Shown piece by piece: positions 1 to 64,000 of a stretch of DNA of 64,000 bases. Numbering within the stretch: the stretch's first letter is position 1; the number at the start of each line of letters is the position of its first letter. The translations under genes and the position numbers were made by a program. This DNA comes from a virus: the IMG/VR virus record IMGVR_UViG_3300045988_096244; one strand, written 5' to 3'. The notes beneath the pieces are model-generated. The model did not search any database. It saw only the letters and a list, made by a program, of their open reading frames with translations, and had not been told where the DNA came from.

Positions 1-110
1 ATAAGTACGTAGAGCTGACCAAATACATTCTTGAACTGAGTGAAATAAATCATTACGAGGATGAAACCACAGTGAAGACCAATACGACTTTCAAAGTGAA
101 ACCTAAATAA
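1..110 (+). CDS. 3' end of an upstream CDS entering from the window edge (...TTFKVKPK*); function unknown
   Basis: Frame open from position 3 to TAA 108-110; next gene starts 8 nt later. Confidence 0.4.
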   Translation, partial: KYVELTKYILELSEINHYEDETTVKTNTTFKVKPK

Positions 111-117
111 AAAAAAA

Positions 118-750
118 ATGGCCGAAGTAAAACAGAACGGTATAGTTGTCAATCCGTCGACAGGTTCTGGTGATACTACTCTCCAAGTAAAAGCTGAAAC
201 CGCCAATCGCGGTAACCGTGTAGCTCAAACTGCAACCTTCGAAGTAGAAGGTACTGGTGTTGCTAAGAAGCAACAGTTCGTAGCAAAACATCTTCCTGCA
301 GCTGAGTTTATCCAGTTCGATAACAAGAGTCCTGCGGTAGACAAGGGTGGTGGTACTATTACCTTAATAGGTAAGTCCAACTCCCAGAAGATTACCTTCT
401 CGAAAGGTACTGGAGATATCATCGATGCCAATATCGCGGCAATCAAGTTCACTGCAAACGGAGCCGAAGCTACGAGCGGTACTGCTATATCGGGTGACCC
501 GGGAGCAAAAGCAAAGTATAGCTTCAGCTTAACTCTGACTGCAGCAGAGAACGAAACCATCGAAGCCCGTACACAGCAGATTATTGCAACGGCAAACGGT
601 GGTCAGAGGGCAACGGCCACTCTGAACCAGACAGCTGGTGACCCATTCATCGAAGTTACACCGACCTCCATCGATGTGCCTCAGGATGGTTCGGCAGTTC
701 AGGTCACTGTGGACACCAACACTACCTTCACAGTTACTCCAAAAGCATAG
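118..750 (+). CDS. virion-associated protein made of Ig-like (BACON/Big-like) beta-sandwich repeats; possible head decoration protein
   Basis: 210-aa ORF with repeated short beta-strand segments (TLQVKAET.., TITLIGKSN.., AVQVTVDTN..TFTV); C/G-ending codon preference like the sheath gene; lies at the head/tail junction. Confidence 0.45.
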   Translation: MAEVKQNGIVVNPSTGSGDTTLQVKAETANRGNRVAQTATFEVEGTGVAKKQQFVAKHLPAAEFIQFDNKSPAVDKGGGTITLIGKSNSQKITFSKGTGDIIDANIAAIKFTANGAEATSGTAISGDPGAKAKYSFSLTLTAAENETIEARTQQIIATANGGQRATATLNQTAGDPFIEVTPTSIDVPQDGSAVQVTVDTNTTFTVTPKA

Positions 751-817
751 GGCTAAGGAGTCTTGGTATAGCAGGGTGGGATATCTCTGCTATGCCCCTA
801 AATTTAACCTTTAATGT

Positions 818-1186
818 ATGGCAAAAATTACTATACCTTGGGATGATGGTTCCGGTGATAGCTTTTACATTGACTACACTGGGATAGAAGGAAGCTCTGA
901 ATCCATTATAACTTCTGATACAAACCTAACCGGCGTAGAAAGAAGGAAAACTTTGGTATTCAGGACTACAACAGCAAATGTAGGTACTGCACAACAGGCG
1001 GAAGCTTACTTAACAGTAGTTCAAAGAACTGACAGCTTGATAGTTGCTATGTTCGAAGGTGTAGTATCTATCTACGATGACAAGAAGGCAGGTTACAAAA
1101 TAGACGAAGCTCAGTACCTAAGGACACAGCTTGGGGGTTACATGAAAACTTTAGAAGACGAGAAAATACAATTAAAAGAGGAATAA
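818..1186 (+). CDS. hypothetical virion-module protein
   Basis: 122-aa ORF tightly packed in the structural operon. Confidence 0.55.
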   Translation: MAKITIPWDDGSGDSFYIDYTGIEGSSESIITSDTNLTGVERRKTLVFRTTTANVGTAQQAEAYLTVVQRTDSLIVAMFEGVVSIYDDKKAGYKIDEAQYLRTQLGGYMKTLEDEKIQLKEE

Positions 1187-1189
1187 GAT

Positions 1190-2341
1190 ATGGCAGAATT
1201 TCATGAGATTGGTAGTTCTCAGTTTACTGAGGTAACTCCAGCTGGTACTGAACAAATTCAGATATCAGCCACACAGAAAACTACTCTGCGGAAGATAGCT
1301 AATCTTTTCAAGGCTATGTCTGCAGCCTTAACAGGGTTCACCCCTCTCGATAGAGGAGCTCCGAGTATAAATTCAAGCTCCACCATACTTCAGGCATTCC
1401 AAGCTCTGTATCAGTTGGTGGGTTCTGCAAAAGTAAAGATACTCGGTAATAATGGGTCTACTCCTGGATTTGTATCCTGGTCGGGTACTACTTGTTATGG
1501 TATTCTGTTTGATACCGCCGGTGAACAAGTGTACATCAGGGACAGGTGGACAATAAGCAATCCTTCAGGGCAAACTGATGCTCAGTGGATAGCTGCTATA
1601 AAAGCCGGTAAGGCCATTAAATTTGGTGGCAGCGGAAGTATAGCTGACTTAAAAATATCGGGTTGGTCGGATATTACTAAGTATGCTGATGTCCAAGACC
1701 CTTACATTATTAATGGGGATACTCTGATAGATGCTCTGAGGAAGTTACAGTGGATGACTGGTAACAACACCATTAAGACCTTTGGTAATATTTCTGGAGT
1801 AGGTATTATGTGGTGGGATGGGTATGCTGAAGCTGACTTATTCACGGCTTTCTACTTCGAAATAGAGACACGTAAGTTGTATATCATTTCTAAAGATAAC
1901 TTCTCTGAATTAGGTGCACAGGCTACCAATGACCGAATTATAAGCTACATTAAACTTAATGGATCTAGTATATACATAGATGATAATTACCAGGCTCCTA
2001 TGACATATACCAATCTTTCTTCAGGGTCTTTAACTCTCGATGGTAGCTCAAGCGTTTGGTATACGGGTAATACTAATCCAACGGTAACTGTCAATGGTAA
2101 TTCGTTTAATGGGAAAAGGCCTACGTCATATTTTATATGCCCATATAATATAACTCCAAACTTTAGATCCTTATCAAATACAAATACAATATTACACCTT
2201 CAGAACTCCCCCACTGTGAGTACCGTTTCAGGTTACAAGGTGTATACTCTGTATTGTCATAAAGTAATACCTACAAGTCAAACTCGTATAGTAGACAATA
2301 CTAAAAGTCACATTTTTATAAACTTAGGTTTCTATAAATAA
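1190..2341 (+). CDS. hypothetical virion-module protein (383 aa)
   Basis: Long ORF starting 4 nt after the previous stop; no motif recognised. Confidence 0.55.
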   Translation: MAEFHEIGSSQFTEVTPAGTEQIQISATQKTTLRKIANLFKAMSAALTGFTPLDRGAPSINSSSTILQAFQALYQLVGSAKVKILGNNGSTPGFVSWSGTTCYGILFDTAGEQVYIRDRWTISNPSGQTDAQWIAAIKAGKAIKFGGSGSIADLKISGWSDITKYADVQDPYIINGDTLIDALRKLQWMTGNNTIKTFGNISGVGIMWWDGYAEADLFTAFYFEIETRKLYIISKDNFSELGAQATNDRIISYIKLNGSSIYIDDNYQAPMTYTNLSSGSLTLDGSSSVWYTGNTNPTVTVNGNSFNGKRPTSYFICPYNITPNFRSLSNTNTILHLQNSPTVSTVSGYKVYTLYCHKVIPTSQTRIVDNTKSHIFINLGFYK

Positions 2342-2353
2342 ACTACATACCAC

Positions 2354-2554
2354 ATGAAAATCTCAAAACTTGGCTGGTTATATATCGGCCTGCTTATTGT
2401 ATCGGTAATAATTTTCTCCTGTATCTGGCGATGGCTGGATAATGGGCTGGTAGCATTCCTGCTCATCATATACCCGATAGCATATTTCATTGCTGGGTAC
2501 TTTGCACATTATCTCAAGATAAAAGCAAAGGCTGACGCAAAGAAGAAGAAATAG
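2354..2554 (+). CDS. small membrane protein (2 predicted TM helices, Lys-rich tail)
   Basis: LGWLYIGLLIVSVIIFSCIW and VAFLLIIYPIAYFIAGYF hydrophobic spans, C-terminal KAKADAKKKK. Confidence 0.5.
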   Translation: MKISKLGWLYIGLLIVSVIIFSCIWRWLDNGLVAFLLIIYPIAYFIAGYFAHYLKIKAKADAKKKK

Positions 2555-2557
2555 GCA

Positions 2558-3070
2558 ATGTCTAGTATCCTAAAAGAACATTCCCATAAAACTAAGTTGG
2601 GCAAGTTCTTGCATACTCTGGTACATATCTTTTTGTATATTTGGCAATTACCACAAAACTTTGCCGGACTTATATACCGGATAGTTCTAAAAGGTGAGAA
2701 AAGAAGCCTTAAACAGAGAAACACTGCTTTCTATGTGGCTCCCACAATGAATGGCGGTGTAAGTTTAGGAAACTACATTTTCCTTTCAGAGAAGTCCGGA
2801 TTAAAGGAGCCGGTATATGACCACGAGTTTGGCCATTGTATACAATCCCGAATTTTGGGCCCATTATATCTACCAACGGTTGGCCTATGTAGTGGCTTGC
2901 ACTGCTTGTTCCACAACAGTGCTAATAACTACTACGACTTTTGGACAGAAAAATGGGCAAACAAACTCGGGGGAGTAGAAGGATATGCTGGTGAGTTCCA
3001 TTATCACAAGGATGGTGTAATCAGAACTGCATATACAGAACTGAAAGCTTTTTACGGTAAACATTTTTAA
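2558..3070 (+). CDS. putative HExxH zinc-metallopeptidase-like protein with hydrophobic N-terminus
   Basis: VYDHEFGHCIQS contains HExxH; N-terminal FLHTLVHIFLYIWQLPQNFAGLIY hydrophobic segment. Confidence 0.4.
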   Translation: MSSILKEHSHKTKLGKFLHTLVHIFLYIWQLPQNFAGLIYRIVLKGEKRSLKQRNTAFYVAPTMNGGVSLGNYIFLSEKSGLKEPVYDHEFGHCIQSRILGPLYLPTVGLCSGLHCLFHNSANNYYDFWTEKWANKLGGVEGYAGEFHYHKDGVIRTAYTELKAFYGKHF

Positions 3071-3073
3071 CAA

Positions 3074-3640
3074 ATGGCAAGGAAGGTTAATATCACACTT
3101 CCCAAAGTATCTGACCTTGTTCTTCAGGTAAAGCTCAATGGTGAATGGCAAAAGGTAGAATCCTTAGTCAGTAACCTTGGGCCAAGTATGCAGAGGGGAT
3201 ATGATAAAGCCGTGAGTAAATTCTCACGCAACCTCCTTGCAATAGTAAAGAAGTCACTAACTTTGGGAATACCACCAGTAGGTGGAGGAGTAACATGGCA
3301 ACCCTTGGCTCCTTCAACTATAGAAAGGTATGGACAACATCCAATCTATAACCTGACTGGCCTGTATTCCAGGTCAGTTGGGTTGTTTAGATATAAATCG
3401 AGGGTTCTAATAGGATTACCCATTGGAACCAGACGCTCTTCACAGAAGAAGCTAACTATGAACCAACTAGCTATGATGTTGGAATTCGGTTCCAATGATG
3501 ATAGGATTCCACCCCGGCCCGTGTGGGCACCATCTCTCAAAGCCGCTGGTGGTAAGAATAAGCTCAAGCAACTTATCCTAACGGAGATACGTAAAGAACT
3601 TCAAAAGTATGGTGTAAGACCCAATCAAGTAAAATGGTAA
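3074..3640 (+). CDS. putative tail-completion / virion morphogenesis protein (Mu gpG / HK97 gp10-like)
   Basis: GGGVTWQPLAPSTIERYG...NLTGLYSRSV resembles the virion-morphogenesis family; position upstream of the sheath gene. Confidence 0.4.
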   Translation: MARKVNITLPKVSDLVLQVKLNGEWQKVESLVSNLGPSMQRGYDKAVSKFSRNLLAIVKKSLTLGIPPVGGGVTWQPLAPSTIERYGQHPIYNLTGLYSRSVGLFRYKSRVLIGLPIGTRRSSQKKLTMNQLAMMLEFGSNDDRIPPRPVWAPSLKAAGGKNKLKQLILTEIRKELQKYGVRPNQVKW

Positions 3641-4332
3641 ATTCTCAGGAAATTATAGAGAGGTCCATATACGTGGCCTTATTAAACATGGCTATAAGGT
3701 TGGGCTATACTATAAACCCAGAAGACTATCTCCCAACAAGTGAAGCGAATGCAAAACGCTTCCAGGAAGACCTCAAAAAGATTACCGATGATAAGGGTTT
3801 CTACGTCGGTATATTTGGAGTGGGTAATAACCACTCCCGAGGTATTAAAGAAACCCCTCGTATCGTAGTTGATTCAGAAGGATTTTATCCTGGAGATATC
3901 GGACTACCGAAACAGGTAATCGAGAAAGAAGAGGGCATAGGCTACACTGCAACAGAAGTAGCCTTTGAAACCCTATCACAATACATGAACATACGGCTGT
4001 GTGCACACTCTGCAGAACACATGAGATTGTTGCATCAGATTATGTTCTGGGCAGTTCCTCAAAGAGGTTACCTAAAACCCTACGATGAGCCCAAGTTTTT
4101 ATTCACGGGGAATATATTCCTCCGGATAGTTAATTTTTATAACATGCCGGATTTGGATAACGGGTTAATGGAAAAGGTATACCAATTTGAAGTACAGGAT
4201 TGCCTCTTAGAGGGAAATACTCCCCCAGAGGTAATTACTCCAATAAAAGATATTTCTGTGCTTCTAGAAAATGCCGATTACACTCTGAAGGTTCCCAAAG
4301 AACCCGACCCCCCCTCTACCACCTATCAATAA
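3634..4332 (+). CDS. hypothetical neck/tail protein
   Basis: 232-aa ORF overlapping the previous stop by 7 nt; position only. Confidence 0.45.
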   Translation: MVNSQEIIERSIYVALLNMAIRLGYTINPEDYLPTSEANAKRFQEDLKKITDDKGFYVGIFGVGNNHSRGIKETPRIVVDSEGFYPGDIGLPKQVIEKEEGIGYTATEVAFETLSQYMNIRLCAHSAEHMRLLHQIMFWAVPQRGYLKPYDEPKFLFTGNIFLRIVNFYNMPDLDNGLMEKVYQFEVQDCLLEGNTPPEVITPIKDISVLLENADYTLKVPKEPDPPSTTYQ

Positions 4333-4392
4333 AGGTTCATACTTTAAGGTTAGTGGGGGTGGCTTCTTTGAATATGCTAACTAATCAAAAGT

Positions 4393-4808
4393 ATGACTAA
4401 AGAAGAGTTAAAACCCAATAACGGAAGTTGTTAGGAAAAACGACATGAGGAATCGTCATGGTAAAAACCTCCATATACTCCTGGGTATTTTGGATTATAT
4501 AGATTCAAATATATCTTCTTATGATACCGATGGCAATGTAGTATTGAAAAAAGAGGTTCAAACTGTTAGGTACTGATGAGAATGGTGATACTTATCTACT
4601 TATTGCCTTAAACCGTTATCCTAGCGAAGACGGTAGTAATAAATATGCTACCGAGGTAGGTTCTACTAAAATACATCTGACTCTGAATACCCGTGAGGAA
4701 TCTAAATAGGGTAACAAGGTTCAGGTAGATACTCCAAGTGGAGAAAAAACTCTGATATATTCAGAGGAGACCCCAAGAATAAAGAATTCAATTAACCTTA
4801 ATCAATAA
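4393..4808 (+). pseudogene. interrupted ~138-codon ORF (two frame changes plus one in-frame TAG) immediately upstream of the sheath gene
   Basis: Pieces: 4393-4434 (MTKEELKPNNGSC*), 4412/4445-4576 (..MRNRHGKNLHILLGILDYIDSN..VRY*), 4548-4709 (..TDENGDTYLLIALNRYPSEDG..ESK-TAG), 4710-4808 (GNKVQVDTPSGEK..NLNQ*). Confidence 0.45.
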
Positions 4809-4812
4809 CAAT

Positions 4813-6687
4813 ATGCCACAGACTCCAAGAGTTAGGTTCAACTTCAAGAACCTAAATGTACAATCGAGTGTGCCTATGTTGGGCGTAATCAACATGGTAG
4901 CTCGTACTACCAAGGGCCCGTTCGAAGACCCTCAGGACCTGATTTCAAGCCCCTCACAGTTCGCTCGCATCTTCGGTTCGGAAATAGTTCCAGATGGTTC
5001 GGTATCGAACATACTTAAAGCCCTTGAAATGGGTGCAAAAGTCCGGGTATCCCGAGTAGCTGGTAAGGGGGCTACTTACGGATGGGCAAAACCCATGACT
5101 GTAACTAGGTCAGAGGGACGGGCAGTATCTTCGGTAACTGTTCCTGACGGGTCTTCCGTAATCTCTATAGTAATCTCCGACCCGAGTGGTGCTGAGAACA
5201 GCCTGACTATGCACATGGCTATCCGTACTAAGGAAGCAGGTTCCCCGGTATTGGATTATACGGGATTAAATCTCAACCGTCCTTTCTATCTGAAACTGAA
5301 TATGTCCACGGAACCAACTCTCCGTGCAAGCATTATTCAGTACGGTGCAAGGGATGAAACCTCCAATGTACCCACTTCTGACAGCATACTTAATGAAATG
5401 CTGTTCTTCTCGGCTGTATCTGCAAACACCGCCGAGGGAGTAACTAACCCATCTATCAACGTGAATACTCTCCAGAACTTCCTGGACAATGCTCCTAATA
5501 TTACCTTCGAAGCCATTAAGGGTAAAGAAGGAGATGGACAGGGTACTATGAAGAGCCTGGCTACCGGTATCCAAACAATGGAAGATATCATATCTATTCT
5601 TCGTCAGTTCTCTAATTGGAACTCGATGATTACTATAGGTAAGATTACTTCCGGAACTGTAGATACCGATGAACCCAGTGATTCAAATGTATACATGGAA
5701 TGCTCGGAGGGTAGTGCAGGTACAACTCCTACGGCTAGTGAGTGGCTTTCGGCTTATCAGGCCAGCAAAGCTTACTACGAAGCATACTCGGTAATCCTTT
5801 CCCATATCCATCAGCATCTGCCCGATGACTACACAAAAGTGTATATATCGGTAGGAACGGATGTTCACAATACGTTCGAGAACATGCTGTATGTGGAGGT
5901 ACCGAAATATACTCCGGGCACTCGTACACCAGCCACGGTAGCAGAGACTCTCTCTGCTCTGAAAGTTCTGGTGCAGGCTATCGGGGCAAAGAAGGAAGTA
6001 GCATACTTCGGCGGTGGTATCAAGTACTACAACGAAAACGGTTCTCTCCATAAATGCGATGTACTTGGTTCGGTAGCCGGACTGGATGCAACATGTGCTT
6101 CTACCTACGGACCGTGGTACTCATTCTCCGGTATGAACCGTGGTGTAATAACCTCGGCACTCGGTCCGGTAATGAAGAACCTCGGAGGTCCTGCTGATGT
6201 AGATACTCTTAACGAGTTCGCTCAGTGGTACATGAACCTGTTCGTAATCAAGAACACTCGTACTCAGGGTCAGCGAACTATGCTTTGGCATGGTTTCACC
6301 TCTAATCCGGTGGATGATTCCGAGAAATTCATTTCCATTGTACGTCTCAACTTGTATCTGAAGAAGAATCTCCGGCCTATTCTGGAGAGCTACATCGAAG
6401 AGCCCAATACCTTCGAGTCGTGGAAAAGAATATACCACGAAGCAAAGGATATTCTGGACGACCTGCAAACCCGCAATGCCATTACCTCATACGAGTGGCT
6501 GGGTGACCAGGATGCTCAGAGCTACGAAGACCTTCAGGTTAACAACGAGGCCGATGTCCGCCAGGGTAAGTACAAGGCTCAGCTGAAGTACAAAGAAGTT
6601 GTTCCAATGCAGGACATAGAAATGGATGTCATCATCGACATTGCTATGAATAAGAGCACCGGTGAAATATCCATCTCTGCCCAGTAA
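4813..6687 (+). CDS. contractile tail sheath protein
   Basis: 624 aa, directly upstream of a gp19-type tube gene; C-terminal sheath-like region (GPWYSFSGMNRGVITSALG..NLFVIKNT..); strong C/G-ending codon bias. Confidence 0.85.
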   Translation: MPQTPRVRFNFKNLNVQSSVPMLGVINMVARTTKGPFEDPQDLISSPSQFARIFGSEIVPDGSVSNILKALEMGAKVRVSRVAGKGATYGWAKPMTVTRSEGRAVSSVTVPDGSSVISIVISDPSGAENSLTMHMAIRTKEAGSPVLDYTGLNLNRPFYLKLNMSTEPTLRASIIQYGARDETSNVPTSDSILNEMLFFSAVSANTAEGVTNPSINVNTLQNFLDNAPNITFEAIKGKEGDGQGTMKSLATGIQTMEDIISILRQFSNWNSMITIGKITSGTVDTDEPSDSNVYMECSEGSAGTTPTASEWLSAYQASKAYYEAYSVILSHIHQHLPDDYTKVYISVGTDVHNTFENMLYVEVPKYTPGTRTPATVAETLSALKVLVQAIGAKKEVAYFGGGIKYYNENGSLHKCDVLGSVAGLDATCASTYGPWYSFSGMNRGVITSALGPVMKNLGGPADVDTLNEFAQWYMNLFVIKNTRTQGQRTMLWHGFTSNPVDDSEKFISIVRLNLYLKKNLRPILESYIEEPNTFESWKRIYHEAKDILDDLQTRNAITSYEWLGDQDAQSYEDLQVNNEADVRQGKYKAQLKYKEVVPMQDIEMDVIIDIAMNKSTGEISISAQ

Positions 6688-6713
6688 AACTAACCAATAA
6701 ATAAGATAATACT

Positions 6714-7181
6714 ATGGCAGGAGCTAAAGTAAAAAACCCGAGGAAGAAGTTTTTATGGCAAATCATATTTGTCAAGCATCCAATAAACGCATTCCTCTTT
6801 CAGAAGGTGGGTATTCCCGAAATAAGTATCGAACAGGTATCACACGGGGATGTAAACTACGATGTAAAAACAGGCGGCCGGGTATCGGTGGGAAACCTAA
6901 CTGCTTCAAAGTTGGAAACAACTTCGGGCTCTGATACCTGGTTATGGGACTGGCTGATGTCGGTTCAGGATATGCTGCTCGGTGGAGGTTTAACCCCAAG
7001 TCAGTATAAGGAAACAGTACTCATCAACGAGCTGGCCGAGGATGGAGTATCTATCCTTAACTCTTGGACTTGTACCGGAGTATGGCCTTGCAAAGTAAAT
7101 GGACAGGACTTAGACCGAATGAGTTCGGACAACACTCTGGAGGAAATTGAGTTCTCTGTAGATACTTGCGAGAAGCTGTAA
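6714..7181 (+). CDS. tail tube protein (T4 gp19 / PVC-type tube family)
   Basis: 155 aa; FLWQIIF..F.KVGIPEISIEQV..Y..KTGGRVSVGNLT..LWDW..SWTCTGVWPCKV..DLD..SDNTLEEIEFSVD matches the conserved tube pattern. Confidence 0.8.
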   Translation: MAGAKVKNPRKKFLWQIIFVKHPINAFLFQKVGIPEISIEQVSHGDVNYDVKTGGRVSVGNLTASKLETTSGSDTWLWDWLMSVQDMLLGGGLTPSQYKETVLINELAEDGVSILNSWTCTGVWPCKVNGQDLDRMSSDNTLEEIEFSVDTCEKL

Positions 7182-7194
7182 TAAGTTAATCACC

Positions 7195-7230
7195 AAGGGA
7201 GAGCTTTGCAATGAACTCTCCCTTTTTTCG
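7195..7230 (+). terminator. rho-independent terminator after the tube gene
   Basis: aagggagag(7195-7203)/ctctccctt(7216-7224) stem followed by a T6 run. Confidence 0.7.
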
Positions 7231-7276
7231 TTATCAAAGATTATATTAATCGGAATACACTTAACAACTCAACAAC

Positions 7277-8065
7277 ATGGAAGACCAAACCCTTTACGGT
7301 AAGAAATTTACCTTCAAACTCCCCAGCGGTTACGAAGTAACCATAAGGGAACAGAATGGAGAGGATGATGACATCCTCTCAAACCCTGTAGATGCCAGAA
7401 CATTTATGAACATATCTAAATTCATTTCTGGTATCGTAACTGACACAGACATTACAGCAAATAGATTGCTGAGTGCAGAGGATGTACAGAAGATGCCCTC
7501 ACTTGACCGGTATGCAATCATGTTGAACTCACGAATCTTCTCATTGGGCAAGATTCTTGATTTCAGTTATGATTTGGAAGGCCCAGCAGAGGGTCAGGTA
7601 CGAACCCTAGATTACGAAGTAGACCTTCAGGAAGAGTTCCTCTTCGACTACGGTACAATCCCAACTATGGAAGAGATGGAAGCAAAGCCCAATGCAATTC
7701 CTTTCTATCCGGTACCAAAGCAAAGCAAGGGTATTCAGATAACTACCAAAAGCGGTAAAGAGCTTTGCTTCGACCTACTCAGTGCAGAGGGTGAATCCTA
7801 TGTAATGAATCTTCCAGCAAAGGAGAGAACGAAGAATCAGGAACTGGTTGCACGTAACCTCCAACTGAAGGTGGGAGAAAACTACGAGCCGGTAAAGAAC
7901 TTCCGACTTTTTTCTTCTCAGGATATGATGGATATCCGTTCTGCAGTCAAAGGCATGGACCCCGTATTCAACGGTACTACTCAAATCGAGGACCCGGAAA
8001 CGAAACAGAGAATCATGGTACCGGTAATGGCTGTGGATAATTTTTTCTACCCCAGGGAGAGCTAG
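7277..8065 (+). CDS. putative tail assembly chaperone (zero-frame product)
   Basis: Sits between the tube and tape-measure genes; acidic 262-aa protein; slippery heptamer 18 nt before its stop. Confidence 0.55.
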   Translation: MEDQTLYGKKFTFKLPSGYEVTIREQNGEDDDILSNPVDARTFMNISKFISGIVTDTDITANRLLSAEDVQKMPSLDRYAIMLNSRIFSLGKILDFSYDLEGPAEGQVRTLDYEVDLQEEFLFDYGTIPTMEEMEAKPNAIPFYPVPKQSKGIQITTKSGKELCFDLLSAEGESYVMNLPAKERTKNQELVARNLQLKVGENYEPVKNFRLFSSQDMMDIRSAVKGMDPVFNGTTQIEDPETKQRIMVPVMAVDNFFYPRES

Positions 8066-8211
8066 AGGATGTATATTTATACATAATAAAGGCAAAGATT
8101 AGTATTGACTTTAATACTCTAGCAAAACTCCCCTGGCGGCGCAGGAAGAAATTTATAGAAGCCGCCTCCAATTATTATGAACAACTTGAAAAGGAGAGGG
8201 TCCATTCTTAG
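7277..8211 (+). CDS. frameshift-extended chaperone (join 7277..8047, 8047..8211)
   Basis: The -1 frame is open from 8041 to TAG 8209-8211 and adds 54 aa (LPQGELEDVYLY..KKFIEAASNYYEQLEKERVHS), ending 37 nt before the tape-measure start. Confidence 0.5.
8041..8047 (+). promoter_or_regulatory. -1 programmed frameshift slippery heptamer T_TTT_TTC
   Basis: Zero-frame codons aat ttt ttc (8039-8047); X_XXY_YYZ phasing is exact. Confidence 0.55.
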
Positions 8212-8229
8212 GGCCCTCTCTCTTTTGTT
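8193..8229 (+). terminator. hairpin plus T-tract between the chaperone and tape-measure genes (terminator or attenuator)
   Basis: gagaggg(8194-8200)/ccctctc(8214-8220), extendable via cc/gg, then tcttttgtt. Confidence 0.5.
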
Positions 8230-8247
8230 CGTTAAATCTGAAACTAT

Positions 8248-10335
8248 ATGGCTTTTACAAGTGGTAGTCCTTCTGCAGGACAACTCGAGATAGGCGTAGC
8301 TCTTGTCCTTCAGGATAGGTTTTCAAATCAGGCAAGAGAAGCCAGCTCGGTTATACGAGGTTTACATAGGGATGCCAAAAATGCTGTACAGGCTAACTTA
8401 ACTGCAGTTCAGTCGTACGCTAACATGGCAAGTGGTGTAGCTAACTCAATTGTGTCAACGTTAACTACTACCATTGAGACTGGAGCAGACTTCATTGACA
8501 TGATGACTACCGTTGGTGCTATCTCGGGAGCCACCGAAAACCAAATGTCTTGGTTATCAGAAACAGCTCAGACATTAGGTTTAAGGACCATGTTCATGTC
8601 AAGGGATATAGCTTTAGGTATGAAATACTTGGCAATGGCCGGTAATGATGCAAATCAGATTCAGGAAATGATATCTGGTGCTGCTATGATGGCCAATGCT
8701 ACCGGCATGGAATTGGGAGGTAAAGGAGGTACTGCCGACTTATTAACCAATATCATGAGGACCTTCAAACTTGAGGGTCAACAGGCTGCTGATATAGTTG
8801 GTGACCAGCTTACTAAAGCTGCCATGTCATCCAACGTATCAATGGCTGACTTAGCTGAGTCAATCAAATACTCGGCTGCATCGATGGTAACTCTGAAACA
8901 ACAGTTACCACAAGTAGCTGCAATGATTGGTACCTTAGGTAATGCAGGTATACAAGGTTCCATGGCAGGTACTTCTATACGAAATATGGCTGACTACCTG
9001 ACCCAGTCTATAACCAACCCTAACTTCAAAGGAGCTAAAGCCCTGGCAAAACTGGGACTGGGTAAACAGGACTTTGTAGATGCTAACGGAGACCTTCAGG
9101 ACTTTGCTGTCATATTGGAAAAGATTGGTACAGCTACTCAGGGTTTATCTACTGTAGACCAGAATGCTGTATTCAAGAGTATCTTCGGTGTACGTGGTAT
9201 GCGTGCAGCAGTTGCAATCATGCGGGATACCGAGGGTTACTTTGACCTGCTAAACAAGATACAAAACAATTCTGCCGGGTTTGCTGAAGAGGTAGTGAGA
9301 AAACGAATAGAAACTCTTGCAGGTAAGATTGATATTGTTCAGTCTGCTGCAGAGAACCTTATGACTACCTTTAGTATGGCACTTGGTAAGAATCCTATAA
9401 TAATGGGATTCCTCGATATGGTTGGTTGGGCAATATCTCAACTCCGAGATTTGATGGCAACTCCATTCGGACCATGGATAGCTGGATTTGCTGCTATTGC
9501 GGCTGTCGGGTTAAAGATAGGTTCTATCTGGATGGGACTAAGAGCTCGTTGGTTATTACTCAACGGAGACTCTCAGGTTTCATTCCGAACCATGGTAAGA
9601 CTCATGATAGGGGGATGGAATCAAGCCACCATATCTGCTCAGGGTTATCTCAACATGGAGAGAGCTATCCTTGCTCAAAGGGAAGCTGGTATTGGGGCAA
9701 GTGCTGCAACCGTGGCTGCTATGGGAGGTATGCCTGTTTACTACTACAATGGCAACACTCCAGCAAAAATGGGAGCTAATGGTAGGTATTATGCAAATAC
9801 TGGTAGAGGAGCTTCTGGATGGACTCCTGTACCGGCAGCTATGGTAACTACTACTAATGCAGGTAAGATGACCCGTAGTCTTATGGGAGGTGCTGGAGCT
9901 GCAGCTGGTGCTGCATCCAGAGGTGCTCTTGCTTCTGTAGGCAGAGGATTACTCGGACTCGGTTCAAGAATAGTAGGCTTATTTGGTGGTCCACTTGGAT
10001 TAGCTATCACAGGTATATCCATATTCGGACCAATGATATACAGTGCTATCAAAGGTAATAAGTCGGCTCAGGATGAAAATACCAGGGCTACAAATGACTT
10101 AGCATCAGCCATCAAAGCTAGCCGAGAAGGATATAAACAAAAGGATAATCTTCAAATGCTAACTATACAAGAGATGAGATGGTTAGTGCAGACTCTCGGA
10201 TTATATGCTGAAAGACTCAATCAACGAGATAATAAGGGTACTCACTTAACTATCAATATGGATGGTAAGAAGTTCCTTGAGGAGTATCTCGGAGATAGGG
10301 ATGCAGAAATAAATGTAGCAGCTGGAGTAAACTAA
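8248..10335 (+). CDS. tail tape measure protein
   Basis: 695 aa; TP901-type TMP core (MKYLAMAGNDANQIQEMISGAAMMANATGMELGG..ADLLTNIMRTF), Gly/Ala-rich hydrophobic central part; correct position. Confidence 0.85.
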   Translation: MAFTSGSPSAGQLEIGVALVLQDRFSNQAREASSVIRGLHRDAKNAVQANLTAVQSYANMASGVANSIVSTLTTTIETGADFIDMMTTVGAISGATENQMSWLSETAQTLGLRTMFMSRDIALGMKYLAMAGNDANQIQEMISGAAMMANATGMELGGKGGTADLLTNIMRTFKLEGQQAADIVGDQLTKAAMSSNVSMADLAESIKYSAASMVTLKQQLPQVAAMIGTLGNAGIQGSMAGTSIRNMADYLTQSITNPNFKGAKALAKLGLGKQDFVDANGDLQDFAVILEKIGTATQGLSTVDQNAVFKSIFGVRGMRAAVAIMRDTEGYFDLLNKIQNNSAGFAEEVVRKRIETLAGKIDIVQSAAENLMTTFSMALGKNPIIMGFLDMVGWAISQLRDLMATPFGPWIAGFAAIAAVGLKIGSIWMGLRARWLLLNGDSQVSFRTMVRLMIGGWNQATISAQGYLNMERAILAQREAGIGASAATVAAMGGMPVYYYNGNTPAKMGANGRYYANTGRGASGWTPVPAAMVTTTNAGKMTRSLMGGAGAAAGAASRGALASVGRGLLGLGSRIVGLFGGPLGLAITGISIFGPMIYSAIKGNKSAQDENTRATNDLASAIKASREGYKQKDNLQMLTIQEMRWLVQTLGLYAERLNQRDNKGTHLTINMDGKKFLEEYLGDRDAEINVAAGVN

Positions 10336-10341
10336 ACAATT

Positions 10342-11331
10342 ATGGCATCACTCATAGGAAAGCCTGTTGGAAAGGTAGCTCAAGAAATAACAGAACTTGA
10401 GCAGGGGAGAATATTCCAATCTCCTCTTAATAAGGTATGGAGAGCCCTGATACTCATTAACAGGGCCACTTCTCCAATGGCTAAGGCAGAACCAAATAAA
10501 CTTGGAAAAGTATATGATGCTCAAAATGCACATGTAGCCAGGGAAGGTTCTTATTCATTAGCTCAAACTCAAAGCGAATGGTATCAAAACATAATTGCTG
10601 CAAAGACAGCAGGTATTAACCCCGATGAAGTACTTAAGGCTAAGTCTGTAGATTATACCATAGCCAACAAGTTTACTTCGGAACTCATTAAGAACGATAT
10701 TGTAATTGCTAATTTGAATGTATCACCTGCAATCAGTTTAGTAATTCAAAATCGTCCTGACAGATTGAGGGTAGAGCCTGCTGCAACTTGGGCAGCAGTT
10801 AAATCCATGGGTCGTAACAATCCTTTCTACTTCTATACAGGAGGAGAGGACACTATAACTTTTGATATCTCTTGGTATTCAGTAGATGCGGACCACAGAG
10901 ATGATGTGGTTAATAAATGCCGACTCTTGGAATCATGGGCAAGAGCCGATGGGTATTCAGCATCACCTCCTACATTACGTATCCAGTGGGGTAATTCGGG
11001 GTTATTCGAAGATGACCTCTTCATACTGGCTGCAGCTCCTTATGAGCTGACTCACTTCCAGAATGCTTCTCGTATGATGAGGAGGTACGATAATGACCCA
11101 GATACCGGCCAGAGGATAACTAATACGGTTAGCAAACCTTATAATCTTAAGCTATTGCCTAACTGTGCAACTCAAACCCTCACTTTCAAAAGGGTAACTA
11201 AGAACAACCGAACCTGGGAGGAAATCATCCCTGCTAGTAAGTTGCAATATACTCCTGGAGTAATTATAGATGGTGGGGAGGTAGATTCTCTAGAAAATTC
11301 CGATACCGAGAGAATAGGCACACAAAATTAA
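10342..11331 (+). CDS. tail/baseplate protein (occupies the Mu gpN-like position after the TMP)
   Basis: Position only; 329 aa. Confidence 0.35.
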   Translation: MASLIGKPVGKVAQEITELEQGRIFQSPLNKVWRALILINRATSPMAKAEPNKLGKVYDAQNAHVAREGSYSLAQTQSEWYQNIIAAKTAGINPDEVLKAKSVDYTIANKFTSELIKNDIVIANLNVSPAISLVIQNRPDRLRVEPAATWAAVKSMGRNNPFYFYTGGEDTITFDISWYSVDADHRDDVVNKCRLLESWARADGYSASPPTLRIQWGNSGLFEDDLFILAAAPYELTHFQNASRMMRRYDNDPDTGQRITNTVSKPYNLKLLPNCATQTLTFKRVTKNNRTWEEIIPASKLQYTPGVIIDGGEVDSLENSDTERIGTQN

Positions 11332-11337
11332 ATTATT

Positions 11338-11610
11338 ATGGTAACTATTCCTGGAACAAGTCCCTATGAGGACAGTTATGTAATAAAGTTTCATGATGGG
11401 GATATATCCCTGGAAAGAAATATCTCATCCATATCTTCTGACCATATAATCCATTCGGTACTGGAAGGAGAAACCATACAGAACATTGCTTTCAAGTATT
11501 ATGGAGATTCTGGGATGTGGGGAGTCATTGCAGATGCCAATGATATACTAAATCCTTTTGAAGACCTTCATACTGATATGGAGTTAATCATTCCTAATTA
11601 TGGAGGATAG
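11338..11610 (+). CDS. LysM-domain tail protein (P2 gpX-like)
   Basis: HSVLEGETIQNIAFKYYGDSGMWGVIADANDILNPFEDLHTDMELIIP is a LysM motif. Confidence 0.75.
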   Translation: MVTIPGTSPYEDSYVIKFHDGDISLERNISSISSDHIIHSVLEGETIQNIAFKYYGDSGMWGVIADANDILNPFEDLHTDMELIIPNYGG

Positions 11611-12154
11611 CAAACCAATTCTCGTAAACGGTAATGGTACACCATACCTGGCTATATTCGATGGGGCAGGTTCTCCTATTATGGATGAATTCAATGGTCT
11701 GCCCATCGGTATGGAAGTTGAGAACTTTAACTACAGATATACTGAAGGTAAAGGTGACAAAGGTAAGTTTACTATAGTAACTGACTTTGTAGGAATTGTA
11801 GACCATCCTTCTCTACAATTCAAGATGCCTTTGAAGATACAGTGGGGATGGATATTCAGTGATAGCTCTTTCAAATCTGGTCCTGTAAGATTAGTGAATG
11901 TAAAGAGTCATCAAATAGAATTCACTCCTGAGGGGGTAAAGTTTACCATAGAGTTTGCAGATGCAAAAATGTTCTTGGAAGCTGAGCCTTCTAAGTTTGT
12001 GGGCAATAAAACTGAATATCTGGATGTCTTTAAGGAGTTAGCACTCGGTAAGATGCCGTTAATAGTGACTGACTATGCAGAGAAAGCTGGTACGGCTTTG
12101 GTGATAACCGATAATCAACCTTGTGATGGCAAAACAGAGCAACGAGAAAAGTAA
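11600..12154 (+). CDS. baseplate hub-associated protein (gpD/gp27-region, N-terminal piece?)
   Basis: Position between the LysM protein and the spike; 184 aa; overlaps the next ORF by about 30 nt. Confidence 0.35.
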   Translation: MEDSKPILVNGNGTPYLAIFDGAGSPIMDEFNGLPIGMEVENFNYRYTEGKGDKGKFTIVTDFVGIVDHPSLQFKMPLKIQWGWIFSDSSFKSGPVRLVNVKSHQIEFTPEGVKFTIEFADAKMFLEAEPSKFVGNKTEYLDVFKELALGKMPLIVTDYAEKAGTALVITDNQPCDGKTEQREK

Positions 12155-13760
12155 GCCTTGCTTACCTTGCTATATGAAAATACAAAGCTCCGAGAAATTG
12201 GATGATGGGTTGGTAGGGGTAAACATACTTAAGCTATCCCCGGAGAACTTATCTAAACCAGCACAGGATCCAGATAGATATAAGTTGAGAACGATACCGG
12301 CTACATTCGCAGAGGGTACTGCAATTGTGGGTTCGGCAACCTTCTTAAACAAATACTCTCAGTTAGTGGGCATAGCTAAAGCCATGTCTGGTGGTCCTAA
12401 CTTTGTGGACACTCGTGATAACCAAGTAGAGATACATAATGGGAAGCAATCCGGTAAAGCTGTATTTGCATATACCTATGCAGGTGGAACCGGAGAATTG
12501 CTTGAGTTCAGGGTTCAAACTAAATACGTTCAAAGTATAGAAGCTGGTAAAGCTTCAAGTGTTGACCCCGATACTAAAACCATTGAAACTGATGTAGTAC
12601 AATGTGTACCTACTAATGATGACCCTTGTAAGCCCGATGCTTATGTAAAAGAGAACAAACCGAACCTATTGAGGTTCCAAAGGGATGTAACTCGTATGGC
12701 AAAAGTTGAAAGGGCTGTAGTACCCAGTACATCGGTATGTAGGGAGATAAGGAGTACTACTCCAAAACCCCCGGTATATGAATCCCCTACTGATGCTCAG
12801 CAGAAGATAGCTTCAAATCCATCTTTAACTAAAGAGGAGGTAAAAGCATACAACTCTCAGCTTGAGTCAGAGTGGAAGAAGTATCTGGATGGGTTAAAGG
12901 AATTTGAAGATGCCATACGTTCGGGTAAAACCGATGTAGGACTTCCCCAACCTCCAGATGAGGTATCTGACTTTGTAATCAAGAGGAAGGTAAGAGTATT
13001 ACTCAATCCTCATGACTATGTGCCCGAGAAATACAAATACCTGTATGGTGGTAACAAAGCTTTCTGGAAAATGGGATTCCGAGCATTGGAGGAAAGAAGT
13101 GATATAACCATCATATACCCAGCTAACGGTAAGTACAGTCCAGGTAACAACTACGGTACTCCCGGTGATAAAGTGCTTGCTGAAATGGTGGTTGAGATAC
13201 AAGTACCAGGTGTACGAGTAGTATCAGATCCTTTGTTTGCAACTCTTGGTGACTTCATGGCCAATGATATCATCGAGTCAGTAAACAGTCAGATTAAATC
13301 TAAGGCTAAGTTTGTTGGTAACCCCAACATGAAATCTTCTCAGATTATCGAAATTAAGAATGTAGGTCAAAGGTATTCTGGAGATTGGTATGCTAAGGAG
13401 GTAGACCATAGCTTCGATACTGGCGGGTATTTTACCGAGGTTACTTTCGAAAAGAAATCTCGAAACTCTATACTGAACAAGATATCTACTTCTGTCAATA
13501 TGCAGGAGGTATTCCAGAAAGCCCATGATGTGGCAGAGGAATCTTACACTACAGATGCTTGGAAGATACCGAGTCAAATCAAAGCTGAGGTGGAGAAATA
13601 CAGAGAGTCATCCTGGAAGAAGGGTGAGAAAGAAAATCCCAGAAGAGCTGGTCGTCAGATTGTGGTTCAACAGGATGCCGATAACCCAGCTGACTACCAA
13701 ATCTTTGAGGCAAACACTGACTTTCAAGTAGGTAGAAACATAAGTCCTAAAGAACAATGA
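12126..13760 (+). CDS. baseplate hub / tail-associated protein
   Basis: 544-aa ORF (ATG 12126; alternative ATG 12174); position upstream of the gpV-like spike. Confidence 0.4.
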   Translation: MAKQSNEKSKPCLPCYMKIQSSEKLDDGLVGVNILKLSPENLSKPAQDPDRYKLRTIPATFAEGTAIVGSATFLNKYSQLVGIAKAMSGGPNFVDTRDNQVEIHNGKQSGKAVFAYTYAGGTGELLEFRVQTKYVQSIEAGKASSVDPDTKTIETDVVQCVPTNDDPCKPDAYVKENKPNLLRFQRDVTRMAKVERAVVPSTSVCREIRSTTPKPPVYESPTDAQQKIASNPSLTKEEVKAYNSQLESEWKKYLDGLKEFEDAIRSGKTDVGLPQPPDEVSDFVIKRKVRVLLNPHDYVPEKYKYLYGGNKAFWKMGFRALEERSDITIIYPANGKYSPGNNYGTPGDKVLAEMVVEIQVPGVRVVSDPLFATLGDFMANDIIESVNSQIKSKAKFVGNPNMKSSQIIEIKNVGQRYSGDWYAKEVDHSFDTGGYFTEVTFEKKSRNSILNKISTSVNMQEVFQKAHDVAEESYTTDAWKIPSQIKAEVEKYRESSWKKGEKENPRRAGRQIVVQQDADNPADYQIFEANTDFQVGRNISPKEQ

Positions 13761-14452
13761 CCTTATACGAACTAATTCAGCAGAGAGGTATAGAGGCAAT
13801 CGGTAGGTTCTACTCTACATATCGAGGGGTTGTTATAACCAATGATGACCCGGACTCTCAGAATAAGGTATGTATATATCTGCCAAGTATTTTGAGGGGA
13901 GTGGAGGTATGGGCATATCCAAAACACCAGCAAGGTGGACCTGGTTCAGGGTTTAAGTGGTTATCTCCAAGAGAGGGTTCTATAGTATATGTAGAATTCG
14001 AGAATGGAGACCCAAGACACCCACTTTGGTCTTATCATGGTTGGGCAATAGGTGAAATGCCCGAAGAACTAAACAAGCCCAATGTACTTGGGTTTATAAC
14101 CCCAAAAGGTAATAGGATTATACTGGATGAAAGTGAAACGGGAGTATTAACTGCAATAATCCAACAGGATATTGTTGTTAAAGCTCTAGAGGGCAACATA
14201 AACGTCGATGCGGAGCAAATTATAATGCAGAGCGGGGAAGTTGGTATTCCCGAATCCACTTCAGTAGTAGAAAGGATAAACACTATAGAGAAAGACATCA
14301 ATAACCTTAAACAGGTATTCTCATCCTGGACTCCAAAGCCTCAGGATGGAGGTGCTTCTCTAAAAGCCTCTGCTTCATCATGGTTTGGAAGTCAACTAAT
14401 TGAAACCAAGGTGGAGGATATCGAGAGTGAAACAATTAAACAACCTAACTAA
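13757..14452 (+). CDS. baseplate spike, gpV / gp5 OB-fold family
   Basis: YRGVVITNDDPDSQNKVCIYLPS..VWAYP..GSGFKWLSPREGSIVYVEFENGDPRHPLW matches the Phage_base_V pattern. Confidence 0.8.
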   Translation: MTLYELIQQRGIEAIGRFYSTYRGVVITNDDPDSQNKVCIYLPSILRGVEVWAYPKHQQGGPGSGFKWLSPREGSIVYVEFENGDPRHPLWSYHGWAIGEMPEELNKPNVLGFITPKGNRIILDESETGVLTAIIQQDIVVKALEGNINVDAEQIIMQSGEVGIPESTSVVERINTIEKDINNLKQVFSSWTPKPQDGGASLKASASSWFGSQLIETKVEDIESETIKQPN

Positions 14453-14928
14453 TGGCAAACTATAATCAACTCAACACAATTGGTAGTGGTGCTTATTTCC
14501 CGGTAAAGCTAACTCAGGCTATTGGGAGTGATGGTAAACCAGAAACAGTACAGTTGCCTGATGGAAGGACAGTACCTAAAATTGGGTGGTATATATTGCA
14601 GGGGGATGTAGCTTTGATAAAGCAGAATCTAACCGCAATACTCACCTATCAAATCGGTCAAAGATTCCGACAAGAAGATTTTGGTTCTCGAACTTGGGAA
14701 TGCCTTGAAGAGCCTAACACAAGTGCCCTTAATCTGATGATTAAGAATTTTGTGAAGGATGGCATAGCAGCTTGGGAACCTCGAATAACTGCTCTTAAGG
14801 TATTTGCTCTGAAACCCACTAAAGAGTCCATACGACTCTTGATATATTTCAAGATACAGAACTCTCAGAAGGTAGAAGAGCTGAACTTTCAATATAACTT
14901 AAATAACTCAACAACAAATGTCTACTAG
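14452..14928 (+). CDS. baseplate wedge protein, gp25 / gpW family
   Basis: IKQNLTAILTYQIGQRFRQEDFGSRTWECLEEPN...IAAWEPRITALKV is the GPW_gp25 signature. Confidence 0.85.
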   Translation: MANYNQLNTIGSGAYFPVKLTQAIGSDGKPETVQLPDGRTVPKIGWYILQGDVALIKQNLTAILTYQIGQRFRQEDFGSRTWECLEEPNTSALNLMIKNFVKDGIAAWEPRITALKVFALKPTKESIRLLIYFKIQNSQKVEELNFQYNLNNSTTNVY

Positions 14929-16693
14929 CAACCCTTGGCTTACTCCCTTTCAGAGGTCATACAATGACATAAAAGCCAAACTAATTCAATCTCTGAATGA
15001 AAGGGTTCCAGAGATTAATGATATGAGTGAGGGTAATATATTTATCCTTACACTCTCAATCTTTGCAGGTATTGCAGAGGTGATACATTACTACATTGAT
15101 GGTATGGCAAGGGAAGCATTCCTCCCAACCTGTAGAAGGTACTCATCTTTGTATAAACATGCAAAGCTGGTAGACTACCATATCAAATCAGCTATACCAT
15201 CTTCTGTAGATTTAACGGTATACATGCAAGACGGTAGCCCTTTCCCGGTAGATATATCTATTCCCCAGAATACCGTTTTTAATTCAAAGGACGGTAAACA
15301 ATGGATAACTACCAGGAATGTAACTATAGAGAAAGGGACCTACACTTATAAAATTCCGGTAGCTCAAAAGGAGGCAGTTGCCGAAGTAGAACTCGGTACA
15401 TACACTTCTCATGATATTATCATCACTCTGGGTGATTTGCCTACGGATAAGAAGTATGTAGAAGGTTCTATGGTACTTACCATAGGTGGAGAGGCTTGGA
15501 CTCTGGTAGATACCTTTGCTTATTCAGGTCCTGGTGATAAGGTATACAAGGTAGAGCTTGACAGTACTCTGAAACCTTATCTGGTATTCGGGGATGGTCA
15601 GTTTGGTAGGAAGCCCACCATAGGTTCTCAAATCAAGGGTCAGTACTACCTGACTTACGGTTCTAATGGTAATATTCCGGCTAACCAATTCGATAAAGTG
15701 CCAGAAGTGATGACTGATGTAACTTCTGGACTTACTTTGACAAACACTATAGCTGCAACCGGAGGCTCAGATTATGAGGACTTCGATACGTTGAAAGAGC
15801 ATATCCCACTCAGTATCAAAACTCTCGGAGTGGCAATTACCAAAGAAGATTACGAGGCAATAGCTATGCTTATCGACGGTGTGGATAAAGCCTACTGTAA
15901 CTACATTTGTGGTAAATATGTAGAGATATACATTACCCCAGATGGAGGTTCCGAAGCAAGCACTGAGCTTATCAACAATGTAAAGCAGAGGATGGAATCT
16001 TCTAAGGTACTTACTACCAGGGTAAGTGTATATTCTACACATGCTGCCAAGATATACCTGTCAGCAACTATAACCGGCCGGAAGTCTTTCAAGTCAATAG
16101 ATATAAGCAATCAAGTGAAGAAAGCTTTACTGGATGCCTATAACTATCAGAACTCTGATATCAACAAACCGGTAAGACAGTCTGACCTGTATGCTCTTAT
16201 GGATAATCAACCCATGGTTGACTTCCTAACTATAACTGAGTTGTACTTACTGCCTTATCCGATAGCTATAAATATCAACTCACAAAATACGGAGGAGATA
16301 GTATCGGTACCCGCTCTAAACATAACCTATTTCAAGATGCTGTCATTTGCTACAGCAACTCCTGAAACAGGTTATGAGAACTGTTACATTAAAACAGTAA
16401 TCGAGGATGGTAATGCTTTCTATCGGATATATGCTAACAAGGACCTTTCAGGAAATGCTTTGTACACTGGCCAGTATGGTAAACCTCTTGAGGTATCCCT
16501 GACCAAGTCGAAATTCAGCTTAACCATCAACTTACCGGTTGAGAATGCAAACTATGAAAATGGGACCGTATATCAACTAACTACACAACCAATGGGTAGT
16601 GGAGGAAAGCTGGTAGACCTTATCCCTCATAATTACAATATCCCAACTATCAGTTCGGATAACATAACTCTTACAATCAATGAAGTGGTTTAA
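14918..16693 (+). CDS. baseplate J-like protein (gpJ/gp6 family)
   Basis: 591 aa directly after the gp25-like gene; typical gpW-gpJ-gpI order. Confidence 0.65.
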   Translation: MSTSNPWLTPFQRSYNDIKAKLIQSLNERVPEINDMSEGNIFILTLSIFAGIAEVIHYYIDGMAREAFLPTCRRYSSLYKHAKLVDYHIKSAIPSSVDLTVYMQDGSPFPVDISIPQNTVFNSKDGKQWITTRNVTIEKGTYTYKIPVAQKEAVAEVELGTYTSHDIIITLGDLPTDKKYVEGSMVLTIGGEAWTLVDTFAYSGPGDKVYKVELDSTLKPYLVFGDGQFGRKPTIGSQIKGQYYLTYGSNGNIPANQFDKVPEVMTDVTSGLTLTNTIAATGGSDYEDFDTLKEHIPLSIKTLGVAITKEDYEAIAMLIDGVDKAYCNYICGKYVEIYITPDGGSEASTELINNVKQRMESSKVLTTRVSVYSTHAAKIYLSATITGRKSFKSIDISNQVKKALLDAYNYQNSDINKPVRQSDLYALMDNQPMVDFLTITELYLLPYPIAININSQNTEEIVSVPALNITYFKMLSFATATPETGYENCYIKTVIEDGNAFYRIYANKDLSGNALYTGQYGKPLEVSLTKSKFSLTINLPVENANYENGTVYQLTTQPMGSGGKLVDLIPHNYNIPTISSDNITLTINEVV

Positions 16694-17576
16694 TCCAGCT
16701 AAGAGGTTCTTCAGGGATTACATCTTCAGTAACCTATTCGACCATTACTATAAAGCCAATGATACTTATCAGGATTCAGAAGGCAAGGGTATATTCGAAA
16801 GGTTCATAGATGTATGTTCAGGTTATTTCGATACTGAAGTAATGCCCGATATAGATAATTTCATGGAATGTCTGGATGTGGATAAAGCCAATCCGATATT
16901 CCTGAATTATCTTTGGGAATACTTTGGGTTCATCCCCTATGCCTATGGCGTACTTACTAAGGGAGAACCATATACAGAGGAGAATCTAGAGAATTGGGTA
17001 AAAGAGGACAGGGGTTTTCCTACCGCTGATTTCCGATTAGTTCTAAGATACGCCATATCTTTATATAAGATACGAGGTACTCGAGGGTTTTATGAAATAT
17101 TAGGCCGATTTTATGGAGTAACCTTTACTCTCACCGAAGTAGATGAAGGAACAAAACAAGCTGTTGCCCAGGCAATAGGAGATGGTTCTGTAAACTATGA
17201 CACTATCTCTCACTTCGATACTCCATCAGCTACATACGATACCGAGACAGATTGCTGGGAATGCGTACCAATGATTCTCACTATTGGTATACCAAAGGGT
17301 CAATGGGACTTTATGTTAAAGAGGGACAAGGAAATTCAGGAACAACTCCTGGAAGAGTGGAAGCTAATGAACCCAGATGCAACTGAGGAAGAGATTCAGG
17401 CTGCAAAGGAACAAATAGAATCAGAACATCCCTCTGATTACAGTGATAAGGTACGAGAGACTTTGGTAAACCTTGTCAACAAATACCTTCCAGTAAATGT
17501 AAAGTATTTCGAACCAAAAGATAGTTCAGTAGTATTCGAACAAACCTCAGTAGTAATCTATATTGTATATGCTTAG
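16680..17576 (+). CDS. baseplate/tail protein, P2 gpI-like
   Basis: Position after the gpJ-like gene; LYKIRGTRGFYEILGRFYGV resembles the gpI-family motif. Confidence 0.45.
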   Translation: MKWFNPAKRFFRDYIFSNLFDHYYKANDTYQDSEGKGIFERFIDVCSGYFDTEVMPDIDNFMECLDVDKANPIFLNYLWEYFGFIPYAYGVLTKGEPYTEENLENWVKEDRGFPTADFRLVLRYAISLYKIRGTRGFYEILGRFYGVTFTLTEVDEGTKQAVAQAIGDGSVNYDTISHFDTPSATYDTETDCWECVPMILTIGIPKGQWDFMLKRDKEIQEQLLEEWKLMNPDATEEEIQAAKEQIESEHPSDYSDKVRETLVNLVNKYLPVNVKYFEPKDSSVVFEQTSVVIYIVYA

Positions 17577-18213
17577 TAGACCTCTAATCTCATTTCTATT
17601 CTTAACTGCTCAAGAAGACCCTAAGTTGGACCATGCAGTTCAGTCGCTAACCAAATCTTCTATCGAGTTAGCTGAAGCAGTCTCCAACTACGGAGCTCTA
17701 AAAGTAATCTTCGGTATCTTCATGGTATTGGTCCTTGTAATGGTAACGGTGTTTATATACACTATCTGGAACCTAAACGAGAAGATATCTATAGTATCTG
17801 AATCTTCACAACAGGTAGAGGAGTTCTTCGACGGGGCCACTGATTCTACGGTGGGTATAACCGAGGCTCAAATACTGATTCGCAGGGAGTTCAATTGTTT
17901 GGGCCATATATTAAAGTATGCCATACTACGAATAAGATTCGAGAACCATATAGACAACAAGGAGTCTACAATAAAGAAAGTGGAAAGCTTAGTAAACAAT
18001 GAATATTCTGAGCTATACGGACTACTTTCTAACTTCACTTGTAATGGTAAATCTCTCTCAAATATCTTTGAGCCTCAGGATAACGAGGCAATAAAAGATT
18101 TGGTAATAGAACAGATATACATACCTAAGGACCAGTTCTCCATTTCAAACATGGACCAATCTGTAAGTATGTATCTCAACGGATTAAAACTAATGTACCT
18201 TAAAAAATTATAA
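17563..18213 (+). CDS. membrane protein upstream of the endolysin (candidate holin or lysis accessory)
   Basis: One strong TM span ALKVIFGIFMVLVLVMVTVFIYTIW; adjacent to the amidase gene. Confidence 0.3.
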   Translation: MYMLSRPLISFLFLTAQEDPKLDHAVQSLTKSSIELAEAVSNYGALKVIFGIFMVLVLVMVTVFIYTIWNLNEKISIVSESSQQVEEFFDGATDSTVGITEAQILIRREFNCLGHILKYAILRIRFENHIDNKESTIKKVESLVNNEYSELYGLLSNFTCNGKSLSNIFEPQDNEAIKDLVIEQIYIPKDQFSISNMDQSVSMYLNGLKLMYLKKL

Positions 18214-18215
18214 CT

Positions 18216-18842
18216 ATGGCACGAAGATTATTGCCTATTATCGACTTTGCTCATGGGTCTGATGTAGCAGGAAAACAATCTCCAGACGGTAGACATAAAG
18301 AATATCTCTGGAGTCGTAAAGTGGGAAAAGCTTTGGCAGAGCGTCTCGAGCAAGAGGGATTCGAGGTAGCTTTCACTAATACCGGGGACACCGAAATCGG
18401 GCTGTCTAGAAGAAAAGAAATTGCAAACAAATTAGATACTCCCCGAGGGGGTGCAAAGTTTCTGATTTCACTCCATAACAATGCTGCAGGTATGGGGAAT
18501 GAGTGGTGCGCTGCAAGGGGTTTTGAAATATATACCACTAAAGGCCAAACTCGTTCGGATTTATTTGCCACGGTGATATTCGAACAGTTACAGGAAGACT
18601 TCCCAATCACCGACGGTTATAAGCATAGGACAGACCCATCTGATGGAGATCCTGACAAGGAAGCTAACTTCACTGTTCTCATGGGTAATAACTATTGGGG
18701 AGTACTTCTCGAGTGGTTATTCCAGGATAATCCAGATGATGTGGCATTACTCGAAGATGAGATTGTAAACCGGAAATTGGTAGAATCTCTCACCAAAGCC
18801 CTCATCTTCATCGATGAAAATCTCGACAAATTAAAATTGTAA
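18216..18842 (+). CDS. N-acetylmuramoyl-L-alanine amidase (Amidase_3 type endolysin)
   Basis: IIDFAHGSDVAGKQSPDG..EYLWSRKVG..GLSRRKEIAN..FLISLHNNAAG..GFEIY matches the Amidase_3 pattern. Confidence 0.85.
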   Translation: MARRLLPIIDFAHGSDVAGKQSPDGRHKEYLWSRKVGKALAERLEQEGFEVAFTNTGDTEIGLSRRKEIANKLDTPRGGAKFLISLHNNAAGMGNEWCAARGFEIYTTKGQTRSDLFATVIFEQLQEDFPITDGYKHRTDPSDGDPDKEANFTVLMGNNYWGVLLEWLFQDNPDDVALLEDEIVNRKLVESLTKALIFIDENLDKLKL

Positions 18843-18845
18843 GCC

Positions 18846-20660
18846 ATGGCACAGAAGAATGAAACCGAAGTTGTAAATGGTGTAGTACAACCAAGGTTCT
18901 ATCAGGTGTACGGTGACTTGATAGAGTCTAAAGAGGTTATGGAACCTCTTGCTATAATGGGGGGTACAGGACCTATTTGTGGCTTCGACTGGGTAGATAC
19001 TACCCAACAGAACATAACCATAACCAGTATCTTCAAAAGGTCCGGTACTATGCCTTCGGGGATAGGCAATATCTTAGGCAAAGCCAGGAGAGTATTTCTT
19101 TCTAACAAGGATAACACTGCCGGCCAGGTATTCAATGCCTATACTACTCCAGACGGCTTATGTCATATAGCCCCTGACACTCTTACTTTCACAAGTGTAA
19201 GACCTGATGGGGGTTGGCCAAGCTTAACTAATCCTCAGAAGTTGGTAGCTTTTGCAGTAAAAGCGTCCCATACTTATCGTCAAGATGGTAGTGAGAATCC
19301 ACCGAGCATATCCAATTTTGGATGTGGGTGGATAACTTTCGACAATGCCTATGGATTGGAGGAAATACTTTCTTGGGGGTATGGAAGAATGCTAAGTCTG
19401 TTAGAAGACTCTAACATACCTTTCAATAAAGATACAGACACTCTCATAGGAATATACTTGGTAGGTTGGAGACCCGAATGGAACCGTGATGAAGTAAGCC
19501 TTAGGTATAAGGATATCATGGCATCACTGAACTACACTCTTTGCTTAGTACCCTACAATGGTCAGTTCCCGGTAAAACCCTATGGACTCAATCCTCTTGA
19601 TTTACTTGACCTGAAGAGTCGAGTTAAGGCCCTGGAGGAGAGTACGGTTCCTACTGATATAAGTGTATTGACTCGGTACTTAAACACTCAGATGAACAGT
19701 CAGGGTAAGGGTATAGAGATAGAGTACTCCATTAGTAATAGAGATGACTATGAAGTATACACGTTTAGCAAATTGGTTATCAACGGGTGTGTATTGGCTA
19801 AACCTTCAGCTCCAGTAAGCAAACAGATATCATATCAATGGAGAGAAGGTAGTCCTTGTATATGTATATATACTACAGCATCTGTATTAACTAACGCTTC
19901 TCTCACTCCAGCTCAATGGGGTATAAAGAGTGGAAATACTAATGTGGATTACAATGCAGAATTTTGGGATGGCTCATTTAATAAGTTAGGTATGAACCTA
20001 CCAAGCAATGCTACTTTGGTAGCAGTATTCGAAATAAGTTCCCCAGACGTAAATGCTTTAGTACTCCCGGAACATGCCTACAGCCTTCTCAACAATGAAA
20101 AGGTAGATGGTCTTACAAGGGCCATACTCGGATTGTTTAGGTATACCTTCGAGAAAGGTAATACTGGTTTAGATACCAGCGTAGAGCAAACTACCTCAGG
20201 AAGCGGTGGTACTCGGTCAAGGTTAACGGTAGATGCTCATTACCATAATGGAGTGGCAATATTTGACTTAACCGAGATTATGTTCTCCGGATGTCCGTCC
20301 TTTAAAGATGTGGCTGTGAACGTGACCGACCTGTTAACTAATAAAGATTCAAGGTGGGGTCCTATCTTAACTCAAATAGCTAAAAAGTATCACTCGGGTA
20401 CTTATGGATATGGGCCATATATGCAGAAGTATGGTGATACAGCTTACTACATTGAAATCTATCCAAACCTCTTTACTACAAGTGATCTGGAATCGTTCAG
20501 GGTAACGGTATCCGGAAACAATGGTACTTCTGGCAGTGATTTAAGGGCTTATAAAGTACAACTTACCTTTGTAGTGGGCGATGTTGGAAAGGATACTCTT
20601 ACCAATGATGCGCGCCTACTTTTGGCATGTCTTAACAATCCTTTCAAATCGAATTATTAA
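18846..20660 (+). CDS. putative tail fibre / receptor-binding protein
   Basis: 604-aa last ORF of the structural block; position only. Confidence 0.3.
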   Translation: MAQKNETEVVNGVVQPRFYQVYGDLIESKEVMEPLAIMGGTGPICGFDWVDTTQQNITITSIFKRSGTMPSGIGNILGKARRVFLSNKDNTAGQVFNAYTTPDGLCHIAPDTLTFTSVRPDGGWPSLTNPQKLVAFAVKASHTYRQDGSENPPSISNFGCGWITFDNAYGLEEILSWGYGRMLSLLEDSNIPFNKDTDTLIGIYLVGWRPEWNRDEVSLRYKDIMASLNYTLCLVPYNGQFPVKPYGLNPLDLLDLKSRVKALEESTVPTDISVLTRYLNTQMNSQGKGIEIEYSISNRDDYEVYTFSKLVINGCVLAKPSAPVSKQISYQWREGSPCICIYTTASVLTNASLTPAQWGIKSGNTNVDYNAEFWDGSFNKLGMNLPSNATLVAVFEISSPDVNALVLPEHAYSLLNNEKVDGLTRAILGLFRYTFEKGNTGLDTSVEQTTSGSGGTRSRLTVDAHYHNGVAIFDLTEIMFSGCPSFKDVAVNVTDLLTNKDSRWGPILTQIAKKYHSGTYGYGPYMQKYGDTAYYIEIYPNLFTTSDLESFRVTVSGNNGTSGSDLRAYKVQLTFVVGDVGKDTLTNDARLLLACLNNPFKSNY

Positions 20661-20729
20661 ACTGAACCCTAGTTGAGTTGGTTAAGTGGGGTTGGAGTGA
20701 GGTTAGAGATAACCTTGCTCTGGCCTTTT

Positions 20730-21377
20730 TCATTGTTTAAGGTCTATGGCAGCTTGTTCTAAGGTCTTCTGTATAGTCTTTCGCATTTGAGAGAACATGT
20801 TGACTGCAAACTTATCCCGGGGCAACTCAAAGTAATCAATCAAGTGAAGGATAGATAACTTACCGTGGGAATCCTTGATACGAGCCTCAAACCATTTGGG
20901 AGGTTCTAATTGTATTTGCATCACCAGGTATTCATCCGGAGTAAGATGCTCTTTCATATACTTATGGAATCTTTGAGATTGCTCTTCTTTAATTCGAGTC
21001 TCTTCGGAATCATCCAATAACTCTTTATTATTATCGAATAGAACTTCGAAAGAAGTCAACTCTTGATTGAACTCAGCCTGTTTGGTATAAGCATTCCGAA
21101 GCAACTTACTTTTATAAGTTTGCAAGGAAGATAAGAGAGTTGCCTTTAACCTCTCTTCATCATATTCGTCTTGGTATTTATTAAATACATACAAGAACTT
21201 ATCCCAGAAAAAAGAGTTAATTATATCGGGAGTAAGATTGAATCTTCTGGAATCCACTCCCCTTGTCAGCCTACGGATTAAAGGTTTGCAGGTTTTATAC
21301 AACCTATTAAACAAATCCTCATCATAGGGTTTTAATTCTGTTAATCTGTGTAGTTCACTTCCGTTGTTGCCTTTCAT
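20730..21377 (-). CDS. ECF-sigma-like transcription factor (regions 2 and 4-like)
   Basis: Only convincing - strand gene. LFNRLYKTCKPLIRRLTRG..DIINSFFWDKF...LRNAYTK is region-2-like; EHLTPDEYLVMQ..SILHLIDYF..MRKTIQKTLEQ is region-4-like. Start set at MKGNNG because a TATATTTG box lies inside the longer ORF. Confidence 0.45.
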   Translation of the reverse strand: MKGNNGSELHRLTELKPYDEDLFNRLYKTCKPLIRRLTRGVDSRRFNLTPDIINSFFWDKFLYVFNKYQDEYDEERLKATLLSSLQTYKSKLLRNAYTKQAEFNQELTSFEVLFDNNKELLDDSEETRIKEEQSQRFHKYMKEHLTPDEYLVMQIQLEPPKWFEARIKDSHGKLSILHLIDYFELPRDKFAVNMFSQMRKTIQKTLEQAAIDLKQ

Positions 21378-21384
21378 AGTAGTA

Positions 21385-21410
21385 AAGTTATTTACAATGC
21401 AAATATAATA
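21385..21410 (-). promoter_or_regulatory. -7-type TATATTTGCA box for the - strand gene
   Basis: + strand caaatata at 21400-21407 is TATATTTG on the - strand, 23 nt upstream of ATG 21377. Confidence 0.4.
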
Positions 21411-21552
21411 TAATAAGTAACCACTTGTATGAATTTTTATCAAAATATTTCACCGTCTGTGTTCAAGTTAGTTCAAAGATGAGCTCAGGGAACTATATTA
21501 TCTAGCAGATACTATTGGTTATACACTTATGAATATTATATAATATATATAT

Positions 21553-23019
21553 ATGAAACAAAATAGGGTAAAGAAAAGGTTAAACTCCTGTAACAAGTTC
21601 ACATTCTCTATTGAGTTTCAATTGGAAGTACTCAGGTTTTTAATACAAGGGAAGGAATCTCTCTTGTATGTTCAAAAGATAAAACCTGGGTACTTTACTT
21701 TGATTGAACACTCGATAGTGGTAGAAGCCTTGGTAAAGTTCGTAAAGAAATATCAACGAATCCCAAGTGAGGTTTTAATGGTAGAGCAGGTAAAAACTTT
21801 ATTGGAAGGTAGGGATTATGTAGACTTGGTTACCAAGGACGACATCCCCAATATTCATAAGTTAATATCCGAGCTTTATAATAAGCCTTTGAAGGACGTA
21901 GATATCGTATTAGAGAACATTCATAAGTTCATTGCTTATATCGAATTGAAGGCTTTGAACGAGAGTATGGACTTCTCTGATTACAATTCATACGAAACTT
22001 ATCAAGCTAAGTTAACCAAAATACTCCAAAGTTCAAAGCCCCAGAAAAAAGATGAACCATTACTTATGGTTAGTGGAACTGCAATGCGTCAGCTTATGAG
22101 AAAAGTTGACCCGGATGTAGTACCTACTCCTTTCTGGCAATTAAATAGATTGGGTAATGGAGATGGCTATCCTAAGAATTCTCTATTCGTTTTAATTGAC
22201 CGACCTAAACGGAGAAAGACATTTGCTCTCATCAATATTGCAAGAGGTTATCTGGCAATGAAAAAGAATGTTCTTTACATTGATACCGAGAACGGTAAGA
22301 ATCAGTTAATGGACCGTATGATTCAGTCTACTCTTAACAAAACTAAGAGAGAGATGTTAACTGGTGATTACGATAAGATGGAGCAAAGGCACATGCGTAA
22401 ATATAAACGTTTAGGTGTAGAGTTTATAGTCGAACGTGTACCTGCAACCATTGCTGATTGTAATACCATTATGAACTTGGTTAGGAAATTGGAAACTGAG
22501 AAAGGTATCAAGGTACATGTCATCATGATTGACTATGCTGCAAAGTTAGCCTCTATAGCCAGAGATAGAGATGATGTGGAACGTATCAACAATGTATATA
22601 TAGATATAGATAATATGGGTGATGAGTTAGGGCTTGATGCGGTATGGACTGCCCAACACGTTACCAGAGAAGGTGCTAAGCATCAAGAAACCAAGTACGA
22701 GGATAATGATATAGCATCTGCTATATCTATCATAAGGAATGCAAAATGCGTCATGGGATTAAACTCTACTCAAGATGAAGAGGAACATAACATTATGAGA
22801 ATGGAAGTTGTAGTTCAGAGGGATGGAGTTCCAAGTGGTAGGGTAATGTTTAATATGGACCCAGAAAGACAACGTATGAAAGAGTTCTCAAAAGAAGCTC
22901 GGGCAAAGTATGATGAGTCCATAGGTAAACAGGTAGATGACTTACTTAAGAAAAGGAAAAGGGTAAGCAATCCCAATGCAGACCCCGAAAAGAGAAGTAA
23001 AACCTCAGGAGATATTTAG
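21553..23019 (+). CDS. DnaB-like replicative helicase (atypical P-loop)
   Basis: DnaB-like N-domain (FQLEVLRFLIQ..YFTLIEHSIVVEAL) and RecA-like C-domain (VIMIDYAAKL Walker B-like, WTAQHVTREG); Walker A reads DRPKRRKT. Confidence 0.6.
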   Translation: MKQNRVKKRLNSCNKFTFSIEFQLEVLRFLIQGKESLLYVQKIKPGYFTLIEHSIVVEALVKFVKKYQRIPSEVLMVEQVKTLLEGRDYVDLVTKDDIPNIHKLISELYNKPLKDVDIVLENIHKFIAYIELKALNESMDFSDYNSYETYQAKLTKILQSSKPQKKDEPLLMVSGTAMRQLMRKVDPDVVPTPFWQLNRLGNGDGYPKNSLFVLIDRPKRRKTFALINIARGYLAMKKNVLYIDTENGKNQLMDRMIQSTLNKTKREMLTGDYDKMEQRHMRKYKRLGVEFIVERVPATIADCNTIMNLVRKLETEKGIKVHVIMIDYAAKLASIARDRDDVERINNVYIDIDNMGDELGLDAVWTAQHVTREGAKHQETKYEDNDIASAISIIRNAKCVMGLNSTQDEEEHNIMRMEVVVQRDGVPSGRVMFNMDPERQRMKEFSKEARAKYDESIGKQVDDLLKKRKRVSNPNADPEKRSKTSGDI

Positions 23020-23043
23020 ATAAACCTTAATAATTAAAATTGT

Positions 23044-23256
23044 ATGGCACGAGTTATCGATTCTATGGATTTAGCTAAGTTTGGAGAAGGCGTTACATCT
23101 TGTAACAAGTGTAAAAAGGTAATAGCCTTCAATAAGAAGGAAATATTTTTAGACTTAAGCTATAGTCCAGGACATGATGGAGAAGAAAGTGTTAGATGTC
23201 CTCAATGCAATTCGGTATTACATGTAGGAAAGTTTCACGCCACTGAACACATGTAA
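23044..23256 (+). CDS. small zinc-ribbon protein
   Basis: CNKCKK...CPQCNS, a pair of CxxC motifs in 70 aa. Confidence 0.5.
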   Translation: MARVIDSMDLAKFGEGVTSCNKCKKVIAFNKKEIFLDLSYSPGHDGEESVRCPQCNSVLHVGKFHATEHM

Positions 23257-23258
23257 TT

Positions 23259-23618
23259 ATGAATATCAGGTTACTTAGGATATTCCGGAGAAGAGCTTCA
23301 AAGGAAATCTGTATCAGAAGACAACCTGGTAAAAGGTACGAGATAGTATGTCCATCTGAGGATGCTCCATTAGGGTATTTCTTTAGAGATTGGGTACCTA
23401 TCAACTCTCAGCTTGCCTCAGTAACTTGGGAAAAGGTTATCCCTAACGGCAAAGACTTTCACGATAGATCTTTGGGTTATAGGTCCGACTGTTGCGTACC
23501 TTTTAAGAACACTTTCTTAAGCCTGGAGGAAGCCGAGGAAGAGTTGGTAAAGATAAGAAGAGGTTACATAATTCATCATTTGGTTTCGGAATTATGTAAA
23601 AGACTACCAGTTAGATAA
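23259..23618 (+). CDS. hypothetical protein
   Basis: 119-aa ORF, 3 nt after the previous stop. Confidence 0.5.
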   Translation: MNIRLLRIFRRRASKEICIRRQPGKRYEIVCPSEDAPLGYFFRDWVPINSQLASVTWEKVIPNGKDFHDRSLGYRSDCCVPFKNTFLSLEEAEEELVKIRRGYIIHHLVSELCKRLPVR

Positions 23619-23623
23619 CAACT

Positions 23624-23657
23624 ACCCGGCTATGGTTTACATAGCCGGGTATTTTCG
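23624..23657 (+). terminator. rho-independent terminator
   Basis: Perfect 11-bp stem acccggctatg/catagccgggt, 5-nt loop, then attttcgtt. Confidence 0.75.
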
Positions 23658-23665
23658 TTGATGAT

Positions 23666-24193
23666 ATGAAACTCAATAGCAATATCAAAGGTTTTCCTTT
23701 ATACCATGTCACTAAATATGGAAAGGTATATAATATAAAGCGCAGTCGTGAAGTAACCATACATCCACACTATCGTACCGGTAGAAATATAGTTCATCTG
23801 TACTCTAATGGGAAAAGGTATAATCTGAAAGTATACAGGTTAGTAGCCGAGGCCTATATACCTAATCCGGAAAATAAGCCCTGTGTATGTCATAAGGATA
23901 ACGACAAGTCTAACGATGGAGTAGAGAATTTATACTGGGGTACGTACAAAGAGAATTCTCAGCAGATGGTTAGAGAGGGTAGAAGTACAAAGGGCCAACA
24001 CCGCAAAGGTATTAAACAACCGAGATGTTTCAGAAATCCTCGTTCAGTACTCACTAAAGTTAGATATCAGACTTTATTAAAATGTATAGGTGATAAGACT
24101 AAACTAAAAGCTTTAGTTAAAGCTTGGGGTATATCAACACGCAGTATGAATAGATATGTACATAAAATAAAGACTGGGTATTATGAAGCTTAA
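23666..24193 (+). CDS. HNH homing endonuclease (NUMOD4 + HNH_3 + C-terminal HTH), intact copy
   Basis: GFPLYHVTKYGKVYN..YRLVAEAYIPNPENKPCVCHKDNDKSNDGVENLYWGTYKENSQQM; inserted between helicase-region genes and the primase. Confidence 0.8.
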   Translation: MKLNSNIKGFPLYHVTKYGKVYNIKRSREVTIHPHYRTGRNIVHLYSNGKRYNLKVYRLVAEAYIPNPENKPCVCHKDNDKSNDGVENLYWGTYKENSQQMVREGRSTKGQHRKGIKQPRCFRNPRSVLTKVRYQTLLKCIGDKTKLKALVKAWGISTRSMNRYVHKIKTGYYEA

Positions 24194-25136
24194 TGGTAAT
24201 TTCAAGGGTAGGCTCCATCAATACTTTATGAGAAAGATAGGGGCATTTGACTACAGACACTCGTGGATGAAGTCAGACTGCCCGTATTGTGGCGGAGAGA
24301 AGAAGTTCGGTATCAACCTTTCAAACAATCGGTGTAATTGCTTTAAGTGTGGTGAGCATCCTTCTCCAATAAGCCTGGTAATGTATCTGGAGAATACGGA
24401 TAGTTTTCATGAAGTACTTTCTATACTGGAATCAAGTGATTATTCTGGATATGTTTTCAAGGAAGAGAAGGTTGAGTTAAAAGGTAAGAAGGAGTTCTTT
24501 CTTCCCGATGGCTTTAAGAATATATCCATGGGCACCTCTCTATTAGCAAGGTCAGCCAGGAACTACCTTAAGAAACGTGGGTTTAATATAGAGGAGTTAG
24601 CTCGTAAGGGATGGGGATACTGTAATACTGGAAAGTATCTCGGATATATCATTATACCATTCACGGAGCATGGGCAATTAACTTACTTCAATGCCCGATT
24701 ATATATGGGCGCTGGTCCTAAATATAACAACCCAGAAGTAGATATAACGGGTTTGGGAAAGAGTTTTATTATATATAATGCAGATGCTCTAGAAATATAC
24801 CGAACCATTTTTATTTGTGAGGGTGCAATCAATGCAGAAACCCTGGGAGAGAATGGGATTGCAACTGGTGGTAAAGCAGTATCAAGGTATCAAGTAAATC
24901 GCTTAATTAAAAGTCCAGTTGAGAAATTTATCATATTGATTGACCCTGATGCTAAAGATAAGTCATTGGACTTGGCATTCAAATTAGTGCCTTTCAAAAA
25001 GGTAAAGGTGGTATTCCTACCAGATAATGAGGATGTCAATTCTTTGGGTAAGCGTAGGACTTTAGAATATGTACGAAAGACGACATATCAGACTTATCAA
25101 GAACTTTTAACTATAAAATCAGAATTGAAATTGTGA
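24183..25136 (+). CDS. DNA primase (zinc finger + TOPRIM)
   Basis: CPYCGGEKKFGINLSNNRCNCFKCGEH zinc finger; ICEGAINAETL and ILIDPDAKDKS TOPRIM motifs. Confidence 0.8.
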   Translation: MKLNGNFKGRLHQYFMRKIGAFDYRHSWMKSDCPYCGGEKKFGINLSNNRCNCFKCGEHPSPISLVMYLENTDSFHEVLSILESSDYSGYVFKEEKVELKGKKEFFLPDGFKNISMGTSLLARSARNYLKKRGFNIEELARKGWGYCNTGKYLGYIIIPFTEHGQLTYFNARLYMGAGPKYNNPEVDITGLGKSFIIYNADALEIYRTIFICEGAINAETLGENGIATGGKAVSRYQVNRLIKSPVEKFIILIDPDAKDKSLDLAFKLVPFKKVKVVFLPDNEDVNSLGKRRTLEYVRKTTYQTYQELLTIKSELKL

Positions 25137-25975
25137 TGGCAAAAAGAGAACCTTCTATACATATATCAAGGGTTACCTTTTCACGGATATTCAAAGAAGT
25201 GATGGGCAGGTCTCTTGGTGATAAGTTCATTGATGAATTCTTCTATAAGGCAAGGCAATCCTCATTAGACCATCGTTCAGTGGTAGGGGAGAATAAAAAG
25301 GTACAAACTCAAGCTGTTCGTAGAGCTTCAGGAAGTATAGGGGATGCAAACTTATTAGCAGATATCATCTATTCCACTAGAGTTCAGCTCAAACATATAG
25401 GAGTAACCAAGATAAAGCAAACTGATGTGCAATGGGCATCAGTTAAAGAATTGGTACCTGTTGTAAATGAATTCTGTCAAAAGTTTGGATTCGAACCTCG
25501 TCAGGGATATATAGAGTTTGTAACTACTGGTATTAAACTCATGTCTCAGGCAAAGAAGGTGAACTATAACTTCTGTGCTAATTGGTTACATCAGAGAGTG
25601 AATTGGATTATGGATGTATATGAGGCTGAAAAGGAAGTGAAGGAAGATAAATATCCCAAATTCACTCGGGAAGTATATGAACATTATACTAAAGAGATTC
25701 TTGATAGAGTAGGTATCAATAACACCTATGACAAGAATCCTCAAGAGTACGTATGGTTTGTAAGAGCAAGGAATCTTGCAGATGAGATGGGTATTGACTA
25801 TGAAACATTTGTACAGGCTCAGTTTTATGCACTAGAGTTCTGTAATGGTATACCCAAGATAGAAGACCTATCAAATGATAAGGCTCGTCAAAGGGTAATA
25901 AACTATATGGCAAAATTCAATATTGTATCACGCCCAAAGGTTGATAACACCAACTGGGATGATTTTAAGAAATAA
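25136..25975 (+). CDS. hypothetical replication-module protein
   Basis: 279-aa ORF; its ATG overlaps the primase TGA. Confidence 0.5.
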   Translation: MAKREPSIHISRVTFSRIFKEVMGRSLGDKFIDEFFYKARQSSLDHRSVVGENKKVQTQAVRRASGSIGDANLLADIIYSTRVQLKHIGVTKIKQTDVQWASVKELVPVVNEFCQKFGFEPRQGYIEFVTTGIKLMSQAKKVNYNFCANWLHQRVNWIMDVYEAEKEVKEDKYPKFTREVYEHYTKEILDRVGINNTYDKNPQEYVWFVRARNLADEMGIDYETFVQAQFYALEFCNGIPKIEDLSNDKARQRVINYMAKFNIVSRPKVDNTNWDDFKK

Positions 25976-25979
25976 GGTT

Positions 25980-26093
25980 ATGAAAAAGAAGATTGATAGG
26001 GAAGCTATAGCTTTCTATGTTATTCTGTCAGGTATTATTGTAATGGGGATTTTATTCCTTGCCCATCTCTTCATATTAACTCTACACTCATGA
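25980..26093 (+). CDS. small membrane protein (37 aa)
   Basis: MKKKIDREAIAFYVILSGIIVMGILFLAHLFILTLHS; stop overlaps the helicase ATG (ATGA); below the ORF-track cutoff. Confidence 0.4.
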   Translation: MKKKIDREAIAFYVILSGIIVMGILFLAHLFILTLHS

Positions 26094-27517
26094 TAACTAT
26101 CACCATAAAGAACTGTAATGTTTGTGAAATTTCTGGCCCAGCTAAGTTCACAAATAAATTATATGAGATGTTCCGGATTAAGCATCCGGATGCTTGGCAT
26201 ATAATGATGTATAGTAGGGCAAAGAATTGGGATGGGTATGTAAAGTATATCTCAGATTATGGGCAATTCAAAATAGGCCTTTTGAATAAGGTTTATAATG
26301 AATGCCTCAAGATGGGTCAAAAGGTAAAAATTATAGATAATAGACCCCCGTTAGGAATTAAACCAGTAATTCCAACAGTTATGGGGGATAAAGAATTACG
26401 GGAAGTACAAAGGGAAGCTCTAGAAAAGATACTGTATAATAAGGTTGGAAATACTCCTTTTCTTATTTGTGCATCCGACTTGGCAGTTAACTTCGGAAAG
26501 ACTTTGGTGTTCTGTGGATTGCATCAAGCATTCAAGAGGAAGTTGAAGACTGTCTTGCTGTTGAATAGTGCAGACTTATTCAAGCAATTCAAGAGGGAGA
26601 TTCCAGAGTTACTACCTGGAGAGAAGGTAGCATTTATCCAGGGGAGTAAATGTAGTGAGTGGGGCAACTTTAACGTTTGTATGGTTCAATCTCTGGCAGG
26701 CAACATAAACAGGTATCAAAAGTTCCTTTCGGAAATAGACATGGTACTTATAGATGAGGCTGACGTGATTGACAATAAAACTTATAAGACAGTAATACAA
26801 CATCTGTATAACTCAAGAGTAAGAGTGGGATTGAGTGGTACCCTTTATATGAGTGAGCTCAAGAAGAAGCTGGTTCACAACATGAATATCATGTCATTTA
26901 TTGGTGATAGAGTAAACCAGGTGAAACTGGCTGAGATGATTGATAAGGGGTACTCTACTCCCATTATCTGTAAGTTGGTATATGCCCATTACAAGTATAC
27001 CAAAGATGGGGATTATCCCACCGAATATAAGGAAGTGATATCGGATAATGTAAAAGCTTGGCGATTGTCTTTGTCTCGTACTAAGTATAACATCCGACGA
27101 AAAAGATTGCCGGCACTCATTGTATGTAAGTTCATTGGTCATTGTGAAAACCTTTATAGGTACTACGTTAAACATCTCGGAAATCAATACAATATACAAT
27201 ATGTCCATCACAAGACAAAAGGGCGAGATGAAATTCTACAAGCTTTCAGAGAGGGGAAAATAGATATACTAATCGCTACCACGATTATTTCTAGAGGTCA
27301 AAACTTCCCTGAATTGAAATATCTGCAGAACACAGCATCAATGGATTCTAATGAAAAATCCTTGCAGATATTGGGCCGACTTGCAAGAACTCACATGAAC
27401 AAAAAGAAAGCTTATTTGGACGACCTTCAATTCCCAGGTAGTTATCTAAAGAGACATGGGAACCATCGTAAGAACTACTACATGAAGGAGAAGTTGAAGG
27501 TAATTAAGATTGAATGA
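26090..27517 (+). CDS. SF2 DEAD/DEAH-box helicase
   Basis: NFGKTLVF (Walker A), LIDEADVI (motif II), LSGTL (III), TTIISRGQNFPEL (VI). Confidence 0.75.
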   Translation: MITITIKNCNVCEISGPAKFTNKLYEMFRIKHPDAWHIMMYSRAKNWDGYVKYISDYGQFKIGLLNKVYNECLKMGQKVKIIDNRPPLGIKPVIPTVMGDKELREVQREALEKILYNKVGNTPFLICASDLAVNFGKTLVFCGLHQAFKRKLKTVLLLNSADLFKQFKREIPELLPGEKVAFIQGSKCSEWGNFNVCMVQSLAGNINRYQKFLSEIDMVLIDEADVIDNKTYKTVIQHLYNSRVRVGLSGTLYMSELKKKLVHNMNIMSFIGDRVNQVKLAEMIDKGYSTPIICKLVYAHYKYTKDGDYPTEYKEVISDNVKAWRLSLSRTKYNIRRKRLPALIVCKFIGHCENLYRYYVKHLGNQYNIQYVHHKTKGRDEILQAFREGKIDILIATTIISRGQNFPELKYLQNTASMDSNEKSLQILGRLARTHMNKKKAYLDDLQFPGSYLKRHGNHRKNYYMKEKLKVIKIE

Positions 27518-27541
27518 ACCCTAATTACTCGTGTATACATA

Positions 27542-27592
27542 TATACCCGTATACAAGCACATAGGGATAATATCCCCGATATACGGGTATAC
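27542..27592. repeat. 12-nt inverted repeat TATACCCGTATA / TATACGGGTATA enclosing the mini-palindrome GGGATA-A-TATCCC
   Basis: 27542-27553 and 27580-27591; inner palindrome 27564-27576; several GTATAC palindromes. Confidence 0.6.
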
Positions 27593-27603
27593 GGTATATA
27601 GTT

Positions 27604-27647
27604 ACCTCTAAAATCGGTAACATATATACTTACAGAAATTTTAGAGG
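27604..27647 (+). promoter_or_regulatory. hairpin that can sequester the AGGAGG ribosome-binding site of the next gene
   Basis: cctctaaaat(27604-27613)/attttagagg(27638-27647); the right arm runs into gaggagg 4 nt before ATG 27652. Confidence 0.45.
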
Positions 27648-27651
27648 AGGT

Positions 27652-28110
27652 ATGAAAATAAAATGTCACTATTTTGAAATGAAAAAGGTAAATCACATAA
27701 AGGTATTAGATGAGCTATTAAACGAATTCGAATTCAAGTACGGCAGTAGGGTTCAAAATAAAATGTTTGTGAACCAGTTATTTAGGTATCTGGTTAATCA
27801 TGGGGTGGATGTTGATAAGTACGTAGGGTTTGGTAAAGGTACAAAAAGAGATTCTCAAAAGATACATTTAGTGTTTGAGTATGAAGGCTTTACCTATGCT
27901 GTGGACCTTAGCCGAAAATACCCGAGAAGATATTCTTTAGAAAAACTATCGGAGGTCCCAGATTCGTTTGTAAAAGTTCTCTTCATAATTGATGGAGAAT
28001 ATAGATGGAGAGTAAGGTCAGAAGATAATTCAGTAAATATCGTGTACTCTTCTAAATTAGCTAAAGAAAATACCAGCCGTAACCCAAGTAGAAAGTCTAT
28101 TAGATACTAA
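27652..28110 (+). CDS. hypothetical protein
   Basis: 152-aa ORF with a strong SD (aggagg). Confidence 0.55.
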   Translation: MKIKCHYFEMKKVNHIKVLDELLNEFEFKYGSRVQNKMFVNQLFRYLVNHGVDVDKYVGFGKGTKRDSQKIHLVFEYEGFTYAVDLSRKYPRRYSLEKLSEVPDSFVKVLFIIDGEYRWRVRSEDNSVNIVYSSKLAKENTSRNPSRKSIRY

Positions 28111-28132
28111 CGATAATCAAACACTCAAATAT

Positions 28133-28534
28133 ATGGCGAAGAAAAAGAAAGACAAATTTAATGAAGTAAGGGGAGAACTTGAGACCGGAGATATCCTGGA
28201 ACCTATGGACATCACCAAATTAGGTTCAGGTAATGACCCTTGCTTCGGTAAGCATTACGACCTTTCAACCAAGGAATGTAAGATGTGCGGGGATTCAGAA
28301 CTCTGTTGCATTAAGTTCACAGCTCTCATGGGTAAAACCCGTAAGGAGTTGGAAGCAGAGACTCAGTTCAAGGATTTGGAACCTCTCATAGATATGGAAG
28401 GTTGTAAAAAGTATTATCGTAAACTGGTAAGGGAAAAACTCGGTAAGAAGGAAATACTCGATAAGCTTCAGAGTAAGTTCGAGTTATCCCGTAAGGAAGC
28501 AAGAGACTTATATCGTAAATTTAACAGTAAATAA
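28133..28534 (+). CDS. hypothetical Cys-rich, Lys-rich protein
   Basis: CFGKHYDLSTKECKMCGDSELCC cluster; 133 aa. Confidence 0.5.
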   Translation: MAKKKKDKFNEVRGELETGDILEPMDITKLGSGNDPCFGKHYDLSTKECKMCGDSELCCIKFTALMGKTRKELEAETQFKDLEPLIDMEGCKKYYRKLVREKLGKKEILDKLQSKFELSRKEARDLYRKFNSK

Positions 28535-28535
28535 C

Positions 28536-29111
28536 ATGGTTCAATTAGAGTTTACAAAGATTCGAGAGGTTAAATCCCCTAACCGAGCAAATGACGGGGA
28601 TGCCGGATTGGATTTCTACATCCCTCAGTTATCTGACCAAGATATTCTTAAGGTTGGAGAGAAAGGTGAAAATGACTTTTCTGGTATCAATCGGAAGATG
28701 TTTGGTAAAGGTTACATCAAACTGAAAGCATTGGGTACTGAAGATGTATATGTAGCAATTAAACCAGGTGGAAGACTTCTCATTCCTTCTGGTATAAAGG
28801 TACTTATCAATCCAAAAGAGTCCATGCTCATGGCAGCAAATAAATCCGGGATTGCAACCAAAGAGGGTTTATCATTTACTGCCGAGATAGTGGATAGTCC
28901 ATATACTGGTGAAATGCACATCGGTATTCATAACGGTTCCCCCGAAGAGGTTTATATTCCTCTGAACCAAAACAAGAAGATAATGCAGTTTATACATGTA
29001 CCAATTATACTTTCAAACCCGGTAGAGATTACCAATGAAGAGTATGACGAGAAAGCCAAGAATTGGGGAACTCGAGGGGATAAGGGATTCGGTGCTCACG
29101 ATAATAAGTAA
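28536..29111 (+). CDS. dut: trimeric dUTPase-family enzyme (dUTPase/dCTPase type)
   Basis: All five motifs are recognisable: DAGLDF, NKSG, IVDSPYTGEM, KIMQFIHV, RGDKGFGAHD. Confidence 0.8.
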   Translation: MVQLEFTKIREVKSPNRANDGDAGLDFYIPQLSDQDILKVGEKGENDFSGINRKMFGKGYIKLKALGTEDVYVAIKPGGRLLIPSGIKVLINPKESMLMAANKSGIATKEGLSFTAEIVDSPYTGEMHIGIHNGSPEEVYIPLNQNKKIMQFIHVPIILSNPVEITNEEYDEKAKNWGTRGDKGFGAHDNK

Positions 29112-29116
29112 AAACC

Positions 29117-30022
29117 ATGGATAGCAGAGACATTAAAGAAGAACCAAAAAACATAGAGGGTAACAAATATCTCGAGGAGATATACTCTATGCAAAAGAAC
29201 CTCTTATCTGGTTATATGGGTATAGAGGGACTACCACAGTATCCCATAGATATCAATACAAAAGCTTCTCAAACCTTACTCAAGGACTTCACTGCACGGG
29301 TAATAGAGGAGTTATCAGAGGGATACGAATCTTTTCAAGCAGTGGATGGTATCATGCAGGACAGTCACCACAAGATTATGGCCGGTGATGACCTGGTATA
29401 CATTGAACTGCTTAATCACCTTCAGAATGCCAATGAGGAAAATGCCGATGCAGTACATTTCTTCGTTGAGTTGCTGATATATGCTAACATTCAACCCGAT
29501 GATATCAAGGCATACATGGTGAAGTGGGTAAGGGATAACAAATGCGAACAGAGTACGGTAGATTACTTTAACTCTATACGGAATGATATCCTAAATACTG
29601 CTCAATCCCTTGGAGTGAAGTGGTTGATGAATGAGAGAGATATAGAGGTAATCTTTGACAGCAACTCAACCAACTTATTGAAGTGGTATGAAGAGAAAGA
29701 CTCTGAAACTTTCCCTGAGTACAATGATAAGTTACTGAAAGGTGGTCATAAGTATAACCACGAAAACTATGCTCTTCAATATCCCTACATATTGTGGAAG
29801 ATAACTCACCACCTTAATATAGCCAGGAATTTCCTGAAGAACAAACCTTGGAAACAATCTCAGGTAATGACTCAGGAGTTAAAGTATCAGGCTGAGTTGG
29901 TGAAGGCTTTCATATACTTCTGTGGTTATCTTGGATGGATAGGAATGGATTCTAAGGAAGTGTTCTATATTTACTTCAAGAAAAATCACATAAACCTGTT
30001 CCGCCAAAAATCTAAGTATTAG
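29117..30022 (+). CDS. all-alpha NTP pyrophosphohydrolase (dimeric dUTPase / MazG-like)
   Basis: KDFTARVIEELSEGYESF and EENADAVHFFVELLIYANI resemble the dUTPase_2/MazG metal-binding helices. Confidence 0.55.
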   Translation: MDSRDIKEEPKNIEGNKYLEEIYSMQKNLLSGYMGIEGLPQYPIDINTKASQTLLKDFTARVIEELSEGYESFQAVDGIMQDSHHKIMAGDDLVYIELLNHLQNANEENADAVHFFVELLIYANIQPDDIKAYMVKWVRDNKCEQSTVDYFNSIRNDILNTAQSLGVKWLMNERDIEVIFDSNSTNLLKWYEEKDSETFPEYNDKLLKGGHKYNHENYALQYPYILWKITHHLNIARNFLKNKPWKQSQVMTQELKYQAELVKAFIYFCGYLGWIGMDSKEVFYIYFKKNHINLFRQKSKY

Positions 30023-30023
30023 T

Positions 30024-31013
30024 ATGAATCTTATAAAAACTAAGAGCCCAATAGAGGCTTGGGAGAAGATACTCGAAAACTTCTTAATCAAGAAGACCGA
30101 GTGGTTCTGTGAAGGAGTTGGTTACAATCTAACCGACTCTCTATTCACTTATGACTTAATGGTAGAGATAGTAGAAGCTAAGTTCGACCCAAACTTCGAC
30201 TTCGGTAAGATGTTTGGGTACACCATGACAAAGTGGACAGGTTTAATTACCAACTACTTGGATTTGGATGTACTTGACCAAGCTAAGTTGATGATAAGGA
30301 AGTTAGAAGAGAATAAGACCGTAAACAGGAATTATCACATAGGCTTCCATTTTGCCGATAATCACGGCAGCGGTAAGGGATGTTTGGTGGGCGGTATATT
30401 CTCTCGTAAGATAGGGATTGAAAATCCCGAGATAACCGTGATACTTCGCTCATCAGAGGTGGTTACACGATTGCCAATAGATATTCTCCTATTCTGTCGT
30501 ATGGGACAGTATATCTACGGTCATGATAACTTCTCGCTAAAATTAGTTATCAAGGCTGCTTGGGCAAATGATACTACAATCTTGTTGTATCAGAACCGAA
30601 AAGATATCAAGGAGTTCTTGAAAGAGAACTGTGATGATGAAGCTCGTAGAAAAAAGATACGTAAGTCTCTCAAGAAACTAATGACAAGTGATGAAGCTGT
30701 TTATAAAACATACGGTAACAGTTTCAGAGCTTTCAAAGTATTAAGGAAAGACTTGGGATATAATCAGAAGTCCATGTTGGCATCATCTTTAGAGATTGGT
30801 GATTGGGATGGTATTCCTTTACCAGAAGTATGCCCATCTATACTTAAGCGAAACATGATAAAGAAGACATACTTAAAGTTCACTGAAAAGTACGGACTTA
30901 AGTTAAAGCTTGAAGAAAGTGGGGAAAGGAAAAAGAAGAAACTAATCTCGTTCTCCTCATCAGACGAAGATGATATGGATGATAATGAATCAACTGTAGA
31001 ATCAGATGAGTAG
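30024..31013 (+). CDS. divergent thymidylate-synthase-fold-like protein, paralogue A, with acidic C-terminal tail
   Basis: DPNFDFGKMFGYTMTKW..LDQAKLMIRKL..GSGKGCLVGG..ITVILRSSEVVTRLPIDILLFCRMGQYI parallels the TS core by eye (DQ.., PC.., QRS.D.., PFN..); tail SSSDEDDMDDNESTVESDE. Confidence 0.4.
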   Translation: MNLIKTKSPIEAWEKILENFLIKKTEWFCEGVGYNLTDSLFTYDLMVEIVEAKFDPNFDFGKMFGYTMTKWTGLITNYLDLDVLDQAKLMIRKLEENKTVNRNYHIGFHFADNHGSGKGCLVGGIFSRKIGIENPEITVILRSSEVVTRLPIDILLFCRMGQYIYGHDNFSLKLVIKAAWANDTTILLYQNRKDIKEFLKENCDDEARRKKIRKSLKKLMTSDEAVYKTYGNSFRAFKVLRKDLGYNQKSMLASSLEIGDWDGIPLPEVCPSILKRNMIKKTYLKFTEKYGLKLKLEESGERKKKKLISFSSSDEDDMDDNESTVESDE

Positions 31014-31794
31014 AGTAAAGGTAAAGAATAACCTGTTAATGTTCAAGAACAGCATGAAAGCTTGGGAAGGACTTAACAGGTTATTCCTGTTCAATACGCT
31101 TGGTTTGGACATAGAAAGAATTGGTAAAGCTCAATACATAAATGATTTAGTCATTAGTATTAAAGAACCTCTGGTAGACCCCGAATTTGATTTTGGTAGG
31201 CATTTCAATTATACCATGTCAAAGTGGAAGTCATTAGTGGCTAACTATGTTGATGAGAATAGTCTTTCATTACTGAGGCTGGATGTTATAGAGGCTATCA
31301 ACAATAGAAAGATATTCAACATAGGCTATCAGTTTAATAATAAACATGCCCACGGAAAGAATTGCCTATTATCCATGACTGTATCTAAAAAAGTGGGTAT
31401 GGATAACCCCATGATAACAGTATTCATGAGGGCATCCGAGGTTACTAAAAGGCTGATATGTGACCTACTCCTTATTCAACGTATGGGAGAATATATATTC
31501 GGATATGGGCAGAAGTTTCATGTATCAATACATTTCAGTCAGATATTCAATGATGATACTGTACTTCTTATGTACCATGCCCATGAAGACTTACTTAAGT
31601 TGAGTGATAAGCTTGGTATATACGACGGTAATTGGTATGACCGATTGAAGTATCTGCTTGAGGTGGACCCTGACAAAATAAAATATAAGGTACATAAAAG
31701 GGCAATAAAAGTATTAAGACCTGAGCTTTTCAAATATCCTAAGACCTTAGCTAAAGACTGTACTCTTGGGAGTGAAGACTGGCTACCGTTCTAA
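31006..31794 (+). CDS. divergent thymidylate-synthase-fold-like protein, paralogue B
   Basis: Clear paralogue of 30024..31013: DPEFDFGRHFNYTMSKW, HGKNCLL, ITVFMRASEVTKRLICDLLLIQRMGEYI. Confidence 0.4.
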   Translation: MSRVKVKNNLLMFKNSMKAWEGLNRLFLFNTLGLDIERIGKAQYINDLVISIKEPLVDPEFDFGRHFNYTMSKWKSLVANYVDENSLSLLRLDVIEAINNRKIFNIGYQFNNKHAHGKNCLLSMTVSKKVGMDNPMITVFMRASEVTKRLICDLLLIQRMGEYIFGYGQKFHVSIHFSQIFNDDTVLLMYHAHEDLLKLSDKLGIYDGNWYDRLKYLLEVDPDKIKYKVHKRAIKVLRPELFKYPKTLAKDCTLGSEDWLPF

Positions 31795-31830
31795 TATAGG
31801 GAAGTCTATTGAATTGCAAATACCAATGCA

Positions 31831-32010
31831 ATGAATATAGAAGTAAAGAAATCCCCCTATACAAGTAAGCTTGGTGGAGATATTGATATTACCTTTTCTA
31901 CTGATAGCGGATGGTTGTTCAATACTGTAGTCAATATAAGTAGGAAGGATTTAAGACAACTCAAAAGAAAGATAAGGAGGTATCTCCATGAAACAATAGA
32001 AGAAAAGTAA
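31831..32010 (+). CDS. small hypothetical protein (59 aa), paralogue 1 of a tandem pair
   Basis: MNIEVKKSPYTSKLGGDIDITFSTDSGWLFNTVVNISRKDLRQLKRKIRRYLHETIEEK; just under the ORF-track cutoff. Confidence 0.45.
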   Translation: MNIEVKKSPYTSKLGGDIDITFSTDSGWLFNTVVNISRKDLRQLKRKIRRYLHETIEEK

Positions 32011-32188
32011 TCCATACTTTGGTGTAGAAATATCCAGGAGCGAGTATAAAAATAGGTATGATAGAGATATTGAATTATCTATATCTACTAACGGTCATCA
32101 CTGGATAGGATTGCCAAATATGAATATCCAGGACCTGAAAGAACTACGAAAATCTATAAGAAAATATATTAAAGAAAACAAACAATGA
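31988..32188 (+). pseudogene. paralogue 2 of the tandem pair, with in-frame TAG at codon 4
   Basis: atg aaa caa TAG(31997-31999) aag aaa agt aat cca.. gives MKQ*KKSNPYFGVEIS..ELSISTNGHHWIGLPNMNIQDLKELRKSIRKYIKENKQ*; no alternative start after the TAG. Confidence 0.4.
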
Positions 32189-32955
32189 GAATATATTCGA
32201 ACCCCTATGAGTTAATGTCAGAGACGGCAAGAAACTTATGGGAAATGGGTAATGAGGTAAAACCCCGTACCTATCAAAACAAGGTAATAGAAGGCAATGA
32301 TGACTTCATTACAAAGGAACTCATCTGTGAGCAGTACTGTTTAACTCACATGGAAGACCCAGCTGCACTTTTTGTATTCACTAAGTCCAAAGATTGGGCA
32401 GAGGCAGAATTCGAAGAGAGAGTATGCGGTAGGATGGAAAATCCAGGTAAAGCATGGGAACTCCGTAAAAACGTTTGGGAAGAGTTTTTAGTTGATGGGT
32501 TCTTTGACTATACCTATGCAGAACGTATGAACGAGTCAGTGTTATACAAAGGTAAGGCATTCTCAAAACTCGAAGCAGTAATAGAATTGTTAAGGAATGA
32601 CAATGATACAAGAAAAGCCATATTAAATATATATGGTGAAGTCGGTTACCATGAGGACTGCGATTCAAACTATCTCGGTGGAGAAAAGAGAATACCGTGC
32701 TCCATGTATTACGACTTCCTCATCCGAGAGAATGCCCGAGGAGAAAAGCAACTCAATATATGTTATCACCAAAGGTCTTCTGATTTTGTAACCCACTTCG
32801 GTAATGATGTTTACCTGGCATGGAGACTCATGGAATATGTAGCTAGCGAGGTGGGAATCAAGCCTGGATATCTCTATCATACTATTGATAGTTTGCATAG
32901 TTATAAAAAAGACTGGGTGAAACTGAAGACCTCAATCCAAACCGAATTGAGATAA
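32185..32955 (+). CDS. thymidylate synthase (ThyA)-family enzyme, divergent
   Basis: RKAILNIYG.., catalytic-Cys context IPCSMYYDF, ICYHQRSSDFVTHFGNDVYLA.., TIDSLHSY parallel the ThyA motifs RR..saWNp / PCh..qF / yQRS.D..G.PFN / gd.HiY. Confidence 0.65.
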   Translation: MRIYSNPYELMSETARNLWEMGNEVKPRTYQNKVIEGNDDFITKELICEQYCLTHMEDPAALFVFTKSKDWAEAEFEERVCGRMENPGKAWELRKNVWEEFLVDGFFDYTYAERMNESVLYKGKAFSKLEAVIELLRNDNDTRKAILNIYGEVGYHEDCDSNYLGGEKRIPCSMYYDFLIRENARGEKQLNICYHQRSSDFVTHFGNDVYLAWRLMEYVASEVGIKPGYLYHTIDSLHSYKKDWVKLKTSIQTELR

Positions 32956-32960
32956 CCTCA

Positions 32961-33036
32961 GAAGGTAACGGTATAATTGGAGGGGATTGTTCTTTTCTGT
33001 AACCTTGAGATTAGTAGTAAAGTTACCGTTACCTTC
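32961..33036. repeat. perfect 13-bp inverted repeat (long hairpin) just upstream of tRNA-Met
   Basis: gaaggtaacggta 32961-32973 and taccgttaccttc 33024-33036, 50-nt spacer. Confidence 0.6.
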
Positions 33037-33040
33037 ACTC

Positions 33041-33114
<74 letters not shown>

Positions 33115-33164
33115 CAAGATGAATCTTTACTTTGCGCTGTGGACCGCGAGTCCTGATTCACCCC

Positions 33165-33206
33165 GGGTATCAGACTGTAGGGATATAGACTGATACCCAT
33201 TTTTAT
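33165..33206 (+). terminator. terminator-like hairpin plus T-tract ending at the 5' end of tRNA-Pro
   Basis: gggtatcag 33165-33173 / ctgataccc 33190-33198, then atttttat. Confidence 0.4.
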
Positions 33207-33281
33207 ACGGAAGTAGCACAGTCCGGTTAGTGTACTTGCTTTGGGAGCAAGGGGTCGCAGGTTCGAATCCTGTCTTCCGTA
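33207..33281 (+). tRNA. tRNA-Pro (anticodon TGG)
   Basis: Acceptor acggaag/cttccgt, anticodon arm cttgc-ttTGGga-gcaag, T arm gcagg-ttcgaat-cctgt. Confidence 0.85.
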
Positions 33282-33393
33282 CAAGGGCTATATGCTGGGT
33301 CATAACCGGAGATACGACCTCCAGCTAGCAATGGGCAATAACCCGGTACGAGATACCAAAAGCTCATAATTAAAGTCGAAGGCTATAGCTCTA

Positions 33394-33430
33394 GGAGATG
33401 AGCGAAGAACAGTACCTCATCTCCCCTTTT
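33394..33430 (+). terminator. terminator-like hairpin plus T-tract just upstream of tRNA-Leu
   Basis: ggagatgag 33394-33402 / ctcatctcc 33416-33424, then ccttttg. Confidence 0.4.
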
Positions 33431-33436
33431 GTAAAG

Positions 33437-33519
33437 GCTCGGATGGAGAAATAGGTAAACTCATCAGATTTAAGCTCTGACGGTCATTGACCTTGCGGGT
33501 TCGATTCCCGCTCCGAGTA
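33437..33519 (+). tRNA. tRNA-Leu (anticodon TAA), class II with long variable arm
   Basis: Acceptor gctcgga/tccgagt, anticodon arm tcaga-ttTAAgc-tctga, variable arm ggtc-att-gacc, T arm gcggg-ttcgatt-cccgc. Confidence 0.85.
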
Positions 33520-33534
33520 CAAAATACCCTTAAC

Positions 33535-33870
33535 ATGACAATCACATTCAAAGATTACCCTTGCGGTACAATTTCATTAGGTACTTCAGTAACAATAATA
33601 CCTAATTCATATCAGATTAAATCAATCCAGGATATGGAAGATATAATCAACCGTTCTAGAGAAGAAGTAAATAAAAGTCCAGTATTCCATACGTTTGCAA
33701 TAAATAAAAGAACTACAGCTGGTATGATTATTGAATGGCGAGCCCATAATATGCTATATGCACTGCATATAAAAAGGAATAGGACTCGAACGGTTGACCT
33801 GGATATAAATGAACCATGGTACCGTAAAGTAGGATATTTAATATTATCAACACTATATCTAAGATGGTAG
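33535..33870 (+). CDS. hypothetical protein (111 aa)
   Basis: Start moved to ATG 33535 (MTITFKDYPCG..) because the track start 33487 lies inside tRNA-Leu. Confidence 0.5.
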   Translation: MTITFKDYPCGTISLGTSVTIIPNSYQIKSIQDMEDIINRSREEVNKSPVFHTFAINKRTTAGMIIEWRAHNMLYALHIKRNRTRTVDLDINEPWYRKVGYLILSTLYLRW

Positions 33871-34472
33871 AAATTACAAACGTAGATGTGTATGACTTAG
33901 AGAAGTCAATTATAGCATGTAGAAATGCTATGCGTACAGAACCAGTATTCCCAGTAGACATGGATGCTTGGGGACATCCAATTTATGAACAGAAAGAATG
34001 GGATGATTCATTTAAGAGGGCCGTTAACTTGGCCAAATCCCCATCTAACAGTGGTCACCCTAATTTCTTAACCGGAATAAGGGTATCATTTGACATCCTA
34101 TACCCAAACTACTTTTCACCCGAGTTACAACGATATCATTGGATAGATATTGTAACCTCATCTTCAAAGATGCACAGGCTCGGTGAGATTGTAAAGAAGG
34201 AGTCATTCAATAAGTATGTAACCCCGGAGGTAATAGCTATAGTTCAGGACTTGGCAAATAAGTTCATAGAAGACCCAAGCTATGAGAATCGTATCAAGCT
34301 GCTGAGTAATTGCCCTCTCGGGATAGAATTATTCATGAGGGTAAGTACCAACTATATGCAACTCCGGAATATATACCATCAGAGGAAAGATCATCGTCTG
34401 AGAGAGGATTGGGGAGCATTCTGTAAGATGATTCAAGAGTTACCCTTCTTCGAAGAGTTCATAAACAAATAA
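33864..34472 (+). CDS. ThyX-fold (flavin-dependent thymidylate-synthase-like) protein lacking the canonical RHR motif
   Basis: GHPNFLTGIRVSFDILYPNYFSPELQRYHWIDIVTSSSKMHR and NYMQLRNIYHQRKDHRLREDWGAFCKMI parallel ThyX blocks (H.s.lEH..F.i...SR...hql.RHR....qS.RY; l..l.hf..lR....Aq.Eir). Confidence 0.45.
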   Translation: MVEITNVDVYDLEKSIIACRNAMRTEPVFPVDMDAWGHPIYEQKEWDDSFKRAVNLAKSPSNSGHPNFLTGIRVSFDILYPNYFSPELQRYHWIDIVTSSSKMHRLGEIVKKESFNKYVTPEVIAIVQDLANKFIEDPSYENRIKLLSNCPLGIELFMRVSTNYMQLRNIYHQRKDHRLREDWGAFCKMIQELPFFEEFINK

Positions 34473-34475
34473 GGT

Positions 34476-34715
34476 ATGCCATAAGATTACGAATATGTAA
34501 ACCATCCTAAACATTATAATCACTACAGTGTAGAAGTTATAGATATGATGGTATCTATCTATGGAATAGAAGCAACTGCTACCTGGTGTGAGATGCCTGC
34601 TTTCAAATATCGCATGAGAGTAGGTACCAAACCTGACAATCCTGTAGAACAGGACTTGGATAAAGAGAGATGGTACCTTAACAAGGCAAAAGAATTAAGG
34701 AGTAAGCTTGAGTAA
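34476..34715 (+). pseudogene. DUF3310-like gene with in-frame TAA at codon 3
   Basis: atg cca TAA(34482-34484) gat tac.. gives MP*DYEYVNHPKHYNHYSVEVIDMM..AFKYRMRVGTK..QDLDKERWYLNKAKEL; the first in-frame ATG after the stop removes the HP.HY motif. Confidence 0.45.
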
Positions 34716-34723
34716 AATAAAAG

Positions 34724-34760
34724 GGACAGTATATTGTGAAAGGTATACTGTCCTTCTTGT
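34724..34760 (+). terminator. rho-independent terminator
   Basis: ggacagtata 34724-34733 / tatactgtcc 34744-34753, then ttcttgt. Confidence 0.65.
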
Positions 34761-34844
34761 CGAAGAAGCTGAAGAGATATCTACAGAGATATGGTTTACT
34801 AAAGAACTATTGCATACTACAAATATTTATATTAAATACCACAG

Positions 34845-36413
34845 ATGGAGTCAAGATATGCTATACTAAAGAGTTTCTCACAAGTCAAGCGGCTTGTGAA
34901 AGCTTGTTTAAGAACTGGCCTAGCTTCCGTCGACTTCGAGACAAATGCTGAAGGTATCTATAACAAATCTTTCAAACCAACCATCCTATCAGTAACTTTT
35001 CAGGTAGGTTCTGGTGTATCAATCCCTTTATGTCATCATGAATATAACAACCCTCATTGGAAACGTTGGTTAAAGTATTTTGGTAGGCATGTGATTGAAA
35101 ATCCTAAAATAACTAAAGTAGGATGGAATCTGAAGTTTGACCTTCAGATATTCGAGTTATTTGGGATATATGTTAGAGGTACTGTTCTGGACGGAATGCT
35201 TATGAAGTATCTCCTAAATGAGGAGAAACCTAATGACCTGAAATCAATGGTTAGAAGGTATCTACCAGAACACGGAGATTACGAAAAGTCGGATAAGTTT
35301 GATAAGATACCATGGGACAAGAAACCATTGGAACCCTTATGCAAATACGGTTGCCAGGATACGGATTATACCTTAAGATTATCTATGTTCTTTGAGAGCA
35401 AGTTAATTGAGATAGGTATGTATCCATTATTTAGGCATTTGATAATGCCAGCATCCAGGGTACTCCAACATGCAGAGAAAACTGGGTTATACCTTGATAG
35501 GGAATTCAATCAGGAATTGCTTAAATCCTACAAGCCAAAGATTGACCAAGCAACTGCTAATTGCTTGAATCTTCCCAGAGTAAAGAAATTCTCTAGATGG
35601 CTTACCGAACAGAGAATAAGCAAATACCTGGAGTCCATAGAAAGTGAACTTGAAGATATGGATTATAGAGACCCTGCAAATAAGAGGAAGATAGCAAGTA
35701 GGGAACAAAAGATATCCAATATCAGGGCTGGAGTATTTACAACTAAGAAAGAACTTGAATTAACTCGAGAAGTAAACTTGGGCAGTCCTATTGATTTACC
35801 TTTATTATTGTACTCTAAAAAGGGATTCAACTTCCCGGTTATCAAGTATACTAAGGATAAGAAAACAAATAGGGATACTGATAAACCCAGTACCGATGAA
35901 GACACATTGGTAGAACTTCGGTTAACGGTTAAAGACCCTGAAAGTCCCAAAGCAATCTTCCTGGATAATCTTCTCGAGTTGAGAGGGTTAAAGAAAATGT
36001 ATACAACCTATATTGAGGGATGGCATGATAAAGTTCAGGATGATGACAGGATTCACGGGCAATTCAAAATCATTGGTACTACTTCTGGCCGTTTAAGTTG
36101 CATAAGTGGAGATACTAAAGTATTAACCCAGTATGGAGAAATACCCATTATAGATATTAAAGATTGGATTGGTGAAGGGTTGTGTGCCATGACTAAAGAG
36201 GGGTGGCAATTAATAGAAAACTTCATATATAAGGGTGTTAATGATATGTATGAAGTAACACTTGAGGATGGTACTTCTATTCAATGTACTTTAGACCATA
36301 AGTTTATAACCAATCAGGGGACTAAAAGATTAGGGGAAATTTACAATAAATACCGAAATACTATTGATTCTAAAGTTAAACTTTTAAGATATGTCCCAGA
36401 CCACGAACAATAG
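34845..36413 (+). CDS. polA: DNA polymerase I (family A), N-terminal part (3'-5' exonuclease and first half of the pol domain) fused to an N-terminal split-intein fragment
   Basis: ExoI motif SVDFETN; ..HGQFKIIGTTSGRLS then CISGDTKVLT..TLDHKF.. (intein blocks A/B), stop after 104 intein residues. Confidence 0.85.
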   Translation: MESRYAILKSFSQVKRLVKACLRTGLASVDFETNAEGIYNKSFKPTILSVTFQVGSGVSIPLCHHEYNNPHWKRWLKYFGRHVIENPKITKVGWNLKFDLQIFELFGIYVRGTVLDGMLMKYLLNEEKPNDLKSMVRRYLPEHGDYEKSDKFDKIPWDKKPLEPLCKYGCQDTDYTLRLSMFFESKLIEIGMYPLFRHLIMPASRVLQHAEKTGLYLDREFNQELLKSYKPKIDQATANCLNLPRVKKFSRWLTEQRISKYLESIESELEDMDYRDPANKRKIASREQKISNIRAGVFTTKKELELTREVNLGSPIDLPLLLYSKKGFNFPVIKYTKDKKTNRDTDKPSTDEDTLVELRLTVKDPESPKAIFLDNLLELRGLKKMYTTYIEGWHDKVQDDDRIHGQFKIIGTTSGRLSCISGDTKVLTQYGEIPIIDIKDWIGEGLCAMTKEGWQLIENFIYKGVNDMYEVTLEDGTSIQCTLDHKFITNQGTKRLGEIYNKYRNTIDSKVKLLRYVPDHEQ

Positions 36414-37445
36414 GCAAAAGGTATTTGAAGATAAATCTACTAGGGGTCCAAGGAGAAAATTAAAGCTAATAATAGAGGATGGTAAAAGGTATATAAAGAA
36501 AGAAGATCTTTTACATTACTTCTTTCAAGAGAATTGGAATATAGAAGACTTCAATTATCATTTTGGTATTGGCCATAGAATAGTGAGAGGTTCTCTATAT
36601 AAATGGTTTACTAGAGAGGAGATAGAGGAATCCCATAGAAAGAAGATTGCTAATAAACAAAGGGGTAGTAACAATTCTAATAGGGTTAATTGGTATAAGC
36701 CTCGTAAGCTTATACCTTTATTGGATTTAGAGGAAGCTATTAAAAAATCTACTTGTAAACGGGATTTGAAAGAAAGATTACAATTAACTACTTGGGAATT
36801 GTCTTCTATACAGCAATTCTATAATTTTAAGCTCCCTAATAAATCTTCTTTACTCAATACTAAACTCCAGTATTCTCTTTCTAAAGAAGATGTAAAACTC
36901 TTATGTAAAGTTATTACAGGAATGCAATTGGAAGACCTATTTTTCTCTAATACTCCTCAAGCTATCTACAAAATAGATTGTCTTGTTTGGGAACTTAAGA
37001 AGATTAACCGCTCTCTTAGAAGAGCTTTTAGGAAACCTATAGTAGCTCAGGGTATTAAGTTTTCTACTAATTTGATAGAATATAAATTCCACAAAGCTTT
37101 AGAAAAAATGGGTATAGAACATGAAATACAGTATTACATACCCGAACATAATATACACCTAGACTTTTTAATACAAGGTCACTACAACTTAGAATTAGAT
37201 GGAAATTTACATGAAAAAGAAGCAGATATGGATAGAGACTATGTTCTCAAATCCCTTGGCTATAAAGTTATACGATTAGATTTAAAAACCCTTGGTATCA
37301 CTAGATTTTCAAAAGAAAAGGAGGTAAGAAAATGTATAAAGAAGTTGGTATTACCCAAGTTAAATTCGTAGGTAGAAATGGGGTATATGATTTATCAGTT
37401 ATGAACTGTCATCAATTTGTGGCTAATAATATCTTAAATCACAAT
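36099..37445 (+). mobile_element. split intein (IntN 36099-36410, IntC 37332-37445) with an embedded free-standing homing endonuclease gene
   Basis: Cys1 codon tgc 36099-36101; IntC ends ..NNILHN, then Ser+1 at 37446. Removing it restores TTSGRLS-SSEPNLQQIP. Confidence 0.8.
36391..37371 (+). CDS. free-standing homing endonuclease, Vsr/DUF559-like PD-(D/E)XK C-terminal domain
   Basis: Different frame from both pol halves and overlaps both; very AT-rich; EHEIQYYIPEHNIHLDFLIQGHYNLELDGNLHEKEADMDRDYVLKSLGYKVIRL. Confidence 0.7.
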   Translation: MSQTTNNRQKVFEDKSTRGPRRKLKLIIEDGKRYIKKEDLLHYFFQENWNIEDFNYHFGIGHRIVRGSLYKWFTREEIEESHRKKIANKQRGSNNSNRVNWYKPRKLIPLLDLEEAIKKSTCKRDLKERLQLTTWELSSIQQFYNFKLPNKSSLLNTKLQYSLSKEDVKLLCKVITGMQLEDLFFSNTPQAIYKIDCLVWELKKINRSLRRAFRKPIVAQGIKFSTNLIEYKFHKALEKMGIEHEIQYYIPEHNIHLDFLIQGHYNLELDGNLHEKEADMDRDYVLKSLGYKVIRLDLKTLGITRFSKEKEVRKCIKKLVLPKLNS

Positions 37446-38480
37446 TCTAGTGAACCTAACCTTCAGCAAATACCTAAAACCTCCGTAGATGCTAACATAA
37501 AGAAACAGTTAGTAGCTCCTAAAGGAAAGTTATATATGGCACTTGACTACTCTCAGGCAGAGTTAAGAATCATGGCTCACCTTTCCGGGGATGAAACTTA
37601 TCTCGAGGCTTTTGCAAAGGGTCAGGACCCTCACCTTGCTATTGCAGCAAAGAAGTATGGTGTATCGTACGATGAAGCAAACCAAGCTTATAGTGACGAG
37701 CAACATCCAGATTACAAGGTTTGGAAGAACAGGAGAAAGCAGGCAAAGCAGATATGTTTTGGTATTATCTATGGTATTCAAAAGAAACTACTTGCAGTTA
37801 AACTGTCTGACCCAAAAGCGGGTATCATTGTAACACCCGATGAAGCTCAACAGCAATTGAATGAGTTCTTCCAGGAACACCCCAAGATTAAGAAGTTCAT
37901 GATTAACCAGGAGAAGGTACTGATTGAGCATGGATATATTAAATCTCTGTTTGGTAGGAAGAGAAGGTTACCACAAGTATATTCTGACAATGAGCAAGAG
38001 GCAGCATACGCAGTAAGATTATCAGTTAACATGCCATGTCAATCAGCTGCATCTGATATGACTCTGTTTGCATCCATACTCAATTATTGGAAAATACGAC
38101 AAGGTATACTTCCACCACTGCTTGAAACCTGTACAGTACATGATGCCGTTTATTACTTGGCAGACCCTGAGTATATAAATATATTCACGGTGTACAATAT
38201 ATGGGAGACTTGCCGTAACCCAAGTACAAAAGAGTATTTCAAATTTGAAATCAACGATGTAGATATGTCAATGGACTTTACTATCGGACGTTCGATGGCT
38301 GAGGAGTTGCCATATATACCTGGATATGACTATAGAAAAATGCTTCAACCCGATTTTAATGTGGAGAAGTATTTGGAAGAACACCGTAAGTGGAAAGACT
38401 TATCCATCAAGGAGTTCCCCAAGAAGTTCCCCGAATACTTTAAGAAGGATTACTCATGGAGAAAGGAAAAGGTGGTATAG
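37332..38480 (+). CDS. polA: C-terminal split-intein fragment fused to the DNA polymerase I C-terminal part (motifs A, B, C)
   Basis: MYKEVGITQVKF..VYDLSV..HQFVANNILNHN|SSEPNLQQIP; LDYSQAELRIMAH (A), RRKQAKQICFGIIYG (B), TVHDAV (C). Confidence 0.85.
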   Translation: MYKEVGITQVKFVGRNGVYDLSVMNCHQFVANNILNHNSSEPNLQQIPKTSVDANIKKQLVAPKGKLYMALDYSQAELRIMAHLSGDETYLEAFAKGQDPHLAIAAKKYGVSYDEANQAYSDEQHPDYKVWKNRRKQAKQICFGIIYGIQKKLLAVKLSDPKAGIIVTPDEAQQQLNEFFQEHPKIKKFMINQEKVLIEHGYIKSLFGRKRRLPQVYSDNEQEAAYAVRLSVNMPCQSAASDMTLFASILNYWKIRQGILPPLLETCTVHDAVYYLADPEYINIFTVYNIWETCRNPSTKEYFKFEINDVDMSMDFTIGRSMAEELPYIPGYDYRKMLQPDFNVEKYLEEHRKWKDLSIKEFPKKFPEYFKKDYSWRKEKVV

Positions 38481-38917
38481 TACGTCTATCCCAGATTAAG
38501 AAAAATACTCTGAAGATTCTGTTTCAAGGTAAAACCTATGAGATTGATTTAGACCAGGAACTCATGATTGATGAGAACCTGGTCAATCAGTCTTTACGTA
38601 GAAGTCCATCCAATTACGCTTTATTGGTAATGGTAAGGGATAGGCTTATATATAAAAGGGATAAACTTGAAAAGGCCAAGGACCAAGCTTATAGCAAGGC
38701 ATGGCTTTACTACAAGGAGTCAGGTAACATCAACAACGATGCTGCAGCACATAAAGCTGAAAATAACCAAGCCTATCAAGGGGCTTTGAAAAGGTATATG
38801 AAGGCTGAGTATAATGCAAGTAAGTTTATAAGCATCTGCAAAGCCTATGAATCAAGGGAAAATATATTAAGAACCATAAGTGCGAACATAAGGGTACAAG
38901 ATGGATTTAAGAGATAA
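38456..38917 (+). CDS. hypothetical protein
   Basis: 153-aa ORF overlapping the pol stop. Confidence 0.5.
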   Translation: MEKGKGGIVRLSQIKKNTLKILFQGKTYEIDLDQELMIDENLVNQSLRRSPSNYALLVMVRDRLIYKRDKLEKAKDQAYSKAWLYYKESGNINNDAAAHKAENNQAYQGALKRYMKAEYNASKFISICKAYESRENILRTISANIRVQDGFKR

Positions 38918-39441
38918 CCATCCCTATTTAATAGGGTATCATATTTCTAATGTAGGTAAAATATACAGTAGAGTAAAGGGTTATTGGAGAGAATTAACTC
39001 CTCGTATCAATAGAGAGGGATATCTTAGGATAAAATTAAATGGTAAGCAATACTCAATACATAAATTAGTTGCTGAAGCTTATATACCTAATTCGGAAAA
39101 TAAGCCCCTGTGTATGTCATAAGGATAACAATAAGCTAAACAATTCGGTTGATAACTTGTATTGGGGAACACAAAAGGAGAACTTAGAACAAATGATTAA
39201 AGACGGTAGGAGTTTGAAAGGTAGAAGAAACCCTATGTGGAAAAATCATTATAATTCTGGTTATGGTAGATATGGAGAAAAAGCAACAGCTAGTAAACTA
39301 TCAAACAAAGATAGAATAAGTATAGTTAAAAGTCTAAACTCGGGTATAAGTATAGATACTTTATCCAAAAGATACAAAGTATCAAGAGCCTGTATTAGAA
39401 GTCAAATAAGAATAGTGTCAAACTTACGTAAACAACAATAA
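38901..39441 (+). pseudogene. HNH homing endonuclease (NUMOD4/HNH_3/HTH) disrupted by a +1 frameshift in a C-run
   Basis: ORFs 38901..39122 and 39070..39441 are the two halves. aagCCCCtgtgtatgtcataaggataac (C4 at 39105-39108) versus aagCCCtgtgtatgtcataaggataac in the intact copy near 23875. Confidence 0.75.
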
Positions 39442-39443
39442 TT

Positions 39444-39818
39444 ATGTCAAAAGTAGAATTAAACCTTATCTCGGTAGAAGAAGCAAGGTATTTGAACAGT
39501 AAACTTGAGGGATATGGAACACCCACGGGAGGCAGGGTACTGATAGTATCACCGATTGTAACGGCTGATACAAAAACTAAAGGTGGACTCTATATCCCTC
39601 AGGAACACGATAAAGAAACCGTTCCCCGTAAAGGAGTAGTGATTCAAATGAGTTACATGACTCCCGAACAGGAAATAGATTATCCAGGTCTTCAGGTAGG
39701 TGCTGTGGTTACATACGGATTATATGCCGGCAAAGAGCTAGACGTAGTAGACCTTCCTAACCAGGTAACAACTATATTATCTCTGAATGAGATACTTTAC
39801 ATAGAAACCAATAAATAA
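39444..39818 (+). CDS. GroES-like co-chaperonin (Cpn10 fold)
   Basis: GRVLIVSPIVTADTKTKGGLYIPQ....RKGVVIQMS....LQVGAVVTYGLYAGKEL......ILSLNEILYIE follows the Cpn10 pattern. Confidence 0.65.
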   Translation: MSKVELNLISVEEARYLNSKLEGYGTPTGGRVLIVSPIVTADTKTKGGLYIPQEHDKETVPRKGVVIQMSYMTPEQEIDYPGLQVGAVVTYGLYAGKELDVVDLPNQVTTILSLNEILYIETNK

Positions 39819-39822
39819 AGCC

Positions 39823-40608
39823 ATGAAAGAAGAGAAAAAAAAGAAAAAAGGTAGTGTAATGACTACTCGGGAAAAGATGCTTGCCAGGAAAAAGGAACTG
39901 GAAAAGCGAAGCAGTGGTGGAGGTATTATCTACCCGAAAGAGGGAACTACACGAGTACGTATCAAATCTCGTGGTGCAGATGAAGAGCTGGGTATAGAAA
40001 TTGTACAGTTCTACCTGGGACCGAAAGAGGGAGGTATCATTTCTCCGGCCACTTTCGACGAACCATGTCCTTTCATGGAGAAGTTCCAGGAGCTCAAGAA
40101 CTCAGATGACCCAGATGACAAGGCACTGGCATCGAAGTTGGTACCGAAGAGAAAGTATCTCATAGGGGTACTCGGTTACAAAGATACCAAGGGTAAGGAG
40201 ATTGACCCTGACAGGGTTGACAAACCCATGATGGTACCACGCTCTGTATATCAGGATATTATCGACCTTTATCTCGACGAAGAGGATTGGGGCGATATGA
40301 CTGACCCAATCGAAGGATACGATGTCAAGATTACCCGTACCGGCTCTGGTAAGAATGATACCAGTTATTCTGTATCACCTTGCCAGAAAACCAAGCTGGA
40401 CAAGAAGTATCAGGGAGAGGTCGACCTGGAGAAAGCAATCCGTGCAAACATTCTTTCCTATGAGGAGCTCGAGGAGAAGCTGGCTTCATTCCTTAACGAA
40501 GATAGGGATGACGATGAAGAGGATGAAGCTCCCCGCAAGAAATCTTCCAAAAGCAAGCTAGCGGACAAGAAGGAGAAAAAGAGAAAGAAATATAAGGGTG
40601 ATATCTAA
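39823..40608 (+). CDS. ssDNA-binding protein, T4 gp32-like architecture with acidic C-terminus
   Basis: Basic N-terminus, core (TRVRIKS..QFYLGP..EPCPFMEKF..KRKYLIGVLGY..GYDVKITRTGSGKNDTSYSVS), tail NEDRDDDEEDE; next to the recombinase; high-expression codons. Confidence 0.5.
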   Translation: MKEEKKKKKGSVMTTREKMLARKKELEKRSSGGGIIYPKEGTTRVRIKSRGADEELGIEIVQFYLGPKEGGIISPATFDEPCPFMEKFQELKNSDDPDDKALASKLVPKRKYLIGVLGYKDTKGKEIDPDRVDKPMMVPRSVYQDIIDLYLDEEDWGDMTDPIEGYDVKITRTGSGKNDTSYSVSPCQKTKLDKKYQGEVDLEKAIRANILSYEELEEKLASFLNEDRDDDEEDEAPRKKSSKSKLADKKEKKRKKYKGDI

Positions 40609-40634
40609 AATCTCTGGATATATACCTAAAGCAG

Positions 40635-40666
40635 GAGTGAGGTATAGTTATACCCCACTCTTTTCA
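40635..40666 (+). terminator. rho-independent terminator
   Basis: gagtgaggtata / tataccccactc (one mismatch) followed by ttttcat. Confidence 0.6.
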
Positions 40667-40683
40667 TATAATAAATAATAATT

Positions 40684-41874
40684 ATGGCACGAAAGGCAAG
40701 AGCTCCTAAAAAATCCGGAGGTCATAAATTCAAAATACCAACACAAAACGAGATACTCAAGAAATATGGGTCATCTCTCCAATTCAAAGCCAGTACCATA
40801 AATCATCACGGGTTATGGATTCCTTCAACCTTCTTTGCTCTCAATTATCAGATGGGTGGTGGTGTACCATTCGGAAAGATAATCGAAATAATGGGAGAGG
40901 AATCATCGGGTAAATCTCTGATAGCATATAACTTTGCGTATGCAACTCAGCAACTCGGGGGTCATGTAATCTGGGTGGATGCAGAACAAGCTTGGATGAA
41001 CTCATGGGCTGAAGAGAATGGTCTGGACCCTGAAAGGGTAACAGTACTGAACGACACCCGAATAGAAACCATATCTGATGCTATAGCAGACTTGGCAATC
41101 TATTGGAGGTCAAAACTCACTAACAACGAACCTATTATCGTTGTGATAGACTCTATAGCAGCCTTGGATTCAATAGAAGCCATAGATGCAAAGATGGCTG
41201 ACGGTAAAGCCGAAATGGGTAACCGAGCAAAACAGATATACAAGATGTTCCGAATCAGGAATGAACTGTTCTATCGGTTGGGAGTAACTATGGTATGTAT
41301 CAACCAATTACGTAGTAAACTGGGAGCAGGCTTCGGTCAAGATACAAGTACTACTCCCGGAGGTGCAGCACTCAAGTTCTATGCTTCAATACGGTTGGCT
41401 TTCTATTCGGGTAAGACTCTGAAGATTAAGTATAAGGGTAAAGAAAGACGGGCAGGTAAATATGTAACTGTCCAAATGAAAAAGAATAAGGTATCTCCCC
41501 CAAGAGAAACCATATCTAAGGCCCCTATATATTTCAATCCAAAATATCACGAGGTAGGGTTTGACAGATATTTCTGGTTGGAAGAGTCACTGGAAGATGC
41601 GGGTGTAATTGAAAAACTCGGTGGTGGAACATATATGTTCGAGGGGAGTAAGTTATGCCGAGGAGAAGATGCCTTCCACAAGTTGATTGAAGAGGATGCT
41701 GAACTTCGAAAGAAACTTCTTAAGGCTGCAGGTATAAATACTATAGGAACAACAAAACGCAAGATAAAGAAGATTGCACGAAACATGTTCCCTGTTGATG
41801 CAGACTTAGACTATGAATCTCAAATAGAATCTGATGATACAGAAGAAGACGAATACATCCCGGACGAGGGGTAG
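40684..41874 (+). CDS. RecA/UvsX-family recombinase
   Basis: GGGVPFGKIIEIMGEESSGKSL (Walker A), IIVVIDSIAAL (Walker B), CINQLR; acidic C-terminus. Confidence 0.85.
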   Translation: MARKARAPKKSGGHKFKIPTQNEILKKYGSSLQFKASTINHHGLWIPSTFFALNYQMGGGVPFGKIIEIMGEESSGKSLIAYNFAYATQQLGGHVIWVDAEQAWMNSWAEENGLDPERVTVLNDTRIETISDAIADLAIYWRSKLTNNEPIIVVIDSIAALDSIEAIDAKMADGKAEMGNRAKQIYKMFRIRNELFYRLGVTMVCINQLRSKLGAGFGQDTSTTPGGAALKFYASIRLAFYSGKTLKIKYKGKERRAGKYVTVQMKKNKVSPPRETISKAPIYFNPKYHEVGFDRYFWLEESLEDAGVIEKLGGGTYMFEGSKLCRGEDAFHKLIEEDAELRKKLLKAAGINTIGTTKRKIKKIARNMFPVDADLDYESQIESDDTEEDEYIPDEG

Positions 41875-41884
41875 AAAGCCGAGG

Positions 41885-42784
41885 ATGCTTATGGTAGTGG
41901 ACGGGAGTAACCTTGCTCACCGTTCATACCATAAGTTTAAGAATCTTAAAGCTAATAACGGAGCTGGTACCGGATTAGTATATGGATTCTTAAGAATACT
42001 CGGTTCATACCTTGTAAGGTTTAAACCAAGTCACGTGGTAATAACATTTGACACTCAGAAGAGTAAAGAGTCTAACTTCCGTAATGAATTACTTGAAGGT
42101 TACAAAGCTCACCGGAGTAAGATAAGTATGGATTATGAAGACTTCAATAAACAGTTAGCTCTGTTGAGAAGGATTTTAAGACTACTCGGGGTTCAGATGA
42201 TTCTAGATAAGAAAGGGTTAGGACATGAATCAGATGACTACATTGCCTGGCTGGCTATAAACCATCCTGGTAAATCTCTCATAATATCTTCAGATAAGGA
42301 CTTCTGTCAATTACTTGACAAACGAGTGAAGATATTCAATCCCAACAAAGAGACACTAATCCACAATCAAACCTGCAAGGAGATTATGGGTTATTCTGCT
42401 GAGGAATGCGTTGATTACCTAATACTTAACGGAGATAAGTCTGATGATATCCCGGGTTACTACGGTATGGGTGAAGTGAAGACCAAAGCTTTCCTGAACC
42501 AATTCGGGAGTATAGCTGACTTCATAGATGCAAGAGGAGCAGAGTTTAAGGGCATAGAAAGGGACCAGCTAGAAGAGTTATATAAGAAGAACAAGCCTCT
42601 TATAGATTTGAAAGCTGCTTTAACTCTATACCCGATAAAGAAAGTCCCTTGGGTAAAAGGATGTACTAATAATATAAGGAAAGATAGGTTATTCATGGTC
42701 CTCGATAAGTTCAATCTGAGGTCATTCAAGATACCTGACTTTTTGGAACCTTTCAAAAAACTACAAACGTATGTACAACGGTAA
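41885..42784 (+). CDS. 5'-3' exonuclease / flap endonuclease (T4 RNase H / PolI N-domain family)
   Basis: MLMVVDGSNLAHRSYH, VVITFD, YKAHR, IISSDKDFCQLL, GDKSDDIPGYYGMGEVKTKAFL; start moved to ATG 41885 after the recA stop. Confidence 0.8.
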   Translation: MLMVVDGSNLAHRSYHKFKNLKANNGAGTGLVYGFLRILGSYLVRFKPSHVVITFDTQKSKESNFRNELLEGYKAHRSKISMDYEDFNKQLALLRRILRLLGVQMILDKKGLGHESDDYIAWLAINHPGKSLIISSDKDFCQLLDKRVKIFNPNKETLIHNQTCKEIMGYSAEECVDYLILNGDKSDDIPGYYGMGEVKTKAFLNQFGSIADFIDARGAEFKGIERDQLEELYKKNKPLIDLKAALTLYPIKKVPWVKGCTNNIRKDRLFMVLDKFNLRSFKIPDFLEPFKKLQTYVQR

Positions 42785-43430
42785 ATATCAAATTATGTTT
42801 ACAGGTGTTTCCGGAGTAGGGAAAACAACCATTGCAAAGGAAGTATCGGAAATGTTGAAGATACCCTTTATATCTGGTTCATACTCTGACCTGGTACCAG
42901 AAACAAAAGACATGCCCCACGCTGACATGATTCAGCAGGATGCAAAGACAGTATTCATGCAGGATATGCAGGTACTCAATCTTCGTAACAAAGCCTTTCG
43001 AGGGGAGGATAACTTTGTAACTGACAGGTCATACTTTGACTCTGCAGCATACTTCATCAATAAGTTATCTCATAGGTTGGCAGAGTGTGACCTGGACCAT
43101 GCTATAGACTTATGCAAAATGCTACTTGGTCAACAGTGTACTCACTTGATATTCATACCATTCTCCTCAAGCTTTTTCAAGGACTGGGTAACCGAGGATA
43201 ACGGGAAACGAGTACTGTCAAAGTACTATCAGTTCCAAGTTTCTCAGGTTATGTATGGATTACTTGACCTGTGGGGGTACAAGCCAGATTCCAAAGTAAT
43301 GCAAGTCGTGGATGGAATACCAAGTACTGGTACTCTGGAAATAATGGGTTACAAGGTAAAGGTTCTCATATTAGATGAGATGAACTACGAAAAGAGAAAG
43401 CATCTAATAAGGAAATTTCTTCAGTTATGA
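42771..43430 (+). CDS. P-loop kinase (dNMP / nucleoside-kinase-like)
   Basis: IMFTGVSGVGKTTIAKEV Walker A near the N-terminus; 219 aa, kinase-sized. Confidence 0.45.
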   Translation: MYNGKYQIMFTGVSGVGKTTIAKEVSEMLKIPFISGSYSDLVPETKDMPHADMIQQDAKTVFMQDMQVLNLRNKAFRGEDNFVTDRSYFDSAAYFINKLSHRLAECDLDHAIDLCKMLLGQQCTHLIFIPFSSSFFKDWVTEDNGKRVLSKYYQFQVSQVMYGLLDLWGYKPDSKVMQVVDGIPSTGTLEIMGYKVKVLILDEMNYEKRKHLIRKFLQL

Positions 43431-44743
43431 AGGTAGATAAGGTGGATAATATTAAAGACTTCCCGGGATATTATATTTCTCGGGAAGGTTTTTTATATAG
43501 TAGGTATGATAAGGTAGGCCGTTTAACAGACACTTATAAGAGAAATAAGACATATGTAAGGTCTAACGGTTATGTACAAGTGGTATTGAAAATACGAAAG
43601 GAGAATAGATTACGTAGAGTATATATACATAGGTTAGTAGCTGAAACTTATATCCCTAATCCATATAATAATCCCTGTGTAGGACATAGGGATAATAATA
43701 GAGAGAATAACTCTGTAGAGAACCTATATTGGTGTACTCATAAGGAGAATACTCAACAGTGTATAGATGACGGTCGTATGAACTTTAGGCCTAAACTACA
43801 ATTCTTATTATTTTCAGACTTACACATATCAGACTATAAGAAGTTTCCAAGTAGAGAGCATAGTGGATTTAGAGTATTGGATATTATATCTCAACGATGT
43901 GAAAAGCTTGGAGTACCCGCAGTACATGTGGGTGATTTGATACATAGACCTGAGGTTATAAGCAATGAGTTATTGTACAGGTTAATAAAAGAGTTTAATC
44001 AATTATCTCATCGTAAGTGGAAATTATATTCTATATCGGGTAATCATTGTATAAGTACTCGTAGTGAAATAGGCCATAAACCAATTTCATGGGATAGAAC
44101 TTTATCTATGATATACCCATGGTTTAAGTGTATAGATTACAAAAGAGTTCATGTAGATAAATGTTATATATATGGAATACCTTATATAGACCATAATATA
44201 GGTTTATCTAAATACATATCAGAACTAAAGCTTACTGGCAGTAAAAGAAGTAAACACATACTCCTATTACATACTGACTATCCTGGGGCAAAGGATACGG
44301 ACGGTACAGTAGTAAACAGTGTAGAGAACCTGAATATAAATTCTATATCAAAGTTTGACTTAACTCTTTGTGGGCATATACACAAACCCCAGAGGTTAGG
44401 TAAGAAGGTGTATATGGTAGGTTCACCATATCAACAACGTAGAACTGATAAGAATTGTGAATTGGGCTACTGGGAAGTATACTCAGATATGTCACTTAAA
44501 TTTATACCGTTAAATGATTTTCCTAAATTTGTGGATGTATCATCAGAGGATGAAATTAAAGATGACGGCAATTATTATACTGTTGTTGCTAGCAAGTCTC
44601 GGGTTGTGGCGGTGGAAGATACCCCGCAAATAACTCGGGAACTTACTAAGAAATCCATGGTACGCAGATATATGAAAGCCAAAGGCATAAAAGACAAAGA
44701 AAAGAAGGCCACATTATTAAAGGTAATAAAGGAGGCAGAATGA
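43427..44743 (+). CDS. sbcD: HNH endonuclease domain fused in frame to an SbcD/Mre11 (gp47-like) nuclease
   Basis: aa 1-117 are NUMOD4/HNH (FPGYYISREGFLYS..HRLVAETYIPNPYNNPCVGHRDNNRENNSVENLYWCTHKEN). From M118 (ATG 43778): MNFRPKLQFLLFSDLHISDY, HVGDLIH, SGNHC, LLLHTD, CGHIH phosphoesterase motifs. Confidence 0.75.
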   Translation: MKVDKVDNIKDFPGYYISREGFLYSRYDKVGRLTDTYKRNKTYVRSNGYVQVVLKIRKENRLRRVYIHRLVAETYIPNPYNNPCVGHRDNNRENNSVENLYWCTHKENTQQCIDDGRMNFRPKLQFLLFSDLHISDYKKFPSREHSGFRVLDIISQRCEKLGVPAVHVGDLIHRPEVISNELLYRLIKEFNQLSHRKWKLYSISGNHCISTRSEIGHKPISWDRTLSMIYPWFKCIDYKRVHVDKCYIYGIPYIDHNIGLSKYISELKLTGSKRSKHILLLHTDYPGAKDTDGTVVNSVENLNINSISKFDLTLCGHIHKPQRLGKKVYMVGSPYQQRRTDKNCELGYWEVYSDMSLKFIPLNDFPKFVDVSSEDEIKDDGNYYTVVASKSRVVAVEDTPQITRELTKKSMVRRYMKAKGIKDKEKKATLLKVIKEAE

Positions 44744-46455
44744 TACAGTTCGGAAATATAATCATAGATGGATTCTGTTCTATACCCTACCTGGAATTAA
44801 ACCTGGGTTCAAAGGGTATAACCGTAATCAGAGGAGCTACCGGGGAAGGTAAGACTACAATCTTATCAGCTCTGGTGTGGGGTGCTTATGGTAAGAATCT
44901 CAAAGGCAAATCTGATGTAAACACTTGGGAGAAATATAGACCTAAGAATTACAATGGTACCAAAGTGGAGATATACTTTGGTAAAGATGGAAAGACCCAT
45001 AAGATAACCAGATGCCTTAAGTATAAAGGTGAGGTAAACGGAGCTAAGGGTAAAGACAGACTTATATATGAGATAGATGCTGTTGAAGTATCTGAAAAGA
45101 ATAAGGGGGAGATACAGGCGCTTATAAACGCTGATTTGGGTATGTCTTATAGCCTTTTTATGAATTCTATACTATTCGGTCAAGGTATGAAAAGACTGAT
45201 ACAGGAATCCTCTTCAGACAAGAAAGACTTGTTTGAGGAGATTTTTGAGTTGGAATACATATCCAAGGCAAGAGATATTGCAAAGGGCTACTATACAGAA
45301 GCTTTGAGAGAGTACAATGAAATAAGCCAGAAGTACTCATCAAGCAAAGAAAAGAAGCAATCTATTCAGCGAATGCTTGATGACTTGAAGAAGCAGGCCA
45401 ACCATGTAAAGAATGACCTATCTTCAAGAGTAAAGGTTTTGGAAAAGAAGTTATCGTTGCTAGCTAAGGCCAAAAAAGAGAACGAGCTTAGGGAGACAGT
45501 AACTTATAAGAACCGTATAGAACAGAGAATTCAGGAAGCCCGGGACAATCAAAAGGAGTTACTCAATAAGATAAATGATGCCAAGAAGAAGACCAGGGTA
45601 TCTCTAGAAGAGTTTATTGGTGTAATTATAAAGTTACTAAAGAGAGGTGATATTAAAAACTCTTTGAAACGTCTAATGGAGGTAAAGAAAGCCTTTGGAG
45701 ATATAGAAAGGTTACAAGATAAATGTTCTAAACTGGCGGACAAAATCTCCAACTACAGGGATAAGTTGGAAGAGCTTAGGGACCAAGAATATGAGGCAAA
45801 TAAAGTTCAGAGGGATATTGACTTAACTAAGGCCGAGATAAAGAAGCTTTTGTCTGAAAAGAAAGCAGGGGTTAACATGGGCTTAATCAAGAAATATAAG
45901 ACCCAGTTATCAACTCTATCTGATAAGCTTCAAGCTATAGAGAGTGAAATGGAGGAGAAGAGGTCTAAAGTAGATAACTACAAATGGGTAATGGATGACC
46001 CTCTTGGGAATAGGGGTATAAAAGCCTTCTTATTTGAAAGCTCTTTGGATATATTAAATGAGACTTTGGAATCATACTCTGAGGTACTTGGGTTTAGTAT
46101 ACTGTTCTATGTAGATATCCAGGGTGTAAAGAAGGATTTCAACACCCAGATAATTATGGATGGTATAGAGGTATCTTATGAAGAGCTATCAGGTGGTCAA
46201 AAGCAATTAGTTAACTTAGCTATGGCATTTGCTATGAACGAAGTTATGACTAAGGCTAAAGGGATTAACATTGCTTTCTTGGATGAGGTATTCGAGAACC
46301 TTAGTTCAGAGTATGTAGACCTCGTAATAGGCCTTATCAGGAAAATATACAAGGATAAAACCCTATACCTTATATCACACCAGGAATCACTCCCAATACC
46401 CAATGCCAGGGTGCTTACTGTGACCAGAGAAAGGGGCCTTTCACAATACCACTAA
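44740..46455 (+). CDS. sbcC: SbcC/Rad50 (gp46-like) ATPase
   Basis: RGATGEGKTTIL Walker A, long coiled-coil middle, LSGGQKQLVNLAMAFA signature, IAFLDEVF Walker B. Confidence 0.85.
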   Translation: MIQFGNIIIDGFCSIPYLELNLGSKGITVIRGATGEGKTTILSALVWGAYGKNLKGKSDVNTWEKYRPKNYNGTKVEIYFGKDGKTHKITRCLKYKGEVNGAKGKDRLIYEIDAVEVSEKNKGEIQALINADLGMSYSLFMNSILFGQGMKRLIQESSSDKKDLFEEIFELEYISKARDIAKGYYTEALREYNEISQKYSSSKEKKQSIQRMLDDLKKQANHVKNDLSSRVKVLEKKLSLLAKAKKENELRETVTYKNRIEQRIQEARDNQKELLNKINDAKKKTRVSLEEFIGVIIKLLKRGDIKNSLKRLMEVKKAFGDIERLQDKCSKLADKISNYRDKLEELRDQEYEANKVQRDIDLTKAEIKKLLSEKKAGVNMGLIKKYKTQLSTLSDKLQAIESEMEEKRSKVDNYKWVMDDPLGNRGIKAFLFESSLDILNETLESYSEVLGFSILFYVDIQGVKKDFNTQIIMDGIEVSYEELSGGQKQLVNLAMAFAMNEVMTKAKGINIAFLDEVFENLSSEYVDLVIGLIRKIYKDKTLYLISHQESLPIPNARVLTVTRERGLSQYH

Positions 46456-46461
46456 TGACTA

Positions 46462-47013
46462 TTGGTATTAAACACTATCAAAACCATGAGAAAGAACAGT
46501 AGAAACAAAGGGAGCAGGTTCGAGCGTACCATAGCAAAGGCCTGGGAATCCTGGACAGGATATAAATTCTCTAGAACCCCTGGCTCAGGAGGATGGGCAA
46601 AGGCAAAAGATGCTATGGGAGACTTGGTATGCACCGACGAAAAACACTCGAGAAGATTCCCTTTCAGTATAGAATGTAAGAACTATCAAGAGATTAAATT
46701 CGAACATATACTCTTAGGCCTTAGAAGTTGTAAAATAATTTCTTTCTGGGAACAGGCCACAAAAGATGCCAAACGATGTGGAAAAATACCCGTATTGATT
46801 ATGAGGTATAATTCTATGCCAAAGGGGGAGGCCTTCTTTATTATAGAAGGAAATGGAGCACTGGATTTATTCATGTTAAACAGTTGTTCAGAACTATCAC
46901 GGATGGAAATCAAAACCCAAAAGGTACACTTATCCGTATACATGTTCAAAGAAGTACAAAGGTTGTTAAACTATATGGACATATTCAAGTATGTCCGGAA
47001 ATTAAATAAGTAA
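46462..47013 (+). CDS. PD-(D/E)XK nuclease, Holliday-junction-resolvase-like
   Basis: KGSRFERTIAKAWE..RTPGSGGW..MGDLVC..FSIECKNY; likely true start MRKNSRNKG at 46486. Confidence 0.5.
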   Translation: MVLNTIKTMRKNSRNKGSRFERTIAKAWESWTGYKFSRTPGSGGWAKAKDAMGDLVCTDEKHSRRFPFSIECKNYQEIKFEHILLGLRSCKIISFWEQATKDAKRCGKIPVLIMRYNSMPKGEAFFIIEGNGALDLFMLNSCSELSRMEIKTQKVHLSVYMFKEVQRLLNYMDIFKYVRKLNK

Positions 47014-47014
47014 T

Positions 47015-47725
47015 ATGAAGACCCCCTACGTATACTGTATTTTTAGGCTTGATAGGAAGTTCTACAAAAGAATCAACTCTGATTTGAAAAGTAGGGGGTA
47101 TAAACATGTGAAAGCAATAATCCCTACTATCAGCGTATTAAAGAAATCTCGAAAGGGTAATAATGAGTACGATGATGTACCATTATTGTTCAACTACGGA
47201 TTCATACGAATGAAGCCTGAGAAAGCTTTTGATAGATACTACTTAAACAAACTAAAGAAAGACATACCAGGCATAATGTCTTTCATGAAATCCCTTGACT
47301 ATCGTCCGAAAAGAAAGAGGCTGAGGGTGGATAATGCCGAGGACTTTGATGATTACTCAGTAGTAGCTACCATAACTAAGGAAGAGGTAAAGAAATACAG
47401 AAGAATGTCTAAAGCCAATAAGATATTCTCTGCAGATGATATTACCCGGGTAGCTATTGGGGATTACGTAGTACTTAGAGGATATCCGTTTGAGGGAATA
47501 CCTGCAATCTTATTGGAGAACAACTTGTCTACTAAGATGATGTTGGTAAAGTTATATCCAGAAATGGACGGCAGTTTGGAAATAGAGGTACCTCGAGAAA
47601 ATGTACTCTACTCTGCCTATCATGAATCAGACGAGTATAAGATGTATTCGGCAGACTATGAAGTAGACTTATCTCAGATTCCAGACGGTAGTACTGAAGA
47701 TATTCTAATGAACAAACAATACTAA
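47015..47725 (+). CDS. NusG-like (NGN + KOW) transcription elongation/antitermination factor
   Basis: NGN-like N-terminus (YVYCIFRLDRKFYKRINSDLKSRGYKHVKAIIPT..VPLLFNYGFIRM); KOW-like IGDYVVLRGYPFEGIPAILLE. Confidence 0.5.
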   Translation: MKTPYVYCIFRLDRKFYKRINSDLKSRGYKHVKAIIPTISVLKKSRKGNNEYDDVPLLFNYGFIRMKPEKAFDRYYLNKLKKDIPGIMSFMKSLDYRPKRKRLRVDNAEDFDDYSVVATITKEEVKKYRRMSKANKIFSADDITRVAIGDYVVLRGYPFEGIPAILLENNLSTKMMLVKLYPEMDGSLEIEVPRENVLYSAYHESDEYKMYSADYEVDLSQIPDGSTEDILMNKQY

Positions 47726-47727
47726 AT

Positions 47728-48657
47728 ATGGAACGACATCAAGAATTGGCTTGGGACTGTTTGACCGAGCCCGAGAAGAATAGCCTGATGTTTATTCAGG
47801 GCAGAGGACTATCAACTTGGGAAGCTGGAGAAATTCTCAAGATGTCTCATTACAAATATCTGGAACTAAAGGCCAGGGCAGAAAAATTCTTCAAACTATT
47901 CTCTGACTACTTTGAACTTCATCCATCATTAGTAAATCCCCAATCTCCAATAGAACCAAGGTTCAGGGACTACCTATTTGGAGCTATGGTTAAAAGGCTA
48001 CCAAAGGAGGAAGCAAAGATACATTCAGGAGATTCATCTTGGTTGTTAACTTCTATAACAAACCCAAGAATCATAAAGAATATGAAAAGGCTGAAAGAAT
48101 CAGAGAATAAGTGGGATAAAGACCTCTATGCTCTGATTCTTGAGTTTGATAGATGGAACAACTATCGAATAATGCCTCGTGTATTACAAGCTCCTACAGC
48201 ATATAAGAGAAGGTCAACTAAGAAGGATAAGGTATACTTATCTTACCTTCATCGAATACCTGACTTTAAGATAAGGCAATTGATTACTGAGTATTGGAAG
48301 AACGGTCCTTCCGGTAGGAGGTATTTCACAGCTATAGTATCAGATGAACTTTTCCCAGAAGAGGGTTATGGGGTGATGCCAATTAAGAGAGAGGATGATG
48401 TTATTAAGGCTGTTACTGATTTAAGGATGTATATATTCGAGAGTCAGCCTATTGCCGATACCTTTGGATTTTTGGTTACAAGGTACTTTGAAAAAACGGT
48501 GGATAGTAAAGGGGGCTTGAAGTTCTGGAAGGAGTACAGGGAGGTTATCCAGAAAGCTATTAACTACAAATCAATAAATAACATGGATTTTACTTGTGAG
48601 ACTCTGGATACTGCCTATAAATTACGCCGGAAAAGAACCACTAAATCTAACTCTTAG
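47728..48657 (+). CDS. protein with sigma-70 region-4 / LuxR-like HTH at the N-terminus; putative transcription regulator
   Basis: LTEPEKNSLMFIQGRGLSTWEAGEILKMSHYKYLELKARAEKFF. Confidence 0.4.
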   Translation: MERHQELAWDCLTEPEKNSLMFIQGRGLSTWEAGEILKMSHYKYLELKARAEKFFKLFSDYFELHPSLVNPQSPIEPRFRDYLFGAMVKRLPKEEAKIHSGDSSWLLTSITNPRIIKNMKRLKESENKWDKDLYALILEFDRWNNYRIMPRVLQAPTAYKRRSTKKDKVYLSYLHRIPDFKIRQLITEYWKNGPSGRRYFTAIVSDELFPEEGYGVMPIKREDDVIKAVTDLRMYIFESQPIADTFGFLVTRYFEKTVDSKGGLKFWKEYREVIQKAINYKSINNMDFTCETLDTAYKLRRKRTTKSNS

Positions 48658-48670
48658 AATTTTAATGCAA

Positions 48671-48712
48671 ATATTTTGCAACTTCGAGAAATTTGATTAT
48701 ATTTACATAACG
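48671..48712 (+). promoter_or_regulatory. Bacteroidota-type promoter (TTTG-N19-TATATTTA), CATAACGAAA start region
   Basis: TTTG 48675-48678; tatattta 48698-48705; 41 nt upstream of ATG 48746. Confidence 0.55.
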
Positions 48713-48745
48713 AAATAAGAAAATAAATTTTATACTTATATAAAT

Positions 48746-49312
48746 ATGCGCAAAAGTAAGAAAAAGGACAAAAGACCGTTAAAGCTTAACAAGGAAAAGC
48801 TTAAGGTCATGGGAAGTGGGTTAGAAAATATGACCTACAAGGACATGAAAAGAAGAGCAGTTGCTCTCGGCATGCCTTTCCCAGATGCTTGTTCAGCAGA
48901 TTACAATGGACTGGCATCATGGATTCACCACTCAGAAAATAAGCCGGATAACTCCCTTATTGATGAGTATGATAAGTGGATGGACCAGCAACTAGAACTT
49001 ACGGGTTATGCAAAGGACGATCCGATGAGAAACTATCAACTCAATCTAGGGTTCATTGGAGAAGATGCAGTAACCAAGCAAAAGAAAACTAAGAGGGTGA
49101 AAGGGTTGGAGAAACCTAAAAAACCTAAGAAAGAGAAGGATGATAACGGTCTCTGGAAAGGAACCAAGAAATCCTATGTATTCGAATTAACCTACAAAGG
49201 TTTGTCAATCGACCGTATTACTAGAAGAGTGCAAAAGAAGTTTCCTGATGCCAAGGAGAAATCCATTCAGCAATGGTATCGGGCAGCATTACGTAAACAA
49301 AAGAAAGAGTAG
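48746..49312 (+). CDS. Lys-rich hypothetical protein
   Basis: 188-aa ORF behind a promoter; KKKDKRPLKLNKEKLK, KKTKRVKGLEKPKKPKKEKD. Confidence 0.55.
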   Translation: MRKSKKKDKRPLKLNKEKLKVMGSGLENMTYKDMKRRAVALGMPFPDACSADYNGLASWIHHSENKPDNSLIDEYDKWMDQQLELTGYAKDDPMRNYQLNLGFIGEDAVTKQKKTKRVKGLEKPKKPKKEKDDNGLWKGTKKSYVFELTYKGLSIDRITRRVQKKFPDAKEKSIQQWYRAALRKQKKE

Positions 49313-49315
49313 GGT

Positions 49316-50143
49316 ATGCCTGTTGTATTTAGATTCAAGGGTCATGATGACTTTGAAGAATCCTGCTATAGATTAGGAATCCCATGGGTACCTCCTCAAG
49401 TTCTTAAGATGAGTCTAAAACTAAAACAGCAATGGCAAAGGAAAGTACTCTGTGGAAAACTAAAGGTTCATAAATATAGGGAAAGGGATAAACGCTTTCT
49501 GGATAGATACCGGGAATGCTTAAAAGAAGCTACCAGGATTAACGGGGTAGTAGACCCTGATTCTTTACCTCCTGATGTTAGGGCTTATTTCTTGGAAAAG
49601 AAAAGAAGGAGAGAGTACTACAATAGGTTCAATAAGGTAGTAAAAGAAATGGACTTAAAGATTTACCTTCACAAATGGTATCCATGGTCTTACAACTACA
49701 AAGGAGAACCAGCAGTAGTATTACAAGGGTTCTACTCATTAAAGGCAGCCAGAAGAAGGTTTTTAATCTATTATGGACGAGAGAACTTAAAAGCAGTCCA
49801 TTGGATAAAAGGTAAAACCGCACTTGAGAAAAAATTTGTTATAGGTAATTCTTTACTTATAGCTGGAAAAAGAAAGAAACCTATATCAAAGATATTGCTA
49901 ACCGAAGCCTACAGAAATCGTAAGGAAGCAGCCCAAAGAGAAATCGGTAAGAGGATGGCTCGGAAAAAGAGGCTGGGCTCTCAACAGAAGGAAAAGTACT
50001 TTTTGAACTTGGTAGATAAGTTTAATTATGGAGCAAAAGAATATAGAACTTTACTCAAGCCTGTTCCGGAAAAGCTTGTTAAGTTATCGAAGGCTAAGGA
50101 GATTGAGTCGAAAAGAAAGAAGGCTCTTTACGAAGAAGAGTGA
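49316..50143 (+). CDS. Lys/Arg-rich hypothetical protein
   Basis: 275-aa ORF, 3 nt after the previous stop. Confidence 0.55.
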   Translation: MPVVFRFKGHDDFEESCYRLGIPWVPPQVLKMSLKLKQQWQRKVLCGKLKVHKYRERDKRFLDRYRECLKEATRINGVVDPDSLPPDVRAYFLEKKRRREYYNRFNKVVKEMDLKIYLHKWYPWSYNYKGEPAVVLQGFYSLKAARRRFLIYYGRENLKAVHWIKGKTALEKKFVIGNSLLIAGKRKKPISKILLTEAYRNRKEAAQREIGKRMARKKRLGSQQKEKYFLNLVDKFNYGAKEYRTLLKPVPEKLVKLSKAKEIESKRKKALYEEE

Positions 50144-50573
50144 TTTAACCTGGGCTCAAATTAAAGTAGCCCTTGCATATAAAGCCATAACTAAACGTTC
50201 TGCTATCAGTTCTATCAGGTGGACTAAAAGACATTGGGATGAATATCAAAAGGCAGTACTACATAGGTTAGGTGGAATGCCTTTGGTAAGAAGAAGGTTA
50301 AATGAGAAGTATATTCTCAAAGAACTATTATCACAGGGTTTTGTTCTCAGGTCAGAGTTCCCTATGAAAATGAAATCTGGATGGTATGCTTACTTGGTAA
50401 CTAACCAAACGGTATGTGGAGAACACTATATTTATCCTGAACACTTTGCTCATGATTATAGGGCAGGTAGAAAGGGTTACAGGGATATCCATACTGCTCT
50501 GAACTCTGGAATAGGACAAGAAGGATATACGAGAATCTATTATACTGCATATAAAAACGGAATAGCGAAATGA
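50028..50573 (+). CDS. hypothetical protein (5' boundary uncertain; the first 116 nt overlap the previous gene)
   Basis: 181-aa ORF; the only in-frame ATG near the 5' end lies deep inside 49316..50143. Confidence 0.4.
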   Translation: MEQKNIELYSSLFRKSLLSYRRLRRLSRKERRLFTKKSDLTWAQIKVALAYKAITKRSAISSIRWTKRHWDEYQKAVLHRLGGMPLVRRRLNEKYILKELLSQGFVLRSEFPMKMKSGWYAYLVTNQTVCGEHYIYPEHFAHDYRAGRKGYRDIHTALNSGIGQEGYTRIYYTAYKNGIAK

Positions 50574-50830
50574 CAGTAGTAAATAAAAGGGAGCCAGAAA
50601 ATCCCTGGGATGGTATAAAACTCATAGTGGGTATAAAAAAATACTATACCGAAACAGGTAATGCAATAGACGATACCTTCACCATAGAAGGTGAACCTTT
50701 CGAAGTAAAAGACCAAAACGAATTTACTCAGAAAGTAGAAGCTATCAGGGATAAAAACGTATTCTTGAAAGCAATGGCGGTCCAAGAAAACAAGGAGATA
50801 TATACTCAAAAGTTTATCACGAAACTATAA
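50570..50830 (+). CDS. hypothetical protein
   Basis: 86-aa ORF, ATGA overlap with the previous stop. Confidence 0.5.
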   Translation: MTVVNKREPENPWDGIKLIVGIKKYYTETGNAIDDTFTIEGEPFEVKDQNEFTQKVEAIRDKNVFLKAMAVQENKEIYTQKFITKL

Positions 50831-50872
50831 TCAATCAAACATTTTTCAAACAACCTTTTAATTCATTAAATT

Positions 50873-51373
50873 ATGGCAAAGAAAAAAGCTGCAGTAAAAG
50901 AGGTAGAACGCAAGGTTCTCTCTAACGGGGTTATCCTCATCAAATACGATGACGGTTCCTATGCACTCCTGACTCCCATTTCGGCAGATGATGCCGAGGA
51001 TATCTTCGGTGGGGAAGCCGAGGATTCGGAGGACGAAGATGACGACGAGGATGAAGATGAGTCGGATGACGAAGATTCCGATGAAGATGAAGACGAGGAG
51101 GATTCCGATGACGAAAGCGACGAGGACGGAGATGAGGAAGACGACGAGGATGAGGATGAAGAGGATGACGAGGTAACCCCTGAGGACCTGGCCGGCATGG
51201 ACTTCGAAGCTCTAGAGGACCTCTGCGACGACAAAGAACTCGAAACTGACCCCGACGAATTCGACGAGGAGGACGTGGAGAAACTCCGCAAGGCGATTGC
51301 CAAGGAGCTGGGCATCACTCTGCCCAAGGCAAAGGCCGATTCCAAGAAGGACACCAAGAAAAAGAAAAAGTAA
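50873..51373 (+). CDS. extremely acidic protein (about 60-aa poly-Asp/Glu/Ser tract) with Lys-rich termini
   Basis: MAKKKAAVKE..; EDSEDEDDDEDEDESDDEDSDEDEDEEDSDDESDEDGDEEDDEDEDEEDDE; ..KKDTKKKKK; G/C-ending codons. Confidence 0.7.
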   Translation: MAKKKAAVKEVERKVLSNGVILIKYDDGSYALLTPISADDAEDIFGGEAEDSEDEDDDEDEDESDDEDSDEDEDEEDSDDESDEDGDEEDDEDEDEEDDEVTPEDLAGMDFEALEDLCDDKELETDPDEFDEEDVEKLRKAIAKELGITLPKAKADSKKDTKKKKK

Positions 51374-51507
51374 GGGTCCTTCCGACTATAACAATTCCCG
51401 AGGGCTGCTATACTCTTAATTAGCTGAAGATAATACCTGGTAAAGATGGCATCAAGTTCATTCAGGTCAGCCCTCTTTTTAATCAAAAACCTTAATCAAT
51501 AAAAGAT

Positions 51508-51939
51508 ATGGCAACCAAGAAGAAAGACCAAGCAGCTGAGGCAAAGGATGCAGCAAAAGCAGAAACGAAAAAAGGCGGTAAGAAAGAACTGACCGCAGAA
51601 GAGAAGAAGGCCAAACGAGAGGCCATGAAGGAGCGACTCAAGAACCGGGCACCTGGTCAGCGACCCAACAGCAAACAGTGCGATATCATCGACCTGGGCG
51701 GTGGCAACGTTGCAAAGACCTTCGCCATGAACGTACGGAAGTACGGCGTTCTCATCACCTCAGTGGTTACCGACAAGGACGGCAAGGTGATTGCTGTCTC
51801 GAATGCAACCATCCCCGGAGTATCCGTCAAGTCCAAGAAGGAGCACGGCACGCTGGTCCCGAAGATGCCCGGCATGGGTAAGAAAGGGAAGGCAGCCGAG
51901 GCAGAGGATGATGAAGATGACGAAGACGATGAGGAATAG
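51508..51939 (+). CDS. Lys-rich N-terminus, small globular core, acidic tail protein
   Basis: MATKKKDQAAEAKDAAKAETKKGGKK.., core ..VLITSVVTDKDGKVIAVSNATIPGV.., tail AEAEDDEDDEDDEE; strong G/C-ending codon use. Confidence 0.7.
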   Translation: MATKKKDQAAEAKDAAKAETKKGGKKELTAEEKKAKREAMKERLKNRAPGQRPNSKQCDIIDLGGGNVAKTFAMNVRKYGVLITSVVTDKDGKVIAVSNATIPGVSVKSKKEHGTLVPKMPGMGKKGKAAEAEDDEDDEDDEE

Positions 51940-51987
51940 GCACACGACGCAGCCTAACCAATTCGGACATAGTTTTTGAGTCATACA

Positions 51988-52030
51988 GGGGAGGTCATCC
52001 AAATTAAAGGGTGGACCTCCCCACTTTGTA
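51988..52030 (+). terminator. rho-independent terminator
   Basis: ggggaggtc 51988-51996 / gacctcccc 52014-52022, then actttgtat. Confidence 0.6.
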
Positions 52031-52037
52031 TAGGTAT

Positions 52038-52256
52038 ATGCAAGAAGACGATGAAATTATATACCTGGCATTATGTAATCAATTGCAATCATATCAGCTA
52101 TTGCTAGAGGAAGAAAAAGACCTCACCGAAGAAAATAGACTGATGGCTGAGTATATTATCTCTAGAACTGAGCAATTGATTGAAATATATGCCCAGAAAA
52201 TAGGAAGTGACACCTTTATTCAAAGACCCCAATGGGACAATTTAACTCCTCCGTAA
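52038..52256 (+). CDS. hypothetical protein
   Basis: Start moved to ATG 52038 (MQEDDEIIYL..) because the GTG at 52011 lies inside the terminator stem. Confidence 0.5.
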   Translation: MQEDDEIIYLALCNQLQSYQLLLEEEKDLTEENRLMAEYIISRTEQLIEIYAQKIGSDTFIQRPQWDNLTPP

Positions 52257-52612
52257 AAGGGTTGATATATCGGATTAAGGATATGACCCGATTGATTCAG
52301 GACATTGATGCTCAACTATCAGTGCCAGGATTATCCCCCGGAAAAAGGCAATCTTTAATCAAAGATAAGACCCTGAAATTAGGTAAGGTCAAGGCATTAG
52401 TCAAAAGGGTAGAAGACCTGGCTAATGGAAATATCTTAACCATAACCTTTGAAAACAAAGGCACTGGGGAAAGATATAGGATTATATACACCAACATCTC
52501 TCAGGATGATGCCATTGCCCATCTGAAATTGATGGCATATCTTCGGGGGATAGAAATAATCATCTCAGAGATAAAGGAAGTGCAGACCAAAAACTCCATG
52601 ACCAAACTATAA
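52232..52612 (+). CDS. hypothetical protein
   Basis: 126-aa ORF; alternative start ATG 52283. Confidence 0.5.
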   Translation: MGQFNSSVKGLIYRIKDMTRLIQDIDAQLSVPGLSPGKRQSLIKDKTLKLGKVKALVKRVEDLANGNILTITFENKGTGERYRIIYTNISQDDAIAHLKLMAYLRGIEIIISEIKEVQTKNSMTKL

Positions 52613-52659
52613 ACATGCAAAGGTAATTCAAACTCATTTTTTTAATCAACTCAACAACA

Positions 52660-53295
52660 ATGGCAAAGGACATTAGCAAGAAAGACCTGGCAGCAAAGAA
52701 AGCTCGCCGGGCTCAGAAGGAAATGCTGGCCTACATGGAAGAGAACAATCTCGACCCCAAGAAAGACTGGACAGGCCACAAGAAACACGGTAAGAAAATC
52801 CAGGCATGGATTGACGTTATCAACCTCGGAAACAAGAAGGCCCGGGAACTCAACGAGGAAAAGGCCATCGAGAAGTCCGAAAAGAAAAAGAACAAGAAGC
52901 CGGAAGCCCATCCCAAGAAGGAAAAGGTAACCAGCACTCCGAATGCCTACGACTATCCTACGGTAGATGGCAAGGAGATGACTTCGGACCAGAAAAAGAA
53001 GTATCGCCAGAAGATGCGTACTCTTCTGAAGACGATGTCGAAGGAGAAGGCCGAAGCAGAAGGAAAGAAATATGCTGCAGAGCTGGCTTCAGGTTCGACT
53101 GCTGCTCCAAAGAAGGAGAAGGCCGAAGCAGAAGGAAAGAAATATGCTGCAGAGCTGGCTTCAGGTTCGACTGCTGCTCCAAAGAAGGAGAAGGCAAAGA
53201 AGGAAGAGCCGGCCAAGGAAAAGAAGGCTGAGAAACCTGCCAAGGAAGGCAAGGACAAGAAAAAGAAAAATAAGGTAAAGAAAGAGGAGGATTAA
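52660..53295 (+). CDS. Lys-rich protein containing a perfect 24-aa tandem duplication
   Basis: KEKAEAEGKKYAAELASGSTAAPK x2; C-terminal KKEEPAKEKKAEKPAKEGKDKKKKNKVKKEED. Confidence 0.7.
   Translation: MAKDISKKDLAAKKARRAQKEMLAYMEENNLDPKKDWTGHKKHGKKIQAWIDVINLGNKKARELNEEKAIEKSEKKKNKKPEAHPKKEKVTSTPNAYDYPTVDGKEMTSDQKKKYRQKMRTLLKTMSKEKAEAEGKKYAAELASGSTAAPKKEKAEAEGKKYAAELASGSTAAPKKEKAKKEEPAKEKKAEKPAKEGKDKKKKNKVKKEED
53041..53195 (+). repeat. 72-nt perfect tandem direct repeat (2 copies plus an 11-nt third start) inside the CDS
   Basis: 53041-53112 is identical to 53113-53184; 53185-53195 repeats the first 11 nt. Confidence 0.9.
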
Positions 53296-53325
53296 ACCGA
53301 TAGGCAATCAGTGAAACTTCTCATG

Positions 53326-53359
53326 CCCCGAATCCACGAAGGGTTCGGGGTTCTTTGTT
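53326..53359 (+). terminator. rho-independent terminator
   Basis: ccccgaatcc 53326-53335 / gggttcgggg 53341-53350 (one G-U pair), loop acgaa, then ttctttgtt. Confidence 0.75.
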
Positions 53360-53387
53360 GAATATACCTATACAACACCACTGAATT

Positions 53388-53430
53388 TAATTTGTATATT
53401 ATAATAATAAGTATTATATTTGCATAACGA
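53388..53430 (+). promoter_or_regulatory. Bacteroidota-type promoter TTTG-N20-TATATTTGCATAACGAAA
   Basis: TTTG 53391-53394; tatatttg 53415-53422; 21 nt before ATG 53443. Confidence 0.6.
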
Positions 53431-53442
53431 AATATTATAAAG

Positions 53443-53886
53443 ATGAAAATCAACCGAGGCTGTATTAAACTGAAATTGCAAAGGCATCTATCTGCCCAGG
53501 AAATATGGAATCAGATTATGGATGTGCATATTCAGGCGCTGGAATCCCTTTTAGAGGATAAGAGCTTAGATAACTGGAAAATTATATTCCCCTGCTATGG
53601 AACTTCTCTAGAAGCGGTAGAATCAATGGCAAGGGAATATATAGAAGCCTTCAAAAGGGTTCAAGGCAATACGTTCAACGAAAGATATGAGGATGTTGAA
53701 ACTATGTTGGTAACCGGATTAAACCAAAGATGGTTCAATACTATCATGAGTACACTCTATATGATGGAAGAGGACTTAATGGAAATGAGTTCTGATTCCG
53801 TCTTCACTCTCTGGGATATTTTCTTCACATGCCAGGCACTGCGTAAAGAAAATAATGTGGTAGCTATGGGACTTAACACTTTCTAG
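53443..53886 (+). CDS. hypothetical protein
   Basis: 147-aa ORF behind a promoter. Confidence 0.55.
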   Translation: MKINRGCIKLKLQRHLSAQEIWNQIMDVHIQALESLLEDKSLDNWKIIFPCYGTSLEAVESMAREYIEAFKRVQGNTFNERYEDVETMLVTGLNQRWFNTIMSTLYMMEEDLMEMSSDSVFTLWDIFFTCQALRKENNVVAMGLNTF

Positions 53887-53903
53887 CTTAAAGGACAGTA
53901 AAG

Positions 53904-54131
53904 ATGAAAGACACAATTAAAATCACAGGCTCATCAAGGATTGAAAAGGTTATCTTTGATGACGAGACAAGGGACATTGAGATAACCTTCAAAGGGGAAA
54001 AGGTATACCGGTATAATTCGGTATCTGAATTCGACTTCAGAATGTTCAAAGAGGATATCCAAAACGGAGAATCCGTTGGGAAGTCCTTCGAGAAAAGAAT
54101 CAGGAATAAGTACGCAGGAGTAAGATTATGA
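53904..54131 (+). CDS. KTSC-domain protein
   Basis: SSRIEKVIFDDETRDIEITFKGEKVYRYNSVSEFDFRMFKE..SVGKSFEKRIRNKY fits the KTSC pattern (S..i..v.Yd...L.v.F..G..Y.Y..V.......S.G..f...Ir). Confidence 0.5.
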   Translation: MKDTIKITGSSRIEKVIFDDETRDIEITFKGEKVYRYNSVSEFDFRMFKEDIQNGESVGKSFEKRIRNKYAGVRL

Positions 54132-54547
54132 AAAGGTATTACACCCCAGACGGGGAACCCGATGAAGCTAAGACCACTTGGGTAGCAGTAAAGAAAGGAA
54201 TCATAGGGGTATCAGTATTCTGTGCAATATGCGTATTGTGGGATACTAAGACAGTTCCCCCTACTCCCGATGCTACTCCTCACTGGAAAAACTGGGATGA
54301 GTCAAGACACTTATCCGAGGTAAAGAGCTATGACTACAAAAACGGTATCATTCACTATCGGGATGAATCTACCGGAGAGAGACCCATGGAGTTAAATCTT
54401 CATGGGTCTTCTGGCAGTTATGGTTCTGGTATAACTCTGCAAGTATCAGGTGCATCAGTACACTTGGATATGGATGCAGGAGAATTGATGGACCAGTTAA
54501 CTGAGGATGTAGATTTTTACGAATACTTCGAACGAAATATGGATTGA
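54128..54547 (+). CDS. hypothetical membrane-anchored protein
   Basis: N-terminal TM span GIIGVSVFCAICVLW; ATGA overlap. Confidence 0.5.
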   Translation: MKRYYTPDGEPDEAKTTWVAVKKGIIGVSVFCAICVLWDTKTVPPTPDATPHWKNWDESRHLSEVKSYDYKNGIIHYRDESTGERPMELNLHGSSGSYGSGITLQVSGASVHLDMDAGELMDQLTEDVDFYEYFERNMD

Positions 54548-54548
54548 T

Positions 54549-54869
54549 ATGGCAGGTCGGATTAAATTCAAAGTAAACAAGTACGTTCACGGTTCAAGAA
54601 GCAAGGATGTATTTGAATTCAAGCCTAAAGCTCAGATTATATTCGAGGGTAAGAGGATTGGTCATATAATTGACACAGAGGTATACTTCCACATAAGTGT
54701 AAAAGACCCTATCCTAAACTACATACCTGAATTGTGGGGAAAATTCTCTACTCATCAGGAAGCAAAGGAAGCAGTAATAACTCAGGCAGAATATATCTGG
54801 AAAACACTAAACATTTATCACCCACTTAAAACATTAGCACCAAACTACGGATTATGGGAAAAGAAGTAA
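54549..54869 (+). CDS. hypothetical protein
   Basis: 106-aa ORF. Confidence 0.5.
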   Translation: MAGRIKFKVNKYVHGSRSKDVFEFKPKAQIIFEGKRIGHIIDTEVYFHISVKDPILNYIPELWGKFSTHQEAKEAVITQAEYIWKTLNIYHPLKTLAPNYGLWEKK

Positions 54870-55180
54870 AGAAACCGACAAACAGCTGGGTATGGAAAAA
54901 GATATTCGGTGTAACCCTATTGGGATGGATGAATATCCTGATATTCCAATGGCTATTCATCCGGATATCTTATAATTGGGTATATGTAGACCCTGACAAA
55001 GATGAAGATGCTAGAACAGATGATTTCTGGGATGATGAGAAACAGCAGTTTGTTGCAAAAACTTTCTACTACTATGCCATTATCGGGTGTATTATACCTC
55101 TAACGGGGTGGTGGGGAGACTATGTAATGCCGTTCAAATTCAAAGGTCGGTTAACTAAGGTAAAAGAATACTACGAATGA
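54854..55180 (+). CDS. hypothetical membrane protein
   Basis: Hydrophobic spans IFGVTLLGWMNILIFQWLFI and YYYAIIGCIIPLTGWW. Confidence 0.5.
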   Translation: MGKEVKKPTNSWVWKKIFGVTLLGWMNILIFQWLFIRISYNWVYVDPDKDEDARTDDFWDDEKQQFVAKTFYYYAIIGCIIPLTGWWGDYVMPFKFKGRLTKVKEYYE

Positions 55181-55410
55181 GTACAGTAGACTTCAAAGCT
55201 GCTTGTGCAGCTCATAGGAAATGTTGCCCATATAAGGCAACTCCATCTACAAAATGTAAAGTGGAGGACAAGGATAAGGAGAATTTATATGAGAGGTATA
55301 AAGGTAAATGTGGGGCTAATGTAGAAACTCCAGATGGTTTATGCCCGGTAAAAGATTGCTACTATATGGCTAAGTTCAAAAGAACACTCAAGAAGTTATC
55401 CGAGAAGTAA
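55177..55410 (+). CDS. small Cys-rich protein
   Basis: 77 aa with 7 Cys (CAAHRKCCPY, KCKVED, KCG, CPVKDC). Confidence 0.5.
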   Translation: MSTVDFKAACAAHRKCCPYKATPSTKCKVEDKDKENLYERYKGKCGANVETPDGLCPVKDCYYMAKFKRTLKKLSEK

Positions 55411-55589
55411 TGACACCAGTAGCTGTGGCTAAAACTTATAATGAGCTTATGGGACCTGAATCTCAGGTTAAATCCGTAGAGATACAAGATGATGGTCATA
55501 GGCAAACCCTCTATGTAAAGATGACACCCATACGTAGGGATAACTCACTCTCATCAATTAACATTGCCTTGAACGTACCAGAAAAGTAG
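55410..55589 (+). CDS. small hypothetical protein (59 aa)
   Basis: MTPVAVAKTYNELMGPESQ..; its ATG shares one base with the previous TAA; below the track cutoff. Confidence 0.4.
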   Translation: MTPVAVAKTYNELMGPESQVKSVEIQDDGHRQTLYVKMTPIRRDNSLSSINIALNVPEK

Positions 55590-55596
55590 TTGCAAA

Positions 55597-55640
55597 ATTA
55601 TTTGCGGGGATAAATATTTATATCTATATTTGCATAAACA
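55597..55640 (+). promoter_or_regulatory. Bacteroidota-type promoter (TTTG-N20-TATATTTGCATAA)
   Basis: TTTG 55601-55604; tatatttg 55625-55632. Confidence 0.55.
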
Positions 55641-55708
55641 ATAAAAGGGAAAGCCACAAGAGGTTAACACACAGAAGCCAAGAACACAACCTCAAAGAAA
55701 TTGATAAA

Positions 55709-55754
55709 AATATTTGCATATATATAGAAAAGTTCCCTTATATTTGCATTAGGA
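55709..55754 (+). promoter_or_regulatory. second tandem promoter (TTTG-N22-TATATTTGCAT)
   Basis: TTTG 55713-55716; tatatttg 55739-55746; 64 nt before ATG 55810. Confidence 0.5.
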
Positions 55755-55809
55755 AAAAGAAATAATAAAACACTTTTAATTTATTGTAAAACCTTTAATA
55801 TTGTTAGCC

Positions 55810-56265
55810 ATGAAAAAGAACAAGAAAAATCAGGCTCAGAAAACCAAAAAGACCAACCTGGTAGAGGGAATCAACAACCTCATCGAAGAGAAGACCCAGA
55901 AGGTCGAGAAATCCAAAAAGGATCTGAAGGCCGAGGCTAAAAAGGAGGAAACTCCTGAAGCGGCCAAAGAAAAGAAGGTCAAGAAGACTCAGAAAGAGAA
56001 ACTGGTCGATAAGACCAAGAAAAAGGCCGAAGCCAACCTCGTCGAAGAGGTGGTAACGAAACGGGAAGTCAAGTACATCTATCCGGCAGACTGCGAGGAC
56101 ACTCTTTCCCGGAAAAAGTTCCGGCAGACGGTCCGAAACAGGATTCATCAGCTGGAGCTGGCAATGCTCCGAATCGAGAACCAGGACTCCAAGGAGTTCA
56201 AGAAAGCAAAGAAGGAGTACCTCGAGTACAAGAACCAATTCGTCAAGGAATCCGTTGCAATCTAA
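55810..56265 (+). CDS. Lys/Glu-rich protein
   Basis: MKKNKKNQAQKTKKTN..KKEETPEAAKEKKVKKTQKEK..; C-part YIYPADCEDTLSRKKFRQTVRNR resembles YDYPTVDGKEMTSDQKKKYRQKMR in 52660..53295; start set at ATG 55810. Confidence 0.65.
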   Translation: MKKNKKNQAQKTKKTNLVEGINNLIEEKTQKVEKSKKDLKAEAKKEETPEAAKEKKVKKTQKEKLVDKTKKKAEANLVEEVVTKREVKYIYPADCEDTLSRKKFRQTVRNRIHQLELAMLRIENQDSKEFKKAKKEYLEYKNQFVKESVAI

Positions 56266-56347
56266 TCTTTCATAGTAGGAGAGGGGTACCGGGATAAGTA
56301 AGGTCCGGGCCCCTTAGTATAATAACACTTTAACGATATGAAAGATT

Positions 56348-56650
56348 ATGGTTGTCGGCTTACCTGAGAAAGCAATTCAGAAAGTAGACAAGGAATTGCT
56401 AGAATTACACAAAGAAGTTCTTAAGTCATATCTCACACAACGGAGTCTAAAGCACAAGTACCAAAAGAAATTCTTTAAGATATACGACCACTACATTACA
56501 GAGAAGAACATAAGAAGGTTTTTCTTCCGTTCTGCTAAGCTGTTTGTATATGCTTTAGTAACGGACCGATTGGATGAGATTGAAGACTATGTACCCGTAA
56601 AAGATAAGAAAAAACATGTTTCCCGAAAGAGTAAAAAGCGTAACGCTTGA
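56348..56650 (+). CDS. hypothetical protein
   Basis: 100-aa ORF. Confidence 0.5.
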   Translation: MVVGLPEKAIQKVDKELLELHKEVLKSYLTQRSLKHKYQKKFFKIYDHYITEKNIRRFFFRSAKLFVYALVTDRLDEIEDYVPVKDKKKHVSRKSKKRNA

Positions 56651-57032
56651 TAAGTCCAGGATTACCTATTACCTTCAAACTCAGGGAAGGGTGCAAACCC
56701 ACGCTGAATATCCCATAAACCCTGAATTATACCAGGTAGAGGATTTAGCCTTTGATTGCAGTGTAAGGTCTAATCAGTATCTTCCGGATTATGCAATCAA
56801 AGGGTATTTCACGGTAGATGAGAATTTACAGCACCCGGTATTCATTGAGAATACAAACGGGCCTCACCTATTATATATCACAGGGATTCCCAGTAATCTT
56901 CCTGAGGTAGAGAGGAATAGGTTTAGGTTCCAGGAACATATTTGGTTATCATACTGGGAAGATAAGCATATAGGCTACCTTTTCCAGGTGGTAACTAGAG
57001 AACAAGCATTAACTCACTTAATAAACCGATAA
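56616..57032 (+). CDS. hypothetical protein
   Basis: 138-aa ORF overlapping the previous one by 35 nt. Confidence 0.5.
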   Translation: MFPERVKSVTLDKSRITYYLQTQGRVQTHAEYPINPELYQVEDLAFDCSVRSNQYLPDYAIKGYFTVDENLQHPVFIENTNGPHLLYITGIPSNLPEVERNRFRFQEHIWLSYWEDKHIGYLFQVVTREQALTHLINR

Positions 57033-57052
57033 CTTACAAAATACAAAGCACT

Positions 57053-57562
57053 ATGAAAACTCAGGAGTATGTAAAGCAATTCAAATTGGACCGGGAACAT
57101 TACAACTTCAACCGGGAAAAATTTATGGAGGCCTTCGGTCAGGAATTTAAGGACCGAATTGAGGCAACCATTACGGCCTGTAAAAAAATGCAAGTGCAAT
57201 TCACCTATGAAAAATTCCTCCATGCCATAAAGGAGCAGCAGGATAAATTCTGGAATATTTCCAACAAGAAAATCGGGGAACCTTTTTCGGAAGGTTTATT
57301 CTCGGCATTTTTTGCCTTGTATGTTATCCCTCTCCGGGCAAGTCTTTTCCCTAACATTCATGCCGAATTAGAGGAGAAGAGGAGAAAGGCAATTGAAAAG
57401 GATGCCAAGATTAAGGCAGAACTGGAGGCCGCTGAAAAAGAACGGCAGGAAAGGAAAAAGAAAATGGAGCCGGTTGTAAATGCTCTGATGACCTACGTAG
57501 CAGCCAAAAACCTGGCAAAGCAACCCAAGCAGGTGGGTAATAAACTCAAAGGAAAGAAGTAA
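57053..57562 (+). CDS. hypothetical protein
   Basis: 169-aa ORF. Confidence 0.5.
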   Translation: MKTQEYVKQFKLDREHYNFNREKFMEAFGQEFKDRIEATITACKKMQVQFTYEKFLHAIKEQQDKFWNISNKKIGEPFSEGLFSAFFALYVIPLRASLFPNIHAELEEKRRKAIEKDAKIKAELEAAEKERQERKKKMEPVVNALMTYVAAKNLAKQPKQVGNKLKGKK

Positions 57563-57600
57563 ATCCTAATAATACAAGACTCTAAAGTTACTAAGATTTT

Positions 57601-57861
57601 ATGAAGACCATTTTAGAGATAGCAAAATTGGTAGAGGATAAAATGGTGACCTTGTATCAGGAAGCCGGAGAAAATGAGGTAAACATGAGCTATTGCTTCA
57701 GACAAAGTTCTCTAACCATAGAAATGCTTTATCCTAAACACGTGCACAAGCTGCTATCTGAACTTTTAGCTATGAGTAACCAGCTTAAATGCGAGAGTCA
57801 TATAGCAGATTACAAGCTCTCAATAAGCTCATCAATATTGAAGGTAAGCCTATTTCAGTGA
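57601..57861 (+). CDS. hypothetical protein
   Basis: 86-aa ORF. Confidence 0.5.
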   Translation: MKTILEIAKLVEDKMVTLYQEAGENEVNMSYCFRQSSLTIEMLYPKHVHKLLSELLAMSNQLKCESHIADYKLSISSSILKVSLFQ

Positions 57862-57892
57862 TCCAGCAACCTGACTATCAAAGAGTTAATTC

Positions 57893-57927
57893 AAAAAGGC
57901 CCTTACCCAATCGGGGCCTTTTTATTT
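57893..57927 (+). terminator. rho-independent terminator
   Basis: aaaaaggccc 57893-57902 / gggccttttt 57914-57923, T-rich tail. Confidence 0.7.
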
Positions 57928-57969
57928 ACTTATCTTGGGATTAACTATTAGATACCAAAACTTAACATT

Positions 57970-58812
57970 ATGAAAGAACAAAAGATAGTTCCAAGGTTTC
58001 CAAGAGGAATGGGAGTAACCCAATTAGCTCTACAGGCTAATGCTGGAGATGATGAAGCTCTCAAGAATCTGACCAAGTTCATTATCCATACCTGGATTGT
58101 CAACAACGGGAAATTATGGGCAAAGGTTTATTCCGTAAATGAACTCGCGGATTTCTTGAAATGTGAACCAGCAATTATTCAGATGCAAATGAAACAAACG
58201 TTTCTAGACAACGGTTTATTTGACCGTAGCAAGATGAATGAGATTGCTGATTCTCTTATGGGAGCTTGCATATCATGGGCACTTGAAGACCGTATGGAAG
58301 TAAGCCAGCAGGTTCAAATACTCAGGGATTCTCAGGGCGGAAGATATGCTCCATTCATCACCTCAGAAGTCAATAAGGCCCTTGGATTGAAACAGCAATC
58401 TACAACTTCTCTTCAGAGTTTAGTAAGGGCAGTAACTGGAGGGGGTACCGTGAATATCTTTGCTCAACAGAACAATCAATTCAATAATGGTGCCCAAGAA
58501 GAGCAGACTTTAACTAGAGATGAAGCCATGGAAATGATTCAAAGGGAGTTGGCTGACAAGGGTGGTATAAAGGAAATTGAATATGTAGAGAACCAATATG
58601 ACTTCAAAGAACTACCTGTTGTAGTTGCAACCAAACAAGATGGCAACAGGGGTGAGAAAGAAGGATTAACCCTTAAAAACGGAGAACTCGATAGCGTAAC
58701 AGGGGACTACCATGGTGCCTTAAAAGTTTTTGACGAAGACCATCACCAAATCCGACGAGAGATAGAAGAAGGAATAGCTTACGAAGAAGTAGACCCAGAA
58801 ATCCAAGATTAG
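57970..58812 (+). CDS. hypothetical protein (280 aa)
   Basis: Long ORF; possible N-terminal HTH (VNELADFLKCEPAIIQ); no confident family call. Confidence 0.5.
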   Translation: MKEQKIVPRFPRGMGVTQLALQANAGDDEALKNLTKFIIHTWIVNNGKLWAKVYSVNELADFLKCEPAIIQMQMKQTFLDNGLFDRSKMNEIADSLMGACISWALEDRMEVSQQVQILRDSQGGRYAPFITSEVNKALGLKQQSTTSLQSLVRAVTGGGTVNIFAQQNNQFNNGAQEEQTLTRDEAMEMIQRELADKGGIKEIEYVENQYDFKELPVVVATKQDGNRGEKEGLTLKNGELDSVTGDYHGALKVFDEDHHQIRREIEEGIAYEEVDPEIQD

Positions 58813-58821
58813 CCATTGATT

Positions 58822-58866
58822 TTTATTTGCATATTTGAATTATAATTATTAAATTTGTATAAACAA
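58822..58866 (+). promoter_or_regulatory. Bacteroidota-type promoter (TTATTTGCATA-N-TAAATTTGTATAA)
   Basis: TTTG 58826-58829; taaatttg 58850-58857; 24 nt before ATG 58881. Confidence 0.55.
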
Positions 58867-58880
58867 AAAATCAAAAGGCT

Positions 58881-59126
58881 ATGTATTTAATAATTAGACC
58901 CAGTAGCAATGACACTATAGCTATTGCTCTTGGTGGTAAATTAAAGGGAATAAAGGTTAAGAATTCCTGGGTAACTCTATATCTATCCCAAGATGATCTT
59001 TGTAAGATAAAATATACCCTTGAAAATTATGATTATCATGGTAAGTACTTAATATCATTCCTGGATAAATCTTTAAGTATTAAAAGTAAAAGTGAACAAG
59101 GAGAAGAGATTCAATTCAATCTATAA
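58881..59126 (+). CDS. hypothetical protein
   Basis: 81-aa ORF behind a promoter. Confidence 0.5.
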   Translation: MYLIIRPSSNDTIAIALGGKLKGIKVKNSWVTLYLSQDDLCKIKYTLENYDYHGKYLISFLDKSLSIKSKSEQGEEIQFNL

Positions 59127-59138
59127 CAAACACCTACT

Positions 59139-59651
59139 ATGAAAGAAGTATTAAACGCAACTCAAGTAGTAAACCGAGTAAATCAACTTATCAATGAAGA
59201 TAAGAAGTTAAAGGTATTCGGTTTACCTTATCCACCTTATCAGGAAGACTTGGTCTTTACCGATGAGAGAATCCATCGGCAGGGTTGGCTATGCACCAAC
59301 TCGAAGGTAACTTTATCAGCATCTGCCTGTGCTACCAAGATAAAGATACACACAATCACGGGTTGGTGCAACCTTTTCCAATATGTTGAAAACGGCAAAT
59401 ACATCGATACCCTCAGTGAAGACGGGAACTACGTCGGTATGTCGATTATGGATGATATCTGCCCGGGAATGCTTTTGGGAGAGTCTCAGGAAGACAAATT
59501 GATAAATCTGGGTATGATTATAGATGTAATGGATGATGAAGATGAAGCTATTCGTACGGTAACAGTAGTTGGCACGGATTTCTTGGAAAGAAACTATCAT
59601 TCATTAGCCAAAGAACCTTCAAGTTACTTTGTATTCGACAAAATCATGTAA
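59139..59651 (+). CDS. hypothetical protein
   Basis: 170-aa ORF. Confidence 0.5.
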   Translation: MKEVLNATQVVNRVNQLINEDKKLKVFGLPYPPYQEDLVFTDERIHRQGWLCTNSKVTLSASACATKIKIHTITGWCNLFQYVENGKYIDTLSEDGNYVGMSIMDDICPGMLLGESQEDKLINLGMIIDVMDDEDEAIRTVTVVGTDFLERNYHSLAKEPSSYFVFDKIM

Positions 59652-59662
59652 CACTTTTATAT

Positions 59663-59992
59663 ATGCACACTAATCATCGCATAGCTCTTTTAATCAGGGC
59701 AAGCAGACTTTACTGCCACAGCATGTACCAGGAGTATGACCCAAAATATTATCCCACAATCAAAGAAGTAGTTCTCAACTTTACTAACAAACTCTTCGGT
59801 ACAAAGAGTATTGAGAACAAGATAGATATCAAGGTATTGCCTCTGTTTGAGGATAATTACATAGGGGTAAATATAGCTATGGAGTTCCCTGATGAATCCG
59901 GTCTGGAGTTCGAGCTTACAAGCAACCACTTATTCCGGAAAAAGATTACTACTACAAGCCGAGACCTATACCAGCTAAGGCCTAATAAATAA
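59663..59992 (+). CDS. hypothetical protein
   Basis: 109-aa ORF. Confidence 0.5.
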   Translation: MHTNHRIALLIRASRLYCHSMYQEYDPKYYPTIKEVVLNFTNKLFGTKSIENKIDIKVLPLFEDNYIGVNIAMEFPDESGLEFELTSNHLFRKKITTTSRDLYQLRPNK

Positions 59993-60001
59993 AGGACCAT
60001 T

Positions 60002-60030
60002 AAGACCTCTTATCTAGAGGTCTTTTTTGT
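60002..60030 (+). terminator. rho-independent terminator
   Basis: aagacctct 60002-60010 / agaggtctt 60016-60024, 5-nt loop, T6 run. Confidence 0.8.
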
Positions 60031-60103
60031 GTTACTAAACTAAACTTACCTTTATAAGGATTAAAATCTCTAGAACCTATTCCTACTGCCTGATGCCGAG
60101 AAG

Positions 60104-60148
60104 TTTTATTTGCATATTAAAAATATTATTGCTATATTTGTATAAAGA
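60104..60148 (+). promoter_or_regulatory. Bacteroidota-type promoter (TTATTTGCATA-N-TATATTTGTATAA)
   Basis: TTTG 60108-60111; tatatttg 60132-60139. Confidence 0.6.
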
Positions 60149-60174
60149 TAAAAATAAACCTTAAATATAATACC

Positions 60175-60379
60175 ATGGAAAAGAAAAAGATTAAGGACTT
60201 AGCAAAAGGGGAATACTTTATTCTGAATCCCCTCGAAGAATCCCAATGCCTCTCAAGTCTGGGTAAGAGGAGAATACATCAGGGAAGCTAAGAAATACAG
60301 TACCTACAAATGAGAGGACACTAATCATGAAACTCTCAGGAAAGGAGACAAGGAAGTTTACATAGGTTTTACCTTTTAA
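60175..60379 (+). pseudogene. small conserved-looking gene disrupted by a +1 frameshift and an in-frame TGA
   Basis: Frame 1 reads MEKKKIKDLAKGEYFILNPLEESQCLSSLGKRRIHQGS*. The next frame continues ..VWVRGEYIREAKKYSTYK-TGA-EDTNHETLRKGDKEVYIGFTF* ending at 60379. Confidence 0.45.
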
Positions 60380-60390
60380 CACTTACAACT

Positions 60391-60621
60391 ATGGCACAGC
60401 AGAAAAGGTACAAATTGCTCATTTGGTTCTATCTCCACAATCACCTTCACAAAAGTATTCATGCTGCACATAGCATGGAGGTAGAACTAACCCGGAAAAC
60501 TGAAGTTAGTGAATGGGTAGATGAGAATGATGAGAGTATTGCAAAAGCATACCTCATTGACCGGGTTAAAGATACCCGAGAAACGGTAATAGAAAGAAAT
60601 ATTGAACGAACAATATACTAA
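60391..60621 (+). CDS. hypothetical protein
   Basis: 76-aa ORF. Confidence 0.5.
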   Translation: MAQQKRYKLLIWFYLHNHLHKSIHAAHSMEVELTRKTEVSEWVDENDESIAKAYLIDRVKDTRETVIERNIERTIY

Positions 60622-60632
60622 AACTAAAGATT

Positions 60633-60851
60633 ATGAGTTACACAGTAGAAGACCTGATTGGAGCTCTAGAAGAAATGGACCCTCAGGCACCAGTAATGGT
60701 AGCAGTACAACCCATATGGCCATTTGAACACAGTATCACTGGTGTTATCAATGCTCAGAATGGGACGGTATACCTTGCATCAAAACAGGAAGGTTATTTA
60801 CCCCCAGAAGCTAAAGAAGCTTTCGAAGAAAACGGTATCCCTTTTTTCTAA
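60633..60851 (+). CDS. hypothetical protein
   Basis: 72-aa ORF. Confidence 0.5.
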   Translation: MSYTVEDLIGALEEMDPQAPVMVAVQPIWPFEHSITGVINAQNGTVYLASKQEGYLPPEAKEAFEENGIPFF

Positions 60852-60869
60852 CCTCATCTGACCTCTGAT

Positions 60870-60914
60870 TTATATTTGCAAATATAGATTAAATTCATTA
60901 TATTTGTAATATAG
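60870..60914 (+). promoter_or_regulatory. Bacteroidota-type promoter (TATATTTGCAAA-N-TATATTTGTAATA)
   Basis: TTTG 60875-60878; tatatttg 60899-60906; 31 nt before ATG 60937. Confidence 0.6.
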
Positions 60915-60936
60915 AAAAGAAATAAAATCGAATATT

Positions 60937-61293
60937 ATGAAAGATTACAAAAAGGTATTGCTGGATGGGTTAAGGAAGTCGAGCAATGTTCAAGAAGAAG
61001 AGAGGGATTGCATTAAAGAAGCAATTAAAGAAACCTACCTTGGTATGGTAAAAGAGTTGGATGCCCGATTAGGGTTAGAACTCTTTGATTATCGGGTAGA
61101 AGTAAGATACTACTCTGATGGAATCCCGGAAAGGTTCAAACATACTCTCTGGGTTAAATTCTCGGATGAGACCATGCCCAAGATGTCTTTCAGAGGGGCA
61201 ATGCAACAGGTGGTATCTATCCTCTCAACTGGAGAGGATGAAGTAAAGATTATCAGTCATAACACTGGACTCAAAATCGAGATAGTAGCATGA
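60937..61293 (+). CDS. hypothetical protein
   Basis: 118-aa ORF. Confidence 0.5.
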   Translation: MKDYKKVLLDGLRKSSNVQEEERDCIKEAIKETYLGMVKELDARLGLELFDYRVEVRYYSDGIPERFKHTLWVKFSDETMPKMSFRGAMQQVVSILSTGEDEVKIISHNTGLKIEIVA

Positions 61294-61478
61294 GTGCATT
61301 CAATAAGATACAAAGAGAATACAACTGGGTATGCAAGCATATCAAAGGTCCTTTGTATAGAATAAAGATGCAAGAGCTATACAATGAGGCTAATAAAGCT
61401 ATCCTCGACCCAAAGTTAACTCCAGAACAGAAATTAAAACTAATCGGTATCAGAGATACATTAAAGACAAAACTATGA
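61290..61478 (+). CDS. hypothetical protein
   Basis: 62-aa ORF, ATGA overlap. Confidence 0.45.
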   Translation: MSAFNKIQREYNWVCKHIKGPLYRIKMQELYNEANKAILDPKLTPEQKLKLIGIRDTLKTKL

Positions 61479-61765
61479 AAAAGAAAGAAGAACAAGGGTG
61501 CTTAAGGCCCCTACTGATAGCTATCGTATTAGTATTGGTAGCGACGATTTGGTACCAGATATCCTACCAAAGTGAGGAAAAGAAAGAGCCCGAGACAAGG
61601 CAATTAGTAAATCCCGACGGGAGCCTAAAATTTGAAGCAGTTCAAAGATTGGCTCCCGATTATATTGATAGCCTCAAAAGAGCCGGTGAAATTGAGAGAT
61701 GGTTAAAAGAACACCCTCAGCAAAACCTTAATATTCATATAACCATCGAAGACGAACGCTGGTAA
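61475..61765 (+). CDS. hypothetical membrane-anchored protein
   Basis: N-terminal TM span LLIAIVLVLVATIWYQI; ATGA overlap. Confidence 0.5.
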   Translation: MKKKEEQGCLRPLLIAIVLVLVATIWYQISYQSEEKKEPETRQLVNPDGSLKFEAVQRLAPDYIDSLKRAGEIERWLKEHPQQNLNIHITIEDERW

Positions 61766-61771
61766 AGGCCG

Positions 61772-61790
61772 TTAATATTTGTATAAAGAG
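61772..61790 (+). promoter_or_regulatory. possible weak promoter (-7-like AATATTTGTATAA only)
   Basis: aatatttg 61774-61781; no TTTG box about 20 nt upstream. Confidence 0.3.
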
Positions 61791-61821
61791 AAATAAATAT
61801 AAACCATAAATTTAATAAGCC

Positions 61822-62043
61822 ATGATTAAACAAACTCATAAACCTATTCAATTAACCAAATCAATGTTAATTAATATACTTAGAGATATGGAGGCTAAAC
61901 ACTTAAAAAGTGCTACCATATACGACTATGATTCAGAGGAACATGTAATCCTATCAATAGAGGAGATTAAATACTTAATCGACTTACCTCAACAGAATTA
62001 CCGTATACTCCCCGCAGAGTACAACCCTAATAAACTCAGCTAA
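61822..62043 (+). CDS. hypothetical protein
   Basis: 73-aa ORF. Confidence 0.5.
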   Translation: MIKQTHKPIQLTKSMLINILRDMEAKHLKSATIYDYDSEEHVILSIEEIKYLIDLPQQNYRILPAEYNPNKLS

Positions 62044-62045
62044 TC

Positions 62046-62204
62046 ATGAAAACACAATCAGATCTTCATTTATACCTCTTGAAGAAAGTTCACGGATGGT
62101 GCAAAAGACAAGGCATGACAGACCCCCGAAATGTATTTCCTTCAATAGGAGGATGCACCTCATTTTGCAACGGAGAACGCTTCCAACAAAAGAACAGAAA
62201 ATGA
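62046..62204 (+). CDS. small hypothetical protein (52 aa)
   Basis: MKTQSDLHLYLLKKVHGWCKRQG..; starts 2 nt after the previous stop and ends in an ATGA overlap with the next start. Confidence 0.4.
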   Translation: MKTQSDLHLYLLKKVHGWCKRQGMTDPRNVFPSIGGCTSFCNGERFQQKNRK

Positions 62205-62533
62205 AACAAGAAGAATCTAGAGAGTTAAGGAATCTCTCCATGAATCAACTCAATGCAAAGTTATCTGAACTCTATAAGGAACTTCCGAGAAGGAATCCTA
62301 AGTACTCTTTCGAAAGACCTTACAGGAATCATCTCCTAAGGCAAATCAACCAAATCAAATACGAACAAACCCTTAAAGGAAAGGGGTTAAGGTCACAAGG
62401 AGTCTGGATAGAATCAGGATACACTCACCAAGGAACCAAGTCAGGAAGATTCTCTTCAGGATATCACTCCTCAGAATTATCCCTATCCAACCCCCCAAAA
62501 GAAGTTCTACCCCCAACACAAATAAAACCATGA
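62201..62533 (+). CDS. hypothetical protein (110 aa)
   Basis: Start set at ATG 62201 (MKQEESRELRNLSMNQL..) rather than track start 62096, which overlaps the small upstream ORF. Confidence 0.45.
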   Translation: MKQEESRELRNLSMNQLNAKLSELYKELPRRNPKYSFERPYRNHLLRQINQIKYEQTLKGKGLRSQGVWIESGYTHQGTKSGRFSSGYHSSELSLSNPPKEVLPPTQIKP

Positions 62534-62679
62534 AAAGAAAACCTAAAACCATATCCAAGGAAAAGGCCATAGTCATAGCCTCCAACCATAACAACCTCCC
62601 AATCCAAATCGCAAAGGGATATACAGAATCCGAACTAAGGGAAGTATTAAGGCATCTGAACCTAAAGCCAGGCTTCTAA
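62530..62679 (+). CDS. small hypothetical protein (49 aa)
   Basis: MKRKPKTISKEKAIVIASNHNNLPIQIAKGYTESELREVLRHLNLKPGF; ATGA overlap. Confidence 0.4.
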   Translation: MKRKPKTISKEKAIVIASNHNNLPIQIAKGYTESELREVLRHLNLKPGF

Positions 62680-62802
62680 TACAACCCCCAAACAAGAATA
62701 AATTCAAATATCCATATACATAACCATAATATATACATCATACCTATAGAATATTCATAAGGTAATATACATATAATATAAACCATCAATCATATATGGC
62801 TT

Positions 62803-63520
62803 TTAGGATTAGCTTTTATCTTAGAAGCCTTTAGTTTGACTGTTAAGATAGGGCAAAAGTTAACAAGCAGTCATTGTGACAGGTCAGGACAACGAAAAAG
62901 TCCAAGGGCCATAAAATCAGGTTAGGGCAAATTTTTTGGTTAAGGCAATATTAGGGCCTTACGGTGTACCCTAAGAGCTCTGGAGCTATCTATGTTACTA
63001 TACGTATTAGCTAAGTCGACTTAGGGCCCTAAGACCAGGAACAAGGTCCTAAAAGCACCTTTAAGGTACCTAAACCCCTACCTTATTCAAGTCTATATAT
63101 ATATATATAATATAAGTATATTAAGGATAAGGCTTAAGGCAGTAGCTAAGGCCTTTTCGATAAAGAGACATTAGGCCCCCCTGACTCTTGATATCTACAG
63201 CTTGACTCTATATTCATATTGGTACACTGATGGTACCTAAGATGGGCCTTAATCCCAAGCCTTAAAGAGTACAATCTATATTATATATATATATATGCGA
63301 GTCTTTTAGGTCATTTTGGAACAGGTGTCTAAAATCGATATGCCAGGAATAGAGTATTGGAGATTTGATTTCTCAAGTTAAGGCTGGTTTAAGGCACATT
63401 TAGGGTACCTTAAAAGGCCTTTTTGTGGTAGGTTAAGGTACCTTAATATAGCCTTCATATTATATAAGGATTGGCTTTTAGTGGCCTTTGGGATTATGGC
63501 CTTGGGCCTTATGAAGGCCT
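62803..63520. repeat. non-coding array of about 20 or more TTA(A/G)GG(C/G/T) half-sites in both orientations (iteron/operator-like)
   Basis: TTAGGGC 62922, TTAAGGC 62940, TTAGGGC 62951, TTAAGGC 63134, 63378, 63389; GCCTTAA 63246, 63259. Perfect 14-bp palindromes CTTAGGGCCCTAAG 63020-63033 and TTAAGGTACCTTAA 63433-63446. Confidence 0.75.
63095..63296. repeat. perfect 20-bp inverted repeat of (AT)7AATATA flanking a 162-bp iteron-containing core
   Basis: atatatatatatataatata 63095-63114; its reverse complement tatattatatatatatatat 63277-63296. Confidence 0.85.
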
Positions 63521-63562
63521 CCAATTATTATTTGCATATATAATATATTATATCTATATTTG
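63506..63562 (+). repeat. 57-nt direct repeat copy 1 (promoter cassette)
   Basis: gccttatgaaggcctccaattattatttgcatatataatatattatatctatatttg, identical to 63829-63885. Confidence 0.9.
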
Positions 63563-63570
63563 CATAACGA
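63527..63570 (+). promoter_or_regulatory. Bacteroidota-type promoter TTATTTGCATA-N-TATATTTGCATAACGAAA
   Basis: TTTG 63531-63534; tatatttg 63555-63562; 43 nt before ATG 63605. Confidence 0.6.
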
Positions 63571-63604
63571 AAGATAAATAATAAACTCTAAAACATTTAA
63601 GGCT

Positions 63605-63829
63605 ATGCTTAATTATAAAGACTTCACCACTGCCCTGGGAATTATCTCCAAACACCATTCAACCGAATTGGCCATCAATACTCCTCGCAATAACTTTGTA
63701 GGGTATATGGGCCAGACTAGATTCAGGTTGCATATTAAGAAATGCGTACCCGCCGTAATCCATAACCTTGTTAAGGAAGGTTTCATATTAAGTATGGGAC
63801 CTGAAGGATTAGAGGTAGATAAAATCTAG
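63605..63829 (+). CDS. hypothetical protein
   Basis: 74-aa ORF between the two promoter cassettes. Confidence 0.5.
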   Translation: MLNYKDFTTALGIISKHHSTELAINTPRNNFVGYMGQTRFRLHIKKCVPAVIHNLVKEGFILSMGPEGLEVDKI

Positions 63830-63885
63830 CCTTATGAAGGCCTCCAATTATTATTTGCATATATAATATATTATATCTATATTTG
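63829..63885 (+). repeat. 57-nt direct repeat copy 2 (promoter cassette)
   Basis: Identical to 63506-63562; starts at the last base of the preceding stop codon. Confidence 0.9.
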
Positions 63886-63893
63886 TAATGCAG
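63850..63893 (+). promoter_or_regulatory. Bacteroidota-type promoter
   Basis: TTTG 63854-63857; tatatttg 63878-63885. Confidence 0.6.
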
Positions 63894-63898
63894 TAAAA

Positions 63899-63934
63899 CA
63901 AATTAAACCAATTAAACAAATTAAACAAATTAAA
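63899..63934 (+). repeat. 4 tandem copies of the 9-nt unit CAAATTAAA (one variant CCAATTAAA) in a 5' leader
   Basis: 63899-63907, 63908-63916, 63917-63925, 63926-63934; ATG at 63937. Confidence 0.8.
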
Positions 63935-63936
63935 TT

Positions 63937-64000
63937 ATGAATTACTCGGTACACTCTTTTAAGGTTTATATTTATAAGGTTAATCCTGATAGTTGGATTA
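63937..64000 (+). CDS. 5' end of a CDS running off the window (MNYSVHSFKVYIYKVNPDSWI..)
   Basis: ATG 63937 behind a promoter cassette; open to the window end. Confidence 0.4.
   Translation, partial: MNYSVHSFKVYIYKVNPDSWI

Follow-up and report, generated by a model that had tools for sequence, protein, structure and literature searches.

A polymerase-adjacent gene cassette in a gut myovirus that may supply a C5-modified deoxycytidine nucleotide

The hydroxymethylcytosine pathway of phage T4 comprises the dCTPase/dUTPase gp56, the dCMP hydroxymethylase gp42, the dNMP kinase gp1 and the dCMP deaminase cd. The first of these is said by Moroz et al. to be a member of the dimeric d(C/U)TPase family. 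Related thymidylate synthase (TS)-fold enzymes include the flavin-dependent 5-hydroxy-dCMP synthases of the AfhB / RB69 gp48 type (9iqu, 9iqc), the dUMP hydroxymethylase gp29 of phage SPO1, and MilA (5jnh, 5b6d), a cytosine-specific CMP 5-hydroxymethylase whose substrate is the ribonucleotide and which belongs to a bacterial antibiotic pathway. Residue 177 of TS homologues determines the preference for dUMP versus dCMP, Asp177 is enriched among homologues on modified-cytosine contigs, and MazG/HisE-type pyrophosphatase and dCMP deaminase domains accompany TS on modified contigs (PMC8670742). In addition, L143 correlates with a methyl versus a hydroxymethyl product, and D169N is a mark of the 5-hydroxy-dCMP synthases (PMC13326640).

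A 64,000-nucleotide viral DNA (IMG/VR record IMGVR_UViG_3300045988_096244; hereafter the window) was proposed in an initial annotation to carry an island of six pyrimidine-nucleotide enzymes that follows the logic of T4. The six open reading frames (A through F; Table 1) are all present, on one strand, and lie end to end or overlap. All six fold assignments were confirmed, by Pfam matches for A, B and E (with PHROG matches for A and B), by AlphaFold2 models searched with Foldseek for D and F, and by paralogy to D for C. These homologies are gene-level, have strong statistics and are not chance patterns. The island as a six-gene unit fared less well, in that the conserved unit consists only of orf133, B, C/D and E beside the DNA polymerase, with A variable and F accessory.

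Table 1. Features of the nucleotide-precursor region and its surroundings
Feature	Coordinates	Strand	Description
orf133	28133..28534	+	Small Cys-rich protein; first cassette gene in every case
A	28536..29111	+	Trimeric dUTPase-family hydrolase homologue
B	29117..30022	+	All-alpha NTP pyrophosphatase, dimeric dUTPase/MazG type
C	30024..31013	+	TS-fold 'C-type' paralogue; C-terminal tail Lys-rich, then acidic
D	31006..31794	+	TS-fold 'D-type' paralogue; start overlaps end of C by 8 nt
E	32185..32955	+	ThyA superfamily; Pfam Thymidylat_synt PF00303
tRNA-Met(CAT), tRNA-Pro(TGG), tRNA-Leu(TAA)	33041..33520	+	Between E and F; ARAGORN
F	33864..34472	+	ThyX-fold protein; large unannotated phage family
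PolA	34845..38480	+	Family A DNA polymerase; Pfam DNA_pol_A_exo1, DNA_pol_A, Intein_splicing, DUF559
Kinase	42771..43430	+	P-loop NMP-kinase-like protein; Pfam AAA_18 4e-7, Cytidylate_kin2 8e-4 (weak)

The conserved core has the same-strand order orf133, B, C/D (one or two copies) and E, upstream of PolA. It also occurs in other gut myovirus contigs, in the closest relative MT121964 (~80% nucleotide identity) and in the cultured Clostridium perfringens phage CPD4. Searches of Pfam and PHROG with orf133 gave no convincing match; its homologues (42-86% identity) lie directly upstream of the cassette in MT121964, L004/5, L006, L012 and L013. In the window, MT121964, L004/5, L012, L013, L014 and CPD4, the gene immediately after a C/D-family gene is a PF00303 gene, with B-like genes upstream and PolA downstream. 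PolA comes straight after the TS gene (or a deaminase) in L004/5, L006, L012 and L013, and in L004/5 TS and PolA are separated by 50 bp with no called gene. In CPD4, three small open reading frames separate the two. An intein, accompanied by an intervening endonuclease reading frame, breaks the PolA gene of the window in two, the tRNA trio is outside the conserved cassette, and the genome is A+T-rich (about 61%).

Gene A matches the Pfam dUTPase family PF00692 (E=1e-8, 35.4 bits against a cut-off of 22), PHROG 135 dUTPase (E=2.6e-18) and trimeric dUTPases in the PDB (E=4e-9), with motifs 1 (DGDAGLD) and 5 (RGDKGFG) aligned. Its score against NCBIfam dut is 57 bits, under the cut-off of 103, and ~40 additional residues separate motifs 1 and 2. 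Among the cassette loci compared, A is found in MT121964 and L004/5 and is missing from L006, L012, L013 and CPD4, and it is thus a variable member of the cassette. The product of gene B matches Pfam dUTPase_2 PF08761 (E=2.5e-6, 28.3 bits, cut-off 22.9) and PHROG 12184 'nucleotide pyrophosphohydrolase' (E=2e-19), and the acidic motifs ExxE (EELSE) and ExxD (EENAD) can be read off its sequence. Homologues occupy the same position in MT121964, L004/5, L012, L013 and CPD4 (gp73), with a short form in L006. Within the superfamily of all-alpha NTP pyrophosphatases there are dUTPase and dCTPase families with a preference for dNTPs (PMC2954211), and B is a candidate dCTPase/dUTPase.

Protein E had been described as a clearer ThyA-family enzyme, but its signature is of the cytosine type and not that of a ThyA making dTMP. 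E exceeds the Pfam PF00303 cut-off (E=1.1e-15, 57.9 bits against 24.3) and falls far under the cut-off of every NCBIfam TS equivalog (50.9 versus 174 bits). When its profile was compared with the PDB, the best match was the dCMP hydroxylase AfhB (7e-10), followed by MilA (6e-6) and ThyA (5e-4). T4 gp42 is only distantly related, and is not among the PDB sequence matches at E<=1e-3. SPO1 gp29 aligns with residues 5 to 252 at 24% identity. There are 1151 homologues of E and, of the longer contigs listed, most are 70-88 kb.

In E. coli numbering, E keeps the folate-dependent TS residues Glu58, Tyr94, Arg126, Cys146, Arg166, Ser167, Asp169, His207 and Tyr209, but carries the substitutions Asn177 to Asp, Leu143 to Arg, His147 to Ser and Gly173 to His, and it ends ~40 residues short of ThyA and lacks the C-terminal tail. 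In HMM alignments the invariant D208 of E falls at an Asp in both AfhB and MilA and, in S. aureus ThyA, at the counterpart of Asn177. A MAFFT residue table, built with sequence-verified E. coli ThyA and T4 gp42 plus SPO1 gp29 as references, gives Asp at position 177 in E, in six of six E-like partners and in T4 gp42, whereas E. coli TS and SPO1 gp29 have Asn. The catalytic Cys, Arg and His-x-Tyr are common to E, ThyA and gp29; ThyA further differs from E in having Leu143 and a C-terminal lid. With T4 gp42, E has in common the Cys, Arg-Ser-x-Asp, 'ND' and His-x-Tyr elements, although gp42, like MilA, has Asp at position 143. With the AfhB / RB69 gp48-type enzymes it shares a short TS-fold protein, the missing ThyA C-terminus and Asp177, whereas the diagnostic D169N (PMC13326640) is absent, since E retains this aspartate (Asp200) and C/D have Glu145. 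To judge from its signature, E is not a dTMP synthase, and its Asp177 resembles that of the dCMP/CMP enzymes T4 gp42, MilA and AfhB.

Proteins C and D are 33% identical to each other (E=9e-44), and no sequence match to either was found in Pfam, NCBIfam or the PDB. The AlphaFold2 model of D (pLDDT 90.6), which was also compared with BFVD structures, gave 10 PDB matches by Foldseek at E<=0.001, all of the TS superfamily, as were nearly all lower-ranked matches. The top matches (probability 1.0) were AfhB (9iqu, E=4e-6), MilA, T4 dCMP hydroxymethylase and ThyA, with moderate TM values of 0.42-0.53. On this modelled evidence the C/D fold is that of TS, visible by structure only. The family is rare (251 clusters at E<=1e-3 among 1.84 billion representatives). 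Its invariants in D, in a family reaching down to ~17% identity, are K73, L77, Y81, C120, R142 and D153, Glu145 is near-invariant, and C carries C120, R142, E145 and D153; an orthologous C-type copy of 351 aa is present in L013. The conserved Cys and Arg-x-Ser-Glu-x7-Asp arrangement matches the spacing of TS Arg166 (0), Asp169 (+3) and Asn177 (+11), with Asp at +11. An hhalign comparison sets RASE...D of D opposite RSSD...D of E, and is statistically weak (E=0.046). These residue equivalences derive from a structural match of moderate TM together with a weak alignment. None of the TS-fold trio C, D and E has the signature of a dUMP-specific enzyme.

The call of F as a ThyX was borne out for the fold, as was that of TS for the tandem paralogues, in each case through models; the RHR...S.RY signature of ThyX is missing from F. 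No Pfam family matched F, Thy1 not even at E<=1, nor did any PDB sequence at E<=10. Its AlphaFold2 model (pLDDT 91.0) retrieved ThyX structures at E=1.6e-6 with TM 0.55-0.67 (143 Foldseek matches at E<=1e-3), and the order of secondary-structure elements is alike. When F was compared manually with the verified sequence from T. maritima, the 'GH' His, an Arg close to where helix 4 ends and the Arg174 of '..QR' appeared to be retained, whereas the signature RHRx7SxRY reads R90-Y91-H92...S99-S-S101-K102-M-H104. F is plausibly flavin-dependent, with an altered active-site motif. It matches PHROG 6721 'unknown' (E=8e-37), has 2663 homologues, is missing from MT121964 and every other cassette locus compared, and is 69% identical to a copy on an unrelated 166-kb phage contig. 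By these comparisons F is a horizontally mobile, sporadically acquired accessory gene outside the conserved pathway.

The P-loop kinase noted ~8 kb downstream of the cassette is corroborated by its Pfam matches and by PHROG 2107 'thymidylate kinase' (1e-7). Homologues exist in L004/5, L006 (a weak dNK), L012 and L013, and the protein is a candidate (modified) dNMP kinase. Like T4, the window combines an NTP pyrophosphatase and a P-loop NMP kinase with a TS-fold enzyme whose residue at the Asn177 position is Asp, and the T4-like logic first suggested is strengthened by Asp177 in E and its partners and by the C/D motif arrangement. In L006 and L012 a dCMP deaminase gene lies directly downstream of the TS gene, as expected under T4-like pyrimidine rerouting. 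Unlike T4, the cassette has a second, unnamed TS-fold family (C/D) obligatorily paired with E. As in the initial annotation, no glucosyltransferase or radical-SAM enzyme was recognised in the window, nor any arabinosyl-, other glycosyl-, carbamoyl- or other transferase, or dCMP deaminase.

We lean, somewhat beyond even chances, toward the view that the phage polymerase receives a C5-modified deoxycytidine nucleotide from the island by a T4-style pre-replicative route. B, with A where present, would hydrolyse dCTP/dUTP to monophosphates, draining the canonical dCTP pool and supplying substrate. The Cys of E would then attack C6 of dCMP, and a one-carbon unit from methylene-tetrahydrofolate would go to C5. 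E lacks the C-terminal lid and the water-excluding Leu143, which would make hydroxymethyl a likelier product than methyl; Arg143 is unlike both known methylases (Leu) and known hydroxymethylases (Asp/Glu), so any product assignment is a guess. C/D may catalyse another Cys-dependent step with a cytosine nucleotide as substrate, either in parallel or as a further conversion of the product of E, or may act as a partner of E. The kinase and host NDP kinase would yield the triphosphate for incorporation by PolA. The complete replacement of a canonical pyrimidine, as originally envisaged, fits poorly with an annotated DNA cytosine methyltransferase in MT121964 (C5-methyltransferase-like, with PSC and ENLP motifs), which would be pointless if all cytosines were C5-substituted. 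The literature on CPD4-like phages yielded no chemical evidence of a modified base.

An ordinary supply and sanitation role appears unlikely. Under it only canonical dNTPs would be made, A and B would remove dUTP, and E, C/D and/or F, as redundant or divergent thymidylate synthases, would raise dTMP while the A+T-rich genome is being replicated. Phage replication modules commonly contain dUTPase, TS, ThyX and kinase genes, E is over the Pfam TS threshold and bears the label 'thymidylate synthase' both in CPD4 and in the JGI annotation, the methyltransferase-like gene of MT121964 implies unmodified C5 positions, and standard metagenomes readily yield assemblies of these genomes (a single E cluster, for example, comprises 1208 member sequences). 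However, Asp177 is invariant in E and all its partners while the characterised dUMP enzymes in the alignment have Asn, E is far under the equivalog cut-offs with dCMP/CMP enzymes as its best PDB relatives, and the ThyA C-terminal segment is missing. Moreover, dTMP alone hardly justifies three TS-fold genes, and relatives place a dCMP deaminase directly after the TS gene.

Less probable still is that a modified cytidylate or small molecule poisons host replication, or that dCTP-depleting or deaminating defences are countered, with the product kept out of virion DNA. MilA-like CMP hydroxymethylases, which serve nucleoside antibiotic pathways, rank among the top matches both by structure and by sequence (MilA is structurally second-best for D), no DNA-level transferase was recognised, and the methyltransferase-like gene of MT121964 is compatible with this role. 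The fixed place of the cassette beside PolA in the replication module and the dNMP-kinase-like gene that accompanies it nevertheless point to a DNA precursor, and additional small-molecule tailoring enzymes were not seen. We give the least credence to C/D being inactive or regulatory subunits, as a heterodimer with E or a scaffold for dNTP synthesis, with the chemistry carried out by E only. TS enzymes exist as obligate dimers whose subunits share arginines of the active site, the C/D and E-family genes are strictly adjacent and likely translationally coupled, and the acidic C-terminal tail of C suits protein-protein contacts. Yet the few family-wide invariants are precisely catalytic-type Cys, Arg and Asp residues, a pattern unexpected for a purely structural subunit.

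The supply of a C5-modified deoxycytidine nucleotide remains the most likely role of the island, which is the nucleotide-precursor module within the replication region of a ~78-kb gut myovirus. Since the cassette enzymes look cytosine-altering and not thymidine-making, the DNA of this phage probably contains modified cytosine.

The plus-strand ORFs A to F occupy the interval between a helicase gene and the gene for the family A DNA polymerase (PolA), where they abut or overlap one another, with a gap of 1 nt between B and C and an overlap of 8 nt between C and D. On sequence grounds, the cassette to which most of these ORFs belong is a candidate pre-replicative pyrimidine-modification module that combines a distinct ThyA subfamily, represented by E, with a linked family of thymidylate synthase (TS)-fold proteins to which C and D belong (the C/D family). 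The window represents most of a ~78-kb human-gut myovirus genome, in which a replication module (DnaB, primase, SF2 helicase, PolA, gp32-like SSB, RecA/UvsX-like protein, FEN, an Mre11/Rad50-like pair and a PDDEXK nuclease) follows the tail genes. The nearest public record is the unannotated metagenomic 'Phage DP SC_6_H4_2017' (MT121964; human faeces, ~80% nucleotide identity). A scan of 27.4-35 kb for promoters and terminators yielded counts not above shuffled expectation, and is uninformative on operon structure.

Features of the window discussed in the text, with their positions
Feature	Position	Strand	Remarks
Tail sheath, tape measure and baseplate genes	4.8-16.7 kb
HNH_3 endonuclease domain	23666-24193
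orf133	28133-28534		small Cys-rich ORF
A	28536-29111	+	trimeric dUTPase homologue
B	29117-30022	+	all-alpha NTP pyrophosphatase
C	30024-31013	+	TS-fold paralogue
C-terminal extension of C	30800-31013	+	Lys-rich, then acidic
D	31006-31794	+	TS-fold paralogue
E	32185-32955	+	ThyA superfamily
tRNA-Met/Pro/Leu cluster	33041-33520		between E and F
127-aa ORF	33487-33870		TTG start; overlaps tRNA-Leu
F	33864-34472	+	predicted ThyX fold
PolA	34845-38480		interrupted
PolA, first ORF	34845-36413		ends in intein N-terminal splicing region
Out-of-frame ORF	36391-37371		between PolA halves; endonuclease domain
PolA, second ORF	37332-38480		starts with intein C-terminal splicing region
HNH_3 endonuclease domain	39070-39441
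Cpn10/GroES-like co-chaperonin	39444-39818		E=8.6e-10; between PolA and gp32-like SSB; kept in relatives
Kinase-like ORF	42771-43430
HNH_3-Mre11-like fusion	43427-44743
RfaH-like ORF	47015-47725	+	weak NCBIfam match, E=2.5e-4
DUF7194 ORF	57053-57562	+	sub-threshold match

The initial annotation had described E as the clearer ThyA-family enzyme of the island. Its membership of the superfamily stands (PF00303, 57.9 bits versus 24.3, E=1.1e-15, residues 95-253), whereas the signature of a dTMP synthase does not, given Asp177, Arg143 and a short C-terminus (E. coli ThyA numbering). Reference sequences for alignment were E. coli ThyA (identical to PDB 1aob), T4 gp42 (identical to GenBank M37159) and SPO1 gp29, taken from its record. 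Residues C172, R197-S198-S199-D200 and H238-S-Y240 of E, invariant among 30 homologues, align to Cys146, Arg166-Ser167-x-Asp169 and His207-x-Tyr209 of E. coli ThyA. E and six E-like proteins of other loci retain Glu58, Tyr94, Arg126, Cys146, Arg166, Asp169 and His207, and all seven carry Asp at 177, Arg at 143, Ser or Thr at 147 and His at 173. The residue at position 177 (Asp208 of E, also invariant among the 30 homologues) aligns with D179 of T4 dCMP hydroxymethylase, and is Asn in the dUMP enzymes E. coli ThyA and SPO1 gp29. Position 143 is occupied by Arg169 of E, which matches neither known class. Only 16 residues follow Tyr240, compared with 55 beyond Tyr209 in ThyA, the C-terminal part of which is missing from E. 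All NCBIfam TS equivalogs score far under their cut-offs with this protein.

A profile of the 30 E homologues retrieves AfhB (7e-10), MilA (6e-6) and, as the best ThyA, a match at 5e-4 from PDB. In the profile alignments, Asp208 faces an Asp in both AfhB and MilA, and the Asn177 equivalent in S. aureus ThyA. The preference for dUMP or dCMP is set by residue 177, and an Asp there is characteristic of those TS homologues that are encoded on modified-cytosine metagenomic contigs (PMC8670742). A Leu at position 143 goes with methyl products as opposed to hydroxymethyl ones, and the substitution D169N is diagnostic of 5-hydroxy-dCMP synthases (PMC13326640). Given the Asp177 signature, the best PDB relatives and these published residue rules, E reads as a cytosine-nucleotide C5 enzyme, and we consider its substrate likely to be a cytosine nucleotide and not a uracil one. 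It appears to be part of a distinct Arg143/His173/Asp177 subfamily of ThyA homologues.

Several narrower assignments were considered and rejected. E is not taken to be a functional thymidylate synthase (dUMP to dTMP), as it has neither Asn177 nor Leu143 and lacks the C-terminal segment by which the active site is closed for hydride transfer. A T4-type dCMP hydroxymethylase agrees with E at Asp177 but not at position 143, where E and all of its E-like partners have Arg and not an acidic residue (water access). Neither E nor the C/D family qualifies as a 5-hydroxy-dCMP synthase of the AfhB or RB69 gp48 kind, since D169N is missing (D200 in E, E145 in C/D).

The proposal that C and D are tandem paralogues with a TS fold was borne out. 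The two proteins are 33% identical (E=9e-44). D was modelled with AlphaFold2 from 44 homologues (pLDDT 90.6); at E<=0.001 the model matches only TS-superfamily structures in PDB, and nearly all of its top 50 matches belong to this superfamily. Phage HY126 dCMP hydroxylase AfhB, the CMP hydroxymethylase MilA and T4 dCMP hydroxymethylase lead these matches, followed by ThyA (best probability 1.0, TM 0.38-0.53). Among viral models searched with Foldseek, members of the family (TM 0.84) and an uncharacterised protein of Pseudomonas phage PMBT14 (TM 0.68) rank before annotated TS and dCMP hydroxymethylases. Sequence searches with C, D, the family profile or 10 distant members gave no match in Pfam, NCBIfam or PDB, with the C/D profile returning only noise from PDB. 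No Pfam domain was found in family members, and a Pfam scan of the ten distant members revealed no bridge to PF00303. The family is rare: a collection of 5.8 billion sequences yields 135 proteins, and 1.84 billion representatives yield 251 clusters at E<=1e-3.

In an alignment of the C/D family that extends down to ~17% identity, only six residues are invariant (K73, L77, Y81, C120, R142 and D153), and E145 is nearly so. In a statistically weak hhalign alignment of the C/D and E families (E=0.046), 'RASEVTKRLICD' in D is matched to 'RSSDFVTHFGND' in E. By this same weak alignment, the spacing of R142 (0), E145 (+3) and D153 (+11) equals that of R166, D169 and N177, and an Asp occupies the base-recognition position in C/D as well. 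Because C and D both carry all of the conserved residues of the family, both look catalytically competent. C also has an extension of ~65 residues that is missing from D, Lys-rich and then strongly acidic (SSSDEDDMDDNESTVESDE), which recalls the tails through which SSB-type proteins bind their partners. In the related contig L013, the C-type copy is likewise longer, at 351 aa.

The neighbourhoods of C/D homologues in related phages contain a recurring cassette. Two 85-kb gut contigs (L004 and L005) carry orf133, A, B, one C/D gene, an E-like TS gene and PolA. L013 carries orf133, B, the C-type gene, a D-type gene (258 aa), TS and PolA; L012 carries orf133, B, C/D, TS, a dCMP deaminase gene and PolA; and L006 and L007 carry genes for a short MazG-like protein, C/D, a 198-aa unknown protein, a TS-like protein, dCMP deaminase and PolA. 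A 2-kb contig with a very distant C/D member (L014) has C/D and then TS. The same order is present in the cultured Clostridium perfringens phage CPD4 (52.7 kb), where gp73 (B-like, 2.5e-20), gp74 (C/D family, 1.4e-21) and gp75 (an E-family 'thymidylate synthase' with Asp177, 1.6e-58) are followed by three small ORFs and DNA polymerase I. Cultured phages CPAS-15, CP3, A2, Clo-PEP-1 and relatives have this cassette also. A is restricted to some of the loci. The Cys-rich orf133 (CFGKHYDLSTKECKMCGDSELCC) is the leading gene of the cassette in the majority of the gut loci inspected, with 42-86% identity, and may belong to the pathway. The C/D proteins are a TS-fold family with no match among Pfam, NCBIfam or PDB sequences that is obligatorily linked to the E-type subfamily.

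Profile searches agreed with the initial annotation on the remaining enzymes of the cassette. A is a trimeric dUTPase homologue (PF00692, 35.4 bits versus a cut-off of 22, E=1e-8; trimeric dUTPases in PDB, E=4e-9), in which motifs 1-5 are discernible against M. tuberculosis dUTPase (motifs 1 and 5 being aligned in the PDB match). Since A falls below the NCBIfam dUTPase equivalog cut-offs, its substrate is not assured. B belongs to the dimeric-dUTPase/all-alpha NTP pyrophosphatases (PF08761, 28.3 bits versus 22.9, chiefly residues 231-301), matches PHROG 12184 (nucleotide pyrophosphohydrolase, E=2e-19) and carries the acidic metal-binding motifs ExxE/ExxD as EELSE and EENAD. The all-alpha superfamily contains dNTP-preferring dUTPase and dCTPase families (PMC2954211). 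The ORF at 42771, proposed to be a P-loop kinase, is indeed kinase-like, with weak similarity to thymidylate and cytidylate kinases. Its family matches in Pfam, PHROG and NCBIfam scans are all weak, and it is kept in relatives.

The cassette follows the same logic as T4 (gp56/gp42/gp1/cd), in which gp56 is presumably a member of the all-alpha NTP pyrophosphatase superfamily. TS-homologue pathways catalogued previously (PMC8670742, PMC13326640) share this logic. [quoted passage not shown] The analysis establishes the folds, residues of catalytic type, an Asp signature in E, a conserved gene order by PolA and a dCMP deaminase in relatives; the steps that follow are inferred. B, with A, would turn dCTP and dUTP into monophosphates, and E would put a one-carbon group on C5 of dCMP, more probably hydroxymethyl in view of the missing Leu143 and C-terminal lid. 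C/D would carry out a second, Cys-dependent reaction on a cytosine nucleotide, and the kinase, together with host NDP kinase, would yield the triphosphate for PolA. A bolder proposal, which we regard as rather doubtful, is that C/D is a new TS-fold branch with a chemistry undescribed for this fold. For example, its Cys could add at C6 of 5-hydroxymethyl-dCMP supplied by E, water could be lost to regenerate the exocyclic methylene, and a different nucleophile could capture the latter, such that a hypermodified cytosine nucleotide would be formed before replication. CPD4-type phages and these gut myoviruses would in that case carry an uncatalogued cytosine derivative.

Some observations weigh against incorporation of such a nucleotide. 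MT121964 carries, at its positions 4682-5677, a gene whose product is annotated as DNA cytosine methyltransferase and has C5-MTase-like PSC and ENLP motifs. Position 14500 of the record aligns with window position 2, so that the syntenic site of this gene falls outside the window, in which no homologue is present. This gene is an argument against a complete replacement at C5, or at the least a complication for it. No DNA-base transferase (glucosyl-, arabinosyl- or carbamoyl-) or radical-SAM enzyme was recognised when ~60 ORFs of the window, many of them unannotated, were scanned against Pfam, PHROGs or NCBIfam, and the same scans recognised no deaminase in the window. Moreover, we found no mention of DNA modification or restriction resistance in the literature on CPD4-like phages.

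Other explanations were weighed against the same evidence. An ordinary supply of dTMP by divergent synthases is unlikely, with Asp177 in all seven E-type proteins. Manipulation of nucleotide pools, or manufacture of a small-molecule product, without incorporation into DNA does not agree readily with the gene order by PolA; we regard it as quite improbable. The least probable of these readings, and a very weak contender, is that C/D proteins are non-catalytic partners of E, a role compatible with their obligatory linkage to the E-type subfamily and set against the conserved residues that both paralogues carry. Production of a modified cytosine nucleotide for incorporation into DNA is the reading that we prefer.

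F seems to stand apart from this pathway. Its designation as a ThyX-fold protein was corroborated by a model (pLDDT 91.0) that matches ThyX structures by Foldseek (E=1.6e-6, TM up to 0.67, 143 hits at E<=1e-3), and the secondary-structure order of the model is that of ThyX, element for element. F has no named sequence match, with no Pfam Thy1 domain (PF02511) and nothing in PDB at E<=10 for its profile. An hhalign comparison of the F family with T. maritima ThyX was not significant and mis-registered the N-terminal half, and the motif equivalences are manual for this reason. In this manual comparison, anchored on secondary structure, the RHRx7SxRY motif of T. maritima ThyX (R78-H79-R80...S88-G-R90-Y91) has as its counterpart R90-Y91-H92...S99-S-S101-K102-M-H104 in F, and 'GH' (H65) and 'QR' (R174) appear to be kept. 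Judged by its model, F is a ThyX-fold protein and not a demonstrable ThyX.

Homologues of F (n=2663) have so far come from diverse phage or phage-like contigs, including cultured Fusobacterium, C. difficile and C. perfringens phages, where all copies are annotated 'hypothetical'. One copy, 69% identical, lies at 8001-8576 of an unrelated 165.7-kb phage contig (ENA k119_238975), adjoining PolA, a thioredoxin-like gene and a DNMK-type dNMP kinase gene, with no TS-fold gene within 8 kb. The data suggest that F works on its own. F was not found in the other cassette loci, including that of the closest relative MT121964, and was rejected as part of a conserved pathway on this basis. Its absence from these loci, together with the 69% identical copy in an unrelated contig and the large number of homologues, identifies F as a mobile accessory gene, which is inserted here between E and PolA along with three tRNAs. 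The F family, with 2663 unannotated homologues and a ThyX fold that lacks the ThyX motif, poses a separate question.

PolA is itself fractured in the window. Its first ORF terminates in an intein N-terminal splicing region (CISGDTKVL...), its second resumes with the C-terminal splicing region and the remainder of the polymerase, and the ORF between them encodes a DUF559/Vsr-like endonuclease domain. In relatives, PolA is a single uninterrupted ORF of 727-762 aa. HNH_3 endonuclease domains occur three times in the replication module, the third as an N-terminal fusion to an Mre11-like phosphoesterase (438 aa here versus 323-332 aa in relatives); this fusion points to the insertion of a homing endonuclease. 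The RecA/UvsX-like gene of L013 (14541-16751) includes an intein carrying a LAGLIDADG endonuclease. Movement of inteins and homing endonucleases among the replication genes of these phages seems to be unrestricted. The 127-aa ORF that overlaps tRNA-Leu has no homologues in Pfam or PHROGs, and its true start, if it is a gene, is probably farther downstream. At 47015-64000, ~20 consecutive plus-strand ORFs of 100-310 aa are without a significant Pfam match, and none of the seven scanned against PHROGs matched; the sole matches are the RfaH-like and DUF7194 ones. Stop-codon recoding was rejected as an explanation for the small unannotated ORFs at 47-64 kb, where no ORF fusions arise under TAG or TGA reassignment.

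Modified phage bases determine escape from restriction and CRISPR defences as well as which sequencing and cloning methods are workable, and they are a source of widely used enzymes. Because cultured phages carry the cassette, the prediction of a modified cytosine is directly testable. If it is true, an abundant group of human-gut myoviruses would join the list of modified-cytosine phages, as would veterinary C. perfringens phages that have been proposed for therapy.

Follow-up and report, generated by a model that had tools for sequence, protein, structure and literature searches.

A probable split intein and a predicted homing endonuclease interrupt polA in an uncultured human-gut phage

How can a phage obtain a DNA polymerase from a gene that is broken inside a conserved motif of the enzyme? 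The question is raised by polA of an uncultured human-gut phage (IMG/VR record IMGVR_UViG_3300045988_096244; the window is the whole 64,000-nt stretch of DNA analysed), which is cut in two, with the halves of a split intein at the broken ends and an open reading frame (ORF) for a Vsr-like nuclease between them. We consider it likely, with a probability of about 0.85, that polA is here a fractured gene, harbouring a 1347-nt selfish cassette that combines a trans-splicing intein with a homing endonuclease.

All the elements lie on the plus strand. [quoted passage not shown] Its extein portion (34845..36098) matches Pfam DNA_pol_A_exo1 (E 2.7e-19) and positions 23-123 of the DNA_pol_A profile, where the match breaks off; the protein reads ...IIGTTSGRLS and then CISGDTKV..., the Cys1 codon being TGC at 36099-36101. 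The N-intein half (36099..36413, Cys1...DHEQ) includes the stop codon TAG at 36411-36413. The C ORF (37332..38480, 382 aa) opens with the 38-aa C-intein half (37332..37445, MYKEVGITQVKFVGRNGVYDLSVMNCHQFVANNILNHN), which reads MYKEVGITQVKF...NILNHN and has its own ATG within the 3′ end of the endonuclease gene. The terminal Asn codon (37443-37445) is followed by the Ser+1 codon (37446-37448), from which the C-extein (37446..38480, 344 aa, SSEPNLQQIP...) carries the remaining polymerase motifs and picks up the DNA_pol_A profile at position 123, up to 349 (E 6.7e-52). The two ORFs share a frame (both start positions are divisible by 3), but are separated by 918 nt in which about 50 stop codons occur in that frame. 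Between them, in frame +1, lies the free-standing predicted homing-endonuclease gene (36391..37371, 326 aa), which shares 23 nt with the N ORF at one end and 40 nt with the C ORF at the other. The GC content of the cassette is 0.312, versus 0.378 and 0.399 in the exteins, and its excision restores TTSGRLS|SSEPNLQQIP. The coordinates and sequences given by the sequence-only reading of this DNA all held on rechecking, except that the spliced product, put there at about 800 aa, is computed to be 762 aa.

The interruption is polymorphic. About 50 related gut-phage polA genes are uninterrupted at the site, reading GRLS|S(S/Q)EPN; one of them (L001, MT836181, 764 aa) reads ...IIGTTSGRLSSSEPNLQQIP... 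The N-extein of the window is 92% identical to that uninterrupted PolA and 97-99% identical to those of the empty-site alleles L003, L004 and L014, and its C-extein is 97-98% identical to those of L003-L006 and L012, which likewise lack the cassette. In three comparisons of a filled with an empty allele, the two are nearly identical outside the cassette, and in two of the three, co-conversion tracts adjoin the site. In the window, the upstream tract (35936..36098) departs from the closest alleles without a cassette at 27 synonymous positions, packed into the last 163 nt 5′ of the site: relative to L014, 27 of the 38 N-extein mismatches fall at −163 to −7 (binomial P ~1e-15), with the amino acids unchanged. 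Downstream (37446..37450), the Ser-Ser codons read TCT AGT in the window, where the closest empty alleles have AGT TCT, so that mismatches occur at +1, +2, +4 and +5, the next being found only at +75 and the sequences being near-identical beyond. Between L011 and L019, mismatches gather next to the site, about 54 of them in the 350 nt on its 5′ side and 13 in the 60 nt on its 3′ side, and the two are near-identical elsewhere. Cassette aside, L007 departs from the empty L055 at 6 positions of 1254 nt and at 1 of 990 nt. Tracts abutting the site are the pattern predicted by homing, and together with presence and absence of the cassette in near-identical backgrounds they indicate recent transfer. 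Since gut phages with this polA are generally mosaic (the 3′ third of the gene, for example, recombines), the flanking tracts could partly reflect ordinary recombination rather than homing initiated by an endonuclease.

The middle ORF had been taken for a Vsr/DUF559 nuclease from its letters, and this assignment is supported by profile and fold comparisons, its activity being predicted. Pfam DUF559 matches residues 257-296 with 22.8 bits (cut-off 20.6), and for the AF2 model (pLDDT 81) the best specific structural match returned by Foldseek is the catalytic domain of I-Bth0305I (3r3p; TM 0.60-0.65 normalised to the target). Among the best-scoring viral fold matches (BFVD), those with a name consist mainly of DUF559, mismatch and homing endonucleases, and the family profile run against the PDB meets 3hrl ('Endonuclease-Like Protein') at E 0.03. 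The protein comprises a C-terminal Vsr-like/DUF559 nuclease of the EDxHD type (about residues 228-300) and an N-terminal region (about residues 1-225) that is well folded (pLDDT 73-90) and highly conserved. A Pfam scan of the N-terminal 225 aa found no NUMOD or other Pfam family; an SH..KI..KQ.G..NSN motif in this region looks NUMOD3-like by eye only. Across the family (36 clusters), E230 is invariant, and D258, E268, D270, H274 and D283 are each kept by 90% or more of the 35 sequences compared.

All three frames of the cassette are under purifying selection. In the closest allele pair, the window and L072, dN/dS is 0.09 for the N-intein, 0.13 for the endonuclease and 0.05 for the C-intein, and distant alleles give 0.1-0.4; dS in that pair is 0.3-0.7 in the cassette, far below the value of about 1.5 in the exteins, a contrast that, like the low GC content of the cassette, speaks for mobility. 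The dN/dS figures bear on the alternative that survives best, even if we regard it as unlikely, namely that the intein still splices while the endonuclease is inactive or has been domesticated, for example to cut competitor or host DNA. Such a state would fit the allele L010/L076, in which the loss of 1 nt from an A6 run truncates the endonuclease to 241 aa and leaves both intein halves intact, but in L076 this frameshift may stem from misassembly of the homopolymer. Against a fossil endonuclease also stand its dN/dS of 0.13-0.25 over the full length in all comparisons, the conservation of the catalytic E/D/H/D residues in the 35 sequences, and the signs of recent transfer seen in the near-identical polA backgrounds and the tracts abutting the site.

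Alignment of the ORFs to PolA and to intein profiles places both halves, as the claim of a split intein had implied. Fused, they score 45.3 bits against Pfam Intein_splicing PF14890 (cut-off 35.8; E 1e-11) and 46.1 bits against TIGR01445 (cut-off 24.5), well above what chance would produce. Taken separately, residues 419-489 of the N ORF match TIGR01445 intein_Nterm with 37.7 bits (cut-off 24.5), the first matched residue being Cys419, and the C-intein half covers positions 124-155 of the 155 of Intein_splicing and can be aligned to Npu DnaE-C and to blocks F and G of the Npu DnaB mini-intein. PDB matches spanning both halves include the Npu DnaB mini-intein 4o1r (E 9e-10), DnaE split inteins (1e-7 to 1e-8) and gp41-1 (4e-6). 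Block B (CTLDH, with Thr64 and His67 of the intein), block F (VYDLS), block G (HN) and Ser+1 are all present, and the split point, between blocks B and F, coincides with that of Npu DnaE. The HINT fold of the intein rests on sequence profiles, since a single-sequence AF2 model of the fused halves reaches a pLDDT of just 43. The halves are encoded as separate polypeptides, the first with its own stop codon (36411-36413) and the second with an ATG at 37332 that is invariant across alleles. These comparisons support a class-1 split intein whose break lies where endonuclease domains are canonically inserted. A search of limited sensitivity found no unsplit relative of it.

The two halves might instead act as a dimerisation module that joins the PolA fragments non-covalently, with no ligation, in the manner of the Aeh1 NrdA split by mobE. 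There are precedents for this, as phage split-gene products that assemble without splicing are known (PMC3045599), and an intein-less SbcD-like split was described by Dassa et al. in 2009 (PMC2677866). We consider it improbable, and somewhat more so than a fossil endonuclease. Across 12 alleles with intein identity down to about 50%, no variation is seen at Cys1, the block-B Thr and His (TxxH), the block-F Asp, the penultimate His and terminal Asn (HN), Ser+1 or the C-ORF Met, and of these Cys1, the block-B pair, the HN pair and Ser+1 serve chemistry only. Moreover, the motif that is broken (TTSGRLS|SSEPNLQ) is catalytic and contiguous, and 142 additional residues left within it would be likely to prove disruptive.

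That the locus is in truth one unsplit intein with the endonuclease domain in frame, the frame changes being sequencing or assembly errors or programmed frameshifts, is very improbable. The arrangement invites the idea, as the ORFs overlap pairwise and a +1 shift in 36391-36413 together with a −1 shift in 37332-37371 would make one long ORF. However, the three-ORF layout occurs at the same polA site, in the same frames and with its own stops and starts, in over 20 contigs that were assembled independently from several samples and databases (IMG/VR, ENA, Logan), including alleles at 50-67% identity. Assembly error, which the sequence-only reading had named as a way in which its claim could fall, is excluded because the layout recurs so widely and in alleles only about 50% identical. 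The overlaps vary in length between alleles (11, 14, 20 or 23 nt for the N ORF and the endonuclease gene; 22, 31 or 40 nt for the endonuclease gene and the C ORF), whereas the C-ORF ATG is invariant, and a second sample (L089) carries an exact copy of the endonuclease protein within a cassette whose nucleotide identity is 99.7%. Furthermore, Vsr-like endonucleases have been reported only with split inteins, save in a preprint on actinobacteriophage inteins (10.1101/2025.01.02.630785).

It is equally improbable that polA is a decaying pseudogene in a phage that uses another polymerase, as its interruption and the frameshifts in neighbouring small endonuclease genes might suggest, given an extein dN/dS of about 0.05, extein ORFs intact in all alleles, no second DNA polymerase among the window ORFs scanned, and an intact surrounding replication module. 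That module, described beforehand as otherwise complete, indeed holds genes for a DnaB-like helicase, an SF2 helicase, gp32, RecA/UvsX, FEN, SbcCD, and ThyA-like and dUTPase-like proteins.

The architecture is not new. [quoted passage not shown] As in those genes, the N-part of a phage DNA-metabolism enzyme with its N-intein, a free-standing endonuclease, and the C-intein with the C-part of the enzyme follow one another on one strand. The endonuclease between the halves is GIY-YIG or Vsr-like in that class, being Vsr-like in 12 loci, as it is here; the intein halves of 104 and 38 aa fall within the ranges of 88-105 and 33-54; and the 3′ end of the endonuclease gene runs over the start of the C-intein ORF by 40 nt here (22-40 nt in other alleles) and by 6-69 bp in 15 of the earlier loci. 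The host genes of the 2009 set (gp41, IMPDH, DnaE, NrdA, NrdJ, ligase, terminase and one unknown) do not list a family-A PolA, and its loci came from GOS marine and freshwater samples rather than from human-gut phages. A non-coding spacer of 27-51 nt precedes the endonuclease in those loci, whereas here there is none, the ATG lying 11-23 nt inside the N-intein ORF; this spacer is a descriptive rather than a defining feature of the 2009 set.

Another mark of the class is a hairpin in the RNA, placed over the start codon of the endonuclease or 5′ of it. A possible counterpart over that codon (36361..36399) is weak in the window allele, which folds differently (z −2.3), and a hairpin covering the AUG is predicted in L011 (z −5.1) and also in L065. 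Across nine alleles, 80% of cells in the region are paired, versus 35-43% in slid controls, but with only one compensatory change, in a stretch that also encodes conserved intein residues. A GGAGG before the C-ORF ATG is not kept in other alleles, and the genome is largely devoid of SD motifs.

The endonuclease has its closest structural counterpart in I-Bth0305I, the prototype of the EDxHD enzymes, whose biochemistry is known (Taylor et al. 2011, PMC3239194; PDB 3R3P). Both share the C-terminal nuclease fold (TM 0.60-0.65), conserved acidic and His positions (conserved here within the family of 35 sequences), a bipartite build with a separate N-terminal region that is DNA-binding in the prototype and may be so here, a phage location and a DNA-metabolism gene as target, the last being predicted in our case. 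However, I-Bth0305I resides in a group I intron of recA, not between split-intein halves in polA, and phmmer detects no sequence similarity between the two. The EDxHD family often carries NUMOD motifs N-terminally, a Pfam match that the present protein does not give.

Among inteins, the Ssp and Npu DnaE split inteins are likewise class-1, with Cys1 and the same structural split position (fused alignment E 1e-7 to 1e-8), but their halves lie at distant loci with no endonuclease between and are followed by Cys+1, whereas here 918 nt and an endonuclease separate the halves and Ser+1 follows. Sister phages of the same clade carry contiguous inteins in the same gene (L002/MT121964, L045, L049, L050, L088/MT121960, L068, L070 and L078), also in catalytic motifs, one of the sites lying 7 residues upstream (IHG|C...SN|TTSGRLS). 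Those inteins are unsplit and about 30% identical to the present N-intein. By eye, the intein at site a shows HNH-endonuclease-like motifs, and C ORFs with inteins at sites c and d give faint LAGLIDADG matches in Pfam.

Taking all this together, we propose the following model. The cassette lies between the GRLS and SSEPN codons of a conserved motif in the only family-A polymerase gene of the phage. After translation, the intein halves would associate and undergo class-1 protein trans-splicing, in which Cys1 would undergo an N-S acyl shift, trans-esterification would follow at Ser+1, the terminal Asn would cyclise and an O-N shift would leave a seamless PolA of 762 aa. Conservation of the catalytic residues and a dN/dS well below 1 lend indirect support to such splicing. 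In a mixed infection, the endonuclease would cut intein-less polA near the insertion site, and repair from the cassette-bearing genome would copy the cassette and adjacent extein sequence, thereby achieving homing. In line with what Dassa et al. (2009, PMC2677866) modelled, the cassette probably originated from a mini-intein that was invaded, at the usual position of the endonuclease domain, by a free-standing endonuclease gene. The locus belongs to the class of fractured genes defined by those authors, as a further case of an architecture published in 2009 rather than a new kind. What is new is the host gene polA, the gut-phage habitat and the population-level evidence of mobility. Unlike in the earlier set, the genomic context is complete here, and the site can be compared in many alleles, some of them empty, some filled and some filled differently. 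In such an element the roles would be divided, the intein making the insertion phenotypically tolerable and the endonuclease providing its mobility.

The polA gene of the window is divided over three ORFs on the + strand: the N ORF (34845..36413, 522 aa), containing the N-terminal part of PolA and the N-intein (intN); an endonuclease ORF (HEG, 36391..37371, 326 aa, frame +1); and the C ORF (37332..38480, 382 aa), containing the C-intein (intC) and the C-terminal part of PolA. The N and C ORFs lie in one frame, separated by 918 nt with about 50 stops in that frame, and the HEG ORF overlaps the first by 23 nt and the second by 40 nt. The PolA 3'-5' exonuclease domain and positions 23-123 of the Pfam DNA_pol_A profile are found in the N ORF, and the profile picks up again at position 123 in the C ORF. 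The N ORF ends with ...IIGTTSGRLS followed by CISGDTKV... (Cys codon 36099-36101), the intein part comprising 104 residues, and the C ORF starts with 38 residues ending in ...NILNHN, after which SSEPNLQQIP follows. The GC content is 0.31 in the cassette and 0.38-0.40 in the flanking PolA parts (exteins). The sequence-only reading had described this layout, its frames, the position of Cys1 and both halves, and every coordinate and sequence proved correct on re-check; the size of the spliced product, claimed to be ~800 aa, was computed as 762 aa. The predicted splice junction, in its tryptic form, is ...GTTSGR/LSSSEPNLQQIPK.

Taken singly, the intein halves matched complementary parts of Pfam Intein_splicing, each below threshold. 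When joined, they scored 45.3 bits with that profile (cut-off 35.8) and 46.1 bits with TIGR01445 (cut-off 24.5), whose match in the native N ORF begins exactly at Cys419. Compared with PDB sequences, the joined intein aligned over both halves with the Npu DnaB mini-intein (4o1r, E 9e-10), the DnaE split inteins (7qil, 4kl5 and 2keq, E 1e-7 to 1e-8) and the fractured-gene intein gp41-1 (6qaz, E 4e-6), and its break coincides with the split point of Npu DnaE. Reading the two pieces as a split intein is upheld by joined scores above the cut-offs and by alignments covering both halves. In 12 distinct alleles there is no variation at Cys1, CTLDH, the block-F Asp, HN, Ser+1 or the start Met of the C ORF, and this invariance of the splicing residues argues for an intein that would be catalytically competent. 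A single-sequence AF2 model of the fused intein was uninformative (pLDDT 43) and was left out of the evidence. A search for an unsplit, contiguous relative gave only fragments with one half, N or C, so that the proposed origin of the split, invasion of a mini-intein by an endonuclease, stays a model.

The HEG ORF had been taken for a Vsr/DUF559-like nuclease, an assignment that is borne out. The DUF559 profile of Pfam has an above-cut-off match at residues 257-296. Full-length relatives of about 320 aa, 47-100% identical, were found in a database search and form 36 clusters; in their alignment E230 is invariant and D258, E268, D270, H274, D279, R282 and D283 are near-invariant, which is the arrangement of acidic and His residues known from the Vsr-like "EDxHD" family (PMC3239194). 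The AF2 model built from the family alignment (pLDDT 81) has as its best specific PDB match the catalytic domain of I-Bth0305I (3r3p), the prototype of that family, with a target-normalised TM of 0.60-0.65 and probability 1.0. Moreover, the family profile matches the PDB "Endonuclease-Like Protein" 3hrl (E 0.03), and among the top viral fold matches with a name, DUF559, "DNA mismatch endonuclease" and phage homing endonucleases predominate. The family was identified via Pfam, family profile and fold comparison only, phmmer against PDB sequences giving no meaningful match. In the N-terminal 225 residues, which are conserved and have a confident fold in the model, no family was matched. At 37332-37334 the TGT codon of the near-invariant HEG Cys315 overlaps the invariant ATG of the C ORF (xxA TGT); some of the conservation at the HEG C-terminus may thus stem from the start codon and intein block that overlap there, and not from nuclease function. 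A tblastn search of 50,697 GenBank phage records gave no match to the HEG, and the nearest cultured-phage PolA is <30% identical to that of the window, so that there is no isolate to work with.

The C ORF scan of IMG/VR yielded 62 loci, about 50 of them with an empty site and six with all three cassette ORFs inserted as in the window. Of the six, five are 93/88/84% identical to the window (intN/HEG/intC), and the remaining one, L011, 53/53/57%. In three loci and in MT121964 (L002), on which no paper was found in the literature search, another intein, which is contiguous and shows HNH-like sequence motifs, lies 7 residues upstream of the split-intein site. MT836181 (L001), from human faeces, encodes an uninterrupted PolA of 764 aa with ...IIGTTSGRLSSSEPNLQQIP... 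at the site; around the insertion point, empty-site polA (L014 or L055) reads ...GGTAGATTAAGT on the upstream side and AGTTCTGAACC... on the downstream side; and the extein protein of L003, also with an empty site, is 98-99% identical to that of the window. Distant members of the HEG family, sampled via their contigs and a second IMG/VR scan, were in every case found in the same polA layout, on gut-phage contigs of 76-86 kb; all those sampled, down to 47% identity, lie between the same intein halves, after GRLS and before S. SRR8849283 is an example of a gut sample with these phages.

Wherever the three ORFs of a locus are all readable, the frame, stop and start of each are preserved, and the overlaps vary among alleles from 11 to 23 nt (N ORF/HEG) and from 22 to 40 nt (HEG/C ORF). 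An assembly artefact as the source of the split is excluded by this recurrence with varied overlaps and by the residues and Met invariant in 12 alleles. An exact look-up of the HEG protein added one contig, L089, whose N-extein is 99.2% and whose cassette is 99.7% identical to the window; belonging to the window lineage, it was rejected as an independent homing event. In L076 (= L010), a 1-nt deletion in an A6 run (~3713, locus coordinates) shortens the HEG ORF to 241 aa and the intein halves are intact; this truncation is either the onset of endonuclease decay or an assembly error.

Selection was estimated as dN/dS (Nei-Gojobori) on the non-overlapping ORF parts. Between the window and L072, a cassette-bearing locus, dN/dS was 0.09 for intN, 0.13 for HEG and 0.05 for intC; distant allele pairs gave 0.1-0.4, and for the exteins it was ~0.05. 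In the comparison with L072 the cassette dS (0.3-0.7) is well below that of the exteins (~1.5 or saturated), which indicates that the cassette moved between polA backgrounds. Against the empty L014, 27 of the 38 N-extein mismatches of the window fall at -163 to -7 of the site (binomial P ~1e-15), all synonymous, and downstream there are mismatches at +1, +2, +4 and +5, the next being only at +75. L011 and the empty L019 are identical over 900 nt and then differ at ~54 positions in the last 350 nt upstream, with 13 mismatches in the first 60 nt downstream. L007 and the empty L055 differ by 6 mismatches in 1254 nt plus 1 in 990 nt, a clean presence/absence polymorphism. Gene conversion started by an endonuclease (homing) would be predicted to leave such imported tracts next to the cassette; ordinary recombination in these mosaic phages could have contributed as well.

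The overlaps of the ORFs suggest that their translation may be coupled. A GGAGG upstream of ATG 37332 was dropped as a sign of independent initiation of the C ORF, because it is missing in 8 of 10 alleles and because SD-like motifs precede only 9 of the 60 window ORFs (+ strand, >=120 aa). The scarcity of such motifs and the A-rich leaders would fit a host such as Bacteroidota, without reliance on SD pairing. A hairpin including the HEG AUG has a z of -5.1 in L011, folds well also in L065 and poorly in the window; its pairing over nine alleles was 80% versus 35-43% in slid controls, with only one compensatory change, a signal not separable from coding constraint. Promoter and terminator scans across the locus gave counts not above those of shuffled sequence.

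The window phage is myovirus-like, with a tape-measure protein and baseplate J. The complete replication module claimed around polA was recovered, and recombination genes with it: DnaB-like and SF2 helicase, dUTPase-like and ThyA-like genes, the fractured polA, a Cpn10-like gene, gp32, RecA/UvsX, a 5'-3' exonuclease and SbcCD. Upstream of polA, a GC-rich patch (33041-33520) holds three tRNA genes (Met-CAT, Pro-TGG, Leu-TAA); 'MTLRVRFPLRV...' ORFs beginning in it, in the window and relatives, are tRNA-Leu read-throughs and probably not genes.

The polA neighbourhood is a hotspot of free-standing endonuclease genes. At 38901-39441 a free-standing HNH_3/NUMOD4 gene is split over two ORFs (73 and 123 aa) because a C run near 39105 is 1 nt longer than in L001, whose ORF (5200-5739, 179 aa) is intact; the break reflects either decay of a homing endonuclease gene or a sequencing error in the homopolymer. 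An extra HNH_3 + HTH gene of 164-165 aa comes right after polA in L001 (4285-4779), L002 (6269-6763) and L089 (5416-5913) and is absent in the window (between 38480 and 38456). The SbcD/Mre11-like phosphoesterase at 43427-44743 (Metallophos aa 125-321) carries an HNH_3 domain at aa 65-109, possibly from an endonuclease gene that was joined to the 5' end of sbcD or inserted into it; for an SbcD-like gene, interruption by a Vsr-like ORF has been described (Dassa 2009, PMC2677866). RecA/UvsX of L066 and L067 (from 8270) has 738 aa with an intein and a LAGLIDADG domain, the window homologue (40684-41874) 396 aa without intein.

Within the clade, polA bears inteins at at least four distinct sites, all in catalytic motifs, as seen in L002 (3001-6279), L088 (1501-5766), L068 (4933-8514), L070 (4945-7119) and L078 (3936-6110): between IHG and TTSGRLS (C...SN, contiguous, HNH-like sequence motifs); between GRLS and S (C...HN, the split intein with HEG, as in the window); between DFSQ and CEL (C...HN, motif A); and between NFP and CQSA (C...GN). 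In some genomes the split intein is combined with one or two contiguous inteins, giving C ORFs of 724-1193 aa.

The fractured-gene layout named in the sequence-only reading is that of Dassa et al. 2009, who described exactly this architecture in 26-27 metagenomic loci, in genes for gp41, IMPDH, DnaE, NrdA, NrdJ, ligase, terminase and one unknown protein, with Vsr-like endonucleases in 12 loci and 3' overlaps of 6-69 bp in 15 (PMC2677866). The window locus has the defining features; its host gene (PolA) and habitat (human gut) are different, and its endonuclease gene is not preceded by a spacer of 27-51 nt. For bacterial DNA polymerase I, contiguous inteins have been mentioned (PMC4760082), and no report of a fractured PolA was found in the literature searched. 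According to a preprint on actinobacteriophage inteins, Vsr-like endonucleases were earlier known only with split inteins; PolA is not among its listed host proteins (10.1101/2025.01.02.630785).

The split intein in polA is a confirmed observation, and its interpretation as a fractured polA with predicted trans-splicing and a putative homing endonuclease is supported. It extends the class of 2009 to another essential host gene (family-A DNA polymerase) and to the human gut as a new habitat, in a widespread clade of uncultured phages of 75-85 kb, and it places the class in a complete genomic context; what the polA case adds is evidence of mobility at the population level, together with that genome setting. 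Empty sites, the split intein with its endonuclease, a possibly decaying endonuclease and neighbouring contiguous inteins occur side by side in this clade, some of them in nearly identical backgrounds, so that both the homing cycle and the way split inteins arise could be studied in it as a natural system. Gene callers label such polymerases as two fragments and a "DUF559 protein", and gut-phage replication modules may consequently be mis-scored as incomplete. The many diverged natural pairs (104 + 38 aa, Ser+1) are candidates screenable for trans-splicing beside gp41-1, NrdJ-1 and IMPDH-1.

A speculative and rather unlikely view is that the cassette is more than a passenger: a long-lived composite element for a single polA site and possibly a weapon between co-infecting gut phages, one that destroys or converts polA in rivals without the cassette. 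If true, this would help to explain the clade's polA inteins at four or more catalytic-motif sites and would yield, as a by-product, a new natural Cys1/Ser+1 split-intein family with dozens of diverged, possibly orthogonal pairs for protein engineering.

What the first reader, a model, noticed from the sequence alone, without database searches (positions are those of the whole stretch)
50873..56265. Set of extremely charged proteins (poly-acidic, Lys-rich, Lys-rich with acidic tail) with structural-gene-like codon bias
Four ORFs have extreme composition. 50873 has a ~60-aa uninterrupted D/E/S tract between Lys-rich ends. 51508 has a KKxxAK-rich N-terminus, a small core and the tail AEAEDDEDDEDDEE. 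52660 and 55810 are K/E-rich and share a Y.YP..(6-8)..S..KK.(Y/F)RQ..R segment. By eye they use G/C-ending codons (gac, gag, aag, ggc, ctg, atc) like the sheath, tube, 118..750 and SSB genes, unlike their AT-rich neighbours. This suggests very high expression. Three of them lack the early TTTG/TATATTTG promoter, and individual hairpin terminators follow 51508 (51988) and 52660 (53326). The combination resembles histone/HMG-like DNA condensers with an acidic chaperone or DNA mimic. Candidate roles are internal virion or DNA-packaging-counterion proteins, or anti-restriction DNA mimicry.
Basis: partly seen in the sequence, partly recalled or inferred. Interest (0 to 1): 0.65.

Follow-up and report, generated by a model that had tools for sequence, protein, structure and literature searches.

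The report
Conserved hyper-charged phage protein quartet
Four small, extremely charged proteins (one poly-acidic, three lysine-rich) with capsid-protein-level codon optimisation form an ancient, conserved but completely uncharacterised gene set in the "dark" region of a widespread family of Bacteroidota phages from the human gut and the sea.

Summary
The four ORFs (50873, 51508, 52660, 55810) are the most codon-biased genes in the window. GC3 is 0.59-0.69 against 0.36-0.40 expected from amino-acid composition (z 6-7.3). With K/E/D/R codons excluded, z is still 4.5-8.3. Their codon preferences correlate with those of sheath/tube/SSB (r=0.79). In a relative's complete genome the 51508 homologue equals the major capsid protein. 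All four families occur, in the same order, in 70-78 of 78 related phage loci and in a 78.6-kb marine phage. The motif shared by 52660 and 55810 (KYxYP...RKxFRxxxR) is genuine: it is in 77/78 and 69/70 members and in 0/2929 other ORFs, and it evolves in concert. Short ordered segments are far more conserved than neighbouring genes, whereas the charged tails vary freely. 55810 sits behind tandem host-type promoters; the other three lack them; hairpins follow all four. No Pfam, PHROG, NCBIfam, PDB or Foldseek relative exists, and no cultured phage carries them. Function is inferred only. The most likely reading is abundant intracellular nucleic-acid-coating polycations with a polyacidic chaperone or competitor. 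Virion cargo is the main rival. The lead is new and experimentally attractive, but the mechanism is untested.

The parts
50873..51373 (+). 'Acidic' protein, 166 aa, net -54. Short K-rich N-terminus, small beta element (NGVILIKYDDGS), ~53-aa poly-D/E/S tract, highly conserved helical C-terminal domain (MDFEALEDLCDDKELETDPDEFDEEDVEKLRKAIAKELGI), K-run tail.
   Evidence: Family present in 77/78 loci and in marine L082 (E=4.5e-37). C-terminal domain 76% mean pairwise identity. Longest acidic run 2-101 aa over the 66 distinct loci, including truncated ORFs; about 30-70 aa in the full-length members listed. GC3 z=6.1.
51508..51939 (+). 'Core' protein, 143 aa. Disordered K/A-rich N-terminus, helix, invariant GQRPNSKQxD, six-stranded beta domain with KKGHG, PGMGK, then a disordered acidic tail.
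   Evidence: ~200 homologues; alignment A1; AF2 pLDDT ~88-91 for residues 56-118. No PDB fold match. 95.5% identical to the MT121964 homologue. GC3 z=6.6 here and 6.9 in MT121964, against MCP 7.2.
52660..53295 (+). 'K3' protein, 211 aa, net +25. Helical N-domain (LxxYxxxNxLDPxKDW..HGKKI), motif YDYPxxDGxxMxxxxKKKYRxxxR, K/E/P-rich disordered tail ending KKEED.
   Evidence: 247 homologues; A2. AF2 helices 7-28, 44-78, 109-125, 128-143, tail disordered. No fold match. GC3 z=6.0.
55810..56265 (+). 'K4' protein, 151 aa, net +17. K-rich disordered N-half, conserved module REVKYIYPxDCxDTLSRKKFRQxVRN, C-terminal helices.
   Evidence: 736 word-index hits; 140 clusters at 50% identity. A3 invariant columns Y91 P92 R101 K102 R105 R109. 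GC3 z=7.3, the highest in the window.
52035..52612 (+). Two small genes (about 73 and 126 aa, overlapping at 52232-52256) always found between core and K3. Uncharged, ordinary codon usage.
   Evidence: Present in 77 and 78 of 78 loci. z = -0.7 and 1.8. No family hits.
50570..50830 (+). Small gene (86 aa) immediately upstream of the acidic gene; part of the syntenic block in many relatives.
   Evidence: 42 loci by jackhmmer; a positional equivalent is present in the others.
51983..52031 (+). Hairpin terminator after the core gene.
   Evidence: dG -25.7 kcal/mol, z -3.6. A hairpin at this position is present in all divergent loci, with unrelated sequence.
53325..53351 (+). Intrinsic terminator (hairpin plus T-run) after K3.
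   Evidence: dG -20.1, z -3.3; conserved position.
56281..56315 (+). GC-rich hairpin after K4 (no T-run).
   Evidence: dG -18.3, z -1.85; equivalent hairpins in relatives.
55596..55752 (+). Two tandem Bacteroidota-type promoters (-33 TTTG / -7 TAnnTTTG; -7 boxes at 55625 and 55739) upstream of K4. The first belongs to a ~55-nt early-promoter cassette family.
   Evidence: TTTGCAT box ~50 nt upstream of K4 in L048, L056, L061 and L064 (TTTGTAT in L065), and TATATTTGTA in marine L082.
51488..51502 (+). AACCTTAATCAATAA leader element 20 nt upstream of the core ATG, identical to the 15-mer before the sheath gene (4794-4808). Variants lie at 50852-50862 (acidic), 55790-55799 (K4) and 52642-52649 (TTAATCAA, K3).
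   Evidence: 6 of the 7 AACCTT+AAT sites in the window lie 12-21 nt upstream of a start codon.
53040..53195 (+). Perfect 72-bp x 2.2 tandem duplication inside K3 (adds 24 aa), private to this genome.
   Evidence: All the full-length homologues listed are about 170-209 aa, and none of those aligned has the duplication.

Best explanation
The four genes encode a conserved polyelectrolyte system made in very large amounts inside the infected cell. Three are lysine-rich polycations. K4 and K3 share one basic module (KYxYP...RKxFRxxxR). 'Core' combines a small beta domain and an H1-like K/A-rich arm with a self-competing acidic tail. These three most likely coat or condense a polyanion, probably DNA (phage or host), in a sequence-independent way, as phi29 p6, H1 or HMGB-type proteins do. 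The poly-D/E protein most likely acts as their chaperone, competitor or exchange factor, that is, as a polyanion that mimics nucleic acid. K4 is made first, by host RNA polymerase from tandem consensus promoters. The other three follow from non-host-type signals. SHOWN: the genes are real and anciently conserved; charge and disorder are extreme; codon optimisation is at capsid level; each gene has its own terminator; K4 has early promoters; K3 and K4 share a motif that evolves in concert; short ordered segments are under strong purifying selection while the charged tails drift. INFERRED: high protein abundance; nucleic-acid binding; interaction between the acidic and basic members; an intracellular rather than virion site of action.
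For: Codon bias. The four genes exceed the sheath per codon, and the core homologue equals the MCP in MT121964. They avoid the codons read by the phage's own tRNAs (TTA 0/35, CCA 2/20), so they are tuned to the host tRNA pool. K4 lies behind two tandem consensus host promoters, an arrangement conserved in gut and marine lineages, and the genes sit in the early-promoter-rich region rather than the structural module. Architecture: disordered K/A-rich arms and an acidic tail flank a confident beta domain whose invariant residues are mostly basic (R52, K56, K78, K110, K111, H113). In K3 the basic half of the motif starts a confidently predicted helix. One motif in two proteins, with a clade-specific shared insertion, implies a common ligand. 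Ordered segments have 60-76% mean identity against 24-33% for neighbours, and the core is 95.5% identical to MT121964, equal to the tail tube. This points to a core, conserved partner rather than a fast-evolving host defence target. Net charges roughly cancel: -54 against +47 in the window, and -48.8 against +47.4 as family means. A separate canonical SSB gene exists at 39823.
Against: There is no homology or fold similarity to any DNA-binding, histone-like or chaperone family, so nucleic-acid binding rests on composition only. The charge of the acidic protein does not covary with that of the basic proteins across lineages (rho ~0), which argues against strict stoichiometric neutralisation. 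Three of the four genes share a leader element with the sheath gene, which would also fit late or structural co-regulation. The codon preferences are not identical to those of the structural genes (GGC/GTC/TCC/CGG rather than GGT/GTA/CGT), so part of the GC3 excess may reflect something other than translational selection. In some relatives the bias is weak (L053, L065, L082). No expression or proteomic data exist, and no cultured relative is known.
Confidence: 0.4

Rival explanations
1. Virion cargo. The proteins are packaged inside the capsid, as the basic internal proteins plus acidic internal peptides of T4 are. They would act as scaffold-like core components, packaged-DNA organisers, or proteins ejected with the DNA.
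For: Codon bias equals that of the MCP and sheath. Three of the four genes carry the AACCTT(T)AAT / TTAATCAA leader element also found before the sheath gene and the 818 gene. The phage has a prohead maturation protease (phrog_8158), so processed internal proteins are possible. From my own knowledge, T4 heads contain both basic internal proteins and acidic peptides, and T4 ip genes lie outside the head gene cluster.
Against: The genes lie ~30-50 kb from the head module, among early promoters. K4 is driven by consensus host-type promoters in all lineages examined. Per-codon bias exceeds that of the sheath and MCP, although internal proteins are usually sub-stoichiometric to the MCP. No capsid-targeting or cleavage signal could be defined. 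There are no PHROG 'head/internal protein' hits. A net-neutral set would not help neutralise DNA charge.
Confidence: 0.25
2. Host-takeover or anti-defence effectors. The poly-acidic protein is a DNA mimic that titrates host nucleoid proteins or restriction/defence nucleases (Ocr- or Arn-like in effect). The K-rich proteins coat and silence the host chromosome.
For: Location in the early region, and early promoters for K4. The extreme negative charge density of the 50873 product. The acidic tract length changes rapidly even among close relatives, as expected for a non-specific polyanion.
Against: The ordered segments are exceptionally conserved between gut and marine lineages that must infect very different hosts, which is unlike arms-race effectors. 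Known DNA mimics are folded proteins with patterned surface charge, not low-complexity tracts (own knowledge). No PADLOC- or anti-defence-related or Ocr/ArdA Pfam hit was found; PADLOC itself was not searched. Three of the four genes lack early promoters.
Confidence: 0.15
3. RNA- or ribosome-directed proteins. The K-rich proteins bind rRNA or mRNA (ribosomal-protein-like) and bias translation towards phage messages in a host that does not use Shine-Dalgarno pairing.
For: Composition resembles small basic ribosomal proteins. There are weak, non-significant resemblances to eL27 (E=1.1) and to long-helix ribosomal proteins in Foldseek (E>=3.9). From my own knowledge, phage-encoded bS21 is known in Bacteroidota phages.
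Against: The bS21 comparison failed (hhalign P=0.66). No Pfam or NCBIfam ribosomal family hit was found. All structural hits are far from significance.
Confidence: 0.07
4. The codon bias does not reflect expression. It would be a compositional side-effect (avoidance of A-runs in K/E-rich genes) or a trace of foreign origin, and the proteins would be ordinary low-abundance accessory proteins.
For: The four genes prefer G/C-ending codons more uniformly than the structural genes do (GGC, GTC, TCC, CGG). The bias is weak in some lineages.
Against: The bias persists when K/E/D/R codons are removed (pooled z=13.2) and correlates with the sheath/tube/SSB preferences (r=0.79, p=3e-12). It is maintained relative to each genome's own background in lineages with GC3 from 0.19 to 0.43, which rules out recent transfer. 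Terminators after each gene and strong purifying selection are not what one expects for dispensable accessory genes.
Confidence: 0.08

Closest known systems
Bacillus phage phi29 protein p6 (viral histone-like dsDNA-binding protein) - from my own knowledge, not tested here
   Same: A small, extremely abundant, early-expressed phage protein that coats phage DNA non-specifically, encoded outside the structural module. This is the same kind of role as proposed for core, K3 and K4.
   Different: No sequence or fold similarity was detected. Here there are three different polycations plus a dedicated polyacidic partner, with long disordered tails. DNA binding is untested.
T4 internal proteins IPI-III and acidic internal peptides of the T4 head - own knowledge
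   Same: A combination of abundant basic proteins and highly acidic polypeptides. The ip genes lie away from the head gene cluster, and a prohead protease is present in this phage too.
   Different: No homology. K4 has only host-type early promoters. The ordered segments are highly conserved, whereas T4-type IP loci are hypervariable. No capsid-targeting sequence could be identified.
Eukaryotic linker histone H1 / HMGB1 with nucleoplasmin/NPM1 or prothymosin-alpha type acidic chaperones - own knowledge
   Same: K/A/P-rich disordered arms (core N-terminus, K3 tail). A basic DNA-binding unit followed by an acidic auto-inhibitory tail (core, as in HMGB1). An acidic protein built as a small beta element, a long poly-D/E tract, a helical C-domain and a basic tail (an NPM1-like layout).
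   Different: No Pfam hits to linker histone, HMG-box, nucleoplasmin or Hc1. The folds have no PDB neighbour. The resemblance is in architecture and composition only.
DNA-mimic proteins (T7 Ocr, ArdA, T4 Arn) - own knowledge
   Same: Highly acidic phage proteins, expressed early and abundantly, that compete with DNA for DNA-binding proteins.
   Different: Known mimics are folded, with charges patterned like B-DNA. The 50873 product carries its charge in a low-complexity tract of variable length (2-101 aa across loci). There are no family hits.
SSB-type proteins with acidic C-tails (T4 gp32, T7 gp2.5) - own knowledge
   Same: The core protein has a basic nucleic-acid-binding-like body and a conserved acidic C-terminal tail.
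   Different: There is no OB fold by Foldseek, and the phage has a separate recognisable SSB at 39823 (phrog_1192).

Membership tests
Linker histone H1 / bacterial Hc1-like / HMG-box / HU-IHF nucleoid proteins | Significant match to the family's profile (winged-helix globular domain, Hc1, HMG-box or Bac_DNA_binding fold) | tested here: not met
   Pfam full-length and domain-level scans gave no such hit even at E<=10. NCBIfam gave none. Foldseek and PDB profile searches gave none.
Linker histone H1 / bacterial Hc1-like / HMG-box / HU-IHF nucleoid proteins | Sequence-independent DNA binding and compaction | not testable with these tools
   Requires EMSA, AFM or in-cell nucleoid imaging.
T4-type internal head proteins | Presence in purified virions; N-terminal capsid-targeting sequence removed by the prohead protease | not testable with these tools
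   No virion proteome exists for any relative. A prohead protease exists, but its cleavage motif is unknown.
T4-type internal head proteins | Sequence similarity to known internal/head protein families | tested here: not met
   PHROGs gave only a low-complexity hit to an unknown-function family for the acidic protein and nothing for the other three.
DNA-mimic anti-restriction proteins (Ocr, ArdA) | Profile or fold match to Ocr/ArdA; folded surface that mimics B-DNA | tested here: not met
   No Pfam or PHROG hit. The acidic charge lies in a low-complexity tract of variable length. The structure of the acidic protein was not modelled.
Ribosomal protein bS21 (phage-encoded forms known) | Profile similarity to Ribosomal_S21 | tested here: not met
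   hhalign of the K4 family against E. coli S21: P=0.66. No Pfam or NCBIfam hit.
SSB (OB-fold with acidic tail) | OB fold | tested here: not met
   Foldseek on the core model: no OB-fold hit of any significance (best E=0.18, a WRKY domain). A separate SSB gene is present.
Nucleoplasmin / NPM1-type acidic histone chaperones | Nucleoplasmin core domain profile match | tested here: not met
   Pfam scans of the full-length protein and of its N- and C-terminal segments gave nothing.
'Flandersviridae' (candidate phage family; placement of the window) | Collinear genome: structural block with contractile sheath, then DnaB/primase/PolA replication module, then a ~20 kb locus of unknown ORFs; Bacteroidales host; ~85 kb genome | tested here: inconclusive
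   The gene order matches, promoters are of Bacteroidota type, and relatives are 73-88 kb. No reference Flandersviridae genome was available for a TerL or PolA phylogeny.

The most novel reading that the evidence does not exclude
The four proteins form a heterotypic polyelectrolyte condensate (complex coacervate). In this reading an NPM1-like acidic scaffold (small beta element, poly-D/E tract, conserved helical domain, basic tail) and three multivalent polycations, two of which dock through the same KYxYP...RKxFRxxxR module, build a membraneless phage compartment that concentrates or shields phage DNA. This would be a protein-only 'viral factory' or chromatin in a mid-sized Bacteroidota phage, unrelated to the chimallin nucleus of jumbo phages.
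Probability: 0.15. Interest if true: 0.85.

Novelty: new variant of a known kind. Interest (0 to 1): 0.58.

Why it matters
Flandersviridae-like (Gubaphage-like) phages are among the most prevalent viruses of the human gut, yet about 20 kb of their genome has no assigned function (PMC8008677). This work picks out, inside that dark region, four genes whose codon usage, dedicated terminators, deep conservation (gut to ocean) and strong purifying selection mark them as probably the most abundant non-structural products of the phage. It also defines their conserved modules, giving concrete, clonable targets. If they turn out to be a phage-encoded chromatin- or condensate-like system with its own acidic chaperone, that would be a new way for tailed phages to organise or protect DNA. 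If they are virion cargo, it would be an unusual polyelectrolyte capsid content. Either way the result makes an open question, what the dark third of these genomes does, experimentally approachable without first culturing the phage.

Tried and rejected
1. Homology was exhausted without result. Searches run: Pfam on full-length proteins and on low-complexity-trimmed domains; PHROGs; NCBIfam; PDB sequence profiles for three families; Foldseek of AF2 models for core and K3 against PDB, and for core against BFVD; tblastn against 50,697 GenBank phages. Nothing was significant. The best structural hit was a WRKY beta-sheet domain at E=0.18.
2. bS21 relationship of the K4 module: rejected (hhalign P=0.66).
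3. Strict charge balancing between the acidic and basic members: the means nearly cancel, but there is no covariation (rho ~0), so it is not supported.
4. Codon bias as an artefact of Lys/Glu/Asp codons or A-run avoidance: rejected.
5. Recent horizontal acquisition from a GC-richer donor: rejected, because the excess is maintained relative to each lineage's own background.
6. Antisense ORFs (50959-51486, 52953-53258 and 55804-56238, minus strand): treated as by-products of stop-free reverse complements of GAN/AAR codons.
7. AACCTT(T)AAT as a pure late promoter: doubtful. In the K4 family it lies downstream of the host-type -7 box, that is, in the leader. Its role (leader/translation element or short-leader promoter) is unresolved.
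8. Locus retrieval with the divergent K4 alignment failed, and P0500 gave no viral locus.
9. Literature searches found no cultured relative, proteome or precedent.

Full report
WHAT IS THERE. The window is a phage genome fragment with all but one gene on the + strand. It has a contractile-tail structural block (sheath 4813-6687, tube 6714-7181, tape measure 8248-10335). A replication/recombination block follows (DnaB 21553, helicase 26090, PolA-type polymerase 34845, SSB 39823, UvsX 40684, SbcCD 43427/44740, RusA 46462). From ~47 kb onward there is a run of small unknown genes. This order matches the published description of the candidate family 'Flandersviridae'. [quoted passage not shown] The closest GenBank record is an unannotated 75.5-kb human-faecal phage, MT121964 (80.7% DNA identity over the region). 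No cultured phage is close (polymerase <=26% identical). The finding lies inside the dark locus.

OBSERVATION CHECK. The four ORFs exist as described. Their products have net charges of -54 (50873, 'acidic'), +5 (51508, 'core', with segregated charge: basic N-half, acidic tail), +25 (52660, 'K3') and +17 (55810, 'K4'). I computed, for every gene, the GC3 expected from its amino-acid composition under the window-wide synonymous usage. The four genes have GC3 of 0.59-0.69 against 0.36-0.40 expected (z = 6.1, 6.6, 6.0, 7.3). Only the sheath is comparable (z 6.3). SSB, 7277, 118..750 and the tube are at 2.4-3.4. The immediate neighbours range from -0.9 to 1.8, and most other genes in the window lie within about +/-2. 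With Lys/Glu/Asp/Arg codons removed the excess remains (z 6.6, 7.4, 4.5, 8.3; pooled 13.2). The direction of codon preference correlates with that of the sheath/tube/118/7277/SSB set (Pearson 0.79, p=3e-12). The match is not perfect: the four genes favour GGC, GTC, TCC and CGG, where the structural genes favour GGT, GTA and CGT. They almost never use TTA (0/35 Leu), ATA (0/22 Ile), AGA/AGG (1/18 Arg) or CCA (2/20 Pro). The phage carries tRNA-Leu(UAA), tRNA-Pro(UGG) and tRNA-Met at 33041-33520, so these genes appear tuned to the host tRNA pool. In the complete genome of MT121964 the two most biased genes are the major head protein (z 7.2; phrog_3922) and the core homologue (z 6.9, on a gene 2.6 times shorter).

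CONSERVATION. Using the core family (about 200 homologues, all unnamed, on 75-88-kb contigs) I fetched 78 related loci (97% down to 42% identity). The block [~80-aa gene]-acidic-core-[~70 aa]-[~125 aa]-K3 is present in 77-78 of the 78 loci, and K4 lies a few kb downstream in 70. The GC3 excess recurs relative to each genome's own background, which ranges from GC3 0.19 to 0.43. Examples are L064 (z 6.3, 5.1, 5.8), L066 (7.6, 4.0, 3.2, 7.5), L073 (6.8, 4.3, 3.0) and L079 (5.2, 5.6). It is weak in L053 and L065. This excludes recent import from a GC-richer donor. An exhaustive search with K4 found 140 clusters at 50% identity, many of them 80-140 aa. One of them led to a 78.6-kb marine phage contig (L082) that carries all four families in the same order. 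The scores there are: acidic E=4.5e-37; core hhalign probability 93%, E=2.8e-7; K3 1e-16; K4 6e-26. The quartet is therefore ancient. Between the window and MT121964 the ordered part of core is 95.5% identical, equal to the tail tube and above UvsX and DnaB. Across non-redundant family sets the ordered segments are much more conserved than the syntenic neighbours. Mean pairwise identities are 0.76 (acidic C-terminal domain), 0.76 (core helix plus GQRPNSKQ), 0.66 (K4 motif) and 0.60 (K3 motif), against 0.33 and 0.24 for the two small genes. The Lys-rich regions drift (0.29-0.44). The longest acidic run varies from 2 to 101 residues across the 66 distinct loci, including three truncated ORFs. 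Among the full-length members listed it is about 30-70 residues.

ANATOMY. Core: AF2 with a 28-sequence alignment gives disordered residues 1-24 and 128-143, a helix at 30-45, and a confident six-stranded beta domain at 56-118 (pLDDT ~88-91). The invariant residues are largely basic (R52, K56, K78, K110, K111, H113) within GQRPNSKQxD and KKGHG. K3: a confident helical core (helices 7-28, 44-78, 109-125, 128-143), in which the basic half of the motif starts helix 109-125. It has a disordered K/E/P tail and a near-invariant C-terminal KKEED. K4: a K-rich N-half, then REVKYIYPxDCxDTLSRKKFRQxVRN and C-terminal helices. The invariant columns across 23 divergent members are Y91, P92, R101, K102, R105 and R109. 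Acidic: a small beta element, the poly-D/E/S tract, then a near-invariant helical segment and a K-run. None of the models or profiles has a significant neighbour in PDB, BFVD, Pfam, PHROGs or NCBIfam.

THE SHARED MOTIF. BLASTP of the window pair alone is not significant (E=0.64). Profile-profile alignment picks out exactly the motif region (P=0.005; six control pairs give 0.27-0.71). The regular expression Y.YP.{5,22}[KR][KR].[YFWH]R.{3}R matches 77/78 K3, 69/70 K4 and 0/2929 other ORFs of the loci. In the L066/L068/L069 clade both proteins carry the same insertion (KYDYPQVKDEKTGKMRDMTSAEKKKYR and KYIYPLKEDEETGQMREMTKDEKKSWR), with pairwise E down to 1e-10. The K4 HMM also hits the marine K3 at 1e-6. 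The motif coincides with the invariant core of the whole K4 superfamily. Two otherwise different proteins therefore present one module that changes in concert. The simplest reading is a common ligand; gene conversion is the alternative.

EXPRESSION SIGNALS. Consensus Bacteroidota two-box promoters (TTTG ... TAnnTTTG), which form a ~55-nt repeated cassette, occur in intergenic DNA before 53443, K4 (two in tandem, -7 boxes at 55625 and 55739), 58881, 60391, 60937 and 63605. None occurs before acidic, core or K3. A host-type -7 box ~50 nt upstream of K4 is seen in the divergent gut loci L048, L056, L061, L064 and L065, and in the marine phage. Hairpins follow core (-25.7 kcal/mol, z -3.6), K3 (-20.1, z -3.3) and K4 (-18.3, z -1.85). 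The structure after the acidic gene is not better than shuffles in this window, but clear GC-rich hairpins follow all four genes in relatives, at conserved positions with unrelated sequences. A leader element AACCTT(T)AAT occurs 7 times on the + strand. Six of these lie 12-21 nt upstream of start codons (818, sheath, 23044, acidic, core, K4), and the sheath and core share the 15-mer AACCTTAATCAATAA. If sites fell at random, about 1.4% would land in such windows, so six of seven is far beyond chance (my calculation). In K4 the element lies downstream of the promoter, so it is at least partly a leader feature.

INTERPRETATION. What is shown: four real, ancient, strongly constrained genes whose every expression-related feature points to very high output. 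Their products are polyelectrolytes with small conserved interaction modules and freely drifting charged tails. What is inferred: the polycations bind nucleic acid and the polyanion binds or competes with them. I favour an intracellular, phi29-p6/H1/HMGB-like DNA-coating role with an acidic chaperone or competitor (confidence ~0.4). The reasons are K4's early promoters, the location in the early region, bias exceeding that of virion proteins, adaptation to the host tRNA pool, and conservation too strong for arms-race effectors. Virion cargo (~0.25) remains a serious rival because of the capsid-level bias and the leader element shared with the sheath. Host-takeover or DNA-mimic roles (~0.15), RNA or ribosome binding (~0.07) and 'bias is not expression' (~0.08) are less likely. 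The near cancellation of net charges (-54 against +47; family means -48.8 against +47.4) is notable, but there is no covariation across lineages, so I do not lean on it.

NOVELTY. None of the four families has a name, a domain, a structure or a cultured host anywhere in the resources searched. Abundant charged phage proteins are a known kind (p6, TF1, T4 IPs, Ocr). This particular four-part system, with a dedicated low-complexity polyanion and a module shared by two polycations, is a new variant. Its mechanism is untested.

Noticed in passing
window 806-815, 4794-4808, 23023-23031, 50852-50862, 51488-51502, 55790-55799 (also TTAATCAA at 52642): Leader element AACCTT(T)AAT. Six of its 7 + strand occurrences lie 12-21 nt upstream of start codons (genes 818, sheath, 23044, acidic, core, K4). 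The sheath and core genes share the 15-mer AACCTTAATCAATAA. It could be a translation-initiation/leader element in a host without Shine-Dalgarno use, or a short-leader phage promoter.
   Followed up: partly
window 53040-53195: Perfect 72-bp x 2.2 tandem duplication inside the K3 gene, adding 24 aa (KEKAEAEGKKYAAELASGSTAAPK). It is absent from all aligned homologues, so it is either a very recent duplication or an assembly artefact.
   Followed up: partly
window 55596-55650, 58821-58875, 60104-60158, 60870-60924, 63526-63580, 63849-63903; 63506-63562 = 63829-63885: Family of ~55-nt early-promoter cassettes (TTATTTGCAT-N19-TATATTTG). Two 57-nt copies, 323 bp apart near 63.5-63.9 kb, are 100% identical. 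They flank gene 63605 and follow a 925-nt non-coding gap (62679-63605), which may be a regulatory or terminal region of the genome.
   Followed up: partly
window 33041-33520: Three phage tRNA genes: Met(CAU), Pro(UGG) and Leu(UAA). They decode AT-rich codons (TTA, CCA) used by the bulk of phage genes but avoided by the four charged-protein genes and largely by the structural genes.
   Followed up: partly
window 43427-44743: The SbcD-like nuclease gene also carries an N-terminal HNH endonuclease region (PHROG hits to HNH at residues 8-219 and to SbcD at 125-397). This may be a fusion or a homing-endonuclease insertion.
   Followed up: no
L066, L068, L069 (K3 and K4 homologues): In one clade both K3 and K4 carry the same 6-8-residue insertion within the shared motif (…KDEKTGKMRDMT… / …KEDEETGQMREMT…). 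This indicates concerted evolution by co-adaptation to one partner or by gene conversion.
   Followed up: partly
window 1190-2341, 18846-20660 and 60391-62533 compared with MT121964: Gene 1190-2341 (383 aa) and the genes from 60391 to 62533 have no counterpart in MT121964. The 604-aa gene at 18846 is only 42% identical over half its length, making it a likely receptor-binding/host-range module. These are the variable parts of an otherwise 80-95% identical proteome.
   Followed up: no
window 47728-48657, 48746-49312, 56348-56650, 57970-58812: Four further 'dark-region' genes have detectable homologues in the marine phage L082 (27-35% identity). Like the quartet, they belong to an ancient conserved core of unknown function.
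   Followed up: no
window 50959-51486 (-), 52953-53258 (-), 55804-56238 (-): Long antisense ORFs (poly-Ser, or Leu/Phe-rich) overlap the charged-protein genes. They are explained as by-products, because the reverse complements of GAN/AAR codons contain no stop codons.
   Followed up: partly
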